From the IMG/VR virus record IMGVR_UViG_3300033075_001165: 20,000 nucleotides of DNA, one strand, 5' to 3'. The DNA is from an uncultured virus (IMG/VR IMGVR_UViG_3300033075_001165) (lineage: Duplodnaviria > Heunggongvirae > Uroviricota > Caudoviricetes). This document shows positions 1-20,000 of the stretch, in pieces. Positions within the stretch are counted from its first letter, which is position 1. Each line of letters begins with the position of its first letter. The position numbers and the translations under genes were made by a program. The notes under the pieces were generated by a model. It saw nothing but the letters and a program-made list of their open reading frames with translations. It had not been told where the DNA came from and searched no databases.

Positions 1-294
1 GTAGCATTCTTTTGGGCGCTTGCTCATCAAGATAGTGATGACGATAAAAAGCGTAAAACAGCTTTAGATGCTCAAAATGCTTTATCTCAAATGTTATTTA
101 TATTTGACCCTAACACATTAAAGTGGACAGTTACAAGACCAGTAGCGGCTTTAGGGACTGTTGAAAAAATGATTAATGTAGTGGAAGATATTAAGAATCA
201 TGAAGCTAAGAAGGCTGGCAAGGATATTATGAAATTAGTGCCCGCTAATAAAGTTTTAAAAATTAAGGAAACGGTTGAAGATTTAACAAAATAA
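1..294 (+). CDS. C-terminal part of a larger protein (5'-truncated by the window edge), probably virion-associated
   Basis: Frame +1 is open from base 1 (VAFFWALAHQDSDDDKKRK...) to TAA at 294. Function inferred from context only. Confidence 0.6.
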   Translation, partial: VAFFWALAHQDSDDDKKRKTALDAQNALSQMLFIFDPNTLKWTVTRPVAALGTVEKMINVVEDIKNHEAKKAGKDIMKLVPANKVLKIKETVEDLTK

Positions 295-323
295 TTAATA
301 TATTTACCCTAAAATTTAACTAA

Positions 324-947
324 ATGTCAGCTCCTTCAATAAGTCCCGATGTTACCACAAACACTACATGTGATGGATTAACATTCAATGATACTACAGT
401 ATATACTGGCACAGATATTACAACGGCTCAAGTGACAAGTGCTACTATTAGATTGGCATATTCGTCTCTTGATACAGCTATACAATATGTGTTTACAATA
501 TCAAGTAACGTTGTTACGGCAGTTACGCTGGCGGTATCTTCAAACGAGCCAGTTGATATTTCATCTTACATAGGTGATACTATTAGTGATGCGTTTCCAT
601 TTGTAGATTTCGATTTATCGGGCGATTATGGTGTAACTATTCCAGCAGTAGAAGACGGCGTTTATTATACAACTTATCGTGTGCAAGGTAATAACGGTTC
701 TCCTTTTAGTTATACTGGTACTCAGCAAGTATTAATTTCTTGCGCAGCGTGTTGTTGTGTGGCTGGATTATTTGCTAATTTGGATGCAAATTGCGGCTGT
801 AGTGATAAGGCGTGGATGAAAGCTATGCGTGCTCAGGCGTATTTAAACGCTTCAAGATTTGCAACTGATGTTGGTGATGTAGATAATGCAGTGGCGGCTT
901 TAAATTTGGCTACAGGGATTTGCGAAGGAAACTGTAATTGTGGATAG
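324..947 (+). CDS. Putative virion structural protein, T/S/V-rich with Cys-rich C-terminus
   Basis: 207 aa, beta-rich composition, CAACCC...CGC...CEGNCNCG; A-rich start context; neighbours a collagen-repeat gene. Confidence 0.6.
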   Translation: MSAPSISPDVTTNTTCDGLTFNDTTVYTGTDITTAQVTSATIRLAYSSLDTAIQYVFTISSNVVTAVTLAVSSNEPVDISSYIGDTISDAFPFVDFDLSGDYGVTIPAVEDGVYYTTYRVQGNNGSPFSYTGTQQVLISCAACCCVAGLFANLDANCGCSDKAWMKAMRAQAYLNASRFATDVGDVDNAVAALNLATGICEGNCNCG

Positions 948-1689
948 TATGAAAAAAGGATATATATACTCTTTAAATGACCCTATTACAGATATTCCAA
1001 GATATATTGGATGGAGTGGTCAATTGGAAGCGAGATATAAACGTCATTGTAATACTAAAGAAAAAACCCATAAAGGGCATTGGATAAGAAAACTTAAATC
1101 CGAAGGACTTAAACCGAATTTAGAAATTATTGATGAGGTGAATATTGAAGAGTGTGCTTTTTGGGAACAACACTATATTAGCCTTTATAAATCTTGGAAT
1201 TTTAAATTAGTTAATTCATCTTTTGGAGGAGAGGGGACGATAGGATATAATATGCCTTCTTGGGTTAAAGATAAAATTGTAAAAACTAAAAGAGAAAATG
1301 GTACTTTTGAAATTGCTTCTAAAAAAGCGGCGGAAACATGGTTGAAAAATCCGAGAAGATTGTTAGTTTTAAAAGAGGTTGCTATAAAAAATAAGGAAAA
1401 CGGCACGTATGAATTAGCTCGAGAAAGAATGCGAACTGATAAAAATCCAGGAAAAAAACAAATGAAACCTGTTTTACAATACGATTTTGATGGAACGTTT
1501 ATTAAAGAATGGGAATCAGGAGCAGGCGCTGGTAAAAAACTTAATATATCAAGGGAGCGCATAGGAAGAAATTGTAGGAATATATTAAAAACAGCTGGTG
1601 GATTTCAGTGGAAATATAAAACAAATGAAATTATATACAATATAAGTCCAATTGTAGCAAAAAGGTCTTTAAGATTTAAAAAATTATAA
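940..1689 (+). CDS. GIY-YIG homing endonuclease with C-terminal NUMOD1-like DNA-binding domain
   Basis: N-terminal YIY...YIG...R...H...E motif; C-terminal KPVLQYDFDGTFIKEWES...I...C...TAGGFQWKY typical of NUMOD1/IENR1. Confidence 0.85.
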   Translation: MDSMKKGYIYSLNDPITDIPRYIGWSGQLEARYKRHCNTKEKTHKGHWIRKLKSEGLKPNLEIIDEVNIEECAFWEQHYISLYKSWNFKLVNSSFGGEGTIGYNMPSWVKDKIVKTKRENGTFEIASKKAAETWLKNPRRLLVLKEVAIKNKENGTYELARERMRTDKNPGKKQMKPVLQYDFDGTFIKEWESGAGAGKKLNISRERIGRNCRNILKTAGGFQWKYKTNEIIYNISPIVAKRSLRFKKL

Positions 1690-1708
1690 AACTTTAAAAT
1701 AAAATATT

Positions 1709-2203
1709 ATGTGTTTAAATAATTGCAATTGCGTAACAAGAATAGTATCAACTCGGGGTGCTACGGGGGCTACGGGAGCGACTGGCGCAACGGGAGCTAC
1801 AGGTGCAACTGGGGCTACGGGAAGTCCACCTCCAACTTATTATACCTATCAAGGGTATTCATCAACTAATGATATTTACGCTGGTGGTAGTGGATATTTA
1901 TATCAAGTTTCTGGGGGATTACCAGCTGGAACTAATGTAGTTTATGATATTATGTTTAATATTTCATCAACGGCAGCAAGAACTGTAACTTTATATCCAG
2001 TAGTTAACGGAACGCCAGATACAACATATCAAGTGGTTGTTACTATGCCAGCTCCTGTAGGTGGTGTTAGTAGTATTAATGTTCCTATGTCTGGATTTGC
2101 GGCTTATGCAACTGGCAATTCTTTTAAAATAATGGTTATGGCTGATAGTGGAACGGGAACTCCTGTATTAAAAACGGTGATGGGTCATTATTATGTTATT
2201 TAG
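1709..2203 (+). CDS. Collagen-like (Gly-X-Y) fibre/decoration protein
   Basis: (GAT)7 repeat followed by PPP and a beta-rich C-terminal domain. Confidence 0.75.
   Translation: MCLNNCNCVTRIVSTRGATGATGATGATGATGATGATGSPPPTYYTYQGYSSTNDIYAGGSGYLYQVSGGLPAGTNVVYDIMFNISSTAARTVTLYPVVNGTPDTTYQVVVTMPAPVGGVSSINVPMSGFAAYATGNSFKIMVMADSGTGTPVLKTVMGHYYVI
1757..1819 (+). repeat. 7 x 9-bp coding repeat GGN-GCN-ACN (Gly-Ala-Thr)
   Basis: Units differ only at third codon positions, indicating protein-level selection. Confidence 0.9.
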
Positions 2204-2482
2204 ATGTTAGTAGCTGACGATATATTTTTAACGGTTTTAAGAGCCAAATGCACTGCGGGATGTTGGGCAAAGCAATTGTCTGATAGATTTTATTCTGGTG
2301 ATAATATCACTTGTGATGAGAAGAAATTCATGCTTTTAACACAATGGATATTAATTATGGAAGGGTATTATTGTGATAATTATGATACAAATAATTCGCA
2401 GATAACCCCCGACTATCCATGTTTAACCGAAACCCAAGCAGAACAATTATTAGCTAAAATTAAGATAATGATAGGTATTTAG
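2204..2482 (+). CDS. Hypothetical protein, last gene of the + strand module
   Basis: 92 aa; ATG directly abuts the previous stop (TAGATG). Confidence 0.7.
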   Translation: MLVADDIFLTVLRAKCTAGCWAKQLSDRFYSGDNITCDEKKFMLLTQWILIMEGYYCDNYDTNNSQITPDYPCLTETQAEQLLAKIKIMIGI

Positions 2483-2496
2483 ATTTCATACCTATC
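2470..2496. terminator. Hairpin between convergent modules, possible terminator
   Basis: GATAGGTAT-N9-ATACCTATC perfect 9-bp stem followed by a T-rich tract, at the + / - strand switch. Confidence 0.45.
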
Positions 2497-2804
2497 TATT
2501 CTTTATTGTGTTGGGTTAATTTAGCGTTATAGGTGTTTCTAATGATTGTTTTTTCAAGTATCAATTCATGTTCTGTGATTTTTAAAAACGCTTGCCTGTA
2601 TTTTTTAGGGCTATTTATAGCAACCCAAATCTTTTACCCTCAATTAATTGTGTAAAAAGTTCAATACATTGGTCATAAGTTTTTTTAGACCCATAACCAC
2701 CATAAACAAATTTTCCAGTTTCCATCTTTTCATTTCCTCCCTTTACAGGTTAATTCTTGCAATTATAGTTTGGCGTCATAAGTTTATAGTTAATTCAGTA
2801 TTGG

Positions 2805-3047
2805 TTAATGAAATACTTCATCGTATTGTTTTCTTCCTTGCCAGTATTTTGATTTGAATTTTACTTCTATAGGTTTTTTACCTAAACAAACACAGCAAAG
2901 AATTGATTTTTTGCCTTGATGAGCTTCTTTATAATAACATTTATGTGGGTCTATAGGCTTTAATCCATGAAACTTATCTGCTTTAATACTACATGAAGTT
3001 AGTATAATTGAAATAAGTAATATTTTAATAATTTTCTTTGCTTCCAT
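2805..3047 (-). CDS. Small putative lipoprotein
   Basis: MEAKKIIKILLISIILTSC: basic N-terminus, hydrophobic stretch and lipobox-like LTSC. Confidence 0.6.
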   Translation of the reverse strand: MEAKKIIKILLISIILTSCSIKADKFHGLKPIDPHKCYYKEAHQGKKSILCCVCLGKKPIEVKFKSKYWQGRKQYDEVFH

Positions 3048-3193
3048 ACTTCAAATATAGTTAATTGTTATGGGTTATTGTTTTTGATTCTTTTTTTTTA
3101 TTTATGCGACGTTGCTTTAAGTGCCAATAAATTTCAAACCCTAAAAAATAGACAACACAAACAACACACAGCCAATAATAAATCTCAAATACG

Positions 3194-3700
3194 TTATACA
3201 TCTTTCACCTCTTTCCCTTCTTCTGAGTTGGTGTATTTAGTTAAGACTCCCTGTGATATGTGCCAAAATAATTCATGACTTGATTCTTCGGGATTACAGC
3301 TTGTTCTTATTTGCTCTAATGCTAATTTAAAATCTTCTTTCTCCCCCTTCACTTCATCGAGTTCGGATTGGAGTGATTCATTTTCATTCTTTAATTCAAT
3401 ATTAGCCTTAATGAAATCTTGAGGGGTTTCAAAAAATAATTTATCGTATTTTGCTTTCAATTCCTCAATCTCTCTCTTAGATTCCTCTAATTGTTGGGAG
3501 GTTATTGGTTCGTAGTGATGTGTTGTATTTCCTACTACTTTACATTCAGAACCACAAGTAGGACAATTTGTTACTGATTTAATAGCTTCTATTGGTGTTT
3601 TTCTCATTGGACACTTTATAGAATGACAATTAGTAAAATCTTTAGTTCTGCATTTCGGACATTCCTCTGCCGTTAAAGGCTTTTGTTTGTTATTGGTCAT
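3194..3700 (-). CDS. Hypothetical protein with CxxC motifs and coiled coil
   Basis: CPKC, CPTC; E/K-rich heptad C-terminus. Confidence 0.65.
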   Translation of the reverse strand: MTNNKQKPLTAEECPKCRTKDFTNCHSIKCPMRKTPIEAIKSVTNCPTCGSECKVVGNTTHHYEPITSQQLEESKREIEELKAKYDKLFFETPQDFIKANIELKNENESLQSELDEVKGEKEDFKLALEQIRTSCNPEESSHELFWHISQGVLTKYTNSEEGKEVKDV

Positions 3701-3864
3701 TGGGTTGGTGGTTTAATTATTATTAATGGATTCTATTTTATAATGAGCGGTATCTGTATAACAAATTTGGCTTATTTGTTCGACGGGAATTGTATCTGTG
3801 AAAACTAAATGTTTTCTAATCATCTTATCTACAATAAAAACACAACTATATACTTTTCTAACTT

Positions 3865-4134
3865 TCATTTCAATATGAGGTTCATCCGCCGTTTAATTTC
3901 ATTTTCGCTACAATCAGATAAATTGATTATAAAGCCACTTTCAAACAAGCTGTCGGTATATTTCAAAGCAGTGTTAGCTCTGGTATATCCTAATTTATAA
4001 GGTCTGTAATAGTCTCTAATTGAGTCTTGGTAGATTTTTGTATTGTCATCGGCGGATATTTTTGCTTTAAATAAGTAATACGATAATCCCATTAGAATTA
4101 TTATCACTATTAAAAATTGTTTGTCTCTTTTCAT
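3865..4134 (-). CDS. Hypothetical membrane-anchored protein
   Basis: N-terminal hydrophobic helix FLIVIIILMGLSYYLF. Confidence 0.55.
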   Translation of the reverse strand: MKRDKQFLIVIIILMGLSYYLFKAKISADDNTKIYQDSIRDYYRPYKLGYTRANTALKYTDSLFESGFIINLSDCSENEIKRRMNLILK

Positions 4135-4143
4135 ACTACCTTT

Positions 4144-4169
4144 AACGAATGATATTAAAAAAGGTTACA
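4144..4169 (-). promoter_or_regulatory. Putative ECF-sigma-type promoter
   Basis: Minus strand TGTAAC-N16-CGTT just upstream of the 4134 start; same motif at 19623-19649. Confidence 0.5.
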
Positions 4170-4182
4170 AAAAATTATTACT

Positions 4183-4644
4183 TTATTTATATTGTTTCTT
4201 AAGCTCTGATTCTAAGGCAAATACTCTTTCCCAATTTTCGCCAGTTAATTCTGAACGCGGATTAAAATCAAATTTAGAATGACAGCCACTACCATCTATT
4301 TTGTAGCACATTATACGTATATTATTAGGGTCTAAGCGGGCTTCTGGGCATCTGCTTTTTCTGAGTATATGAGCAAAATTATGATGTGTTATAAGGCTTA
4401 TTTTCTCTTTACATACAAAACATCTTGTTTCAACATCGCCAAGTTTTTCAAGGACAATTTCAAATACATGTTTCTCTCCCGTAGCTTCTTTTTTGTAAAC
4501 ATATCCGCCAGTTTTTTTGCCAGATGCTTTCTTTTTAGCTTGCTTATTCTCATGATTACAATATTGACAAACCCCGCTTTTAACGGGGATTATCACATCT
4601 GTTCTTGAGCACTGAACGCAATTTCCTATATGAATTTTGAACAA
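4183..4644 (-). CDS. HNH/NinG-like Zn-binding endonuclease
   Basis: CFVC...AHIL.KS..PEARLDPNNIRIMC...CH pattern; start codon uncertain. Confidence 0.65.
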   Translation of the reverse strand: MFKIHIGNCVQCSRTDVIIPVKSGVCQYCNHENKQAKKKASGKKTGGYVYKKEATGEKHVFEIVLEKLGDVETRCFVCKEKISLITHHNFAHILRKSRCPEARLDPNNIRIMCYKIDGSGCHSKFDFNPRSELTGENWERVFALESELKKQYK

Positions 4645-4687
4645 TTTTGTTAGATTTTAAGCATAGTTAAATTATAGAACAATTTTG

Positions 4688-5206
4688 TTACGCATTCCCT
4701 TTAGGATTCTCAAGGTCTAAAGCTTCGAGTTTAGCCACATTAGCAAATCCTTCTTTTCTTGAGTCATTACGTTTTTCCATACGCCCTTTAAACGCTGGTA
4801 CAATGTAAGTTTCGGGGGTTACTGCACAATAGATGTTATGTTCATTAACTACTAAGTAAGTGTTACCGTCAGAATGTAGTATTTGAAAGTAATTTTGATA
4901 AGCATCAAATAACACTCGCTGAGATATTTTGATAGGCAACGACACATCTGCCCCTAATCGCGCGATAATTCCAATTTTAGTATCCCCTTCTTTATCACCA
5001 GTCCCTCTTAGGAATATACCTGAAGGTGTTTTGCGGTCTTTTTGTACTGCTGGTAATAATAAAATTTGATTTTTAAAAGGAATGGGGAGTCCTAATGGCG
5101 GAGTCCACTCGTCTTCTGATTCTAAAGCATAAATCTCTTTTAAGATTTCTTCTTTACGTTCTGCTCTTTCTCTTTCGATTTTCTGTGTAAATGTTTCTTT
5201 TTCCAT
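4688..5206 (-). CDS. groES: Phage co-chaperonin, GroES/Cpn10-like
   Basis: PFKNQILL...KTPSGIFL (mobile loop)...GIIARLG...RVLFD...YLVVNEHNIYCAV matches the Cpn10 pattern; N- and C-terminal extensions. Confidence 0.75.
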   Translation of the reverse strand: MEKETFTQKIERERAERKEEILKEIYALESEDEWTPPLGLPIPFKNQILLLPAVQKDRKTPSGIFLRGTGDKEGDTKIGIIARLGADVSLPIKISQRVLFDAYQNYFQILHSDGNTYLVVNEHNIYCAVTPETYIVPAFKGRMEKRNDSRKEGFANVAKLEALDLENPKGNA

Positions 5207-5208
5207 TG

Positions 5209-5793
5209 TTATTTATCTTTTATTATAATTACTACTTTTTGTTCAATTTGTTTTACTTTAATTTGAGAGGGGATAAACTTAGATACAATTCGAGGGCTAT
5301 CATCGGCGATAATTTTCATTTTAACTAACGCGTCGCCTATATGTTTAAAGCTGGCACAAAAATTATCCCAGTCCATAAATCTATTTTTATATCCAATGTA
5401 TTCAATAGTTACTTCGCCTATATGTTGTCTCATTTTGTTTTCTCGAAGCTGTTGAGATATGATAGTTTGATAAAGCTCTTTTTGTTTCTTTGTATTTGAC
5501 CAGTGACTTCTCATTAATCCTTTACTTCCGTTTAATCCAGCTATTAATCCGTCAATTACTAATACAGAGTGTTGGGGTAAAGAAATGGACGTAGAATCAT
5601 TAATTTCAGTAGGTTTAGTTAAGGTGTGCGTTTTTCTTTGAACAGAAGCGTTAGTTTCTATTGGAATATACCCTTTCTTTTGCCCTATAAACCCCTTTTT
5701 TATAACAGGAGGTATAAAGTTGCCATTAACATCTTTAGTGTATCCACGCTCAAGAAACCAGTCCTCTGTAAAATTATCAGGTTTTTTAGCCAT
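5209..5793 (-). CDS. RusA-like Holliday junction resolvase
   Basis: DWDN...K...DALV...IIADDS catalytic-type motif (DxDN/K/D/DD). Confidence 0.75.
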   Translation of the reverse strand: MAKKPDNFTEDWFLERGYTKDVNGNFIPPVIKKGFIGQKKGYIPIETNASVQRKTHTLTKPTEINDSTSISLPQHSVLVIDGLIAGLNGSKGLMRSHWSNTKKQKELYQTIISQQLRENKMRQHIGEVTIEYIGYKNRFMDWDNFCASFKHIGDALVKMKIIADDSPRIVSKFIPSQIKVKQIEQKVVIIIKDK

Positions 5794-5968
5794 TGGTTAA
5801 AAATGAATTTAATATAGTTCTATTTGGGCTATTGCCATAAATCATTTTCATTAATTGACTTGCTTGTCTTGTAGAAATAAGGATTAAATCTTTCTTTACC
5901 CGTTTTTTTAATTTTCGGAGTAATCGTTTACATTTATACCAATCTCTTCTCATTACTTTACCCTCCAA
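5786..5968 (-). CDS. Small basic hypothetical protein
   Basis: Overlaps both neighbours in a tightly packed operon. Confidence 0.45.
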   Translation of the reverse strand: MEGKVMRRDWYKCKRLLRKLKKRVKKDLILISTRQASQLMKMIYGNSPNRTILNSFLTNG

Positions 5969-6198
5969 ACTCTATAACCAGATGCGGTTTTTCTTTTAAT
6001 AAATTCACGTTTAATGTACGGCATTTTGCCTTTAACAATTAATCTTCTAACCCTTGAGCAATTTTGTAAAAACCCGTACGATTCGTGATTTGTTTTAAAA
6101 AATATACTATCTCCTGTTTTCATTTTAATAATGATTTCGGATATTCCTTTTACGCCAATTTTTGGAGGCGGTATAGGTATGTTTTTTTCTATTTTCAT
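5953..6198 (-). CDS. Small phage protein (MKIEKNIPIP... RVWRV family), possibly DNA-binding
   Basis: Recognisable N-terminal KIEKNIPIP, M.GDS.F and C-terminal RVWR motifs. Confidence 0.65.
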   Translation of the reverse strand: MKIEKNIPIPPPKIGVKGISEIIIKMKTGDSIFFKTNHESYGFLQNCSRVRRLIVKGKMPYIKREFIKRKTASGYRVWRVK

Positions 6199-6527
6199 TT
6201 AAATAGTTCTTGGTGTTTTTTAAGATTATTTATACACTCCAATTCATTATACGCTGATATTTCATACACAATTTTTCCTTTTTTAATCATTGGCTCTCCT
6301 ATGGTTAATAAAATTTTTATCCCATATCGAAAACATAACCATAGAACTTGAACTTGTGTAAGTCCTGAAAAATTCTCCTCTTTACGATAGTTCGACATTT
6401 GTGATTTAGTTAAAATCATACCCCTCTCCTCAGCATCTTTAATGATATGAGCGTTTTTTAATCCAAGTTCATTCCATCGTGTTAAGAGGCATTTGTGTAT
6501 TCCTTTTGATTCTTTAATTAAGTCCAT
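6195..6527 (-). CDS. Hypothetical protein, possible HTH
   Basis: LTKSQMSNYRK resembles an HTH recognition helix; ATGA overlap with the next gene. Confidence 0.55.
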   Translation of the reverse strand: MDLIKESKGIHKCLLTRWNELGLKNAHIIKDAEERGMILTKSQMSNYRKEENFSGLTQVQVLWLCFRYGIKILLTIGEPMIKKGKIVYEISAYNELECINNLKKHQELFK

Positions 6528-6529
6528 AA

Positions 6530-6850
6530 TTATACAGTGTATTCTTTAGCAAATTGTTCCCACATAAATTTAACGGGGGACTCTTTAATTTCTTTTACAT
6601 TTAGTTTTAATTCTTCAGGAGTGATTTTACCTTGATAAAGAGTTTGTCCAACTACATATTTACCATCTTCTCTTATTTCAATAATTAATACTTGAGAGTT
6701 AGTTGATTCATAAGATTCTGCACCTCTGCAAATAGGGTTTTCATACACTTCACCGCGAAATTCTAATCCTATTTCTTTTCCTTTTTTGTTAATTAATCCA
6801 TGTTCTGTGTAGTTATGGATAATCGTGTTTTCTGGGGTTATTGTTTCCAT
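6530..6850 (-). CDS. Hypothetical protein
   Basis: 106 aa, tightly packed in the operon. Confidence 0.65.
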   Translation of the reverse strand: METITPENTIIHNYTEHGLINKKGKEIGLEFRGEVYENPICRGAESYESTNSQVLIIEIREDGKYVVGQTLYQGKITPEELKLNVKEIKESPVKFMWEQFAKEYTV

Positions 6851-7306
6851 TTATTTTTTAATAATTGTTTTATAATATCGTGAATGATACTGCTCAGGGT
6901 CGGGGGTTGAAATATCATTTTCATCACACCAAAATCTTACTTTTTCTATAAACTCTGAGTATTCTTTTTTACTTAAATCGGCGCTACTTCTTACTTTATG
7001 CCTAATGTAGCTTTTGTCGGGCGTTACAACTTGTTCGGTGTAGCTTAGAAACAAATCAGCGAAAAATTCATGTATCTTATCATTGTTTTCAAAGTGAGCA
7101 AAATATTCAGAGTTTTTGCAAGCTGAATATATTGCCCCCCTTAGATACCCATGCATGTCGATTGAAGGTTTTTTATGCTGTTCTTCAATTATCTCCACAA
7201 AATTCTTTCCTTCAAGTTCTTGCAATTGTTGTTTATAAAGAAAGGGATTATCATACAGCTTTTTGCCGTTGACTACCCTTCCTCTATGTTTAATTACAAG
7301 TTTCAC
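6851..7306 (-). CDS. NinB/Orf-like recombination protein
   Basis: GYLRG...IHEFF...F and C-terminal RSSADLSKKEYSEFIEKVRFWC...I.TPDP motif; start codon uncertain. Confidence 0.7.
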   Translation of the reverse strand: MKLVIKHRGRVVNGKKLYDNPFLYKQQLQELEGKNFVEIIEEQHKKPSIDMHGYLRGAIYSACKNSEYFAHFENNDKIHEFFADLFLSYTEQVVTPDKSYIRHKVRSSADLSKKEYSEFIEKVRFWCDENDISTPDPEQYHSRYYKTIIKK

Positions 7307-7309
7307 AGA

Positions 7310-8080
7310 CTAAAACGGAAGGCCACTTTCTTCATTAGTATCAACACTATCTACACCTTGTATAATAGCATTTTTTATGGCGGGGTCAGCGAGATTAGAT
7401 TTACTGCTATTAACCGTTTCTGTGGCTACTGGCGCATTATTTGTAACGGCTGGTGTTTCGGTAGGGGCGGTGGCGTTACGTTCAAAATAAGCCTTTAAAT
7501 ACTCCTGTAATGTTTTGTCTAATTCAATAGCTTCAAGATTAGTTTCTTCTTTAATCTTTACAGCTTCAAACTTAGGCTCAAAATATTTTGTAGCTCCTTT
7601 TTTAGCGGGAGTGGCTGATTTAACCGTAACAGCACACTCCATAATTTTATTAGCTTTACAGAATTCAATCCAACTTGATAAAGCAGAACCGCGCATTTGA
7701 ATGTTGGCTAATCCTAAATTTTTGCCATCCATTTTAATTCCAATATACACCGATTGACAGTATTCAACTCCGTCTGCCGCCATTTTAGCCTTAATTTGTT
7801 CCCAAGTTCCAGTCATTTCAAGTCCTTTCTTAGAACGAACTGTTATAAGGTCTTTACGAATATCTTTTACTTCATTACTCCAATAACCGCCTTGATTGGC
7901 ATCATTAAACCCTTTTACAGTAGCGCAAGTATCAAGTACTAAAAATGTGAAGGGTAAAGGAACATCAACGTTTTGTTTTAATTCCTTATCATAATATTTA
8001 AAATTTCCGTTACTTCCTGACCATTCGTAAAAACGTGCTGCTGGATTAACTAATTGTTCATTTGGATTACTTCTACTCAT
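7310..8080 (-). CDS. Putative single-stranded DNA-binding protein
   Basis: Globular N-terminal domain, low-complexity linker and acidic tail ending EESGLPF. Confidence 0.6.
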   Translation of the reverse strand: MSRSNPNEQLVNPAARFYEWSGSNGNFKYYDKELKQNVDVPLPFTFLVLDTCATVKGFNDANQGGYWSNEVKDIRKDLITVRSKKGLEMTGTWEQIKAKMAADGVEYCQSVYIGIKMDGKNLGLANIQMRGSALSSWIEFCKANKIMECAVTVKSATPAKKGATKYFEPKFEAVKIKEETNLEAIELDKTLQEYLKAYFERNATAPTETPAVTNNAPVATETVNSSKSNLADPAIKNAIIQGVDSVDTNEESGLPF

Positions 8081-8116
8081 TTTATTTGTTTTTTAGATTA
8101 TTAATTTATCGGTTTA

Positions 8117-8162
8117 TATTTTACAAAGATACTAAAGGTTATTATATTTTACAACTTTATTT
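8117..8162 (-). promoter_or_regulatory. Bacteroidetes-type sigma-A promoter
   Basis: TATCTTTG (TAnnTTTG, -7) at 8124-8131 with TTG about 20 bp upstream; near-copy of 10774-10820. Confidence 0.65.
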
Positions 8163-8169
8163 TAAGATA

Positions 8170-8451
8170 TTAACTAAGTAATTCTAAATCAGTGTAATTA
8201 GTTTTAGTGTTTCGTTTTTTATGGTATTTACGTTGATATTTTTTGCGGGATTTTGTTAATCCTTTCTTCTTATTTCCATGTGTTTTTATAACTCCAAAAA
8301 AGGGTACGTCCAATCTAAATACCTGACCTCTTTTTAACACTCTGTTTATAGGAGAAACATAAGACTGTATTATCATACGAATGGCTTTTTCTTCAAATCT
8401 TGGATTCATCCGCGATAATTTTCTGTAAATATTATCCTTCTTAACTAGCAA
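8170..8451 (-). CDS. HU/IHF-like small basic DNA-binding protein (divergent)
   Basis: Helical N-terminus then VLKRGQVFRLDVPFFGVIK resembling the HU L..G..V...FG.F motif; very basic tail. Confidence 0.5.
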   Translation of the reverse strand: MLVKKDNIYRKLSRMNPRFEEKAIRMIIQSYVSPINRVLKRGQVFRLDVPFFGVIKTHGNKKKGLTKSRKKYQRKYHKKRNTKTNYTDLELLS

Positions 8452-9337
8452 TAGATAGTGTTTTTGTTTGATTTAAAGAATTATTTAATAACAAAGCGTC
8501 TACCTTATCAAAGTTGTTTTGCATTCCTTGTATGGTTAATCTGCAATAATAATCGCGGGTAGTTTGAATATCGGCGTGTCCTAAAAATTCACTTACGTAC
8601 ATATCAGAAGCGCCGTTATCAAGTAGGTGGGTGGCACGGGATGAGCGTAATATATGTGGATAAACTCTTTTATCTATTCCGCAAAGCTTGGCAGTGTTTT
8701 TAATAATATTTTCCACTGATTTAGCGGAATATTGCAATCTACCACCATCACCGTTAAATACATAAACGTGGGGGACAAAATCGGCTAAGTATTGGATAAG
8801 TAGTTCTTTTGTTTGTTCAGGGATTGTAATCACTCTGCTTTTACCATATTTGCTTCCTATTATTGTTATTCTTCTATCGTGGGATAAATGCTCTATTTTA
8901 AGATTAAGTAGTTCTCCGCGCCTTAAAGCGCCATAATAAAGCAAATTAATAATCGCCAGATGTTTTAAATAAATAGGGGCATTACACATAGCCATACATT
9001 CTTGATAACTTAAAATGTTAGGAGTTTTAAGGGGATTGTCGTGATATTCTAAGTTTTTACATTGAGTGTATTTGCCATTAATTTTATAAAGACGTTTTAT
9101 AGATGCTATGAATGAATTTATATAAGCTGGAGAATATTCTTGTTCTTTTAAATAAACAATATAATCTTCAAGTTTTTCTTGGTTGCACAGTAGCACTGAA
9201 ATAGAGTCAAATTTACCCCATTCCATAAACATTCCTATGTTGTTACAATAAGTTTTAGCAGTTTTGAAATTTCCACCAACTGCCAAAATCTTTCGACTAA
9301 ATTTTTTTAAAAATTCTTTATTTTCTTCTTGTAACAT
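8441..9337 (-). CDS. Tyrosine recombinase, putative cassette integrase of the integron-like system
   Basis: Catalytic set intact: LRRGE (R), SKYGKSR (K), HILR (HxxR), LGH, TTRDYY (Y). No IntI-type insertion between the K loop and YVF. Divergent from an attI-like site 45 bp upstream. Confidence 0.9.
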   Translation of the reverse strand: MLQEENKEFLKKFSRKILAVGGNFKTAKTYCNNIGMFMEWGKFDSISVLLCNQEKLEDYIVYLKEQEYSPAYINSFIASIKRLYKINGKYTQCKNLEYHDNPLKTPNILSYQECMAMCNAPIYLKHLAIINLLYYGALRRGELLNLKIEHLSHDRRITIIGSKYGKSRVITIPEQTKELLIQYLADFVPHVYVFNGDGGRLQYSAKSVENIIKNTAKLCGIDKRVYPHILRSSRATHLLDNGASDMYVSEFLGHADIQTTRDYYCRLTIQGMQNNFDKVDALLLNNSLNQTKTLSIAS

Positions 9338-9385
9338 ATTGATTGTTAATTTGTTTTTATATAGAATGCGTTAATAAGAGAGTTA
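9292..9385 (+). repeat. 94-bp direct repeat copy 1: integrase 5' end plus attI-like site (attI-1, crossover G|TT at 9382)
   Basis: 93/94 identical to 15448-15541 (single C/T at 9328 vs 15484); identity stops right after ...AGAGAGTTA. Confidence 0.92.
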
Positions 9386-9425
9386 TGTTCAATTTTATTT
9401 TATTAATTTTTAAAAGCCTACGCAC

Positions 9426-9773
9426 CTATGTTCGTGTATAGTCAATCCCTCTATCATCATAATCCCAATCACTATCAATAGTAAATTTATCAATCATTTC
9501 TGTTTGGTATTCTATTGATTTTTTCAGCCCCTCAATTTGCGTTTTAAGTCCTTTTACTTTCAACTCTCTTTGCTCTTTAATGTATTGTTTTGCTTCATCT
9601 AAACTTTTGAAATATTTATCTGAAACCATACTTAAACAAATTCGCCAATTGTATTCAGTTCCTCTGCTTCTCAACGCTCTAACAAATGCGTATCTGTCTG
9701 TCAGGTTTACGCAATCACGTTCCCATATTCTAACTAAATCATCTTTTACTACATACACTTTGAAAAATTCCAT
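9426..9773 (-). CDS. Cassette 1 hypothetical protein
   Basis: ATG at 9773 (MEFFKVY...) preferred; the upstream in-frame extension to 9818 runs through an inverted repeat. Confidence 0.7.
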   Translation of the reverse strand: MEFFKVYVVKDDLVRIWERDCVNLTDRYAFVRALRSRGTEYNWRICLSMVSDKYFKSLDEAKQYIKEQRELKVKGLKTQIEGLKKSIEYQTEMIDKFTIDSDWDYDDRGIDYTRT

Positions 9774-9834
9774 TTCCTTCGCTTTTTTAAAAATTAATAA
9801 AATAAAACTGCCACACACACTTGCCTACGCACCA

Positions 9835-9914
9835 ACATAACACAACCTAAAATCAAACCGCCATCACCAAACCGCTTATAAAGGCGGTCAGCTTTTAGCT
9901 TGATGCCGTTAGCG
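9835..9914 (+). other. attC-like site 1 (80 bp)
   Basis: ACATAAC-A-CAACCTAAAA..ACCGCC / GGCGGT..TTTTAGCTTG-ATGCC-GTTAGCG; AACATAAC complements GTTATGTT at 9382. Confidence 0.85.
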
Positions 9915-9920
9915 GTAATG

Positions 9921-10703
9921 CTAAAAACCGCATCGCTGACAAGCAATCTCATAATATTTAGGTTCTTTTTCAATCCCGATAAATTTACGGTTAAGTTCTT
10001 TTGCAGCCAAGCAAGTAGTTCCGCTTCCCATAGTGTTATCCATCACATTCATTCCTTCGTTAGTAAATGTACTAATCAACCACTTTAATAAACCTATTGG
10101 CTTTTCTGTTCTATGCTTTGCAATACTTGGATGTATTTTTTCAAAAGTCAATATACTTTTAGGGTGTTTCATATCACCAAGTATTTCTTTATTATCCACA
10201 AAATCAAACGCACCATAGTTATTATTGGCAGTTTGTTTTGGCTTCCCTTTACTGTGGTTTGGTTTTCCTTTTACTTTTTGTGGGTTGTAAATCGGCTGTT
10301 TTCTATAAAATACCATTATATCCTCGTGGCTTCGTAAAGGCATCCTGTTTGCGTTTAAAAATCCACTTGTAAGCACTTTGTCCCAAATCAAATTGTATTT
10401 ATGGTTTTTATCACTAAGCATCATTAATGCAGTAAACTTGTCCTGCCCAAATAAAACAATCGGAGCGTTTGGTTTTACAATTCGCCAATACTGTTCCCAT
10501 AAATTTTCAGGGTCAATCATTATATCATCTTTATTTTGCGTTACCTCATAAGGCAAATCGCAAAGCACCATATCAATACTATTATCAGGTATCAAAGGCA
10601 TAATATCCAAGCAATCGCCTTGAAATAAAGCACTACCGCTAACATCGGCTATATGCAATAGCGGGGTCGGTGCGTTCTTCAACATTTGTTCTACTATCAT
10701 CAT
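9921..10703 (-). CDS. Cassette 2: amino (m6A/m4C) DNA methyltransferase, beta class
   Basis: GDCLD, DLPY (motif IV) N-terminal; H.TEKP and DNTMGSGTT (motif I) C-terminal. Confidence 0.92.
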   Translation of the reverse strand: MMIVEQMLKNAPTPLLHIADVSGSALFQGDCLDIMPLIPDNSIDMVLCDLPYEVTQNKDDIMIDPENLWEQYWRIVKPNAPIVLFGQDKFTALMMLSDKNHKYNLIWDKVLTSGFLNANRMPLRSHEDIMVFYRKQPIYNPQKVKGKPNHSKGKPKQTANNNYGAFDFVDNKEILGDMKHPKSILTFEKIHPSIAKHRTEKPIGLLKWLISTFTNEGMNVMDNTMGSGTTCLAAKELNRKFIGIEKEPKYYEIACQRCGF

Positions 10704-10766
10704 TCGTTCTATATTTTAAGTTTTGTGTTTCAAATCCGCTACTGCACATAGCCGTAGTCGTTATAC
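10637..10766 (+). other. attC-like site 2 (130 bp)
   Basis: CGCTAAC-AT-CGGCTATATGCAATAGCGG / CCGCTACTGCACATAGCCG-TAGTC-GTTATAC; AGCACTACCGCTAAC complements the cassette start GTTAGCGGTAATGCT at 14/15. Confidence 0.9.
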
Positions 10767-10773
10767 ATCATTT

Positions 10774-10820
10774 TATACTACAAAGATAATAAAAGGTTAC
10801 AATATTTAATAACTTTATTT
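10774..10820 (-). promoter_or_regulatory. Bacteroidetes-type promoter pointing into array 1 and the integrase
   Basis: TATCTTTG at 10781-10788; about 45 bp aligns with the 8117-8162 promoter. Confidence 0.65.
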
Positions 10821-10852
10821 GTTAAATGTTTAAAACTTGGTTCATCCGCCGA

Positions 10853-12220
10853 TTAAAACGTTTCATTACTACCACTTGAAATACCCTCTGGAACGTAATC
10901 AGAGTACTTAGAATAGCGTCCGTCAAATCGGGCATATACAGGTCTGGGTGTAACATATCTGCTCTTACCAAGCCCTATTTCAACTACACCCTTTAAACTA
11001 TTGCCGTTTTCATCCACTGGATTCTTATCATAATATTCTGGGCGGTATAACAACAACACTAATATACCAACAGCCTCGATGCCTCCTGAGCCTTTTAAAT
11101 CGCTCATGCGAGGGCGAGGGGGCACACGTCTTTCAACATCGCGGGATAACTGAGATAATAGCACCATGCAAATATTGTATTTCTTAGCGATATTATTTAA
11201 TTGTTGACAACGCAAGTCTAATATCTGTTCATCTGATTTATTTTTTATTTCGTCAGGGGTATTGTTCATTAACTGCAAGTAATCTATAAAGCAAAGGATA
11301 GGGATAGTCATCGGCGTTTTTTTTCGCATCTTTCTAAATTTATTCTCCACATATTGCCAAGTTATACCCGCGGTATCATCTATCAACAGATTGTCTTTAA
11401 ATCGATTTCTTATTCCTTTAATGACGTTTATATCATCTTCGCCAGCGTTCCCGCTTCTAAGTGTAAAAGAATTGATTTCTGTGGCGTTTGATATGATGTT
11501 AGTCATAATCTCAATAGCTGGCATTTCAAGGCTAAAGAAAATAGTTGGCACTCTATCTTCAATAGCATTCTTTTTTAAGATGGTAACAAGAAACGCGGTT
11601 TTGCCCATTGCAGGGCGACCAGCGATTATATTAACCCCCTGCATTATGCCGCCAGTTTTTTCATCAAGTTCTTTTACTCCAAATGAATATCCAACTAAGG
11701 CTTTTTTATTTTCTTTAAGGTCAATTATCCTTTGTAAGGCTTCTTCAAAATATTCATCAATCTGTTTATCTTTAGATACATTATTTATTACCCCTTCAAT
11801 ATCTGTAATCTTGTTTTTAACCTTATCCAACACTTCTTGAACTTCACCATGTTCTGAACTAAAATCCGTATGAGCTTCATAGAGTACGGGTAACATTTTT
11901 CGGCGGACAAGATTATCAAATAGTATTTTCACCTTTGGCTCAGACTTAAGTGACGTGTTCATGTCAAATACAGCTTTGGAGCATAAATCTATTGATGTGT
12001 TTTTAGGATAACCAAGTTTTGTAAGTTCGTTTAAAAGAATAGAGAAATCGGTGGTAATGCTTTTTTGATGATTAAGCTTTATTATTTTATAAACCTGTTG
12101 TTTTATTTTAGAGGTAAAAATATGTTCTGAAACAAGGTGTTCGCAAGTTTCAAATAGGTCGGGCTTAGAACAGTATGTTCCAAGAATTTTATTTTCTATG
12201 TCATCAAGGTTACTGGTCAT
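10853..12220 (-). CDS. dnaB: Replicative DNA helicase, DnaB-like
   Basis: AGRPAMGKT, FFSLEM, IDYLQL, LLSQLSR, PRMSDLKGSGGIE motifs. Confidence 0.95.
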   Translation of the reverse strand: MTSNLDDIENKILGTYCSKPDLFETCEHLVSEHIFTSKIKQQVYKIIKLNHQKSITTDFSILLNELTKLGYPKNTSIDLCSKAVFDMNTSLKSEPKVKILFDNLVRRKMLPVLYEAHTDFSSEHGEVQEVLDKVKNKITDIEGVINNVSKDKQIDEYFEEALQRIIDLKENKKALVGYSFGVKELDEKTGGIMQGVNIIAGRPAMGKTAFLVTILKKNAIEDRVPTIFFSLEMPAIEIMTNIISNATEINSFTLRSGNAGEDDINVIKGIRNRFKDNLLIDDTAGITWQYVENKFRKMRKKTPMTIPILCFIDYLQLMNNTPDEIKNKSDEQILDLRCQQLNNIAKKYNICMVLLSQLSRDVERRVPPRPRMSDLKGSGGIEAVGILVLLLYRPEYYDKNPVDENGNSLKGVVEIGLGKSRYVTPRPVYARFDGRYSKYSDYVPEGISSGSNETF

Positions 12221-12765
12221 GATTTAAAATTTAAATAAGCAAATTCGCCAAAAAGTTCTTTGGCTTTTTTATCATAAGCTAAAGCTGCGTCTAATTCGTT
12301 TTTAAAACATCCTATGTGTATTTTTTTATTTTGAAATCCAATTGATGCAGTCCAAGAATAATATTCTTTTTTTATTCCGTGTTTAAGAGTGTGTTTTGTT
12401 TTTTTTAATGTAACTCCTTTGTAAATGGAGAATAGGTTTTTGTTAAACCCTCTATTAATATTGTTTTGAGAATGAGTTGCTATTCTTAAATTTATTTTCT
12501 GATTATTAACTCCGTTTCTATCGGCATGGTCTACAAATGTTTTTGGGTCTGTTAAATTCATTATAAACCTATGCATTTGCACCATTTGTCGTTTTCCAGT
12601 TAAATTATTTTTTATTCCCGCAGTAGCGTAAAAACAACTATCTCCCTTGATGGCATTCCAATTATACATATTTACTTTAAAAAAATCTTCGTCATCAACT
12701 TGAGCAAATTTTGGAGCGTCCTTGTGCTTGTTTTCTTTAAATTTGTTTAATTTTATTAATTTCAT
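12217..12765 (-). CDS. HNH homing endonuclease with C-terminal AP2 domain
   Basis: AQVDDED, MHRFIM, VDHADRNGVNNQKINLR; AP2-like W.ASI...IGCF..E.DAALAYD..A..LFGEFAYLNF. ATG at 12765 preferred over 12876. Confidence 0.9.
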   Translation of the reverse strand: MKLIKLNKFKENKHKDAPKFAQVDDEDFFKVNMYNWNAIKGDSCFYATAGIKNNLTGKRQMVQMHRFIMNLTDPKTFVDHADRNGVNNQKINLRIATHSQNNINRGFNKNLFSIYKGVTLKKTKHTLKHGIKKEYYSWTASIGFQNKKIHIGCFKNELDAALAYDKKAKELFGEFAYLNFKS

Positions 12766-12888
12766 ATTTAAAATGTTCCCTACTCCACTAAAGGCTACAC
12801 CGCTACCCTTATGGGTATTGGACAATAATGTTTCGGGAATATTTTTAATGTTTTTCATAGAACGATGTAGCGGCACAAAGATGCTAAA

Positions 12889-13254
12889 TTATTCTTTTTG
12901 AAAAAAATTATTTACTACTGAATTTTCTTTGTTATTAACAATTTTATTGACCTCAACAAACCAAACTCCCATCATTTTTTGTTTCCAGTTTTTCACTTGG
13001 TTTCCTTTAGAATCTTTCCATCCAGCTATGTCATAGTAATTAAAAGCCTTTTCTGCTGAAACTTCACTATACCCTTTCTCTTTAAAATAAGCTTTTACTT
13101 CTTCAAGTGTCGGTGGAATAAACTTAGGCTTCACTTTCTTATTATAAACACCAAGTTTAGTGAGTTGAATATTCCCATCTACTACTATATATTTAAAGAT
13201 AGTACCGTTCATTACGAACTCAGTTGATTCGGGGATTATAATAGGCTTGCTCAT
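12889..13254 (-). CDS. Replication initiator/replisome-organizer-like C-terminal domain protein
   Basis: FIPPTLEEV..YF...FNYY...GW.....VKNWK motif; upstream of DnaB. Confidence 0.65.
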   Translation of the reverse strand: MSKPIIIPESTEFVMNGTIFKYIVVDGNIQLTKLGVYNKKVKPKFIPPTLEEVKAYFKEKGYSEVSAEKAFNYYDIAGWKDSKGNQVKNWKQKMMGVWFVEVNKIVNNKENSVVNNFFQKE

Positions 13255-13601
13255 TACTCCTCAATTATAGGATTCTGAATAGTTACTTTGTTTTCTACTG
13301 GGGGTACTTGTTCTGCTAAATCACTTATAATACCTTTTTGCAACGATTTAAGCTCACTTATCAACCTTACTACATTATGCTTATGCGCTTTGTAATGCTC
13401 GTTGTAAAGAGGTCTATTGGATTCTTTTACTTTGTTTTGATAATCCAGTGTATTCTCAGCAACAATTTGAGCAAAAGAAACGGCGGCTAATGCGTTTTTG
13501 GTGGAATCAAGTTCGCTCATATCTTCGTCAAAAGAGATGCTAAATGTTTTGTCGTCATATTCTATTGAGAAATTTAGCGACCCTGTTAGTTTTTGTGTCA
13601 T
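13254..13601 (-). CDS. Hypothetical protein
   Basis: 115 aa, TAATG coupling with the next gene. Confidence 0.7.
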   Translation of the reverse strand: MTQKLTGSLNFSIEYDDKTFSISFDEDMSELDSTKNALAAVSFAQIVAENTLDYQNKVKESNRPLYNEHYKAHKHNVVRLISELKSLQKGIISDLAEQVPPVENKVTIQNPIIEE

Positions 13602-13602
13602 A

Positions 13603-15150
13603 TTATTTGGTTTTTCTATTGTTTATTTCATCAAATGCTTTTATTGCCTGTGCCTTACTTACAAATCCATCTACTTTATATCCCTTTATCCTTAATAAAT
13701 TTACCTGTGCCTCACTTGCTGGTTGAGATAAAAATATTTCATTAATCTGTTGTTTTGTGTAAGCTACATCTATAATATTAAATCCCCAATTTTTTATTGC
13801 ATTAAGCTGGGCTAAAGTTGCAGGCTCACTCATCTTAGGAGAAAGGTTTAGTTTAACACGGGGTAAAATTAATAAATTTACATGTTCATCTTTGTCTCTG
13901 TTAGTATCTATTTTTGTTAATCTTATTTCCCTGTCCTCAATTAATTTTTGTCTTTTTTCGGCTGATATAAAACATCTGTCTTGAGGTTCTTTTTCTTTTT
14001 CAATTTCGTGACAATTAATTAAATTATGTTTAGTGGTTAAATCGATAAAATCTAATACCGTCATTTTTTGACCAAATCTTCTAACGTAATTATCGTCTTT
14101 TAAACGAGTGCCGCGCCCTAATTGTTGAATGTATCGTGCCTTAGATTTAGTGGGTGCTACACATCCAATTATGCCAGTATTCGGCGCGTCAAAACCACAT
14201 GTTAAAATATTTACGTTTACTAAAACATCAATTTTACCTTCTTTGTATGCTTTAATTTTATGGCTTCTATCGCCAGTTAATTGTTCATCACTACTTACGG
14301 CTTCGGCATTCACACCTTTCATTTTGAATGATTCAACCAAGTCCAAAGCGTGTAAAATATCTACTGCAAAAAATATACCCTGTCTTCCATTACCATACTT
14401 AATATAAGAATCAGCCACCAAATTATTTCGAGACAAACAATTTACAGTTCCAGCTAATTCTTTTTGATTAAACTCCCCTCCTAATGTTTTTACTTTATCA
14501 AGACTAACGTTTGTTTTTACACGCACACAATCTATTTCACACAAATAACCTTCATCTATAGCTGTTTTAATTTCGTATTCGTAAACTTTCTCGGTAAATA
14601 AATTGCTGAGTTGTAATCCGTCAAGACGTTCGTCGGTTGCTGTTATACCGAGAAGTAATTTAGGGTTGAAATATTGGGCTGATTTAATGAATGTGGGACT
14701 CATAAAAAGATGAGCTTCGTCACATATAACAAATTCCATTTCATCAGGGTCAAATAGATGAAGGTTTCTGTGTAACGATTGAGCTGAACACATCACAATA
14801 TTACCATGTGTTTGTTTTACATCAGCCTTTACAAGTCCCATTTTAAATTCTCCGCCCGCAAAAACACCGCCATCTTTAATGTAATCAACAAATCCAAGCT
14901 CTTCTATGTGATTGGATAGGCTATCGTCAAAACGCTCTCTAATAAAGGCTAATGAGCTTTGGTCTATTAATTCTTCAGTATGGGTAATCCAAATTCCTCG
15001 TGTATAACCAAGCCTTTCAATTAGCTTAACAACTGAAAAAGTTTTACCACTTCCCACAGGTAACACCGCAAGTTGTTTATCGGAGCCTCTGTTTAGAGCT
15101 TCAATAACCGCTTCGTGAAACGTATGTTGATATGGGCGGATAGTTTTCAA
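13603..15150 (-). CDS. Superfamily 2 (DEAH) DNA helicase
   Basis: RPYQ, PVGSGKT, CDEAH, GITAT, GFDAP, QQLGRGTR; TTG start abutting the upstream stop. Confidence 0.93.
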   Translation of the reverse strand: MKTIRPYQHTFHEAVIEALNRGSDKQLAVLPVGSGKTFSVVKLIERLGYTRGIWITHTEELIDQSSLAFIRERFDDSLSNHIEELGFVDYIKDGGVFAGGEFKMGLVKADVKQTHGNIVMCSAQSLHRNLHLFDPDEMEFVICDEAHLFMSPTFIKSAQYFNPKLLLGITATDERLDGLQLSNLFTEKVYEYEIKTAIDEGYLCEIDCVRVKTNVSLDKVKTLGGEFNQKELAGTVNCLSRNNLVADSYIKYGNGRQGIFFAVDILHALDLVESFKMKGVNAEAVSSDEQLTGDRSHKIKAYKEGKIDVLVNVNILTCGFDAPNTGIIGCVAPTKSKARYIQQLGRGTRLKDDNYVRRFGQKMTVLDFIDLTTKHNLINCHEIEKEKEPQDRCFISAEKRQKLIEDREIRLTKIDTNRDKDEHVNLLILPRVKLNLSPKMSEPATLAQLNAIKNWGFNIIDVAYTKQQINEIFLSQPASEAQVNLLRIKGYKVDGFVSKAQAIKAFDEINNRKTK

Positions 15151-15423
15151 TTATACTTTAAACTCAATAGGTGAAACATTAATTGACACTATAATTTCTT
15201 CTTTTTGTAATTGTGATAAGAAAGCATTTACTAAATGTGTCTTGTATGTGTTATGGTTTTTGTTTGATAATTTCCAGCATTTCTTTTTTACATCCATCGG
15301 CAGTTCAATTTTCTTCACTTCTTCTATCCAATCATAAATAAGATGCCCGCTTGAGCAAGTTCCATGTTCATAGAATGATTTTAATCCATGTGCGATTAAT
15401 TGTGTCCGCCAATCAATTTTCAT
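15151..15423 (-). CDS. Hypothetical protein
   Basis: 90 aa, abuts the helicase start. Confidence 0.65.
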   Translation of the reverse strand: MKIDWRTQLIAHGLKSFYEHGTCSSGHLIYDWIEEVKKIELPMDVKKKCWKLSNKNHNTYKTHLVNAFLSQLQKEEIIVSINVSPIEFKV

Positions 15424-15493
15424 TTATTAGACAAATCATTGTTTTTGTTCGACTAAATTTTTTTAAAAATTCTTTATTTTCTTTTTGTAACAT
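15413..15493 (-). pseudogene. Integrase N-terminal remnant (26-aa ORF MLQKENKEFLKKFSRTKTMICLINEN)
   Basis: First 15 codons match the integrase start (one E>K change); the stop overlaps the start region of 15151-15423. Confidence 0.7.
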
Positions 15494-15541
15494 ATTGATT
15501 GTTAATTTGTTTTTATATAGAATGCGTTAATAAGAGAGTTA
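15448..15541 (+). repeat. 94-bp direct repeat copy 2: attI-like site 2 (crossover G|TT at 15538)
   Basis: 93/94 identical to 9292-9385; diverges after GTTA into cassette 3. Confidence 0.92.
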
Positions 15542-15550
15542 GCGGTAATA

Positions 15551-15937
15551 CTAATACAAGTCCTCCGAGAATAATCTGTTACCTCTAATTTCTTTAATAT
15601 CCATTACCTGATTTTCTCTCAATGCAATAATTAGTGCTTCTTCACGGCTTACAAATCTGTTTTTAGAAGTAAGAAAGCCTTGTTCATTTTCTCCGCTTTC
15701 AGCATCTCGCAAACCAGTTACAGCACATTTGGTATAAATACATTGCCCGTGTCTATGTCCGCTAAATACTAATCCTGTTGGGCAGTTTTTGGGGTTTGTG
15801 CTTTCAAATGGTATTTCCTTTTTAATCGGAATTTCTTTATACCAAACAGCAGCACATATTATTCGCTCCGAACCCGTACTACCGCTAACAGCACATAGGC
15901 AAAAAAGCCGTTTCAGTTTCATAAGAATATTTTTCAT
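15551..15937 (-). CDS. Cassette 3 hypothetical phage protein
   Basis: IICAA.W...G.RH..C...QGFLTSKNRFVSREEA..IA...Q....LFSEDLY resembles a conserved phage family; candidate starts (15946/15937/15922) all lie inside attC3. Confidence 0.8.
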   Translation of the reverse strand: MKNILMKLKRLFCLCAVSGSTGSERIICAAVWYKEIPIKKEIPFESTNPKNCPTGLVFSGHRHGQCIYTKCAVTGLRDAESGENEQGFLTSKNRFVSREEALIIALRENQVMDIKEIRGNRLFSEDLY

Positions 15938-16007
15938 AAGTATCAAATTTATCGTTTCAAATTAAGTTTTCGTTACGGCTTCTTCGCCTATCTGCAAAAC
16001 GTTAGCA
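15883..16007 (+). other. attC-like site 3 (125 bp)
   Basis: CGCTAAC-A-GCACATAGGCAAAAAAGCCGT / ACGGCTTCTTCGCCTATCTGC-AAAAC-GTTAGCA; left flank complements the cassette start at 13/14. Confidence 0.9.
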
Positions 16008-16937
16008 ACAAGCGGGTGAAGTGCTTCGATTAAGCGTTGTGCAAGTTTGACCATAATTATTTTTTTGCCATCCCACGTTGGTTTTTTCAAAACCATTTAG
16101 GAAAGAAAAAATATGTTCTACTATTCCAACAGTCCAACCATCACCAATTAAGTTACCTGCTTGTGCTTTATTTAAGTTCCGTGTATATCCTTCGGGTATA
16201 TTATGCAACCTTTCAAGTTCTGTTTGTGTGCAATATCGTACCCCTTTTGTTTCGTCCATTTTTTCATCCGTGTAAATTATAGTTGTCATTCCAGTTGTTG
16301 CGTATCGGTGCAACATATATCTTTGGTTTGCATCTCGGCCGCAACTTGTATTTAAACAAGTATGTTTTTTCTTGTCAGAATATCCGTATTCCAAAACATC
16401 GTTTAAGTATATTTTTTGGTCTTTAGGTTGTGGTATCGCACATTTTCTATTGCCAAATAAATCTCTATATTCGGGGCCTATATTAGTCCAAAACAATCTA
16501 TCTCTTAATGCTCCACTTACTCTACTTCCGCAAAGTCTTACAGGTTCGGTTCCTAATAAATCGGTTATTGTATTATATCCTAAATCGTCCATAATCACAT
16601 TTTCAAGTAAATAGTAAGTCGGTTTAGTTTCTTCCAGTAATCGAATGTATTCGTAAAATAACATTGATTTCATACCTTTTAACCCGTCTCTTACACTATT
16701 TGCCCTACTAAAGTCCTGGCACGGACTGCCGCCAATCAATAAATCAATTTTAGGCAAATCAATACCTTTTACTTTGGTTACATCTCCTATTTGTTTTGTG
16801 TTCGGGAAATTATCTAAAGTGCATTGTATTGCGTGTTTTTTAATCTCACTTGCAAAATAGTTTTCAATATTAAAACCTAAATTGTTAAGCGCAATTTGTC
16901 CGCAACTCATACCATCAAATAAACTTAATACGTTCAT
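16002..16937 (-). CDS. Cassette 4: C5-cytosine DNA methyltransferase
   Basis: LSLFDG (motif I), GGSPCQ (IV), ENV (VI), R.RLFW (VIII), GDGW (X); stop codon lies in the GTTA core. Confidence 0.92.
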   Translation of the reverse strand: MNVLSLFDGMSCGQIALNNLGFNIENYFASEIKKHAIQCTLDNFPNTKQIGDVTKVKGIDLPKIDLLIGGSPCQDFSRANSVRDGLKGMKSMLFYEYIRLLEETKPTYYLLENVIMDDLGYNTITDLLGTEPVRLCGSRVSGALRDRLFWTNIGPEYRDLFGNRKCAIPQPKDQKIYLNDVLEYGYSDKKKHTCLNTSCGRDANQRYMLHRYATTGMTTIIYTDEKMDETKGVRYCTQTELERLHNIPEGYTRNLNKAQAGNLIGDGWTVGIVEHIFSFLNGFEKTNVGWQKNNYGQTCTTLNRSTSPACC

Positions 16938-17025
16938 AAAATAATTTTTTAAAATCCCCCCCTCAAAAAAAATAATTATTACAGTTGTGTTTCAATTTAG
17001 CGGTCGGAGGTTAAAGTCCGCCAGT

Positions 17026-17124
17026 TGCTAACACGTTGTATATGTCAGTTTTGCCAATTGGCATTGTGCTTTAAATGAAAGTATGTGCGTGGCAAAACCG
17101 AACACATACAACTATTCGTTATAA
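17026..17124 (+). other. attC-like site 4 (99 bp)
   Basis: TGCTAAC-AC-GTTGTATATGTCAGTTTTGCCA / TGGCAAAACCGAACACATACAAC-TATTC-GTTATAA; left flank complements the cassette start at 13/15. Confidence 0.9.
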
Positions 17125-17367
17125 GCCATTTTGAAAATCGACCTCGTGAAATTCTTTGAAGTAATCTAAAAATTGTTTTCTCGCCCAATCGTGTTCACCT
17201 TTGCTCTCAATTTCTAAATCTTCTTTCAATAAGTCTATAACAAGTGCGTTGCCTCTAAATGACATTTTGATAATGTCACCTACTTCGCTATTTTCTACAG
17301 CATCACCGTAATCGTTTTCATTAAACCAATTTTTAGTTAGGTTATGATAATAAGTTGATTGTCCCAT
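17119..17367 (-). CDS. Cassette 5 small acidic hypothetical protein
   Basis: 82 aa; stop TAA lies in the GTTA core. Confidence 0.7.
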   Translation of the reverse strand: MGQSTYYHNLTKNWFNENDYGDAVENSEVGDIIKMSFRGNALVIDLLKEDLEIESKGEHDWARKQFLDYFKEFHEVDFQNGL

Positions 17368-17409
17368 TTTGATAGTTTAAATTGTTATGCCAAACACGAA
17401 TAAAACGGC

Positions 17410-17505
17410 TTATAACAGTGGTTTGGCAAAATACCGCCATAAGCATTTGTACTAAATTTCAACATTCTGCAAGGCGGTACTTCGCCAAGCCACCAAACGT
17501 TACCT
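17410..17505 (+). other. attC-like site 5 (96 bp)
   Basis: TTATAAC-A-GTGGTTTGGCAAAATACCGCC / GGCGGTACTTCGCCAAGCCAC-CAAAC-GTTACCT; left flank complements the cassette start at 14/15. Confidence 0.9.
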
Positions 17506-17584
17506 GCAAGTGCTACGATAGTGCTTCGTATCAAACTTTCGTGTTCAAAAATTTTAAATAAAAAGCCACCGCACTTTTGTTTTT

Positions 17585-18421
17585 TCAAAACAATTTGGTT
17601 TTTTGTTCTCGTTCCCATTCAAGTATTCGTTTTAATCCTTTATTGTAGTATTCTTTTTCTTTTTCCATTACAATATATTTTCTGTTAGTTTGTAAACAAG
17701 CTATTGCAGTTGTAAATACTCCAGCAGTATTATCAAGAACAATATCATTTTCATCGGTGTATGTTTTAATTAAATACTCAAATAGTTCAGTTGGCTTTTG
17801 TGTTGGGTGTATTGCTTTTGTGCCAATCACATTTGGGTATTCTAAAACATTGTGTGGAAATCCTGTAAACGCTTCGTATTCTACTCCAATTTGATTAGGT
17901 CTTGCACCCATCATTTCTCCGTGTGCCACAGCAGTTACTTTTTTGTTTCCAATACTAACTATTCCTTGTGGGTTATATCTCATTCTTTTTTCTCCAAGTT
18001 GTGATATATGTCCCATTGGTGCTTTGCTAAATACACAACATTCTTCAATAGCTGTCATTGGTCTATTTTTGCTATGTTGCCATCCATTCGGTTTGCTTTT
18101 CTTCCAATACCAACAATACTTAAATAGTTTAAAATTTGAGTTTATCAATACCGTTGTAAATGGCTGTGAAGCTGTCAGTATTATTACTCCGTTTGGCTTT
18201 ATTATCCTTTCGTATTGTTCCCAAAGTTTTTCAAATGGCAGTATCACATCCCATTTACAAGCAATAGTTCCATACGGCAAATCACAAAGTATCATATCAA
18301 TACTTTCATCTGCTATCAATGGCATCAATTCCAAACAATCTCCTAAGTGTTCACTACTTCGGTTAGTGCTTATGCTATACCATTCTTTTTCTTCGTCTGT
18401 ATCTAAATTAAAATTTCCCAC
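17585..18421 (-). CDS. Cassette 6: amino (m6A/m4C) DNA methyltransferase, beta class
   Basis: GDCLE, DLPY, HPTQKP, variant motif I DNTAGVFTT. Start uncertain: in-frame GTG at 18421, and the frame stays open to TTG at 18568. Confidence 0.88.
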   Translation of the reverse strand: MGNFNLDTDEEKEWYSISTNRSSEHLGDCLELMPLIADESIDMILCDLPYGTIACKWDVILPFEKLWEQYERIIKPNGVIILTASQPFTTVLINSNFKLFKYCWYWKKSKPNGWQHSKNRPMTAIEECCVFSKAPMGHISQLGEKRMRYNPQGIVSIGNKKVTAVAHGEMMGARPNQIGVEYEAFTGFPHNVLEYPNVIGTKAIHPTQKPTELFEYLIKTYTDENDIVLDNTAGVFTTAIACLQTNRKYIVMEKEKEYYNKGLKRILEWEREQKTKLF

Positions 18422-18488
18422 GCTTTTTTTATTTAAAATTTTTGTTTTGTTCTTCGTATCAAGTTTATCGTTAATAAACCGCACCAGC

Positions 18489-18564
18489 AGGTAACAAGGT
18501 ATATACGCAATTTTTCCACCGCTAAACCCAACGCACAACTGCGTATATACCCGAAACGTTAGTA
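18489..18564 (+). other. attC-like site 6 (76 bp)
   Basis: AGGTAAC-AA-GGTATATACGCA / TGCGTATATACC-CGAAAC-GTTAGTA (perfect 12-bp stem); left flank complements the cassette start at 13/15. Confidence 0.9.
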
Positions 18565-18568
18565 GCAA

Positions 18569-18832
18569 TTATTTTTTGCTACGTTCTGCACAAAATTTAC
18601 AGTTTCCTTTATGTGTCATCATTTGTGAGTAACCAACGCCTGATATTAAGTATTGGCAACTGTCAAATTCTATTATTGATATTTGATAGCCATTAACTTC
18701 TACTGCTGTTTTAAATATTTTTGAGCGTTCTTCGGCTCTATCTATTTCATCACAACCGCAAAAAATAACAGCTACTAACAGCACATAAGCAAGAGCAAAG
18801 CAATTGCGGTAATTTGAGATTTTTGTTTTCAT
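18569..18832 (-). CDS. Cassette 7: small putative lipoprotein
   Basis: FALAYVLLVAVIFCGC signal/lipobox-like; D.CQY...THKGNC..C motif. Confidence 0.75.
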   Translation of the reverse strand: MKTKISNYRNCFALAYVLLVAVIFCGCDEIDRAEERSKIFKTAVEVNGYQISIIEFDSCQYLISGVGYSQMMTHKGNCKFCAERSKK

Positions 18833-18904
18833 AATAATATTTAGTTTTAAGATTAAATTTTTGTTTTTAAGGCTTTGCCCTCGCTTATCTGCGATACGTT
18901 AACG
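18773..18904 (+). other. attC-like site 7 (132 bp)
   Basis: TACTAAC-A-GCACATAAGCAAGAGCAAAGC / GCTTTGCCCTCGCTTATCTGC-GATAC-GTTAACG; left flank complements the cassette start at 20/22. Confidence 0.92.
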
Positions 18905-18910
18905 GCAATT

Positions 18911-19255
18911 CTAATCTGCTCCCCACCGCTCGGATACATAATTCATTATATCTTTTAATTCGTCTGCTACAATGGTTGTCTGCCAGCTTCCATAAGTCAA
19001 CACCTCACAGCACCATTTTGAGGATTGCTTATCCCACCAACAATATCCGCAAAAGTTCCATCCACTATATTGTGCCGATAAATCTTTGCCCTTTATTTCT
19101 GTTGCTACTTTTTCATCTATGCAATGGTCAAAGTTGCTCATTACCGTTTCTCCGAAATCCTCAAAATGCTCAGGCAACCGCACATTAGAACTGCCGTTAA
19201 CAAGGGCTTTACTCAATGCCTCTGTTTCGTTTGTATTTGAAATTTTGTTTTCCAT
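18911..19255 (-). CDS. Cassette 8 hypothetical protein (Trp/acidic-rich)
   Basis: 114 aa; ATG inside attC8 after an A-rich tract. Confidence 0.75.
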   Translation of the reverse strand: MENKISNTNETEALSKALVNGSSNVRLPEHFEDFGETVMSNFDHCIDEKVATEIKGKDLSAQYSGWNFCGYCWWDKQSSKWCCEVLTYGSWQTTIVADELKDIMNYVSERWGAD

Positions 19256-19325
19256 TTTATGTTTTATTTTAAGTTGATAATTTCGTTTTCAAAGTCGGCA
19301 CTAAATAAAGCCCCAACCGTTAAAC
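19195..19325 (+). other. attC-like site 8 (131 bp)
   Basis: CGTTAAC-AA-GGGCTTTACTCAATGCC / GGCACTAAATAAAGCCC-CAACC-GTTAAAC; left flank complements the cassette start at 17/18. Confidence 0.92.
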
Positions 19326-19601
19326 CTCCCAATATCCTTTAAAAAAATCATTAATTTTTGTGTAAGGAATAACATCCTCAGCGTCTTTATAGATAGCTTG
19401 TATGTCTAATATAGCTCTGTTTTTGTTGTTAGACCAGCAGTCTTCACAAATGTCATACATACCTTCAAAAGATATTTTGTTCGGCATGGGGCGATTACAG
19501 CAGTTACAATCTGAGTGTATGCCAGCCTCTATTGCTCTGCTTACAAAGGCTTCCACTTCATCTGTATCGCGGAATATGGGGTTATTTATCGGGCGGTTCA
19601 T
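19320..19601 (-). CDS. Hypothetical Zn-finger-like protein (resident gene, no attC seen)
   Basis: CNCC...CEDC; its stop TAA forms the GTTA of attC8. Confidence 0.65.
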   Translation of the reverse strand: MNRPINNPIFRDTDEVEAFVSRAIEAGIHSDCNCCNRPMPNKISFEGMYDICEDCWSNNKNRAILDIQAIYKDAEDVIPYTKINDFFKGYWEV

Positions 19602-19622
19602 AATTATCGGTTTTAATTGTTA

Positions 19623-19649
19623 TACGAGGGTGTTTGCAAAAAGGTTACA
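19623..19649 (-). promoter_or_regulatory. Putative ECF-sigma-type promoter pointing toward array 2
   Basis: Minus strand TGTAAC-N17-CGTA; shares TGTAACCTTTTT with 4144-4169. Confidence 0.5.
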
Positions 19650-19896
19650 AAAATCTGTAATTAATTTTTTCAAGAATTAATAATTTATCAGCGTAAGTAA
19701 AATTATTCCATATTTTATTCACTTCGCTTATTGTTGGCTTAGGCTGTAAATTTTTAACCAACTTTCTATAATTCATTCTGCCGTTTTTTGTTAGTTTACC
19801 ATCTTCAATCCACCCTAAAATTTTTGTCACTGCTTCTGAGGGGTTGTTTCCATCAAACCAATATTCTTTTACAAATTTTTTCGCTGGTGAGTTCAT
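19645..19896 (-). CDS. Hypothetical protein
   Basis: 83 aa ORF co-oriented with the operon. Confidence 0.6.
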   Translation of the reverse strand: MNSPAKKFVKEYWFDGNNPSEAVTKILGWIEDGKLTKNGRMNYRKLVKNLQPKPTISEVNKIWNNFTYADKLLILEKINYRFL

Positions 19897-20000
19897 GTTT
19901 AATGCCCTAAATAAATCAAAGACGCTCTAAAATCATTAGCTCCTTCAAATTTATTGCGGGTGGCTAAGAACGTTTGTTTATCAATAGTATGGTCATCTTT

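Follow-up and report, generated by a model that had tools for sequence, protein, structure and literature searches.

Integrons combine a tyrosine recombinase with an adjoining non-hairpin primary site, attI, at which gene cassettes are inserted by crossover at G|TT. Each cassette holds one gene and is delimited by imperfect palindromes, the attC sites, which have an AAC/GTT core and variable outer boxes that pair only in the circular cassette. One strand of attC folds better than the other, extrahelical bases stand beside the core, and by convention attC follows its gene, which is read away from attI under a promoter located beside the integrase. It is the bottom strand that recombines in folded form, with replication resolving the product. 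Arrays of such sites also exist without an enzyme, as CALINs.

Clusters of attC sites (CALINs) have been reported in phage genomes, with DNA methyltransferases among their cargo (Qi 2023, PMC9892861); the available portions of that paper describe neither a cognate non-IntI recombinase (the term 'Xer' occurs 0 times), nor an attI, nor the rule linking the outer boxes of a cassette that is set out below. One oligonucleotide from the same portions, P12002L_attC1, was the only one of six sites that IntI1 failed to recombine (PMC9892861). In Polaribacter phage P12002L we located this hairpin between two genes for methyltransferases; it opens with GTTAGGCAC and closes with GTGCCTAAC. This short site was flagged by neither our covariance model nor our site detector. 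Another related system, as characterized in the accessible part of its report, is rAID-1 of Bacteroidales, where a XerD-family tyrosine recombinase lies beside co-directional accessory genes separated by intergenic repeats 'reminiscent of integrons' (Ross et al., 10.1101/471110). Its defining features are a XerD-like recombinase >44% identical to BF9343_RS08045 and a run of co-directional low-GC genes that this recombinase heads at the 5' end (10.1101/471110).

Here we report the analysis of a 20,000-nt stretch of DNA (the window) from an uncultured virus of the Caudoviricetes, IMG/VR record IMGVR_UViG_3300033075_001165, with emphasis on the region 8170-19332. We consider it about 75% probable that the region serves a phage as an integron-like platform for gene capture, consisting of a small Xer-type recombinase, a non-hairpin attI-like site and one-gene, hairpin-bearing cassettes. 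Such a platform had been proposed in a preliminary description of the locus. The proposal is supported: the cassettes bear the expected signature, an intact recombinase adjoins them, there are two attI-like junctions and the setting is that of a phage. It needs qualifying in that the enzyme is not IntI and the genes face the opposite way from those of integrons. That description also knew of no characterized example, which is true only in part: the literature searched yielded no description of this layout, but the accessible parts of PMC9892861 and 10.1101/471110 provide partial precedents. Compared by description alone, rAID-1 is chromosomal, has its recombinase at the 5' end and carries immunity genes, whereas the window system is in a phage, has its recombinase at the 3' end and carries methyltransferases.

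Anatomy of the arrays and their hairpin sites

The region comprises a recombinase gene (8441-9337, minus strand), two attI-like sites and eight one-gene cassettes, each with a hairpin site, arranged as array 1 (two cassettes) and array 2 (six). RusA, NinB, DnaB, helicase and HNH genes in the window, recognized by Pfam and PHROG matches, bear out the phage setting claimed earlier; integrons differ in this respect. The genes of all eight cassettes share the minus strand with the recombinase and are read towards it and towards attI, contrary to the integron convention in 8/8 cases. The recombinase had been called divergent from the GTT site, which is true of the site and not of the genes.

The first attI-like site (9292-9385, plus strand) takes in the opening 46 nt of the recombinase gene together with the 44 nt preceding it and a GTTA core at 9382-9385, which lies 45 nt ahead of the start codon. 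Its second copy (15448-15541, plus strand) retains 46 nt from the 5' end of the recombinase gene as a remnant. The copies agree at 93 of 94 positions, and their identity stops exactly after GTTA, where different cassettes follow, so that the second attI-like site of the preliminary description is real. As in integrons, a primary site without a hairpin adjoins the recombinase, and the GTTA site with its two copies bears an insertion footprint at G|TT. Array 2 ends with GTTAAACCTCCC (19319-19332, plus strand), presumably the right half of the original attI; no left box matching it was found downstream. This end resembles the array ends of another phage contig, L001 (GTTATACCTC), and of phage mymlan6-1 (GTTAAACCAA). 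The arrays are separated by phage backbone (10760-15447, minus strand), which starts with the end of array 1, GTTATACATC, and encodes, with Pfam and PHROG matches, DnaB (10853-12220), an HNH endonuclease (12217-12876), ORFs of 121 and 115 aa, a helicase (13603-15150) and a 90-aa ORF. Neither the detector nor the covariance model found a hairpin site in this backbone.

All eight hairpins have TAACA as left box and CGTTA as right box. The palindromes had been noticed before with these boxes and a size of 76-132 bp; the boxes stand, and the measured TAAC-to-GTTA spans are 70-126 nt (74, 124, 119, 93, 90, 70, 126 and 125 nt for sites 1-8). Each unit opens with 8-10 bases (GTTA plus 4-6) whose exact reverse complement stands at the left box of its own closing hairpin. 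This box rule, first noted for the GTT opening in the preliminary description, holds in 8/8 units. Beyond the fixed GTTA/TAAC core, the chance of such a match over 4-6 bases is by our own arithmetic about 1 in 256 to 1 in 4096 per unit.

In array 1, cassette 1 (9382-9907) carries a gene without assigned function (9426-9818) and a hairpin at 9832-9917, with the 8-nt opening at 9382 matched at 9834, and cassette 2 (9908-10759) carries an N6/N4 DNA methyltransferase gene (9921-10703; PF01555, E 1e-27) and a hairpin at 10634-10769, with 10 nt at 9908 matched at 10634. Array 2 opens with cassette 3 (15538-16000), which holds a 131-aa ORF (phrog_839) and a hairpin at 15880-16010 (10 nt, 15538 and 15880), followed by cassette 4 (16001-17117) with a C5 cytosine DNA methyltransferase gene (16002-16937; PF00145, E 9e-31) and a hairpin at 17023-17127 (9 nt, 16001 and 17024). 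Cassette 5 (17118-17498) contains an 82-aa ORF (17119-17367) and a hairpin at 17407-17508 (10 nt, 17118 and 17407). Cassette 6 (17499-18557) encodes a second N6/N4 DNA methyltransferase (PF01555, E 7e-23) and ends in a hairpin at 18486-18567 (9 nt, 17499 and 18487); its listed ORF, 17585-18568, crosses the cassette border, and its real start therefore probably lies further in. An 87-aa ORF (18569-18832) and a hairpin at 18770-18907 (9 nt, 18558 and 18771) make up cassette 7 (18558-18897), and a 114-aa ORF (18911-19255) and a hairpin at 19192-19328 (10 nt, 18898 and 19192) make up cassette 8 (18898-19318). The eight-cassette observation as a whole is confirmed; all cassettes are on the minus strand.

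Compared with 200 shuffles, the minus strand folds with z-scores of -3.82, -3.53, -4.64, -3.02, -3.51, -1.88, -1.66 and -0.36 for sites 1-8, so by folding energy alone sites C6-C8 are unexceptional. As in integrons, one strand folds better: the coding (minus) strand has a lower free energy than the plus strand at 8/8 sites. Conservation is of structure and not of sequence: compensatory changes occur in 12 of 18 consensus pairs, and among 58 distinct sites, in an alignment fitted to the model, 93.4% of cells pair, versus 67.4% in shuffles (0 of 500 as high) and 32-54% with the partners slid. Where integrons have extrahelical bases beside the core, these sites show a bulge of 4 nt on one side and a conserved G-T pair. 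A covariance model of the sites, a check proposed with the original observation, recovered 7/8 of them, among which were two of the three withheld from training, and gave no further hit at E<=1 across the 20 kb. The training-set sites C2, C3, C7 and C8 scored 88.9, 97.7, 102.1 and 105.5 bits, C4 and C6 from outside that set 20.9 and 38.8 bits, and C1 was missed. The attC-type anatomy, that is an imperfect palindrome with an AAC/GTT core and outer boxes that pair only in the circular cassette, is present at 8/8 sites, with covariation.

Junction footprints and mosaicism at the cores in relatives

Comparison with public runs used contigs, for which 24 loose ends (480 more exist) and 15 joints (59 more exist) were listed. 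The 24 listed loose ends fall at 21 distinct places, all within the two arrays, and 16 of these 21 are by our own count inside a site or <=10 nt from one. Contigs of four runs break at site cores, as had been anticipated for relatives; among the loose ends listed, exact breaks occur at 9908, at 17117 (before cassette 5) and at 17502 (behind cassette 5). Contigs of four runs start at 10759-10775, the border of array 1 and backbone, and one of run X5 begins at 19325. In run X2, one contig extends from the 90-aa gene into attI copy 2, up to 15477, and at 19312 the sequence runs on into a further GTTACCAGC unit. The box rule alone is compatible with either assignment of hairpins to genes; the reading that a hairpin lies upstream of its gene relies on the array ends, the attI junction and these break points. 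In contrast to integrons, the genes are on the folding strand and read towards attI, with the hairpin upstream of or overlapping the gene 5' end. In 4/8 cassettes (2, 3, 7 and 8) the loop contains the start codon, and the N-terminus is encoded by the descending arm.

Besides that of the window, two arrays next to a recombinase were examined, those of L001 and Polaribacter phage Leef_1. L001 has the same layout, shares the attI motif AATGC.TTAATA.G..AGTTA and carries six other cassettes, which follow the box rule in 6/6 cases as read by eye; its recombinase is 56% identical to that of the window, versus only 29% for DnaB. Leef_1 encodes a 38%-identical integrase with at least two box-rule junctions upstream, in the same direction. 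Among near-identical cultured Flavobacterium phages, the same cassettes occur in different order, with cuts exactly at GTTA. The comparisons with relatives that had been named beforehand as possible refutations thus turned out in favor of the proposal. The block 2038-2825 of mymlan, for example, is 100% identical to 3331-4118 of snusmum, from the G of one GTTA to the end of the next. In these cultured phages most successive site pairs match at 10/10 bases, and one hairpin occurs in combination with either of two left boxes.

Sites of this type also form arrays in two phages, LR756500.1 (462 kb) and mymlan6-1, where no tyrosine recombinase at all was found. Site C4 alone is 85.6% identical to a site in LR756500.1 (locus L150), where it accompanies a different gene. 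The cassette 1 protein, in turn, is 66% identical to that of a cassette gene in this huge-phage locus, and the hairpin of that gene is unrelated to C1. Gene and hairpin are thus not always inherited together.

A 93-aa ORF (8170-8451, minus strand) lies directly downstream of the recombinase gene and overlaps it by 11 nt. It has no Pfam or PHROG family and no similarity to the ORF in the matching place of L001, and falls within the stretch 8096-10779 that is missing from one X1 contig together with the recombinase and array 1. Its membership in the module is uncertain.

The recombinase and its candidate role

The recombinase is an Xer-like protein of 298 aa (PF00589, E 5e-27). Residues R139, K163, R231, H254 and Y264 are invariant and H228 is nearly invariant among 39 homologues, in agreement with the earlier view of an intact enzyme, and the catalytic set R-K-H-R-H-Y aligns to XerA and XerD. 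Its best NCBIfam match is archaeal XerA (XerA_Arch, 155 bits, equivalog cut-off 220); XerD scores 119 bits (cut-off 330) and XerC 107 bits (cut-off 335). All three scores are under the curated cut-offs, which rejects assignment as a XerA, XerC or XerD equivalog; unlike these proteins, which act at a chromosomal dif site, it belongs to a phage operon and is encoded next to an array of cassettes. The integron-integrase models give 81 bits (TIGR02249, cut-off 265) and 35 bits (PRK15417, cut-off 435). The alignment with IntI4 (2a3v) falls into two parts, with query residues 176-208 (32 residues) opposite residues 173-247 of the chain (74 residues), so that about 40 residues of IntI4, the IntI-specific insertion that separates conserved catalytic patches, are missing. 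Membership in the IntI clade is ruled out by both scores and the missing segment, and because the enzyme fails these tests we call the system integron-like and not a true integron.

We propose that a cassette would become transiently circular, so that the variable bases flanking the TAAC/GTTA core pair perfectly. The recombinase, the probable catalyst of cassette movement, would then exchange strands within the 4-base GTTA core, between attI and a hairpin site or between two sites, by which cassettes could be inserted, excised and reordered. Classical duplex Xer/Cre recombination needs a 6-8 bp overlap. Since the shared core is only 4-5 bases long and the minus strand folds better at all eight sites, we infer that recombination would proceed on a folded single strand, as in integrons, and that the coding strand of the presumed circles would be the one exchanged. 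Within the phage replication operon, reading would start with the cassette farthest from attI and proceed in the direction of attI and the recombinase.

Alternatively, the arrays could be mobile while the window enzyme is a lysogeny integrase or a dimer-resolving Xer, and a host recombinase moves the cassettes in trans. The arrays in LR756500.1 and mymlan6-1 indicate that a phage-encoded enzyme is not required and that a host enzyme could be the catalyst. Recombinases 33-36% identical to that of the window are encoded in Flavobacteriaceae chromosomes (4 of 401 genomes searched), and at one chromosomal locus read in detail, L164, two similar sites follow the box rule. Such genes are also taken as markers of a temperate lifestyle in the accessible part of Bartlau 2021 (PMC8776804). 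We nevertheless regard action by a host enzyme as unlikely: the recombinase 5' end was duplicated with its upstream site, up to exactly the core; the order enzyme-site-array is kept in the window, L001 and Leef_1 despite their diverged backbones; the 93-aa ORF, recombinase and array 1 are jointly missing from the X1 contig; and the entire 298-aa protein aligns along the ~290-residue XerA, almost over its full length and without large gaps.

Other readings of the hairpins and the cassette cargo

Mobile stem-loops, the PeSL elements, are found in T4-type phages, and the hairpins could similarly be regulatory or structural elements (terminators, translation control or PeSL-like), with genes shuffled by homologous recombination between them. 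They stand at gene starts and enclose the start codon in 4/8 cassettes; a loose consensus, GGCTTTGTG...CACAAAACC, is common to the arms, and some block borders in the Flavobacterium phages lie 11-14 nt within an arm. However, the arms of neighboring sites are unlike and hence offer little homology, the box rule and exact GTTA borders would not be expected under homologous exchange, and no Rfam match was found for the hairpins, which makes this explanation very improbable.

Tyrosine invertases are common in Bacteroidota, and the inverted-repeat arms around 30-80-nt loops, with the start codon in four of them, could suggest invertons, in which a short switch, flipped by the recombinase as an invertase, turns each gene on or off. 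Inversion leaves the box rule, the duplicated attI and the cassette reordering unexplained, the strand changes in 0/15 joints among those listed, and the NCBIfam invertase models score the enzyme at only 20-26 bits; we give this reading hardly any weight.

A mis-join at the 94-bp repeat, making the two-array layout or the phage context chimeric, is the least credible explanation: public contigs do break at the repeat (9321; 15477; 15513) and none of the listed pieces spans it, but the run with 97% of the words covers every cassette junction, mean word depth in X15 is 206-564 in 30/30 window bins, the alternative join would by our reasoning produce a circle of 6 kb and leave the phage lacking DnaB, and the cassette signature is independent of array order. 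Because of these breaks, the relative order of the arrays depends on the original assembly.

Under the gene-capture reading, the cargo is consistent with a reservoir of anti-restriction and host-interaction genes that can be exchanged. The eight cassettes encode three DNA methyltransferases, which probably protect the phage against host restriction enzymes, two putative signal-peptide proteins and three proteins without assigned function. A more general proposition, which we advance tentatively and rate at somewhat less than even odds, is that a Xer-type recombinase without the domain thought essential to integron chemistry drives a second, possibly independently evolved integron-type gene-capture system common to Bacteroidota phages and their hosts, in which the coding strand is exchanged as a folded hairpin and phages thereby swap anti-restriction methyltransferases and other host-range genes. 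If true, many flavobacterial-phage 'integrases' now taken as signs of lysogeny would be cassette recombinases. As for the two putative signal-peptide proteins, our own reading of the translated N-termini suggests a signal peptide or lipoprotein-like start for the cassette 3 ORF and a signal-peptide-like start for that of cassette 7.

Cassette arrays and the unit of exchange

Integrons, whose defining feature is the IntI integrase, are the textbook system of gene-cassette capture and are known mainly from bacterial chromosomes and plasmids. Our analysis supports the earlier reading of the region as an integron-like cassette platform in a phage. The platform has mirrored genes and a recombinase that is not an IntI. 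All genes in the right half of the window are on the - strand, and the surroundings are a phage replication and recombination module with RusA-like resolvase, NinB/Orf, DnaB, helicase and HNH genes. A 298-aa tyrosine recombinase (8441-9337, - strand) has a GTTA core 45 nt upstream of its start, followed by the two cassettes of array 1, C1 and C2 (9382-9907 and 9908-10759). The arrays are separated by a 4.7-kb backbone segment encoding DnaB, an HNH endonuclease, two small ORFs, a helicase, and a 90-aa ORF, and the recombinase 5' end with its upstream site recurs as a 94-bp copy (15448-15541) ahead of the six cassettes of array 2, C3-C8, which extend from 15538 to 19318. Scans of the window for tRNAs and Rfam families gave no match, and a 93-aa ORF belongs to no protein family and shows no similarity to the ORF at the equivalent position in L001, a relative contig from IMG/VR.

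In each of the eight units, a scripted search found the opening 8-10 bases as an exact reverse complement at the left box of the closing hairpin, and all eight sites have the form TAACA...CGTTA with a core-to-core span of 70-126 nt, which upholds the proposed division into eight hairpin-bounded one-gene units with matching boxes. A chain walk using this box rule alone recovers array 2 from 15538 to 19318, ending at GTTAAACCT, which is without a partner downstream. The two proposed attI-like sites (9292-9385 and 15448-15541) are likewise borne out, being identical at 93 of 94 positions, with identity ceasing exactly after GTTA, where one copy continues as TGTTC and the other as GCGGT. This is the expected footprint of different cassettes entering two copies of one site, with exchange occurring within the core.

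The box rule is compatible with two kinds of unit, a gene with its upstream hairpin or a gene with its downstream hairpin, the latter being the classical integron order. At the end near the recombinase, the arrangement is attI, GTTA and cassette with the hairpin absent, and the distal array end reads hairpin, GTTA and backbone. In other samples, contig breaks fall at 9908 and 17117, immediately ahead of GTTA, and at 17502, immediately behind it; cultured phages share a block of 100% identity that begins with the G of one GTTA, takes in the hairpin, and reaches the end of the next GTTA. Since the array ends, the attI junction and these three breaks fit only the upstream-hairpin reading, we rejected the canonical unit of a gene followed by its own hairpin, despite its agreement with the box rule. 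On the upstream-hairpin reading, + corresponds to the integron top strand and - to the better-folding bottom strand. The better folding of the bottom strand is shared with integrons; unlike in integrons, the bottom strand here also carries the genes, which read towards attI.

In four of the eight cassettes (C2, C3, C7, and C8), the loop contains the start codon and the descending arm is part of the coding sequence. The descending arms of C3 (15880-15946) and C7 (18770-18832) are alike (CTAACAGCACATA), and the N-terminus that each encodes together with the box is hydrophobic and resembles a signal peptide, so that the recombination site also serves as coding sequence. For the C6 methylase, the longest ORF (17585-18568) starts with TTG past the cassette border and spans the entire hairpin; the real start probably lies further in.

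Structure and detection of the hairpin sites

The arm sequences vary between sites while their complementarity persists, with compensatory changes in 12 of the 18 consensus pairs of a 16-site alignment. From the outside inwards, the consensus consists of TAAC/GTTA pairing with a conserved G-T pair beside it, a one-sided 4-nt bulge, a 3-bp stem followed by a 2-nt mismatch, and a long stem. A covariance model (R1), the kind of check that the preliminary description had suggested, was trained on this alignment and searched against nine sources. Of all cells in the 58 distinct matches, 93.4% were paired versus 67.4% in shuffles (none of 500 reached 93.4%), the observed figure being favoured because the 58-site alignment was fitted to R1; slid partners in the same set were 32-54% paired. 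In the window, R1 recovered seven of the eight sites, all on the - strand, and no other match at E<=1. The sites of C6 and C4, outside the training set, were found at 38.8 and 20.9 bits, respectively, and the C1 site was not detected. Folding energy is lower on the - strand at all eight sites; five have z <= -3.0 against shuffles, and C6, C7, and C8 (z = -1.88, -1.66, and -0.36) are unexceptional by energy alone.

The model did not detect the A/T-rich sites of the 462-kb phage LR756500.1, and neither R1 nor a TAAC/GTTA detector found an array in phage P12002L, whose short site was recognised by eye only. Qi et al. 2023 (PMC9892861) describe attC clusters without an integrase in phages; their oligonucleotide P12002L_attC1 is a hairpin of the window's type, and it was the sole site of six not recombined by IntI1. 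Ross et al. (10.1101/471110) describe Bacteroidales arrays with integron-like repeats adjoining a XerD-like recombinase. A literature search that left subscription journals largely outside its scope found no published description of the window's layout.

A Xer-like recombinase

The tyrosine recombinase is intact, as previously stated: it matches PF00589 (E 5e-27), and its catalytic residues R139, K163, R231, H254, and Y264 are invariant in 39 homologues. The top NCBIfam match is archaeal XerA (155 bits, under the cut-off of 220), which is also the best solved structure (4a8e), with an alignment covering nearly the full length. The alignment with Vibrio IntI4 (2a3v) is split in two, with 74 IntI4 residues versus 32 query residues between the pieces, a gap that we take to be the location of the extra domain of IntI. 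Judged by these alignments, the enzyme is Xer-like and not an IntI. A true integron, for all its likeness in layout, was rejected because the recombinase falls under the cut-offs of both integron-integrase models (81 and 35 bits versus 265 and 435) and residues of IntI4 are missing from the alignment. An inverton was also rejected, as inversion leaves the box rule, the attI duplicate, and the cassette reordering all unexplained. The adjacent recombinase is the presumed catalyst of cassette exchange. A simple, phage-borne Xer-like enzyme running integron logic with mirrored genes would bear on the origin of integron chemistry from Xer recombination, and on whether the extra domain of IntI is required for action on folded hairpins.

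The recombinase family comprises about 80 metagenomic members at 50-83% identity, below which identity falls to 36%. Scanning IMG/VR with the single protein confirmed no close relative, and scanning with an alignment yielded L001 as the sole true relative, plus a weak match. Metagenome and genome scans with over-general patterns returned only generic Xer recombinases (L003-L138) of 23-41% identity, apart from one 29-residue fragment of 66%, and these loci were left out of the comparisons. A degenerate attI pattern occurred at 10 loci in IMG/VR; the recombinase is encoded only on the L001 contig, and the other nine are therefore regarded as chance matches.

Relatives, cassette reordering and mosaicism

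The recombinase of L001 is 56% identical to that of the window, versus only 29% for DnaB; read by eye, L001 carries the same attI motif, six cassettes obeying the box rule and a window-like end, GTTATACCTC. Against phages, megablast with the whole region gave attC4, the hairpin site of C4, as its single match, and tblastn with DnaB found only relatives of 26-33% identity among the 30 listed of 37 matches.

Six cultured Flavobacterium phages, mutually 97-100% identical over shared parts of the region, carry such arrays (at about 2000-8300, about 8-12 sites with up to five methyltransferases), and most of their adjacent sites match at 10 of 10 bases. These near-identical phages share cassettes but differ in their order, and the 100%-identical block bounded by GTTA confirms the reordering at GTT that was anticipated for relatives. 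A 728-bp GTTAACCGC unit follows AGCATT in mymlan6-1 and tooticki6-1, and AACAAA in snusmum6-1, hattifnatt9-1, and snork6-1. One hairpin occurs next to either of two left boxes, a sign that exchange may now and then take place at the left core, and one shared block ends near a left core instead of at a right core. Gene and hairpin are not always co-inherited: LR756500.1 has a site 85.6% identical to attC4, accompanied by another gene. According to the available text of Nilsson 2020 (PMC7077304), which makes no mention of integrons or hairpins, plating efficiency of the array-carrying Flavobacterium phages on different hosts tracks their methyltransferase content. The platform bears on anti-restriction gene trade among phages.

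Arrays are present in mymlan6-1 and LR756500.1, where a PF00589 search found no tyrosine recombinase (control positive in 14 of 14 genomes), so that a phage enzyme is not needed for cassettes to persist, nor perhaps for them to move. LR756500.1 has at least seven box-rule hairpin sites at 11588-15400, some decayed, and one cassette gene 66% identical to C1. Recombinases 33-36% identical to that of the window occur in four of 401 Flavobacteriaceae genomes; in one chromosome (L164, 4990-5996), two model matches, both with a CAAC/GTTG core, follow the box rule (GTTGTAAGTA/TACTTACAAC) and adjoin, in convergent orientation, a recombinase of ~380 aa with 36% identity. In Polaribacter phage Leef_1 (6560-8730), small genes are separated by CAAC/GTTG hairpins, with at least two box-rule junctions by eye, upstream of and co-directional with an annotated 'integrase' 38% identical to the window recombinase. 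The available published text reads this integrase as temperate potential (PMC8776804). For annotation, an 'integrase' in such phages is taken as a lysogeny marker, and IntegronFinder-type searches label such arrays integrase-less clusters.

Public contigs from four runs of four studies were also compared with the window. The 24 loose ends listed all lie within the arrays (480 others fell outside the listing), and by manual count 16 of the 21 distinct places among those listed fall within a site or no more than 10 nt away. One X1 contig joins 8096 to 10779, a junction that leaves out the 93-aa ORF, the recombinase, and array 1. In X2, a further GTTACCAGC unit extends the array beyond C8, and a different left box, TACGCCTAAC, follows the C4 methylase. 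Summed contig depth over cassette genes (9339-11339 and 17343-18676) is several-fold over backbone in X1, X2, and X5 (for instance 300 versus ~27 in X1), so that cassette genes, or their conserved methylase domains, are present in many other genomes of these samples.

The same contigs differ from the window outside the arrays. The HNH endonuclease gene (12217-12876) is present or absent depending on the contig, 881 nt at 12199-13081 being swapped for 214 other letters in X15, X1, and X2, as expected of a homing endonuclease. A 249-aa ORF at 935-1690 with weak homing/HNH endonuclease matches, replaced by 17 letters in X1, X2, and X5, resembles another mobile endonuclease gene. In X15, X1, and X2, the greater part of the helicase gene (13914-15151) gives way to 1232 unrelated letters, a divergent allele of similar length.

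Follow-up and report, generated by a model that had tools for sequence, protein, structure and literature searches.

Can gene cassettes be recombined by an integrase that lacks the segment specific to integron integrases (IntI)? Integron detectors and the mechanistic model of the integron both rest on this segment, which reads the extrahelical bases of the folded attC site. Its origin is treated as a chicken-and-egg problem in passages of Escudero et al. 2016 (PMC4792948). The question is raised by the stretch of DNA analyzed here, 20,000 nucleotides long and called the window throughout, which is part of an uncultured phage, probably of Bacteroidota-type hosts. Eight of its genes, all on the same strand, are each flanked by private inverted repeats (GTTA-X ... 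X'-TAAC) and joined by attC-like hairpins; they form two arrays, one of which closes at an intact integrase gene, P0001.

Cassette arrays and integrase gene in the window

The locus comprises the following features.

8170..8451, minus strand: small basic ORF (93 aa) without a family match; 11-nt overlap with the integrase stop
8441..9337, minus strand: integrase gene P0001; tyrosine recombinase of 298 aa, IntI insertion absent
9338..9382, minus strand: attI-like stretch, 44 nt from the last cassette TAAC (9385-9382) to the integrase ATG
9383..9908, minus strand: cassette 8 (array B); hairpin 9908-9841; ORF 9426-9818; private arms, the left one with a 23-nt insertion
9909..10760, minus strand: cassette 7 (array B); hairpin 10760-10643; arms 10643-10629 and 9922-9908
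15448..15541, minus strand: 94-nt duplicate closing array A; TAAC, attI-like stretch and first 15 integrase codons, with 1 mismatch
15539..16001, minus strand: cassette 6 (array A); hairpin 16001-15889; ORF 15551-15946 (phrog_839)
16002..17118, minus strand: cassette 5 (array A); hairpin 17118-17032; C5 DNA methyltransferase 16002-16937
17119..17499, minus strand: cassette 4 (array A); hairpin 17499-17416; ORF 17119-17367
17500..18558, minus strand: cassette 3 (array A); hairpin 18558-18495; N6/N4 DNA methyltransferase ORF 17585-18568
18559..18898, minus strand: cassette 2 (array A); hairpin 18898-18779; ORF 18569-18832; arms of 22 nt, 20 matching
18899..19319, minus strand: cassette 1 (array A); hairpin 19319-19201; ORF 18911-19255; arms of 22 nt, 20 matching

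The cargo of the eight cassettes consists of three DNA methyltransferases and five small genes. The hairpin of cassette 7 contains the start of an N6/N4 DNA methyltransferase gene (9921-10703), that of cassette 4 is 90% identical to a hairpin in another locus (L193), and the methyltransferase of cassette 3 probably has its true start further in than the ORF given above. Six of the eight cassettes form array A, which lies 6 kb from the intact integrase and ends at the 94-nt remnant only; both arrays stop 44 nt before an integrase start, B at the intact gene and A at the 5' duplicate. AttC-like hairpins number eight on the coding strand of the window and none on the opposite strand, compared with 0.12 on average and at most 1 in 100 shuffles. 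The first-pass annotation had named P0001 a cassette integrase, and the word "cassette" is borne out by the private arms and attC-like hairpins that bound these eight genes.

The reading frame of P0001 is open throughout, with no internal stops in the translation of 8441-9337 (minus strand), and a profile search matches it to PF00589 at E 5.3e-27. The protein has a simple two-domain architecture with no accessory domains. R139, K163, H228, R231 and H254 are catalytic residues invariant in 75/75 rows of a recombinase alignment, and in an alignment of the close P0001 family Y264 is invariant and Y263 nearly so. The R-K-H-R-H-Y set of the tyrosine recombinases is complete, and the active site of P0001 is intact. 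Every curated NCBIfam cut-off is missed: P0001 scores 80.9 bits against TIGR02249, the integron-integrase model (cut-off 265), in a match split into two stretches, 35.4 bits against PRK15417 (cut-off 435), 155.3 against XerA_Arch (220), 118.7 against the XerD model (329.6) and 106.8 against the XerC model (335.15). TIGR02249 gives 94 bits on a homologue in a second locus (L001) and 133-155 bits on three related phage integrases, each time in two stretches. Annotation as a generic integrase, foreseen for P0001 at the first pass, is what such scores would lead to.

The missing IntI-specific segment

The segment was measured in one alignment of 75 recombinases as the number of residues from the R168 column (the hairpin arginine) to the H228 column (the histidine of HxxR). 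This span is 59 residues in P0001 and 58-60 in nine members of its family, compared with 100 in 14/14 canonical IntIs; ten XerC/XerD rows have 61-77. On the structure of IntI4 (2a3v), the P0001-family profile aligns query 21-179 with chain 20-179, and P0001 alone aligns query 208-264 with chain 247-303. Because these matches are offset, IntI4 has about 39 surplus residues at the segment. In an AlphaFold2 model of P0001 (pLDDT 84.6), no helix is present between the beta-hairpin and helix 205-218.

The first-pass annotation had claimed that P0001 lacks the IntI insertion, on the ground that only about 23 residues separate SKYGKSR from YVFNG. Exactly 23 (VITIPEQTKELLIQYLADFVPHV) are counted in the 298-aa translation, and the claim holds in the alignment, against IntI4 and in the model. 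Of the checks that it proposed, scoring against PF00589 gave the match reported above, and structure prediction gave no I2-like helix after the beta-hairpin. The insertion was either never present in the P0001 lineage or has been lost from it. Because P0001 belongs to an insertion-less group of IntI relatives, it would have to recognize its site, folded or duplex, without the I2 helix.

Structure of the cassette sites

AttC sites, 57-141 nt long, combine an inverse core AAC and a core GTT with a variable loop and an inner stem of paired L'' and L'. The eight sites of the window show the same elements, their cores (TAAC to GTTA) being 62-118 nt apart, and as in attC arrays the start of a cassette is complementary to the inverse core of that same cassette. 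On the coding strand, a cassette runs in the order C, 5-nt spacer, L'', loop, L', spacer of 1-2 nt, GTTA-X, gene body and X'-TAA. The loops often contain TAnnTTTG, which we take to be a promoter-like motif of the gene, together with its first codons.

Arm pairing is private to the unit. Own-partner arms match at 9-10 of 11 positions in 13/14 units of the window and L001, compared with a mean of 3.5 of 11 over 182 non-own pairs and 1-5 of 11 between neighbors across a hairpin. In IMG/VR arrays, own arms match at at least 8 of 11 positions in 96/144 units vs 28/1426 non-own pairs. Covariation is likewise found in the consensus hairpin, where 17 of the 22 pairs show compensatory changes (40 sites). 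When folded as single-stranded DNA, the coding strand is better than its complement at 8/8 window sites (-10.7 to -18.4 vs -7.9 to -16.2 kcal/mol). When folded, the sites carry invariant G.T wobbles, a mismatched C.A and an asymmetric bulge of 5 nt, in which no flipped-out base could be assigned and no conserved extrahelical bases were identified.

Two signals alone rise above chance, the long arms and the hairpin test that combines the features. Taken by themselves, the counts of TAACGTWT (6 vs 2.8 expected) and of TTGCNNNTAAC with one mismatch (32 vs 25) are not significant, nor is a loose arm search (36 pairs vs 38 in shuffles). Rfam gave no match and ARAGORN no tRNA in the window, and hence no attachment site of the tRNA type is apparent. 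Two other arrangements were considered and rejected. A shufflon or invertible segment would, on inversion, join leaders to antisense, and similarity between phages stops at the arms; in a transposon with terminal inverted repeats the arms should be shared, and here they differ from unit to unit except for GTTA/TAAC.

Cassettes in other contexts

Like those of attC arrays, cassettes of these arrays recur elsewhere, and the breakpoints fall at the core. Locus L348 contains a homologue of cassette 7 whose similarity breaks off precisely at TAAC at one end and about 15 nt short of TAAC at the opposite end. Contigs of other runs, which are assembled contigs and not single molecules, match single cassettes or hairpins and then diverge at the boundaries or join in a different order; for cassette 6, they match 15538-16003 and 15538-15894 only. 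Several joints between the two N6 methyltransferase paralogues, and joints inside L boxes, are probably repeat-induced and were left out of the evidence, as were coverage gaps in other runs.

Placement of integrases at array ends

The first-pass annotation had proposed asking whether homologues are consistently adjacent to such arrays. Within the close family, surrounding DNA is available for just two members, the window phage and L001, and in both (2/2) the integrase closes the array. The integrase-bearing loci looked at first all (5/5) have their ATG 42-55 nt past an arm of the TTGCnnnTAAC type on the same strand, and the ATCAAT motif of the attI-like stretch is common to all five. A related sister lineage of phage integrases provides 68 distinct loci, in which hairpins occur at 0.568/kb upstream of the integrase but at 0.006/kb downstream, a 95-fold excess, and at 0.010/kb on the opposite strand. 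A hairpin is found upstream in 34/42 of these loci with at least 1500 nt upstream, and downstream in 2/66; an arm ends 30-70 nt before the integrase ATG in 52/64, with a conserved distance of 36-53 nt and a mode of 51-52 nt. The adjacency is thus consistent in the close family and strongly one-sided in the sister lineage. Among 162 loci of more distant Xer-like integrases, none has at least three hairpins on one strand, and bacterial loci of more distant integrases (L028, L030 and others) have no arrays.

Kinship with IntI and Xer recombinases

A maximum-likelihood tree, with IntI sequences from Bacteroidota only and no XerA rows, separates the P0001 family and IntI from XerC, XerD and array-less phage Xer-like integrases on a branch with support 98/99. 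The IntI clade (100/100) excludes the P0001 family, and bootstrap values inside the IntI-side group are 12-39. The XerC/D-like lineage to which P0001 was first assigned is therefore not where the tree puts it. Nor does the idea of a parallel origin of integrons find support, given the IntI-side placement and a canonical Bacteroidota integron with the same site type and layout (L397, below). Common ancestry of P0001 with IntI is therefore more likely than independent invention.

The best curated models and solved structures for P0001 are XerA and XerD (4a8e, 128.6 bits; 5hxy, Foldseek E 3e-14), and the protein is similar in length to XerA, XerC and XerD, with the same two-domain fold and no accessory domains. 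It differs in being split from XerC/XerD at 98/99, in falling below the XerA, XerC and XerD cut-offs, and in its context, which is a cassette array and not dif/FtsK.

About 80 close homologues of P0001 were found. The best named phage integrases are 26-32% identical by tblastn, and among the matches listed in a metagenome scan, relatives are 25-35% identical. A megablast of window positions 8000-16000 against GenBank phages gave no match, and single-protein scans of IMG/VR, for which P0001 and DnaB served as queries, yielded no relatives. In 185,579 species, with one genome each, there is no close homologue (best 35% identity); prophage copies are therefore lacking there, which argues against an ordinary prophage integrase.

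Comparison with integrons and phage CALINs

The arrays resemble those of IntI integrons in being made of single-gene cassettes, in the AAC...GTT outer boxes, inner L''/L' stems and variable loop of their sites, in the cassette-private complementarity between the first cassette bases and the far box, and in an integrase start that faces the last cassette over a short attI-type gap. They differ in that P0001 lacks the IntI segment of about 40 residues and fails TIGR02249, that the platform is phage-borne, that the attI-like gap of P0001-type loci is 36-55 nt only, and that the loops often hold their own promoter-like motif and first codons. The closest comparison is L397, which carries a canonical IntI and belongs to a Bacteroidota-type phylum. 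Its arms (GTTATATGGCC...GGCCATATAAC) are followed about 165 nt further by a co-oriented intI, so that site type and array-attI-integrase layout are those of the P0001 locus; its spacers are 7 vs 5 nt, and those of P0001-type sites are asymmetric at 5 vs 1-2 nt.

Modules of the pdif type in Acinetobacter plasmids also consist of genes bracketed by recombinase sites, which are inversely oriented, and are thought to be mobile via a Xer-type enzyme. A pdif site is a 28-bp XerC/XerD duplex whose sequence is conserved, whereas the sites described here are hairpins of 60-120 nt, each with private arms, and the gene for the enzyme lies at the end of the array.

Sites of this family have been reported in virulent phages. 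Qi et al. 2023 describe CALINs there, clusters without integrase, and propose bacterial IntI as the enzyme; two sites of the Polaribacter phage P12002L, of the P0001-array type, are published as attC, and IntI1 recombined one of these at G|TT (passages of PMC9892861). The arm search also recovered P12002L_attC1, which is the hairpin lying upstream of the unit with the gp35 methyltransferase; another P12002L hairpin closely resembles window hairpin 2. P12002L has the sites and no annotated integrase, and such CALINs share with the present arrays both the site family and a cargo rich in N6_N4 methyltransferases. In the window, by contrast, an integrase gene closes the array, and an insertion-less phage-encoded integrase does not figure in those passages of PMC9892861.

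A putative phage-borne platform and its alternatives

It seems reasonably likely that the phage carries an integron-type platform, in which single genes travel as cassettes, P0001 is the platform recombinase and the stretch beside it is a putative attI. In a circular cassette, X' would pair with X and, together with L''/L', form one long hairpin of the attC type. P0001 could then cut TAA|C on the better-folding coding strand, inserting cassettes beside its own gene and excising them; the proposed position agrees with the AA|C cleavage of the bottom strand in integrons. The attI role is suggested by the start of the P0001 gene 44 nt past the last TAAC, where the attI of canonical integrons lies. 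It is position that points to P0001 as the putative recombinase of the cassettes, and the cut site and single-strand use are predictions.

In an alternative that we consider unlikely, the arrays consist of integron cassettes that are worked by a canonical IntI supplied by the host or by co-resident elements, and P0001, which would just happen to sit at the array end, is a phage integrase that serves some other purpose such as lysogeny, possibly through integration of the phage at integron sites of the host. An IntI scores above the cut-off in 113/401 sampled genomes of the presumed host phylum and could act in trans, the same site type stands beside the canonical IntI of L397, IntI1 recombined a P12002L site of the type (in passages of PMC9892861), and a PF00589 gene is absent from 30/35 array-bearing viral records. 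The strand-specific spacing from arm to ATG (52/64, mode 51-52 nt) is, however, hard to explain without a functional link, as is the 95-fold upstream excess of hairpins; no homologue above 35% identity was found in the 185,579 species genomes, and a repressor or excisionase sought among nearby genes was not recognized. That the hairpins are expression signals of phage early genes (promoter-bearing stem-loops, terminators or RNA processing sites) in static arrays, with an unrelated integrase, would agree with the TAnnTTTG motifs and start codons in the loops, the conserved G.T wobbles on the transcribed strand and the better fold of the coding strand. It is nevertheless very improbable, since the long-range private arms are located within genes, in differing reading frames, where an RNA cut would remove the beginning of the message, similarity between phages stops exactly at TAAC, cassette order varies between runs, integrase placement is non-random over 68 loci, and a site of the same type was recombined by IntI1 (PMC9892861, in part). 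Hardly credible is a Xer-type resolvase that uses a dif-like site to resolve dimers of the phage genome, taken to be circular or plasmid-like: the XerA and XerD matches and the simple two-domain architecture speak for it, but all three Xer scores are below cut-off (XerA 155 vs 220, XerD 119 vs 329.6, XerC 107 vs 335), the 98/99 branch sets P0001 apart from XerC/XerD, no dif-like 11-6-11 site was noticed, and the association with arrays would be left unexplained.

Within the platform reading, a further proposal is tentative, and we consider it possible without favoring it: that this is a phage-borne integron lineage run by integrases nearest IntI which never acquired I2 and recombine folded attC-type hairpins without it. 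If so, P0001-type integrases would be the pre-IntI state called for by the paradox of whether attC or I2 came first, and phages would use them to store and rearrange accessory genes, anti-restriction methyltransferases among them. A natural set of integrases that occupies the integrase position of attC-type arrays, falls on the IntI side and not with Xer, and has no IntI segment makes the origin of integrons a testable question, and it opens those of folded single-strand use, the strand chosen, the cut position and the need for replication in junction resolution.

Phages are also pointed to as carriers of shuffled cassettes, DNA methyltransferases being prominent among them. Software keyed to the insertion files such platforms as an integrase-less cluster and a generic integrase. 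Most phage arrays of this kind are without any integrase: a PF00589 gene is present in just 5/35 array-bearing viral records, and in 0/7 of those at least 90% complete. In contigs of other runs, one relative is without the entire block 8097-10778, integrase included. Record G016 has its PF00589 match (55 bits) in a 444-aa frame.

An integrase without the IntI insertion

P0001, the integrase of the window, is translated from an uninterrupted reading frame on the minus strand (8441-9337; 298 aa), and the translation bears out the count of 23 residues from SKYGKSR to YVFNG made in the first-pass annotation. The protein matches PF00589 (E 5.3e-27) and, weakly, a SAM-like N-terminal domain, as well as PHROG integrase families. 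Every relevant NCBIfam model scores below its cut-off: XerA_Arch (155 bits, cut-off 220), XerD (119 bits, 329.6), XerC (107 bits, 335) and the integron-integrase model (81 bits, 265), the last with a match broken into two stretches. The top solved structure for the family profile is archaeal XerA (4a8e, 128.6 bits), followed by XerD and IntI4; about 39 residues of the IntI4 chain are passed over in the alignment to the family. When an AlphaFold2 model (28 homologues, pLDDT 84.6) was searched with Foldseek, the best matches were XerA (E 3e-14) and IntI4 (TM 0.71). The catalytic R, K, H, R and H do not vary across a 75-row alignment, in which the hairpin Arg and the His of HxxR are separated by 58-60 residues in the P0001 family, 61-77 in XerC/XerD and 100 in 14 of 14 canonical integron integrases (IntIs). 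The IntI-specific insertion is thus absent from P0001, and the earlier observation was correct.

Kinship with integron integrases

The absence of the insertion had been read as the mark of a Xer-like lineage and possibly a parallel invention of cassette recombination, and this part of the annotation was not borne out by phylogeny. The IQ-TREE analysis covered 75 rows (14 IntI, 9 P0001 family, 25 of a related phage lineage, 10 representatives, 7 array-less viral integrases and 10 XerC/XerD). On one side of a branch supported at 98/99 stand IntI, the two phage lineages and the representatives (58 rows), and on the other XerC/XerD with the array-less viral rows (17); the tree is unrooted, and its row choice is biased to P0001 hits and to IntIs of one phylum. 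IntI and the P0001 family each form one clade (100/100 for both), and the order of the groups on the IntI side has low bootstrap values (12-39). With this placement on the IntI side, the Xer-like reading is replaced by that of an insertion-less relative of IntI, and P0001 should be viewed as such a relative on a phage-borne integron. Position and comparison lend good support to its putative role in cassette recombination.

L397, the sole canonical IntI locus compared closely, resembles the phage platform in its site type, its private arms and its array end, where the last cassette closes with GGCCATATAAC and a co-oriented intI follows about 165 nt on. Of 401 genomes sampled from the phylum to which a Psychroflexus locus belongs, 113 encode canonical IntI (TIGR02249 over cut-off); several of these integrases carry in-frame stops.

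Clusters of attC without an integrase are described in virulent phages, and the P12002L sites presented in that study are of the same type as those of the window (Qi et al. 2023, PMC9892861). The insertion is said by Smyshlyaev et al. (2021, PMC8138268) to be "not fully conserved" within their integron-like subgroup, and the chicken-and-egg problem of I2 and attC is raised by Escudero et al. (2016, PMC4792948). Full-text literature searches turned up no account of phage cassette arrays closed by an integrase that lacks the insertion, a point on which supplements may bear.

Cassettes and hairpin sites

Each of eight minus-strand genes is bracketed by a private inverted repeat starting GTTA and closing TAAC, with arms of 14-22 nt (13-20 bases matching). 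Between units the order is X'-TAAC, 5 nt, L'' (at least 12 nt), loop, L', 1-2 nt and GTTA-X of the next unit, where X and X' are the private arms and L'' and L' the inner hairpin stems. A combined hairpin-site test gives eight sites of this form on the minus strand of the window vs none on the plus strand (100 shuffles: mean 0.12, maximum 1), and in single-stranded folding the coding strand is better than its complement at 8/8 sites. In the window and L001, the locus of a close relative, an arm pairs with its own partner across the gene at 9-10 of 11 positions in 13/14 units, with its neighbour across the hairpin at 1-5, and with arms of other units at a mean of 3.5. Position 11 of the left arm is G in 13/14 of these units and its right-arm partner T in all 14. 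Several left arms lie within coding sequence, and one 18-nt DNA serves in two reading frames, so that the constraint falls on nucleic acid rather than protein.

Within the C5 methyltransferase gene, an arm-like sequence (16152-16166) shares 14/15 positions with the left arm of cassette 3 and possibly marks a former cassette boundary. Loose contig ends of run X5 lie on either side (16132 and 16167), and PF00145 extends no further than residues 1-114 of the 311-aa protein. The N6/N4 methyltransferase cassettes at 9921-10703 and 17585-18450 are paralogues (81% identity over 74 nt), and in other runs there are contigs that combine the pair or carry a third paralogue.

Cassette boundary and array ends

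Two cut definitions are self-consistent on the coding strand, G|TTA and TAA|C. The latter is favoured because a promoter-like motif and the first codons of four genes sit in the upstream hairpin loop, because each array closes with a bare X'-TAAC without a further hairpin, and because similarity in comparisons stops there. TAA|C on the coding strand is G|TTA on the opposite strand, the usual integron polarity.

Array B (cassettes 7 and 8) closes at TAAC 9385-9382, with the integrase ATG 44 nt on, and array A (cassettes 1-6) at TAAC 15541-15538. A 94-nt direct repeat with one mismatch (9292-9385 and 15448-15541) opens at the cassette-end TAAC and includes the 44 nt upstream of the integrase and its first 15 codons; both arrays therefore adjoin an integrase 5' region. 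For array A this is only a remnant, and a 6.1-kb replication module (helicase, HNH, DnaB, methylase) lies between the two copies.

Arrays among viral records and related integrases

A gapped pattern of arm letters gave at least 128 matching stretches in IMG/VR. At least three hairpins on one strand were present in 39 of 79 loci examined, which among the matches listed are 34 distinct contigs including that of L001. These arrays, again among the matches listed, hold 181 hairpins and 144 units: the own-arm match is at least 8 of 11 in 96/144 units vs 28/1426 non-own pairs, position 11 shows the G/A asymmetry in 118/144, and the TAAC-to-GTTA distance peaks at 115-119 nt (73/181 hairpins), a figure biased by the search pattern. 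The consensus hairpin from a 40-site alignment has 22 pairs, with compensatory changes in 17. A tyrosine recombinase is encoded in just 5/35 array-bearing records, and in 0/7 of those at least 90% complete. The largest array examined lies on one 169,658-nt viral contig (L178-L180, L221), where a 16-kb stretch closed by an insertion-less integrase holds at least 17 hairpins and another stretch at least 11.

Three further array-end integrases without the insertion occur in L178, L183 and L205 (27-33% identity to P0001), and searches from these gave 80 viral loci of a related lineage, 68 of them distinct. In line with the proposed adjacency of homologues to arrays, an upstream hairpin is found in 34 of the 42 distinct loci with at least 1500 nt upstream (two or more in 26) vs a downstream hairpin in 2/66; across the 68, hairpins per kb number 0.568 upstream, 0.006 downstream and 0.010 on the opposite strand. 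An arm-like nT[TG]nnnnnTAAC ends 30-70 nt before the ATG in 52/64 loci (mode 51-52). At least three hairpins on a strand were found in 0/162 other loci with more distant Xer-like integrases. In the related lineage (L299-L378), many contigs stop no more than a few hundred bases upstream of the integrase gene, and repeated hairpins may break assemblies there.

Close relatives and cassette mobility

About 80 proteins, all metagenomic, are 49-100% identical to P0001. In a set clustered at 50%, just five representatives are more than 50% identical to it, the next being at 33%, and no homologue above 35% was found among one genome each of 185,579 species. The context of close relatives is that of a single locus, L001. 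This viral contig also encodes terminase, DnaB and methylases; its integrase is 56% identical to P0001, and its six units of the window type end 55 nt short of the integrase.

The evidence for mobility is cleanest in L348, which has a cassette 7 homologue (two stretches, of 81% and 92% identity). Similarity ends exactly at the downstream TAAC and, on the other side, about 15 nt short of the upstream one, and the flanks differ from the window on both sides. Less clean evidence comes from contigs (assemblies, not reads) of four public runs, wastewater and river among the sources, aligned to 8000-20000. Some hold just one cassette or hairpin and then sequence unlike the window (15538-16003; 15538-15894, in an 811-nt contig; 17398-17502), and in one form the loop of gene 1 is placed after cassette 3. 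In run X1, a contig passes from 8096 to 10779 through 28 other letters, and therefore represents a relative without 8097-10778, that is, without the integrase, cassettes 8 and 7 and orf93 (a small basic 93-aa ORF overlapping the integrase stop). The joint falls in a promoter-like repeat also found at 4160-4188, 8134-8162 and 10792-10820.

Phage surroundings

The window is phage DNA, with no tRNA and no match to Rfam families, and carries the following genes beside the integrase.

1-2482, plus strand: tail-fibre-like gene and homing-endonuclease-like gene
Minus strand: GroES-like, RusA-like and NinB-like genes, DnaB, SF2 helicase, HNH endonuclease and three DNA methyltransferases

The homing-endonuclease-like gene (NUMOD1, phrog_7168) lies among structural genes, in the region of the ORFs 940-1689 and 1709-2203; the ORF after it contains a string of GAT triplets (1757-1822) and weakly matches tail fibres. 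The HNH endonuclease gene (12217-12876) is swapped for 214 other letters in contigs of runs X1, X2 and X15, a pattern typical of presence/absence polymorphism of homing endonucleases.

Follow-up and report, generated by a model that had tools for sequence, protein, structure and literature searches.

The window, that is, the whole stretch of 20,000 nucleotides from an uncultured virus (IMG/VR IMGVR_UViG_3300033075_001165) analysed here, contains a tyrosine recombinase gene, rows of accessory gene cassettes and an operon of replication genes (Table 1). A repeat search recovered, as the longest repeat of the whole window, a 94-nt direct repeat whose two copies are spaced 6156 bp apart and are identical at 93 of 94 positions, the sole mismatch being C/T at 9328/15484. 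A fuzzy search with its first 30 nt (up to 8 mismatches) found these two copies only. This bears out the original prediction, which had also described the repeat as the first 46 nt of an integrase gene plus the 48 bp upstream; the coordinates of ORF 8441-9337(-) confirm that content, and both GTTAAT motifs named for copy 1 (9345 and 9370) are present. In both copies identity stops at ...GAGAGTTA, beyond which the sequences are unrelated. This end, GTTA, is the joint between adjoining gene cassettes in this group of phages (G↓TTA on the plus strand, the arrow marking the joint), as expected for a repeat said to end exactly at the crossover, and in copy 1 it is the terminus of the neighbouring cassette.

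The copies flank the phage replication genes, one on either side, and each adjoins its own row of real cassettes. Of the predicted numbers, two cassettes beside copy 1 were found as such (orf130 and N6-MTase), and the six beside copy 2 became at least six that are defined by junctions up to the window end. Cassettes make up only the smaller part of the 6156 bp between the copies: most of this interval is a tightly packed operon of orf90, the SF2 helicase, HNH endonuclease and DnaB genes and two small ORFs. Copy 2 is an orphan, consisting of the upstream element E and a stub of 15 recombinase codons. The stub belongs to a short uORF whose stop overlaps the start of orf90, the first replication gene; its 15 codons are native to the recombinase family, whose members in relatives start MI--SNEEFLKKFSRKII.

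Table 1. Coordinates of the features discussed (positions in the window)
Feature	Position	Strand	Details
Xer-like 'simple' tyrosine recombinase, 298 aa	8441..9337	-	core-binding and catalytic domains only
Repeat copy 1	9292..9385	.	recombinase nt 1-46 (9292-9337), E (9338-9381), GTTA (9382-9385)
orf130 cassette, nearest recombinase	9382..9907	-	outer arms GTTATGTT (9846-9839), AACATAAC (9389-9382); inner 26-nt inverted repeat 9810-9785 / 9415-9390
N6/N4 DNA methyltransferase (MTase) cassette	9908..10759	-	5' arm GTTAGCGGTAGT 10643-10632; 3' arm ATTACCGCTAAC 9919-9908; head begins after TATAAC↓ (10760)
Replication operon	10853..15423	-	genes abut or overlap
DnaB-like helicase	10853-12220	-	replication operon
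HNH endonuclease	12217-12876	-	replication operon
SF2 helicase	13603-15150	-	replication operon
26-codon uORF	15413..15493	-	MLQKENKEFLKKFSRTKTMICLINEN followed by stop; 15 recombinase codons and 11 others
Repeat copy 2	15448..15541	.	content as copy 1, mismatch at 15484; stub attached, no recombinase gene
ORF131 (phrog_839) cassette, adjoins copy 2	15538..16000	-	12-mer arms 15889-15878 / 15549-15538, identical to those of the N6/N4 MTase cassette
C5 DNA methyltransferase cassette	16001..17117	-	YAAC↓ joints at both ends only; no exact arm pair found
orf82 cassette arm pair	17118..17416	-	GTTATAAGCCGTTTT / AAAATGGCTTATAAC
orf87 cassette	18558..18897	-	head 118 nt; arms GTTAGTAGCTGT.. / ..ATTGCTACTAAC
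ORF114 cassette	18898..19318	-	head 117 nt; arms GTTAACGGCAGTTCTAAT.. / ..ATTAGAATTGCCGTTAAC

Split-hairpin cassettes and their joints

The genes next to copy 1 and copy 2 are genuine cassettes, whose hairpins are split and resemble attC. On the coding strand of a closed cassette the R stem pairs ...ATT-N5'-YAAC with GTTR-N5-AGT...; it is followed by an internal loop of 5x2 nt, the L stem and a loop in which the start codon lies, and the whole hairpin measures about 140-150 nt, the size of an attC site. A scan of 329,710 bases for such split hairpins gave 95 arm pairs with exactly complementary N5 (40 distinct N5), compared to 2 in the wrong order and 1.2 in shuffled controls. The scan accepted either C or T opposite G11, and 93 of the 95 units have T. 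The head is nearly constant in length (median 116, IQR 115-118, n=33; within 108-127 nt in 16 of 22 non-class-A units), and the distance from arm to arm ranges from 145 to 1000 nt. Arms of neighbouring cassettes match at only 0-4 of 5 positions, and the inner stem averages 6.1 bp versus 3.7 with mismatched partners. With its own junction closed, a hairpin has a folding energy of -26 to -29 kcal/mol (z -6.4 to -7.5), compared to -16 to -22.5 in the integrated state; in three of three cases the coding strand is more stable than its complement, by 3.4-9.9 kcal/mol. After the head-length, neighbour-arm and folding tests we downgraded the combined idea of arms as an mRNA feature and the recombinase as mere cargo.

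The joints are equally regular and compatible with AA↓C / G↓TT. At both ends of the MTase cassette the YAAC↓ edge is exact in the window and in 16 of the 17 viral contigs that could be assessed, the YAAC end lies 13 nt past the stop codon in 26 of 35 class A units, and many unrelated cassettes follow one another, or meet E, with no intervening base. Every cassette ORF points the same way as the recombinase gene, antisense relative to the integron order, and has its start within the hairpin; the ORFs are read through one arm, so that the arms encode at least four residues, for example V-S-G-S. Around the replication operon we found neither bracketing arms nor a long-range arm pair, and no Rfam family was detected in the window.

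The cassettes also vary in nature. In L008 and L009, two relatives whose sequences agree to 99.97-100% on either side, only the cassette next to the recombinase is different (440 versus 343 nt), and both of its edges lie at YAAC. In run X15 minority variants replace the recombinase-proximal orf130 cassette, and in run X1 two contigs leave the window sequence at the joint that follows the MTase cassette (9908). No homologues of orf90, ORF131, orf130 or orf93 were found in the relatives' loci. Of 39 viral records with these cassettes two encode a tyrosine recombinase and 37 do not, and the three records that are at least 90% complete encode none; the cultured Flavobacterium phage mumin9-1 has five such units and no annotated integrase. 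Hence the cassettes can do without a phage-borne enzyme, and E with its gene could be cargo. The Muminvirus description paper makes no mention of an inverted repeat, stem-loop, hairpin or cassette, a search with four 12-mer arm strings returned only unrelated papers, and for flavobacterial phages and cassettes nothing relevant was among the best matches listed.

The recombinase and element E

By its domain matches the recombinase is Xer-like and not the integron integrase of the original prediction: the integron-integrase models TIGR02249 and NF011946 gave 80.9 bits (cut-off 265) and 35.4 (cut-off 435), and the best NCBIfam match was XerA_Arch with 155 bits (cut-off 220). With PF13495 and PF00589 (95 bits) in 298 aa, it has the domains of a simple tyrosine recombinase. 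Its family forms about 82 clusters in metagenomes (49-100% identity). Among 185,579 species genomes there was no relative above 40% identity, the best of three matches reaching 35-40%, which argues against an ordinary prophage integrase; relatives integrated in host chromosomes, as expected for a temperate-phage integrase, were likewise not found in this set. Single-protein scans of IMG/VR yielded no close relatives of the recombinase, DnaB or helicase, known phages show only 25-32% identity to helicase and recombinase, and neither GenBank phages nor IMG/VR contained DNA near-identical to the window.

Upstream of the recombinase gene lies the conserved 44-nt element E, giving the plus-strand order recombinase, E, G↓TTA, cassettes. 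E is conserved in nine of nine relatives having sequence there. It always starts right after a cassette's YAAC, and all sequence left of the joint is unrelated among relatives. The heptamer AACGCAT occurs exactly 9 nt after the joint in the window and the six relatives carrying it; L008 and L009 have TGAGCAA where other relatives have the heptamer. E is 79% identical with L006 at the nucleotide level, versus 66% for the coding sequence, and it is missing the hairpin head of other cassettes. Among the nine upstream regions no dyad-symmetric core was conserved in position, nor did E or these regions hold a site of Xer/dif or Cre/lox type (28-34 bp, inverted arms, 6-8-bp spacer). Between 9200 and 10000 there were three sigma-70-like promoters, not above the 3.3 expected by chance, and zero terminator-like sites; BLAST of the E region against phages returned AT-rich noise only. 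E is most likely a docking (attI-like) site and at the same time the 5' leader of the recombinase gene. The natural duplication and the nine relatives narrow this candidate site to about 45-90 bp, and copy 2 might serve as a cassette insertion site as well and might, as the original prediction has it, have seeded its array. As to whether relatives have one copy or two, no second copy of the recombinase-upstream region was found within L001, L003, L006-L009 and L017.

Readings of the duplicated platform end

We consider it somewhat probable that the window stems from a phage of Flavobacteria-type hosts with an integron-like cassette array, an Xer-like recombinase, E as docking site and a duplicated platform end. 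Here the accessory genes would be arranged as an integron-like array in which each cassette, closed into a circle, would carry one attC-sized hairpin; opening the circle at YAA(C)↓ would split the hairpin, leaving two R arms at opposite ends of the integrated cassette. The recombinase would move the cassettes, with E as its site. The 94-bp repeat would then be two occurrences of the platform end, made up of the terminus of a cassette, E and 46 nt from the start of the gene; copy 1 heads the intact recombinase gene, and copy 2 would be the orphan of a recombination event. Such an event might have been a cointegrate or unequal exchange with subsequent deletion, or a Campbell-type insertion of a 6156-bp circle, and would have put the replication operon and two cassettes between two platform ends; copy 2 may still work. 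The near-exact repeat, the cassette hairpins with their joints, the conserved position of E and the exchanged cassettes in relatives and runs speak for it. Several observations speak against this explanation, among them the scarcity of tyrosine recombinases in the cassette-bearing viral records. A site-specific event would not by itself account for the 46 nt of coding sequence in the repeat, no dyad core was found in E, and no second E was found in those relatives for which several kb of surrounding sequence are available (L007, L008, L009, L017). In addition, the sequence upstream of orf90 in run X5 is unlike copy 2 from 15425 on, and the contigs of the four runs do not phase the repeat.

It is also conceivable, if rather unlikely, that the virus carries a complete non-IntI 'integron', in which one Xer-like recombinase recombines folded hairpins with E. 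With two copies of E in direct order, this enzyme could then feed two arrays. If this were true, E x E exchange could also pop out or take in, as a circle, the 6.1-kb segment with the replication operon, and a core replication module would be moved by the cassette machinery.

A quite different possibility, to which we give only limited credence, is that E is a mere expression leader (5' UTR, start and first codons) and the recombinase gene is cargo, the joints being made by another enzyme such as the host's. One illegitimate or homologous exchange would then have copied this 'head' before the replication operon, where its start site and uORF would be translationally coupled to orf90. The overlap of the uORF stop with the orf90 start, the reach of the repeat into coding sequence, the 37 of 39 records lacking a tyrosine recombinase and the missing dyad core would all fit. 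Furthermore, each cassette begins, right behind the preceding YAAC↓, with a conserved head of its own, so that E behaves like any other head. However, E does without the hairpin head seen in other cassettes, is better conserved than the coding sequence, and contains no sigma-70-like promoter beyond chance; near-identical genomes differ in content at the E-proximal position, and the second, distant recombinase found in L026 (31% identity) also lies directly after YAAC↓. The arms might alternatively act in RNA, through pairing of mRNA 5' and 3' ends for stability, processing or termination, with modules shuffled by homologous recombination at conserved heads and tails and the repeat as a shared regulatory motif. 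The mismatches are indeed G.T (G.U) on the coding strand, the stop codon has a fixed register in the 3' arm of the 26 class A units mentioned above, and the PeSL elements of T4-type phages yield mini-circles without a dedicated recombinase (PMC2839356). Nevertheless we regard this as improbable: the constant head with variable arm distance and the complementarity to the own arm only are predictions of a split hairpin on circular DNA, numerous unrelated units stand directly against one another and against E, and no Rfam family was matched.

That the duplication is an assembly artefact, with the repeat resolved wrongly or chimerically, appears very improbable. Contigs from four independent studies contain the region. 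In all four runs the Logan contigs (k=31) end within each of the copies, which leaves the four flanks unphased; no contig spans either copy with 31 nt to both sides. But the copies differ at one base, the four flanks are similar in depth in run X15 (about 200-560 inside, 250-450 outside), and a contig of an independent study (run X1, 15151-15477) reaches from orf90 to 30 nt inside copy 2, one nucleotide short of the bridging criterion; moreover, the alternative resolution would leave the phage without replication genes. Least probable of all, and hardly tenable, is a classical integron with IntI, attI and attC. The order of recombinase, site, G↓TT and cassettes and the hairpins with GTT/AAC boxes are in its favour; the integrase models fall far below their cut-offs, and the cassette ORFs are antisense and start inside the hairpin.

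Relation to known systems and significance

With classical integrons the locus shares a recombinase gene and an adjacent conserved element at one array end, a G↓TT joint on the strand that does not code for the recombinase, one strand folding better than the other, and cassette-specific hairpins with GTT/AAC boxes, an unpaired spacer, a second stem, a variable loop and attC size. These hairpins, reconstructed from the two ends of each cassette, have the box order, size and strand bias of putative attC sites; E, the candidate counterpart of attI, abuts the cassette terminus at a fixed position, next to proximal cassettes that differ between near-identical genomes. In contrast to integrons, whose cassette ORFs lie on the top strand and read away from the integrase gene, the ORFs here share the folding strand, begin within the hairpin loop and run through one arm, and the recombinase is Xer-like and far under the IntI cut-offs. 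Xer recombinases act on folded single-strand hairpins of inverted repeats (CTX-phi type IMEX), and modules of a recombinase with an adjacent site are found in Cre/loxP and XerS/difSL. The locus resembles these in its simple tyrosine recombinase and in a putative hairpin substrate or candidate site beside the gene, but a search of E revealed no dyad like those of dif or lox.

Cassette arrays have been described in phages before. Clusters of attC sites that lack an integrase (CALINs) are reported from virulent phages, including a Polaribacter (flavobacterial) phage, with DNA methyltransferases among the cargo and mostly without an integrase (Qi et al. 2023, PMC9892861). The arrays, the methyltransferases and the usual absence of an integrase agree with our cassettes. 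CALIN sites were identified with classical attC models and assayed with IntI1 (PMC9892861). Different from CALINs, the phage studied here has its own non-IntI recombinase and the candidate docking site twice. In the rAID-1 clusters of gut Bacteroidales, as described by Ross et al. (bioRxiv 10.1101/471110), a XerD-family recombinase lies beside co-directional small genes with repetitive intergenic sequences likened to integrons; membership is defined by at least 44% identity to the B. fragilis rAID-1 XerD-like protein and co-directional downstream genes. Compared by description, both systems join a tyrosine recombinase to an array of co-directional small genes, but rAID-1 genes lie downstream, on bacterial chromosomes, and encode immunity proteins (10.1101/471110), whereas the array here lies upstream, in a phage, and encodes methyltransferases. 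In the PeSL of T4-type phages, short conserved motifs flank accessory ORFs in plastic genome regions and direct copies recombine to small circles (PMC2839356), a model for what the two 94-bp repeats could do. However, a PeSL comprises a sigma-70 promoter and terminator, a combination not found above chance at 9200-10000, and recombines by general recombination at variable points (PMC2839356), whereas the joints here are base-exact and the arms co-vary per cassette.

What is new here is a phage carrying the recombinase together with a duplicated platform end. Integrons are defined by IntI. If the interpretation were true, Bacteroidota and their phages would have a system of this kind in parallel, built around a simpler Xer-like enzyme, and the capture of hairpin cassettes would have arisen or spread beyond IntI. 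The window is useful in this respect since enzyme, candidate docking site and cassettes are present on one molecule, and with the candidate site delimited the question of the moving enzyme and its docking place becomes directly testable. As the cassettes carry DNA methyltransferases, such a system would let phages trade protection against host restriction.

A platform end present twice

The original prediction described a direct repeat of 94 nt whose two copies agree at 93 of 94 positions and start 6156 nt apart. This observation was confirmed, as were the two GTTAAT strings in the first copy, but the interpretation placed on them was borne out only in part. The repeat is the longest of all repeats in the window, and a fuzzy search of the window returned no third copy. 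On the minus strand both copies run from TAAC through 44 nt to an ATG and 43 further nt. In copy 1 this ATG starts the recombinase ORF; in copy 2 the same 15 codons are followed by 11 unrelated codons and a stop overlapping the ATG of orf90, the first gene of the replication operon between the copies. Because the 15 codons align with the N-termini of recombinase relatives, the coding part of the repeat is native to the recombinase gene, and copy 2 is the derived copy. The duplicated unit is the platform end, made up of the final four bases of whichever cassette is docked, the candidate docking site E (the conserved element between the ATG and the cassette joint) and the first 46 nt of the gene.

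The intervening 6 kb are not a row of cassettes. From orf90 through an SF2 helicase gene, two small ORFs and an HNH endonuclease gene to a DnaB-like helicase gene, the genes abut or overlap; an N6/N4 methyltransferase gene and the small ORF orf130 come after them. Past copy 2, ORF131 (phrog_839) and a C5 methyltransferase are joined by a second N6/N4 methyltransferase and further small ORFs. The window carries the gene content of a phage. For the methyltransferase module, the nearest cultured DNA match (70.7% over 206 nt) is to Muminvirus, a set of Flavobacterium siphophages of 38 kb.

Features of the window and their coordinates
Feature	Coordinates	Strand	Remark
Repeat, copy 1	9292-9385		
Repeat, copy 2	15448-15541		
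Element E in copy 1	9338-9381		
GTTAAT	9345 and 9370		
Tyrosine recombinase gene	8441-9337	-	298 aa; SAM-like core-binding (PF13495) and catalytic (PF00589) domains only
12-mer ATTACCGCTAAC	9919-9908; 15549-15538		after the stop codons of the methyltransferase and of ORF131
10-mer GTGCGTAGGC	9832-9823; 9425-9416		on both sides of the orf130 ORF
Hairpin-encoded N-termini	10703-10632; 15946-15878; 19255-19190		
Genes downstream of the recombinase	4688-7306		Cpn10-like co-chaperonin, RusA-like resolvase, NinB/Orf-like recombination mediator; ordinary phage early genes, without bracketing arms
HNH endonuclease gene	12217-12876		
SF2 helicase gene, N-terminal two thirds	13914-15151		
ORF with weak NUMOD1 match	940-1689		
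Repeat family D10	8114-8141; 10771-10798		carries TAtcTTTG

Cassette arms and the folding of their junctions

All 34 window genes were put through an unbiased test for pairing of the 5' region with the 3' end; it was significant in 7 of them (z 4.9-9.8), with arms of varying sequence and constant termini, 5'-(T)GTTR ... YAAC(G)-3'. The 12-mer ATTACCGCTAAC also follows the stop codon of the variable ORF in the comparison locus L009; its reverse complement, with one G.T mismatch, lies ~57-60 nt inside all three ORFs and reads in frame as V-S-G-S. We scanned 329,710 bases (window and loci, with L002, L004 and L014-L016 excluded) for GTTR-N5-[ACT]GT followed within 60-1600 nt by A[CT]N-rc(N5)-YAAC. 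This gave 95 units with 40 different N5, compared with 2 for arms in the wrong order and 1.2 for shuffled sequence. At the base opposite G11, where the pattern permitted C or T, 93 of the 95 units have T, and both exceptions are one palindromic pair in L038. Five units lie in the leftward early region of Flavobacterium phage mumin9-1 (0.15 expected), with a sixth, AT-rich match elsewhere.

An 18-mer around one arm type, class A, was found in 38 IMG/VR contigs; the 3' partner is present in 35 and ends exactly 13 nt past the stop in 26 of these. Class A arms bracket the homologous methyltransferase and also ten or more unrelated small ORFs. Both edges of the methyltransferase module are precise: unrelated sequence changes after YAAC to a conserved head in 16 of 17 assessable viral contigs and the window, and past the 3' arm the sequences diverge again (L043 has CGAC at the edge, and L052 is truncated where its locus ends). 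Many cassette proteins, in the window and in L018-L055, have their first 14-23 residues encoded by the hairpin (L' stem and R' arm), so that unrelated proteins have N-terminal ends in common, for example ...LHIADVSGS; the extension is missing from a homologous methyltransferase that lies outside a cassette (L006). Two unrelated relatives also have the 10-mer GTGCGTAGGC upstream of their recombinase (L006 23-32; L017 8108-8117), with a T-rich run after each copy.

If a cassette is a circle opened directly after YAAC, the circular form should bring its arms near each other for any length of ORF. The head, from the preceding YAAC to the cassette's own GTTR arm, has a median length of 116 nt (IQR 115-118, n=33) and falls within 108-127 in 16 of 22 non-class-A units. 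In the integrated state the arms are 145 to 1000 nt apart, and arms of neighbouring cassettes match at only 0-4 of 5 N5 positions. A second co-varying stem sits at fixed geometry, ~5 nt past the head start and 2 nt before GTTR; this inner stem averages 6.1 bp versus 3.7 with mismatched partners (31 distinct heads). Folded as ssDNA, the own-junction sites of three window cassettes reach -26.3 to -29.3 kcal/mol (z -6.4 to -7.5), and the same sites integrated beside a neighbour's arm -15.7 to -22.5 kcal/mol; the coding strand folds more stably than its complement in 3/3. In the reconstructed site the boxes are ordered as in an attC bottom strand: ...YAA(C), joint, spacer, stem, loop, stem, spacer, GTTR...

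The recombinase, its candidate docking site and the possible mover of the cassettes

The original prediction spoke of an integrase at an attI platform; the enzyme is not an integron integrase. Integron-integrase models score 80.9 bits (cut-off 265) and 35.4 bits (cut-off 435), ruling out IntI, and the top NCBIfam match is the archaeal-type XerA (155 bits, cut-off 220); the protein is therefore Xer-like. Its metagenome family counts 112 proteins at E <= 1e-10 (~82 clusters, 49-100% identical). No relative above 40% identity was found in 185,579 prokaryotic species (one genome each), where three loci reach 35-40%, and IMG/VR holds one, L017, at 56%. A distant tyrosine recombinase (31% identical; L026 4856-6064, in a 195-kb viral contig) starts directly behind a cassette's YAAC joint, here TAAC followed by TACTATATA...

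We compared the upstream regions of thirteen metagenome loci encoding relatives. The 45-60 nt before the ATG (element E) are conserved in 9/9 close loci with sequence there, and all sequence upstream of the joint is unrelated. The heptamer AACGCAT lies exactly 9 nt past the joint in four loci (L001, L003, L006, L007), AAAGCAT in the viral locus L017 and, at the same position, TGAGCAA in L008 and L009. The latter two lie on contigs from a single study and agree at 99.97% over 3165 nt and at 100% over 1815 nt; their sole difference is a single-ORF segment of 440 versus 343 nt that ends where E starts and has both edges after YAAC. Seven of the 9 close loci sit on contigs that stop 36-207 nt upstream of the match (one contig being 46 kb), and L002 starts exactly at the joint, which suggests an assembly-graph branch point at E in other samples.

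It might be possible that a host enzyme moves the cassettes and the window recombinase is itself cargo. Only 2 of 39 viral records with these cassettes encode any tyrosine recombinase, as do 0 of 3 cassette-bearing records at least 90% complete; none is annotated in mumin9-1, and no dyad core site was detected in E. However, classical integron cassettes likewise often occur without an integrase (CALINs; PMC9892861), and hence this scarcity is compatible with a role of the recombinase. The plus-strand order of the window, a leftward recombinase gene, E, the joint between G and TTA, cassette, cassette, is that of a classical integron, as is the attC-like box order. The window cassette ORFs, in contrast, are encoded on the folding strand, with their starts in the loop. 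The system would function like an integron but falls outside that class by its integrase and gene orientation. The nearest published items are CALINs of virulent phages, a Polaribacter phage among them (PMC9892861), and the Bacteroidales rAID-1 clusters (10.1101/471110), which combine a XerD-family recombinase with integron-like intergenic repeats. Neither the arm motif strings nor the bracketing architecture turned up in the literature searched.

Population variants and possible origins of the second copy

Runs of five studies contain the stretch, and we compared contigs of four with the window; the phage is present in river, wastewater and other samples. Two contigs of run X1 part from the window at 9908, which is the joint that follows the methyltransferase cassette. 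Minority forms in X15 (depth 40-59 versus ~385) have 9394-9948 and the orf130 ORF replaced. A low-depth form in X5 (3.8) joins 8096 to 10779 with 28 other letters between and is without methyltransferase, orf130, recombinase and orf93. Its ends lie within repeat family D10, whose TAtcTTTG is the -7 promoter motif of Bacteroidota. In a further X5 contig the sequence upstream of orf90 does not resemble the window from 15425 on; copy 2 is therefore not universal. Contigs built at k=31 break within both copies, and the joining of the four flanks is beyond their proof; in X15 the 6-kb segment and its surroundings have similar depth.

Other genes vary as well. The HNH gene looks like a mobile insertion within the replication operon, as contigs of X15 (minority form), X1 and X5 carry 214 other letters in place of 12199-13081. 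In contigs of the same three runs, again as a minority form in X15, a divergent 1232-letter allele takes the place of the N-terminal two thirds of the SF2 helicase gene. The ORF with the weak NUMOD1 match is probably a second free-standing homing-type endonuclease gene; contigs of X1, X5 and X6 have 17 letters in place of 935-1690.

Site-specific exchange accounts for the outer edge of the repeat, not for its inner edge at codon 16, so a second event is needed. A cointegrate or unequal exchange might have been followed by deletion of most of the second recombinase copy, or a 6156-bp circle might have inserted through the 94-nt homology. Recombination between direct copies of PeSL motifs has been shown to release circles in T4-type phages (PMC2839356), and by analogy the two 94-nt repeats could recombine and release a 6156-bp circle.

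In conclusion, particular to the window are a phage-borne recombinase with a candidate docking site and a platform end duplicated around the replication operon. Judged from its sequence, copy 2 would supply this operon with the leader of the recombinase gene and a coupled uORF.

Follow-up and report, generated by a model that had tools for sequence, protein, structure and literature searches.

Two integron-like cassette arrays with site-reversed genes in a Bacteroidota phage

Can cassettes whose genes all point against the attI-to-attC direction still belong to an integron-like system, and which enzyme would move them? This question is raised by 20,000 nt of DNA from an uncultured virus (IMGVR_UViG_3300033075_001165), called the window here. 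The locus most probably comprises two integron-like arrays of a Bacteroidota phage, with a host that is probably flavobacterial, and the enzyme most likely to serve these arrays is an Xer-like recombinase encoded by the phage itself; we give this reading a probability of about 75%. It builds on the established site structure and its covariation, the cassette boundaries, an insertion polymorphism at attI, a polarity contrast between phages and chromosomes, and a recombinase that lacks the IntI domain.

Boundaries and genes of the two arrays

A script that walks from boundary to boundary and ignores ORFs recovered the cassette boundaries of the initial annotation. It yielded two integron-style arrays, each of which begins at one copy of a 94-nt attI-like repeat. 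The two copies are 99% identical and both end in GTTA. Copy 1 (9292–9385, plus strand) overlaps the recombinase gene by that gene's first 46 nt and extends for 48 further nucleotides, with the crossover G at 9382, while copy 2 (15448–15541, plus strand; crossover G at 15538) has no recombinase gene alongside. Counted at the G of G|TT, array 1 (two cassettes) is delimited by 9382, 9908 and 10760, and array 2 (six cassettes) by 15538, 16001, 17118, 17499, 18558, 18898 and 19319. Each of the 8 cassettes carries, 70–127 nt to the left of the next G|TT, a box that is the reverse complement of the first 9 nt of the same cassette; the match is 9/9 nt in seven cassettes and 8/9 nt in one. The script found no complementary box past the G at 19319, where array 2 ends. 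There, a backbone ORF of 93 aa (19320–19601, minus strand) uses the TTA of the last GTTA as its stop codon, and this ORF probably represents the right half of the insertion site in its original state.

The longest ORF of every cassette is on the minus strand, whereas the attI-to-attC polarity runs on the plus strand (cassettes are given in plus orientation). Cassette 1 of array 1 (9383–9908) has an ORF of 115 aa without family (9426–9773) and a hairpin site at 9833–9916, to which the covariance model R1, described below, was aligned at 9833–9919 on the minus strand with 40.1 bits. Cassette 2 (9909–10760) encodes an N6/N4 DNA methyltransferase (9921–10703; PF01555, 1.3e-27; phrog_67), the start codon of which lies in the hairpin loop of its site (10635–10768; R1, 78.5 bits). 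Array 2 starts with a cassette (15539–16001; site 15881–16009) for an ORF that matches phrog_839 (15551–15946), followed by a C5 cytosine methyltransferase (16002–16937; PF00145, 8.8e-31) in cassette 2 (16002–17118; site 17024–17126) and an ORF of 82 aa (17119–17367) in cassette 3 (17119–17499; site 17408–17507; R1, 94.3 bits). A further N6/N4 methyltransferase (17585–18568; PF01555, 6.7e-23), whose true start is uncertain, belongs to cassette 4 (17500–18558; site 18487–18566), and ORFs of 87 aa (18569–18832) and 114 aa (18911–19255) belong to cassettes 5 (18559–18898; site 18771–18906) and 6 (18899–19319; site 19193–19327), respectively. Thus, three of the eight cassettes encode DNA methyltransferases according to Pfam. 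One of the other ORFs has the phrog_839 match and one weakly matches phrog_19356. The ORFs 9426–9773, 17119–17367 and 18911–19255 had no homologue in the libraries or loci searched, and their status as genes follows from ORF length and layout only.

Six of the stop codons are fitted to the cassette edge, as had been claimed. Those at 16002 and 17119 are the TTA of GTTA itself, those at 9921, 15551 and 18911 are 13 nt from the G, and that at 18569 is 11 nt away; the remaining two are more distant, with 44 nt (9426) and 86 nt (17585). Five plus-strand shadow ORFs were compared with the loci analyzed by tblastn; four had no match, and the fifth matched only sequence on the strand opposite to methyltransferase genes. 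Between about 2800 and 20000, every long ORF is encoded on the minus strand, and because of this general strand bias of the phage, eight of eight genes on one strand is not independent evidence. What goes beyond chance is the orientation relative to the polarity of the sites, as revealed by the contrast between phages and chromosomes.

Site structure and gene polarity

All 8 window sites fold as hairpins of the attC type, with imperfect inverted repeats, RYYYAAC/GTTRRRY outer boxes and inner boxes. Their architecture combines an AAC/GTT box pair with a one-sided spacer of 4–5 nt by the crossover; the stem is long, and the loop varies. In integron attC sites, extrahelical bases on the bottom strand set the strand choice; the folds seen here, with their one-sided spacer and single mismatches, appear to differ from the canonical extrahelical pattern. 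Covariation was analyzed with 44 distinct sites, taken from the window and from 19 further loci of the phage type. Paired cells amounted to 81.3%, compared to 60.3% in shuffled alignments (none of 500 reached the observed value) and 40–47% when the alignment was slid. Nineteen of 26 pairs change on both sides, and the stems vary in sequence between sites while pairing is kept. The proposed reversal would fail if the plus strand were the recombined one, and folding points to the minus strand instead: the minus (gene) strand folds better at 8/8 window sites, and the gene strand is more stable for 40 of the 44 distinct phage sites. A G.T pair is present beside the crossover in 42 of 42 rows with letters.

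Model R1 is a covariance model of the hairpin site; 44 of the phage sites tallied below served to train it, without regard to ORF strand. For a tally of polarity, R1 and one ORF rule were applied to phage and chromosomal sites alike; of 151 host-family genomes sampled, 75 carried the site family. With a loose rule, 92 of 107 phage sites were co-sense with their gene, 13 classical, 1 had no gene and 1 was at an edge, whereas the 61 chromosomal sites were classical in 49 cases and co-sense in 6 (4 none, 2 edge). Most of the 13 classical phage sites were near-ties with shadow ORFs, and two were left under the strict rule. With a margin of 60 nt, the gene was on the folding strand at 85 of 106 evaluable phage sites, 2 were classical and 19 ambiguous; the 59 evaluable chromosomal sites from 30 Flavobacteriaceae genomes comprised 43 classical, 2 reversed and 14 ambiguous cases (Fisher p = 8e-30). 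An ORF-independent script applied to 20 IMG/VR loci delimited 42 cassettes, and the longest ORF was reversed in 40 of them. The position of the genes differed as well: a stop codon was found at most 17 nt from the crossover at 69/107 phage sites (22 of them inside TAA|C), but at only 3/61 chromosomal sites, and 49 of 92 phage cassette genes have their start within the site of the same cassette. Taken together, the reversed polarity is phage-specific, and the contrast expected from the initial annotation, with classical chromosomes and reversed phages within one site family, was observed.

The recombinase and related systems

The gene next to array 1 (8441–9337, minus strand) encodes a tyrosine recombinase of 298 aa that is Xer/XerA-like (PF00589, 5.3e-27 in Pfam). 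The best NCBIfam match was the XerA type, with 155.3 bits against a cut-off of 220, and the match to TIGR02249 reached 80.9 bits in two stretches, well below the cut-off of 265. Residues R139, K163, R231, H254 and Y264 do not vary among 35 relatives. In an alignment with VchIntIA (2a3v), the 31 residues 177–207 face the 73 chain residues 174–246 in the region of the additional domain, which, reportedly since Messier and Roy 2001, defines IntI. The recombinase is devoid of the IntI additional domain and is not an integron integrase; the window thus lacks an IntI-clade enzyme with this domain, while it has the G|TT boundaries and the attI at the 5′ end of the recombinase gene that characterize integrons.

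Classical integrons (class 1, the chromosomal integron of Vibrio) share these two features with the window, and also the imperfect palindromes with RYYYAAC and GTTRRRY, an inner box that pairs with the first bases of the cassette, one strand that folds better, and one gene per cassette placed tight against the site. They differ in that the window recombinase is without the additional domain and below the TIGR02249 cut-off, and in that the window genes, all eight of them reversed instead of being sense to attI-to-attC and read from the platform promoter Pc, are on the folding (bottom-type) strand and point toward the recombinase gene. The window furthermore has no Pc-type arrangement, its unpaired spacer is one-sided, and its arrays are located in a phage replication module with two attI copies.

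Partial precedents are phage CALINs and Bacteroidales rAID-1 arrays. With at least two attC sites and no IntI-class integrase nearby, a CALIN definition covers the window (8 sites, recombinase below the IntI cut-off), but such a name would leave the neighbouring recombinase and attI out of sight. Phage CALINs, including that of Polaribacter phage P12002L, are described by Qi et al. 2023 (PMC9892861). The present analysis revealed that P12002L carries the site family of the window: R1 matched it 3 times at E ≤ 0.001 and 8 times at E ≤ 0.1, in every case on the gene strand. It shares a junction motif of at least 15 nt with the window, has methyltransferase cassettes and contains two copies of an attI-like repeat. 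A tblastn search found no recombinase in P12002L, in contrast to the window phage with its own recombinase and attI. The rAID-1 system of Bacteroidales chromosomes is characterized (Ross et al., 10.1101/471110) by integron-like intergenic repeats, an XerD-family recombinase and co-directional immunity genes. Its definition requires an XerD-like recombinase on the 5′ side that shares at least 44% identity with the rAID-1 enzyme of B. fragilis, followed by at least two co-directional low-GC genes. To that extent, it resembles the window as a Bacteroidota array with an Xer-type recombinase instead of IntI and with genes co-directional with the recombinase gene; however, the rAID-1 array is 3′ of the recombinase gene, whereas that of the window is upstream (5′), in a phage and with methyltransferases. 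Inverted-integrase integrons of the Treponema group (PMC4889954) also have integrase and cassette genes in the same direction, but there a flipped integrase reads toward attI and the cassettes are sense to attC, while the window has a classical recombinase-attI geometry and genes flipped relative to the sites.

Modules of the pdif type have 28-bp double-stranded sites, each with a 6-bp centre between two 11-bp arms, that alternate in orientation and are served by host XerCD, unlike the directly oriented 70–135 nt hairpins and the phage-encoded enzyme of the window. With their box of about 11 nt and spacer of 5–6 nt, the window sites are only reminiscent of Xer sites. Phage elements of the CTX type integrate a whole phage genome into dif via host XerCD, using a folded single strand. 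The likeness would be an Xer-type enzyme without IntI domain acting on a folded, two-arm-like hairpin with exchange of one strand; the difference would be that in the window a phage enzyme moves single-gene cassettes within an array.

A link between recombinase and arrays is supported by the position of attI. It is 45–60 nt from the recombinase start codon in the recombinase family of the window, and the motif ATGCGTTwA..AGTT is kept upstream of the relatives' recombinase genes, with divergence directly after GTT. The proximity recurs in four distant short recombinases (265–278 aa) and in Polaribacter phage Leef_1, so that a crossover 45–60 nt from the recombinase start exists in at least three divergent lineages. 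Moreover, two related loci (L074 and L075) have an identical recombinase and attI, diverge after GGAGTT, contain different cassettes and reconverge at CGTTATGCAC, which is a one-cassette insertion polymorphism exactly at attI. Both observations argue against passive CALINs that stem from host arrays or are moved by a host enzyme, with the recombinase being a lysogeny integrase and the attI-like sequence its attP. Such a lysogeny role would be in line with Bartlau et al. 2021 (PMC8776804), who interpret the integrases of flavophages as pointing to a temperate lifestyle. Passive arrays would also suit P12002L, which has arrays without any recombinase and a site that IntI1 recombines (Qi et al. 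2023), and the wide occurrence of the site family in host-family genomes. Yet the opposite polarity shows that the phage cassettes are not simple copies of chromosomal ones, and none of 9 window cassette proteins matched any of the 32 chromosomal loci searched. The best 80 loci from 185,579 species genomes included no recombinase relative, and no prophage-borne one, above 35% identity, and 50,697 phage records contained none above 38%, which argues against a lysogeny integrase. Overall, we regard passive arrays as unlikely. A host or co-infecting enzyme that acts in trans might nevertheless serve the window arrays, because P12002L, with sites and attI-like repeats but no recombinase, indicates that such arrays can be served in trans.

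Crossover position and expression of the cassettes

The polarity of the arrays depends on which box is cut. If the crossover were in the other box, the arrays would run leftward from an attI at the right end, in textbook fashion and with nothing inverted. Read on the gene strand, the order of ORF, stop codon, RYYYAAC-type box, hairpin and GTTRRRY-type box indeed resembles that of classical cassettes. The complementarity of cassette start and inner box is compatible with either crossover position, and thus the polarity rests on other lines of evidence. The conserved and duplicated sequence beside the recombinase gene stops exactly at GTTA, and R1 found no hairpin site within 9292–9385 or 15448–15541, while the right ends of the arrays (10760 and 19319) have nothing in common. 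The difference between L074 and L075 is bounded at the spacer-side box. Contigs of runs X4 and X9, from other samples, begin exactly at 15538, record 12 of X4 spans 15538–16003, and contig ends at both of these positions again mark the spacer-side box; these contigs are DNA and uninformative on strand or transcript ends. A contig of run X5 bridges 15151–15477, and in one other-sample contig, cassette 2 of array 1 is followed by another cassette than in the window. Homology between loci ended at most 6 nt from the spacer-side crossover in 6 of 19 cases and from the other box in 0 of 19, a small count; the corresponding numbers for the chromosomal set, 14 and 10 of 89, were too close to favour either box. 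A cut in the other box would also leave the leftmost cassette of each array without a hairpin. Finally, chromosomal polarity was assigned from the shared site asymmetry as scored by R1, and chromosomal sites of the same asymmetry have their genes on the other strand, which means an inversion whichever box is cut. A misassigned polarity is hence quite improbable.

Even less credible is the view that the hairpins are RNA-level or regulatory elements (terminators, processing sites, promoter-stem-loop units like those of T4-type plasticity regions) between phage genes, shuffled by homologous recombination: the better-folding strand is the sense strand, the G.T could be a G.U in mRNA, and start codons lie in the loops of long-class sites (49/92), but breakpoints are exact at G|TT rather than scattered along the repeat, the outer box changes in step with the opposite end of its cassette, which has no purpose in a linear transcript, the differing stems offer little homology for recombination, a scan for terminators gave 6 where chance predicts 7.2, and chromosomal sites of the family are on the antisense strand of their genes.

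For integron-like arrays with a phage-encoded enzyme, the following picture emerges. A cassette spans one G|TT crossover to the next and ends in an attC-like bulged hairpin that, in phages, is inverted relative to the gene when compared with classical integrons and Flavobacteriaceae chromosomal sites. The gene strand is the best-folding strand and, judging by boundary position, also the one cleaved at AA|C. The recombinase would catalyze attI x attC exchange on the folded single strand, with replicative resolution. A new cassette would insert just upstream of the recombinase gene and become the last in the leftward gene row. Cassette genes, recombinase gene and phage replication genes are all co-oriented. 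The stop codon abuts or sits in the crossover box, which is roughly 11 nt long, and about every second cassette has its start codon in the hairpin loop. The likely reason for the inversion is that the recombinase gene is co-oriented with the one-way phage row and has attI at its 5′ end, so that only site-reversed cassette genes would match the row. The cargo, with DNA methyltransferases in 3 of 8 cassettes, may serve escape from host restriction.

Transcription might run leftward from promoter-like repeats at the distal array ends. The geometry bears out two parts of the proposed expression logic: the recombinase gene is downstream of array 1 in the direction of the genes, and the attI-proximal cassette is the last in that direction. 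Leftward read-through of the cassettes toward the recombinase would fit the geometry and is suggested by gene orientation and by repeated promoter-like elements at the distal ends. The element of array 1 (10781–10820, minus strand) reads TTGTAACCTTT..TATCTTTG, a resemblance at the motif level, and similar copies (repeat families D6 and D7) occur at 4160, at 8134 and, toward the distal end of array 2, at about 19640. In the window, the Bacteroidota -7 motif occurs less often than chance predicts (19 found, 34.2 expected), which makes the promoter reading weak; TAnnTTTG matches are present on the minus strand at 10781 and 8124. Only a single sigma-70-like match, located in attI, would speak for rightward transcription, and the scan behind it was no richer than in shuffled sequences. 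As roughly every second phage cassette gene starts in its own site, a cassette may also bring its own start region, in addition to any read-through.

Cassette boundaries, cassette genes, and attI copies in the window

The boundaries within the two integron-like cassette arrays were traced with a script that was blind to ORFs and proceeded from a GTTA start to the reverse complement of the first 9 nt of the cassette, a paired stem, and the next GTT. The crossover G was located at 9382, 9908, and 10760 in array 1 and at 15538, 16001, 17118, 17499, 18558, 18898, and 19319 in array 2, and these were exactly the boundaries of the initial annotation. The complementary box was exact (9/9) in seven of the eight cassettes and matched at 8/9 positions in the remaining one; it was situated 70–127 nt ahead of the next G, and a hairpin fold was obtained at all eight sites. 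The longest ORF was on the minus strand in all eight cassettes, in line with the initial proposal that all cassette ORFs are antisense to the attI-to-attC direction. The stop codon positions named in that proposal were also recovered: two are within GTTA (16002 and 17119), three are 13 nt from the G (9921, 15551, and 18911), and one is 11 nt from it (18569). The two remaining stop codons are 44 and 86 nt from the G.

Three cassette genes on the minus strand encode DNA methyltransferases (9921–10703, PF01555; 16002–16937, PF00145; 17585–18568, PF01555). One further ORF matches phrog_839 and one weakly matches phrog_19356, while three cassette ORFs of the window had no family match. The methyltransferase ORF of cassette 4 of array 2 (17585–18568) is open through its own hairpin site to the next boundary and has no ATG ahead of the conserved domain; the position of its start codon is uncertain. 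In cassette 1 of array 1 (9390–9427 and 9783–9835), an inverted repeat, TTTTATTTTATTAATTTTTAAAA, flanks the ORF, and a direct repeat, GCCTACGCACC, is present at each end of the ORF. The same AAAGCCTACGCAC occurs directly past a gene end in L073, the locus of a recombinase relative.

Between about 2800 and 20000, all long ORFs are encoded on the minus strand, and the G+C content of the window is 29–37%. The genes of this stretch form a phage replication and recombination module, including a RusA-like resolvase (5209–5793), a NinB-like protein (6851–7306), a DnaB-like helicase (10853–12220), an HNH endonuclease (12217–12876), and a DEAD/SNF2-type helicase (13603–15150), all on the minus strand. 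A tyrosine recombinase of 298 aa is encoded at 8441–9337, also on the minus strand (Pfam PF00589, 5.3e-27, and a weak SAM_4 match). The first 46 nt of its gene together with the 48 nt upstream constitute a 94-nt repeat, the attI-like sequence, which is present at 9292–9385 and 15448–15541 with 99% identity. Both copies terminate in GTTA, and the flanking sequences differ beyond this point. The segment 9383–15538 is thus bounded like a giant cassette that contains the replication genes. Left of attI copy 2 (15448–15541) an unrelated ORF (15151–15423) is found, although the copy contains 46 nt of the recombinase 5′ end. On the plus strand, ORF 1709–2203 contains six tandem 9-nt units (1757–1822) encoding Gly-X-Y (collagen-like) repeats; it probably encodes a structural protein of the fibre type that borders the oppositely oriented late region. 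A megablast search of 8100–20000 against phage records returned a single match of 102 nt.

Crossover position and folding strand

The motif ATGCGTTwA..AGTT is kept 5′ of the recombinase gene in nine relatives (L001, L067–L071, and L073–L075), and their sequences part directly past the GTT of the motif. The sequence of the tenth close relative, L072, is too short to include the site. L074 and L075 are identical in recombinase and attI, diverge past GGAGTT, contain different single cassettes, and rejoin at CGTTATGCAC. In 7 of the 10 relatives the contig ends 36–207 nt from the recombinase start, as expected where assemblies break at a variable or repeated site. In L067, L069, L071, and L073–L075, a small inverted repeat is situated directly past the attI crossover (past the single cassette in L074 and L075). 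It consists of GTTRYRC, 22–43 nt, and a complement ending in AAC, and its arms in L071 are perfect over 14 bp. No further hairpin site was detected past this repeat in these loci. The empty insertion site may itself fold.

Contigs from four public sequencing runs were placed on the window and were used as evidence of presence only; differences in contig depth and uncovered stretches were excluded as evidence. A contig of run X4 spans exactly 15538–16003, and the match of an X9 contig begins at 15538 and is preceded by 399 unrelated letters. In an X5 contig, a different cassette, starting with GTTGCCAGCAAT, follows the hairpin of array 1 cassette 2. An X5 contig also bridges 15151–15477 and thus supports, in another sample, the unusual sequence to the left of attI copy 2. 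In the RNA runs X15–X20 only 0.06–0.17 of the sampled words were present.

The attI repeat ends at GTTA and has no hairpin, and the right ends of arrays 1 and 2 have nothing in common. Between different phage loci, the end of homology was no more than 6 nt from the spacer-side crossover in 6 of 19 cases, versus 0 of 19 for the other box; the same test on chromosomal loci gave 14 versus 10 of 89, which favoured neither box clearly. The polarity of the sites is derived from the end of the attI repeat, the breakpoints of L074 and L075, contigs that end at 15538 and 16003, the unlike right ends, and the homology ends. The complementarity of the cassette start to the inner box was rejected as a proof of polarity, because it is compatible with crossover in either of the two outer boxes.

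For the analysis of the folding strand, a set of 44 distinct sites was aligned on the gene strand; it comprised the 8 window sites, 4 sites of close relatives, and 32 sites of IMG/VR arrays. RNAalifold yielded no consensus structure for this alignment, and a structure with 5 box pairs, a one-sided spacer of 4 nt, and 21 stem pairs was written by hand from single folds. In this structure 81.3% of the cells were paired, versus 60.3% after shuffling (none of 500 shuffles reached the observed value) and 40–47% with a slid partner, and changes on both sides were found in 19 of the 26 pairs. The pair beside the crossover was G.T in 42 of 42 rows with letters, and two more pairs were mostly G.T; on the opposite strand, these G.T pairs become C.A mismatches. 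The gene strand formed the more stable hairpin at all eight window sites and at 40 of the 44 distinct sites, with a mean energy of -16.9 versus -13.6 kcal/mol. In tyrosine recombinases, and in IntI in particular, the cleaved strand has the binding arm 5′ of the central region. From this rule and the position of the boundary we infer that the gene strand would also be the cleaved strand, with the cut at AA/C (the slash marks the crossover).

No Rfam family matched at its gathering score. A simple hairpin scanner detected all eight sites, yet it also gave about 6 matches per shuffled 20 kb and was replaced by a covariance model of the attC-like hairpin site, R1. The R1 matches in the window were only the eight known sites, all on the minus strand.

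Gene orientation in phages and in host chromosomes

A 15-nt junction common to the window and the Polaribacter phage P12002L was found at 111 IMG/VR loci, 20 of which have a true hairpin beside the match. Of the 20, 15 loci yielded a total of 42 cassettes with the ORF-blind script, and the longest ORF was reversed, that is, on the folding strand of the site, in 40 of the 42 (32 of 33 when only exact boxes were considered). Five of the loci contain a short recombinase left of the array, on the gene strand, with 26–35% identity to the window enzyme. In the four that were fully read (265–278 aa), the start codon is 45–60 nt from the GTTA crossover, and the short recombinases gave two-stretch matches to TIGR02249, the integron integrase model, under the cut-off. 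P12002L has R1 matches on the gene strand amid methyltransferase genes (3 at E <= 0.001, 8 at E <= 0.1) and no recombinase; its 66-nt attI-like repeat is present twice (29175 and 37201), each time at the head of an array. The Polaribacter phage Leef_1 has a GTTAGC crossover about 55 nt upstream of its integrase gene gp38 and at least one bounded cassette (gp33) on the same strand as the integrase. The sites of these two phages were read by eye and with R1, and a 180-nt site reported by the script for Leef_1 is doubtful.

Sites of the same family were also found in host chromosomes. In Psychroflexus maritimus (Flavobacteriaceae), 18 R1 sites at E <= 0.01 are grouped on small contigs, with arrays on G001:C54 (locus L355) at 264–404 and 8972–13192 and also on G001:C61 and C63. 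The arrays are classical in direction, and a HigB/HTH pair is among their cassettes, together with TPR and propeller proteins. They adjoin a recombinase ORF of 617 aa (G001:C54, 2133–3986). The C-terminal half of this ORF resembles IntI, scoring 214.6 bits on TIGR02249 against a cut-off of 265, but it too lacks the additional domain when aligned to the window enzyme; the N-terminal 330 aa had no Pfam family match. Of the 151 sampled genomes of the family, 75 had an R1 match at E <= 1e-5. They often had just 1–2 sites each, scattered over large contigs, and thus the element is common in Flavobacteriaceae outside of obvious arrays as well.

For R1 matches at E <= 0.001, gene orientation was assigned to the strand whose ORF overlapped more of the 350-nt cassette body beside the inner box. 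With this loose rule, 92 of 107 phage sites (from 24 of the 87 searched sources) were co-sense with the folding strand, 13 were classical, 1 had no ORF, and 1 was at an edge. The 61 chromosomal sites (32 loci of 30 genomes) comprised 6 co-sense, 49 classical, 4 without ORF, and 2 at an edge. The initial annotation had proposed such a comparison of phage and host arrays of one site family. When a 60-nt margin was applied, 85 of 106 evaluable phage sites were co-sense, 2 classical, and 19 ambiguous, versus 2 co-sense, 43 classical, and 14 ambiguous of 59 evaluable chromosomal sites (Fisher's exact test on the strict counts, p = 8e-30). Counted by source, co-sense sites predominated in 21 of 24 phage sources and classical sites in 28 of 32 chromosomal loci. 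R1 had been trained on 44 of the phage sites, and ORF strand played no part in the training. The inverted cassette polarity is specific to phages.

The fit of the genes to the cassette edge differed as well. In phages, an ORF of at least 45 aa on the folding strand stopped within 17 nt of the crossover at 69 of 107 sites; the stop codon was the TAA of TAA/C in 22 of these and was 8–17 nt away in 47 (mode 13). The stop codon was this close to the crossover at only 3 of 61 chromosomal sites; in chromosomes generally it is the inner box that adjoins the stop codon, mostly at 3–12 nt. Of the 92 co-sense phage ORFs, 49 start within the site, typically inside the loop in the class of about 130 nt, and another 35 start within 70 nt past the site. 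Start codons situated in the hairpin loop suggest that a portable start region is provided by the site as well.

The recombinase and a possible mirror-image integron

The best NCBIfam model for the window recombinase was of the XerA type (155.3 bits, cut-off 220), whereas TIGR02249 matched in two stretches with 80.9 bits (cut-off 265). The closest PDB chains were archaeal XerA, followed by XerD. In the alignment with Vibrio IntI4 (2a3v), query residues 50–176 correspond to chain residues 44–173 and 208–264 to 247–303, and in the region of the additional domain of IntI 31 query residues are opposite 73 chain residues. By these comparisons, the recombinase (8441–9337) lacks the additional domain and does not qualify as an integron integrase. 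The catalytic residues R139, K163, R231, H254, and Y264 are invariant across 35 relatives. About 80 relatives with 49–83% identity were found, all of them metagenomic. No relative with more than 38% identity was present in 50,697 phage records, and none with more than 35% was among the best 80 loci from 185,579 species (one genome each). A single-protein scan of viral_contigs gave 15 pattern matches, none of which was confirmed, and the exact 28-nt attI pattern had no match in viral_contigs.

The structural part of the initial interpretation, an inverted arrangement of cassettes relative to the integron direction, was supported. In the most likely working, the recombinase gene would have to match the direction of the one-way row of phage genes, with attI at its 5′ end, and inserted cassettes would thus be situated upstream of the recombinase gene. 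Only cassettes with a gene reversed relative to the site would then be co-oriented with the phage row. Promoter-like repeats, TTGTAACCTTT (two copies also TATCTTTG), are found just distal to the arrays, at 10781–10820 and about 19640, and further copies at 4160 and 8134 lie ahead of other gene blocks. Judged at the motif level, these repeats would drive leftward transcripts through the cassettes into the recombinase gene. The Bacteroidota -7 motif TAnnTTTG was rarer in the window than by chance (19 found, 34.2 expected), and scans for sigma-70 promoters (46 found, 51.5 expected) and terminators (6 found, 7.2 expected) did not rise above chance.

With classical integrons the window arrays have the site logic in common, but the enzyme domain and the gene direction differ. 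Taken together, the element is an integron-like phage system with an enzyme without the IntI domain and with inverted cassette polarity. Qi et al. (2023) described phage CALINs, attC clusters without an integron integrase, including that of P12002L, and two sites of 'divergent directions'; the portion of the article available names neither a partner recombinase nor a polarity rule, and the words 'antisense', 'opposite', and 'Xer' do not occur in it (PMC9892861). The same source proposed an exchange of anti-restriction functions for phage cassettes (PMC9892861), which the cargo observed here fits. Ross et al. (bioRxiv 10.1101/471110) described rAID-1, a type of array in Bacteroidales whose repeats resemble those of integrons; its recombinase belongs to the XerD family, and the array is on the 3′ side of the recombinase gene. 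According to the accessible text on IntegronFinder 2.0, Bacteroidetes had earlier yielded only In0 elements, to which one complete integron, in Salinibacter, was added (PMC9024848). In the literature searched, no paper was found stating that phage cassettes have the opposite orientation to host cassettes that share their site family.

The most far-reaching reading is that Bacteroidota phages run a mirror-image integron, in which the recombining strand is the coding strand and an enzyme without the IntI domain serves a dedicated, fast, and infection-coupled swapping of counter-defence genes. This reading is tentative, and we assign its parts jointly a probability of about one third (0.35). If it were true, the cassettes would recombine with the site family of the host and be expressed only in phage orientation, the device would swap anti-restriction and other counter-defence genes, and the enzyme would work without a domain held essential for hairpin recombination. 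If replication follows transcription, the hairpins would be on the lagging-strand template as well as on the non-template strand. With hairpins so placed, cassette shuffling would be coupled to infection, contrary to the reported damping in sedentary chromosomal integrons.

The signature domain of IntI may be dispensable for an attC-type cassette system, which bears on the origin of integrons from Xer-like enzymes. With one site family in two replicon types, gene orientation relative to the site can flip wholesale, and this flip is a natural experiment on the classical orientation (Pc expression versus strand exposure in replication). Methyltransferases occupy three of the eight window cassettes, and their family recurs in P12002L and the IMG/VR arrays; this cargo points to a rapid exchange of anti-restriction genes between environmental phages. 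Bartlau et al. (2021) took flavophage integrases as signs of a temperate lifestyle, and 'integron' and 'cassette' do not occur in the part of their text available (PMC8776804); at least some of these 'integrases' may instead be cassette recombinases. The cultured Polaribacter phages Leef_1 and P12002L make bench tests possible.

Variation was also observed outside the cassettes. In an X4 contig with a depth of 3.8, position 8096 is connected to 10779 through 28 other letters, a variant phage without the recombinase, a 93-aa ORF, and array 1; the segment 8096–10779 is bordered by a 29-nt repeat (8134–8162 and 10792–10820). In contigs of three runs, 214 letters replace 881 at the HNH endonuclease region (12199–13081) and 1232 letters replace 1236 in part of the helicase gene (13914–15151). 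These replacements are strain-level mosaicism of the phage backbone, in which the HNH gene resembles an optional homing element.

Follow-up and report, generated by a model that had tools for sequence, protein, structure and literature searches.

A phage genome stretch with integron-like cassette arrays, a Xer-like recombinase and a recurrent A/G mark in its predicted folded sites

Introduction

Integrons are held to depend on a specialised domain of the integrase, which reads the bases that bulge from the folded attC site. Recognition of these extrahelical bases is assigned to the IntI-specific domain (Escudero 2016). Among 263 classical attC sites, the bottom strand carries 1.24 G:T mispairs and the top strand 0.39, a bias said to favour the bottom strand (Nivina 2016). 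Sites of the attC type also occur in phages, and in P12002L_attC2 IntI1 recombined the bottom strand, whereas no recombinants came from the top strand (Qi et al. 2023, PMC9892861). Among Xer sites, dif consists of 11 + 6 + 11 bp (Castillo 2017).

The window analysed here is a 20,000-nucleotide stretch from an uncultured virus of the Caudoviricetes. It holds two cassette arrays, the first of them next to a gene for a tyrosine recombinase. An initial annotation, made from the letters alone, had pointed to an A/G mismatch at position 11 of the cassette ends. In this study, that mark was followed through the window and related loci, and the locus was compared with integrons and Xer systems.

Results

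The recombinase gene (8441..9337, minus strand) encodes a Xer-like protein of 298 aa, the presumed cassette integrase according to profile and PDB matches. It matches Pfam Phage_integrase (5e-27). Models and structures of XerA, XerD and XerC match it best, with all models below their equivalog cut-offs; the best NCBIfam match is XerA (155 bits, below cut-off), and XerA and XerD are the best PDB matches. The integron-integrase model TIGR02249 reaches 81 bits in two stretches against a cut-off of 265. In the homologue from a related locus, L001, positions 5-177 and 239-306 of this model match with 21 residues between them, and positions 178-238 are missing. Membership of the IntI clade was rejected on the sub-cut-off TIGR02249 score, the absence of the IntI-specific segment, and an alignment with IntI4 that covers the last 57 residues only.

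The insertion site lies about 45 nt upstream of the recombinase gene, and loci L001, L003 and L004 have the same layout. The gene adjoins the first cassette in all four family loci that have upstream sequence. By inspection, the site has two inverted TTA-arms around 8 bp. It is part of a 94-nt direct repeat (9292-9385 and 15448-15541, 99% identical). Copy 1 (plus strand) contains the first 46 nt of the recombinase gene and an attI-like left half. Copy 2 (plus strand) is an orphan insertion site that retains only those first 46 nt of the gene, and it opens array 2. Each copy terminates in GTTA, where the cassette begins, and the cassettes that come next differ. As in integrons, the insertion site stands beside the recombinase gene and cassettes are joined at the predicted G|TT. 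Array 1 closes with the putative right half of the original insertion site (10760..10785, plus strand, GTTATACATCA...), which resembles the sequence after the last site of L001 (GTTATACCTCA) and that at 19319. Array 2 closes with a similar candidate right half (19319..19344, plus strand, GTTAAACCTCC...), and a search to base 20000 found no more sites after 19344. Cassettes of this kind occur without this recombinase in P12002L, in phi13:2 (36 kb examined) and in LR745206.1 (49 kb examined).

Each of the eight window cassettes has a start that pairs with its own end. The annotated complementarity beyond the 7-bp core was confirmed at 14-22 bp in cassettes 2-8, where a script located the start/end pairs directly (9908/10643, 15538/15889, 16001/17032, 17118/17416, 17499/18495, 18558/18779 and 18898/19201). 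The cassette 1 pair (9382/9841) fits only without the 23-nt stretch 9811-9833, and setting this insert aside gives an outer pairing of 34 bp. At position 11, A stands at 8/8 starts, and the plus strand has C (reverse complement G) at 8/8 ends; the coordinates were verified, and the annotated count of seven direct cases plus cassette 1 without its insert was correct. Position 10 reads A/T in three cassettes (starts 16001, 17499 and 18558), as had been reported for cassettes 4, 6 and 7.

The word "invariant" in the initial annotation applies to the window and not universally. Among 33 curated cassettes from seven sources, three of them sharing arms with window cassettes and hence not independent, position 11 is A/G in 29, A/T (T.T) in three and matched in one. 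By source, A/G was found in eight cassettes of the window, six of L001, one of L003, 0/1 of L004, 3/4 of LR745206.1, 7/7 of Cellulophaga phage phi13:2, and 4/6 of Polaribacter phage P12002L, whose cassettes were chosen by eye and are not a blind sample. A scan of five sources that was blind to positions 10-11 returned 121 pairs including background, with A/G at position 11 in 34 and G/A in two. The AA of the cassette start is near-fixed (A at position 11 in 33/33, at position 10 in 12/13), and G is by far the favoured base opposite position 11, ahead of T, C or A. The A/G pair recurs with unrelated arm sequences, across phages whose recombinases share only 56% identity, and in cultured phages from two genera of hosts. 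The L004 cassette, a relative with a GTTG core, is paired at position 11 and has a mismatch at position 15 instead. Pairing elsewhere is not maximised, position 10 being a T.T mismatch in 12 of 25 tabulated cassettes.

Covariation of the arms was measured at positions 5-9 and 12-14 in 13 cassettes from the window and L001, with cassette 1 left out. A cassette's own start and end match in 103/104 cells, and the next cassette's start matches the end in 30/104. None of 156 non-self pairings reached 8/8 at these positions. The pairing of start and end is therefore beyond chance. Positions 5-7 take all four bases, and conservation is limited to GTTA and to G-Y-A-A-K at positions 8-12; the single arm sequence common to all sites that characterises Xer/dif systems is absent. 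The positions flanking position 11 stay perfectly paired.

A second A/G mismatch lies in the inner stem of the sites. It follows TAAC by 15 nt in 14 of 18 sites and by 16 nt in the other four, and its G is on the opposite arm, as dyad symmetry with position 11 predicts. The R''-6-L'' left half reads 11 + 6 + 11 in 14/14 tabulated sites, which is the Xer/dif arrangement of two 11-bp half-sites round a 6-bp centre, and the two marks are 25-26 nt apart. Position 11 is outside a 7-bp IntI-type R box, as annotated, but it falls inside the 11-bp Xer-type half-site, at arm position 10. The inner stem alone finds eight sites in the window and six in L001. As in integrons, imperfect palindromes end the cassettes, with the R' half supplied by the cassette's own start. 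In duplex DNA, R' and L'' arms read AA, and R'' and L' arms read (A/T)G. Every R''-6-L'' unit consists of a G-type arm, 6 nt and an A-type arm in the same polarity, and some inner arms (e.g., W1) repeat the AA versus TG pattern.

Array 1 contains two cassettes; all cassette coordinates are on the plus strand. Cassette 1 (9382..9907) has an outer stem, an inverted repeat, of 9382-9415 with 9785-9810 plus 9834-9841; its position 11 is A 9392 and C 9808, and its inner wobble is A 9856 and C 9889. Cassette 2 (9908..10759) carries an N6/N4 DNA methyltransferase ORF (9921-10703, minus strand) whose only in-frame start codons are in the loop of the site; its position 11 is A 9918 and C 10633, and its inner wobble is A 10658 and C 10742.

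Array 2 contains the other six. Cassette 3 (15538..16000; ORF 15551-15946, minus strand, phrog_839) has A 15548 and C 15879 at position 11, and A 15904 and C 15982 in the inner stem. Cassette 4 (16001..17117; C5 DNA methyltransferase ORF 16002-16937, minus strand) has A 16011 and C 17022, and A 17047 and C 17099. Cassette 5 (17118..17498; ORF 17119-17367, minus strand) has A 17128 and C 17406, and A 17431 and C 17480. Cassette 6 (17499..18557) carries an N6/N4 DNA methyltransferase, with A 17509 and C 18485, and A 18510 and C 18539. Cassette 7 (18558..18897; ORF 18569-18832, minus strand) has A 18568 and C 18769, and A 18794 and C 18879; a hydrophobic N-terminal stretch is encoded by its outer-stem arm. 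Cassette 8 (18898..19318; ORF 18911-19255, minus strand) has A 18908 and C 19191, and A 19216 and C 19301.

In every window cassette the ORF lies on the minus (bottom) strand, and several of these ORFs begin within the loop. The integron pattern of promoterless top-strand genes read from a common promoter is not seen; lying on the folding strand and starting in the site's loop, the genes seem to be self-expressed. One L001 cassette has its ORF on the other strand, with the polarity of the mark unchanged. Cassette 6 is precisely absent in contigs of two other runs (X3 and X4), where the joint 17494 -> 18554, between two AAACGTTA stretches, leaves out 1059 bases and has 8 letters in common. These contigs are short, the lesser side of the joint comprising 30 and 22 letters, and were matched at 90% likeness.

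Both strands of the sites were folded. In circular form, the minus strand folds better in 14/14 sites (mean 4.05 kcal/mol), and with the outer stem included it is ahead in 13/13 (mean 4.86 kcal/mol). G:T pairs number 3.92 on the minus strand versus 1.31 on the plus strand. In the array context, minus-strand energy is lower in 8/8 sites and the z-score more negative in 7/8. The outer stem can form only in the excised circle or over long range. The predicted folded forms have T.G at position 10 of both half-sites on the minus strand and A.C on the plus strand; the annotated cassette/attC reading and its consequence, G.T on one strand and A.C on the other, were sound. The position-11 wobble contributes merely about 0.8 of the mean 4.9 kcal/mol strand difference. 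Because this share is small and T.T replaces the wobble in some cassettes, base identity probably outweighs stability; what matters more is probably that T is kept on the strand predicted to be cut, with never an A opposite.

Discussion

The window carries a phage-borne integron-like cassette platform with a Xer-like tyrosine recombinase as its presumed enzyme, and we consider it an even call that the mark discriminates between strands or arms, which is the best reading. Together, position 11 and the dyad-symmetric inner A/G suggest that the folded minus strand mimics an 11-6-11 Xer core site. Each cassette runs from a TTA-start through the minus-strand gene, R'' arm, 6 nt, L'' arm, loop, L' arm and 9-10 nt to G, with the 5' end of the gene in the loop between the L'' and L' arms. 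In the excised circle, the minus strand would fold to pair R' with R'' and L' with L'', giving a duplex of the Xer core shape with 3-4 extra unpaired bases on one side. Position 11 corresponds to position 10 of the outer half-site, and the inner half-site mirrors this feature. The folded minus strand would present T in both half-sites on the strand running toward the centre, and this T-bearing strand is the predicted cut strand, cut after TAA next to C. Opposite the marked T would stand G, sometimes T and never A, and the folded plus strand would read C opposite A. With such a two-position code and a bulged spacer, the recombinase could distinguish the minus strand from the plus strand, and by the same code it could recognise which arm is active and which is the inverted copy. 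A cassette would accordingly be inserted at the site in a single orientation. Direct observation covers the anatomy and its conservation, the covarying arms, fold energies that differ by strand, and the presence or absence of one whole cassette; folding in vivo, action of this recombinase on the folded DNA, the position of the cut and a causal part for the wobble are inferred. The initial annotation had proposed a structural determinant for strand choice, and this is the best-supported role; position 11 is, however, half of a pair whose inner twin had been missed.

The mark might act as a weak spot and not as a wobble. The T residues at positions 10-11 of the minus arm would be poorly paired so that the recombinase could flip or grip them, with G as the least costly non-partner. 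The variable partner (T.T at position 10 in nearly half of the tabulated cassettes and occasionally at position 11) beside a near-fixed AA is consistent with this, as are the inner arms with AA versus TG and the analogy to IntI with the extrahelical bases of classical attC sites. We nevertheless regard it as unlikely, since the recombinase is without the IntI-specific domain and the prevalence of G opposite position 11 (29/33) fits selection for pairing.

Double-stranded DNA could also carry the code. A-type (…AA) and G-type (…WG) arms would be two binding sites like those of XerC and XerD, no folding would be needed, and the array would consist of Xer-type sites flanking modules. The single polarity of the R''-6-L'' units agrees with this arrangement, pdif/xrs cassettes are genes flanked in a comparable way, and some inner-arm pairs of P12002L enclose whole genes (e.g., 40158-40544 with an HNH gene). 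A protein on duplex DNA does not explain why arms are free between cassettes and identical within them. The mismatches are moreover G.T on one strand only, and the observed junctions fall at GTTA, which belongs to the unit whose spacer is 9-10 nt and not to the 6-nt one. This makes the duplex code quite doubtful.

Structure at the RNA level is very improbable. The minus strand is the sense strand for all but one ORF, and G.T on the coding strand would become G-U in mRNA stems (a 5'-3' closing stem or intergenic hairpins) that serve stability or termination. A transcript beginning inside the loop would be without the 5' arm of the hairpin, insertion-site junctions and a cassette-sized deletion are DNA events, and the L001 cassette with the opposite ORF keeps the polarity of the mark. 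A scar of cassette genesis or a mutational bias without present function, the first of which the initial annotation had also offered, has nothing in its favour and is hardly credible, given that the same pair type persists with unrelated arms, diverged recombinases and cultured phages of two host genera, has a mirrored twin in the inner stem, and is flanked by perfectly paired positions.

Returning to the folded minus strand, we tentatively suggest, at somewhat below even confidence, that these arrays represent another, independently arisen way to recombine cassettes through a folded single strand. The enzyme, a compact phage protein of the Xer type that does without the IntI-specific domain, would recognise two mirror-image mismatches, T.G (or T.T) at base ten in each 11-bp half-site, as a strand code that replaces extrahelical bases. 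The window has a plain Xer-like enzyme at the head of arrays whose sites bear a strand mark that is different and highly regular. Should its proposed role hold, the mark would be a simple rule, open to mutation, by which single-strand recombination chooses its strand, and an experimental entry to the origin of integron-type recombination from Xer systems. If this second way exists, attC-like sites and cassette arrays are possible without the I2 domain, and the question "which came first" in integron origin (Escudero 2016) gains a living model. A cassette platform would explain how methyltransferases that counter restriction, along with other small accessory genes, are shuffled among phages of Bacteroidota. 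Cultured phages (P12002L and phi13:2) also have sites of the family, making bench tests feasible.

In the literature searched, no description of the fixed positions, the long outer stem or the non-IntI enzyme was found. The word "wobble" is absent in the available portions of Bouvier 2009, Nivina 2016, Mukhortava 2018 and Escudero 2016, and Nivina 2016 speaks of "G:T mispairs".

Classical integrons share with the window a recombinase gene divergent from the adjacent insertion site, arrays with R''-L''...L'-R' palindromes, G|TT junctions, a cassette start that pairs with its own R'', and more G:T on the better-folding strand. The window differs in an enzyme without the IntI-specific segment, in outer pairing of 14-22 bp versus their 7-bp R box, in fixed non-Watson-Crick positions at arm position 10 of both half-sites, and in genes that lie on the folding strand and start in the loop of the site.

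Phage CALINs include the same type of cassette. In P12002L (Qi et al. 2023, PMC9892861), position 11 is A/G in 4/6 and A/T in 2/6, one start is near-identical to that of window cassette 7, and the cargo is DNA methyltransferases. The supplement primer for P12002L_attC2 terminates in the first bases of the P12002L cassette that starts at 29237 (PMC9892861). Qi et al. (2023) treat the sites as ordinary attC without an integrase; in the available portions of that paper there is no mention of a Xer-like recombinase (0 occurrences of "xer"), of mispairs at fixed positions or of an extended outer stem.

The pdif modules, or xrs cassettes, of Acinetobacter plasmids are likewise chains of accessory genes flanked by mostly inverted Xer-type sites. 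As described, they have conserved XerC/XerD arms and use host enzymes on duplex DNA, whereas the window has covarying arms and strand-specific G.T; the variability of the arms argues against membership of this family.

In CTX-phi attP, a Xer-family enzyme (XerCD) acts on a folded single strand of about 150 nt that mimics a two-arm core, the dif site, with one strand exchanged (Castillo 2017). The window would share this mode of action, and it differs in a phage-encoded enzyme, in arms free of fixed sequence, and in sites that bound mobile cassettes in arrays, where CTX-phi inserts a whole phage into the host dif site.

Outer Stem and Position 11

Cassette sites in this phage DNA are attC-like, and each cassette start pairs with its own R'' arm. 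Start and end of the same cassette match in 103 of 104 cells at positions 5-9 and 12-14, compared to 30 of 104 when the end is set against the neighboring cassette's start. None of 156 non-self pairings has 8/8 matches (mean 3.12). Therefore, the outer stem is real, joins a cassette's own two ends, and covaries. The initial annotation reported outer repeats of 14-22 bp with A at the start and G in the reverse-complemented end (A/G) at position 11, and these features were reproduced: all seven direct start/end pairs are A/G, cassettes 4, 6, and 7 (starting at 16001, 17499, and 18558) have A/T at position 10, and cassette 1 (starting at 9382) conforms once a 23-nt stretch (9811-9833) is set aside. 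This insert in the cassette 1 outer stem includes GCCTACGCACC, a motif also present after the outer stem at the start of the same cassette (9416-9426). In L001, a relative locus with the same recombinase family, GCCTACGCAC follows a cassette's outer stem around 4473 (reverse complement); the motif thus recurs.

The mismatch had also been proposed as invariant. In homologous arrays, A/G is found in 6/6 cassettes of L001, in a 54-bp empty cassette of relative locus L003, and in 7/7 cassettes of Cellulophaga phage phi13:2. Polaribacter phage P12002L has A/G in 4/6 (two A/T), and the huge uncultured phage LR745206.1 has A/G in 3/4 (one A/T). In a curated set of 33 cassettes, A is the start-side base throughout, and conservation of the mismatch stood in 29 (A/G) and failed in four, three being A/T and one matched. 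Pairs outside arrays were excluded from this count, as were P12002L 14622-15197 (a G/A cassette in inverted orientation, which obeys the rule on the opposite strand), P12002L 40158-40544 and 40768-40939 (GTTT cores, A/G at position 12, interpreted as inner arms), phi13:2 19864-20782 (palindromic core, A/T), and phi13:2 23386-24009 and 23386-25927 (overlap with another cassette). Because the 33 include three whose arm sequences recur in window cassettes, and because P12002L rows were selected by eye, a scan blind to positions 10-11 was run on five sources. Its 121 pairs, background included, contained 34 A/G and two G/A, one of the latter being an inverted P12002L cassette. In relative locus L004, which has a GTTG core, position 11 is paired and position 15 is mismatched, possibly reflecting a shifted code in a subclade. 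L004 has a 59%-identical recombinase. Its first mini-cassette (within 1-270, reverse complement), after which the contig ends, is C/T at position 15.

Second Mark and Site Layout

Alignment of L'' with the reverse complement of L' revealed a second mark. An A/G mismatch lies in the inner stem 15 nt past TAAC in 14/18 sites; the other four have it at 16 nt with one extra bulged A each, giving 18/18. The second mark and position 11 share their local context (CAAT vs. CAGT, AAAT vs. AAGT). Read on the + strand, all left halves are built alike, from an 11-nt arm that closes with TAA, 6 nt with C in first place, and another 11-nt arm. The inner-mark A occupies position 10 of the second arm, and position 11 of the cassette start corresponds to position 10 of the outer arm. 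In the folded - strand, the outer mark is T (5' arm) opposite G (3' arm) and the inner mark is G (5' arm) opposite T (3' arm), which is exactly the arrangement predicted by a two-fold axis through the spacer. The right half of the site has 3-4 additional spacer bases, which would bulge. The 11-6-11 layout is like that of dif sites, described in the relevant part of a review as two 11-bp half-sites around 6 bp; the same source presents CTX-phi attP as single-stranded DNA folded to mimic a dif-type site (Castillo, 2017).

Strand Asymmetry

Folding both strands of the circular cassette forms, a check put forward with the original observation, favored the - strand in 14/14 sites (mean 4.05 kcal/mol), and in 13/13 (mean 4.86 kcal/mol) when 16 nt of outer stem were included. 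The - strand is also richer in G:T pairs (mean 3.92, compared to 1.31 on the + strand). In array context, its energy is lower in 8/8 sites and its z-score more negative in 7/8, the exception being the cassette 5 site. Position 11 accounts for only about 0.8 kcal/mol. For 263 attC sites, the available text of Nivina (2016) gives 1.24 G:T mispairs on bottom strands vs. 0.39 on top strands, with bottom strands folding 2.12 kcal/mol better; thus, the principle is already published.

Recombinase and Phage Context

The window is phage DNA encoding a tail-fibre-like protein, a RusA-like resolvase, a NinB-like protein, a DnaB helicase, an SF2 helicase, and HNH endonucleases. A homing-endonuclease-like gene (940-1689) lies between tail-fibre-like genes, and a string of GAT tripeptide repeats occurs in the protein of 1709-2203. 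Family-model and structure matches identify a tyrosine recombinase of 298 aa at 8441-9337 (- strand). XerA, XerD, and XerC are the family models it matches best, each scoring below its cut-off. The integron integrase model TIGR02249 scores 81 bits (cut-off 265) in two pieces. Among solved structures, XerA and XerD align end to end, and IntI4 aligns only over the last 57 residues. The L001 homolog (56% identical) skips TIGR02249 positions 178-238, with just 21 residues between the flanking matches. Given the low split score, the partial IntI4 alignment, and the skipped segment, the enzyme is not an IntI.

Metagenomes contain about 80 protein clusters at least 49% identical to the recombinase. 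A metagenome scan returned 80 loci, among which the family members were L003 and L004, both truncated near the array. No relative was found by a profile scan of GTDB genome contigs or by scans of viral contigs with a single protein and with an exact pattern. Searching INPHARED phages by tblastn gave distant integrases only (≤38% identical), and blastn of the recombinase region against phages gave no match. The cassette 6/7 site matched one record by blastn, LR745206.1. A search based solely on the inner stem recovered all eight sites of the window and six in L001.

Insertion Site and Arrays

Cassettes 1-2 form array 1 and cassettes 3-8 form array 2, and replication genes separate the two. A 94-nt direct repeat (9292-9385 and 15448-15541, copies 99% identical) spans upstream DNA and the recombinase gene's first 46 nt. 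Both copies terminate in GTTA with a different cassette next to each, and we read the repeat as the probable left half of an attI-like insertion site. Sequences past the last site are alike in both arrays and L001 (GTTATACATCA at 10760, GTTAAACCTCC at 19319, and GTTATACCTCA in L001), and we infer that they form the right half. In 9338-9385 and the upstream regions of L001, L003, and L004, two inverted TTA-arms flank 8 bp; all four loci conserve the left arm, ATGCGTTAA (ATGCTTTAA in L001), which resembles a canonical duplex core site. The orphan insertion site heading array 2 (15448-15541) retains just the initial 46 nt (15 codons) of a recombinase gene and has its own six-cassette array; it is a duplicated site or else what is left of a second platform. 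One recombinase would then serve two arrays within a single phage.

Cassette Genes and Mobility

Three window cassettes encode DNA methyltransferases, and all cassette ORFs of the window are on the - strand. Several start within the site loop and run through the L'' and R'' arms. In loop-start genes at 10644-10703, 15890-15946, 18780-18832, and 19202-19255, these arms code for N-terminal residues. The cassette 7 protein has a signal-peptide-like N-terminus whose hydrophobic core is encoded by the outer arm. A common 50-nt repeat family, D2, is present in the loops and may hold promoters. In P12002L, outer-arm and inner-arm pairs alternate over 40047-40950 with ACC alone between them, and one inner pair (40158-40544) encloses a complete HNH endonuclease gene; therefore, both "loops" of a site can carry genes.

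Contigs of two other sequencing runs connect 17494 to 18554 with 8 letters common to both sides, a joint that takes out exactly cassette 6. Further contigs start precisely at 15538, and loose ends occur at 9908. These joints are modest support for cassette mobility because the contigs are short and were placed at 90% likeness; stretches of the window with thin or uneven coverage are uninformative. Many short joints inside the two N6 methyltransferases look like paralogue cross-matches and were left out. An X9 contig matches 15538-15894 only, and a 33-nt shared piece lies at 17399-17431. Both could mean exchange at the R''-L'' unit, and are equally explained by divergence and short contigs. Outside the cassette arrays, mosaicism is seen where other-run contigs have 214 different letters in place of the HNH endonuclease gene region (12199-13081) and 1232 in place of the SF2 helicase gene's first half (13914-15151).

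Proposed Mechanism

The proposal that position 11 is a conserved structural determinant for strand choice is partly supported, and the mirrored inner mark extends it to a two-mark, Xer-like half-site code. The substrate would be the folded - strand of the cassette site, and cleavage would follow the TAA adjacent to the outer arm, in the manner of integron integrases acting on the bottom strand. Strand and arm would be told apart by the paired marks. In both half-sites, the strand running toward the center would hold T at arm position 10, with a partner that is never A, and the + strand would therefore have C opposite A at both places. In duplex DNA, the inverted arm copies R'' and L' would differ from the active-type arms R' and L''. 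The main rival is that the marks serve as weak spots or in base flipping. T.T is found at position 10 in 12/25 and occasionally at position 11, so pairing strength alone is an incomplete explanation. A purely double-stranded, pdif-like model was set aside since it leaves unexplained free arm sequences that are identical within a cassette. Readings of the mismatch as a scar of cassette genesis or as RNA structure were considered and set aside.

Relation to Known Systems

The system is a variant of the integron kind. Our literature search found no description of fixed, mirrored mispair positions, of a 14-22-bp outer stem, of genes on the folding strand, or of a non-IntI recombinase for such cassettes. 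Two P12002L sites were classed as CALIN in the accessible text of Qi (2023), section 3.4 of which reports that IntI1 recombines P12002L attC2 solely as the bottom strand. According to the available supplement, the attC2 primer terminates in the first bases of the P12002L cassette at 29237; the term "xer" is absent from the text. The discussion of Escudero (2016), as available, asks how either of the two, the IntI-specific domain or attC sites, could have evolved in the other's absence. A cassette system lacking that domain bears directly on this question of origin.
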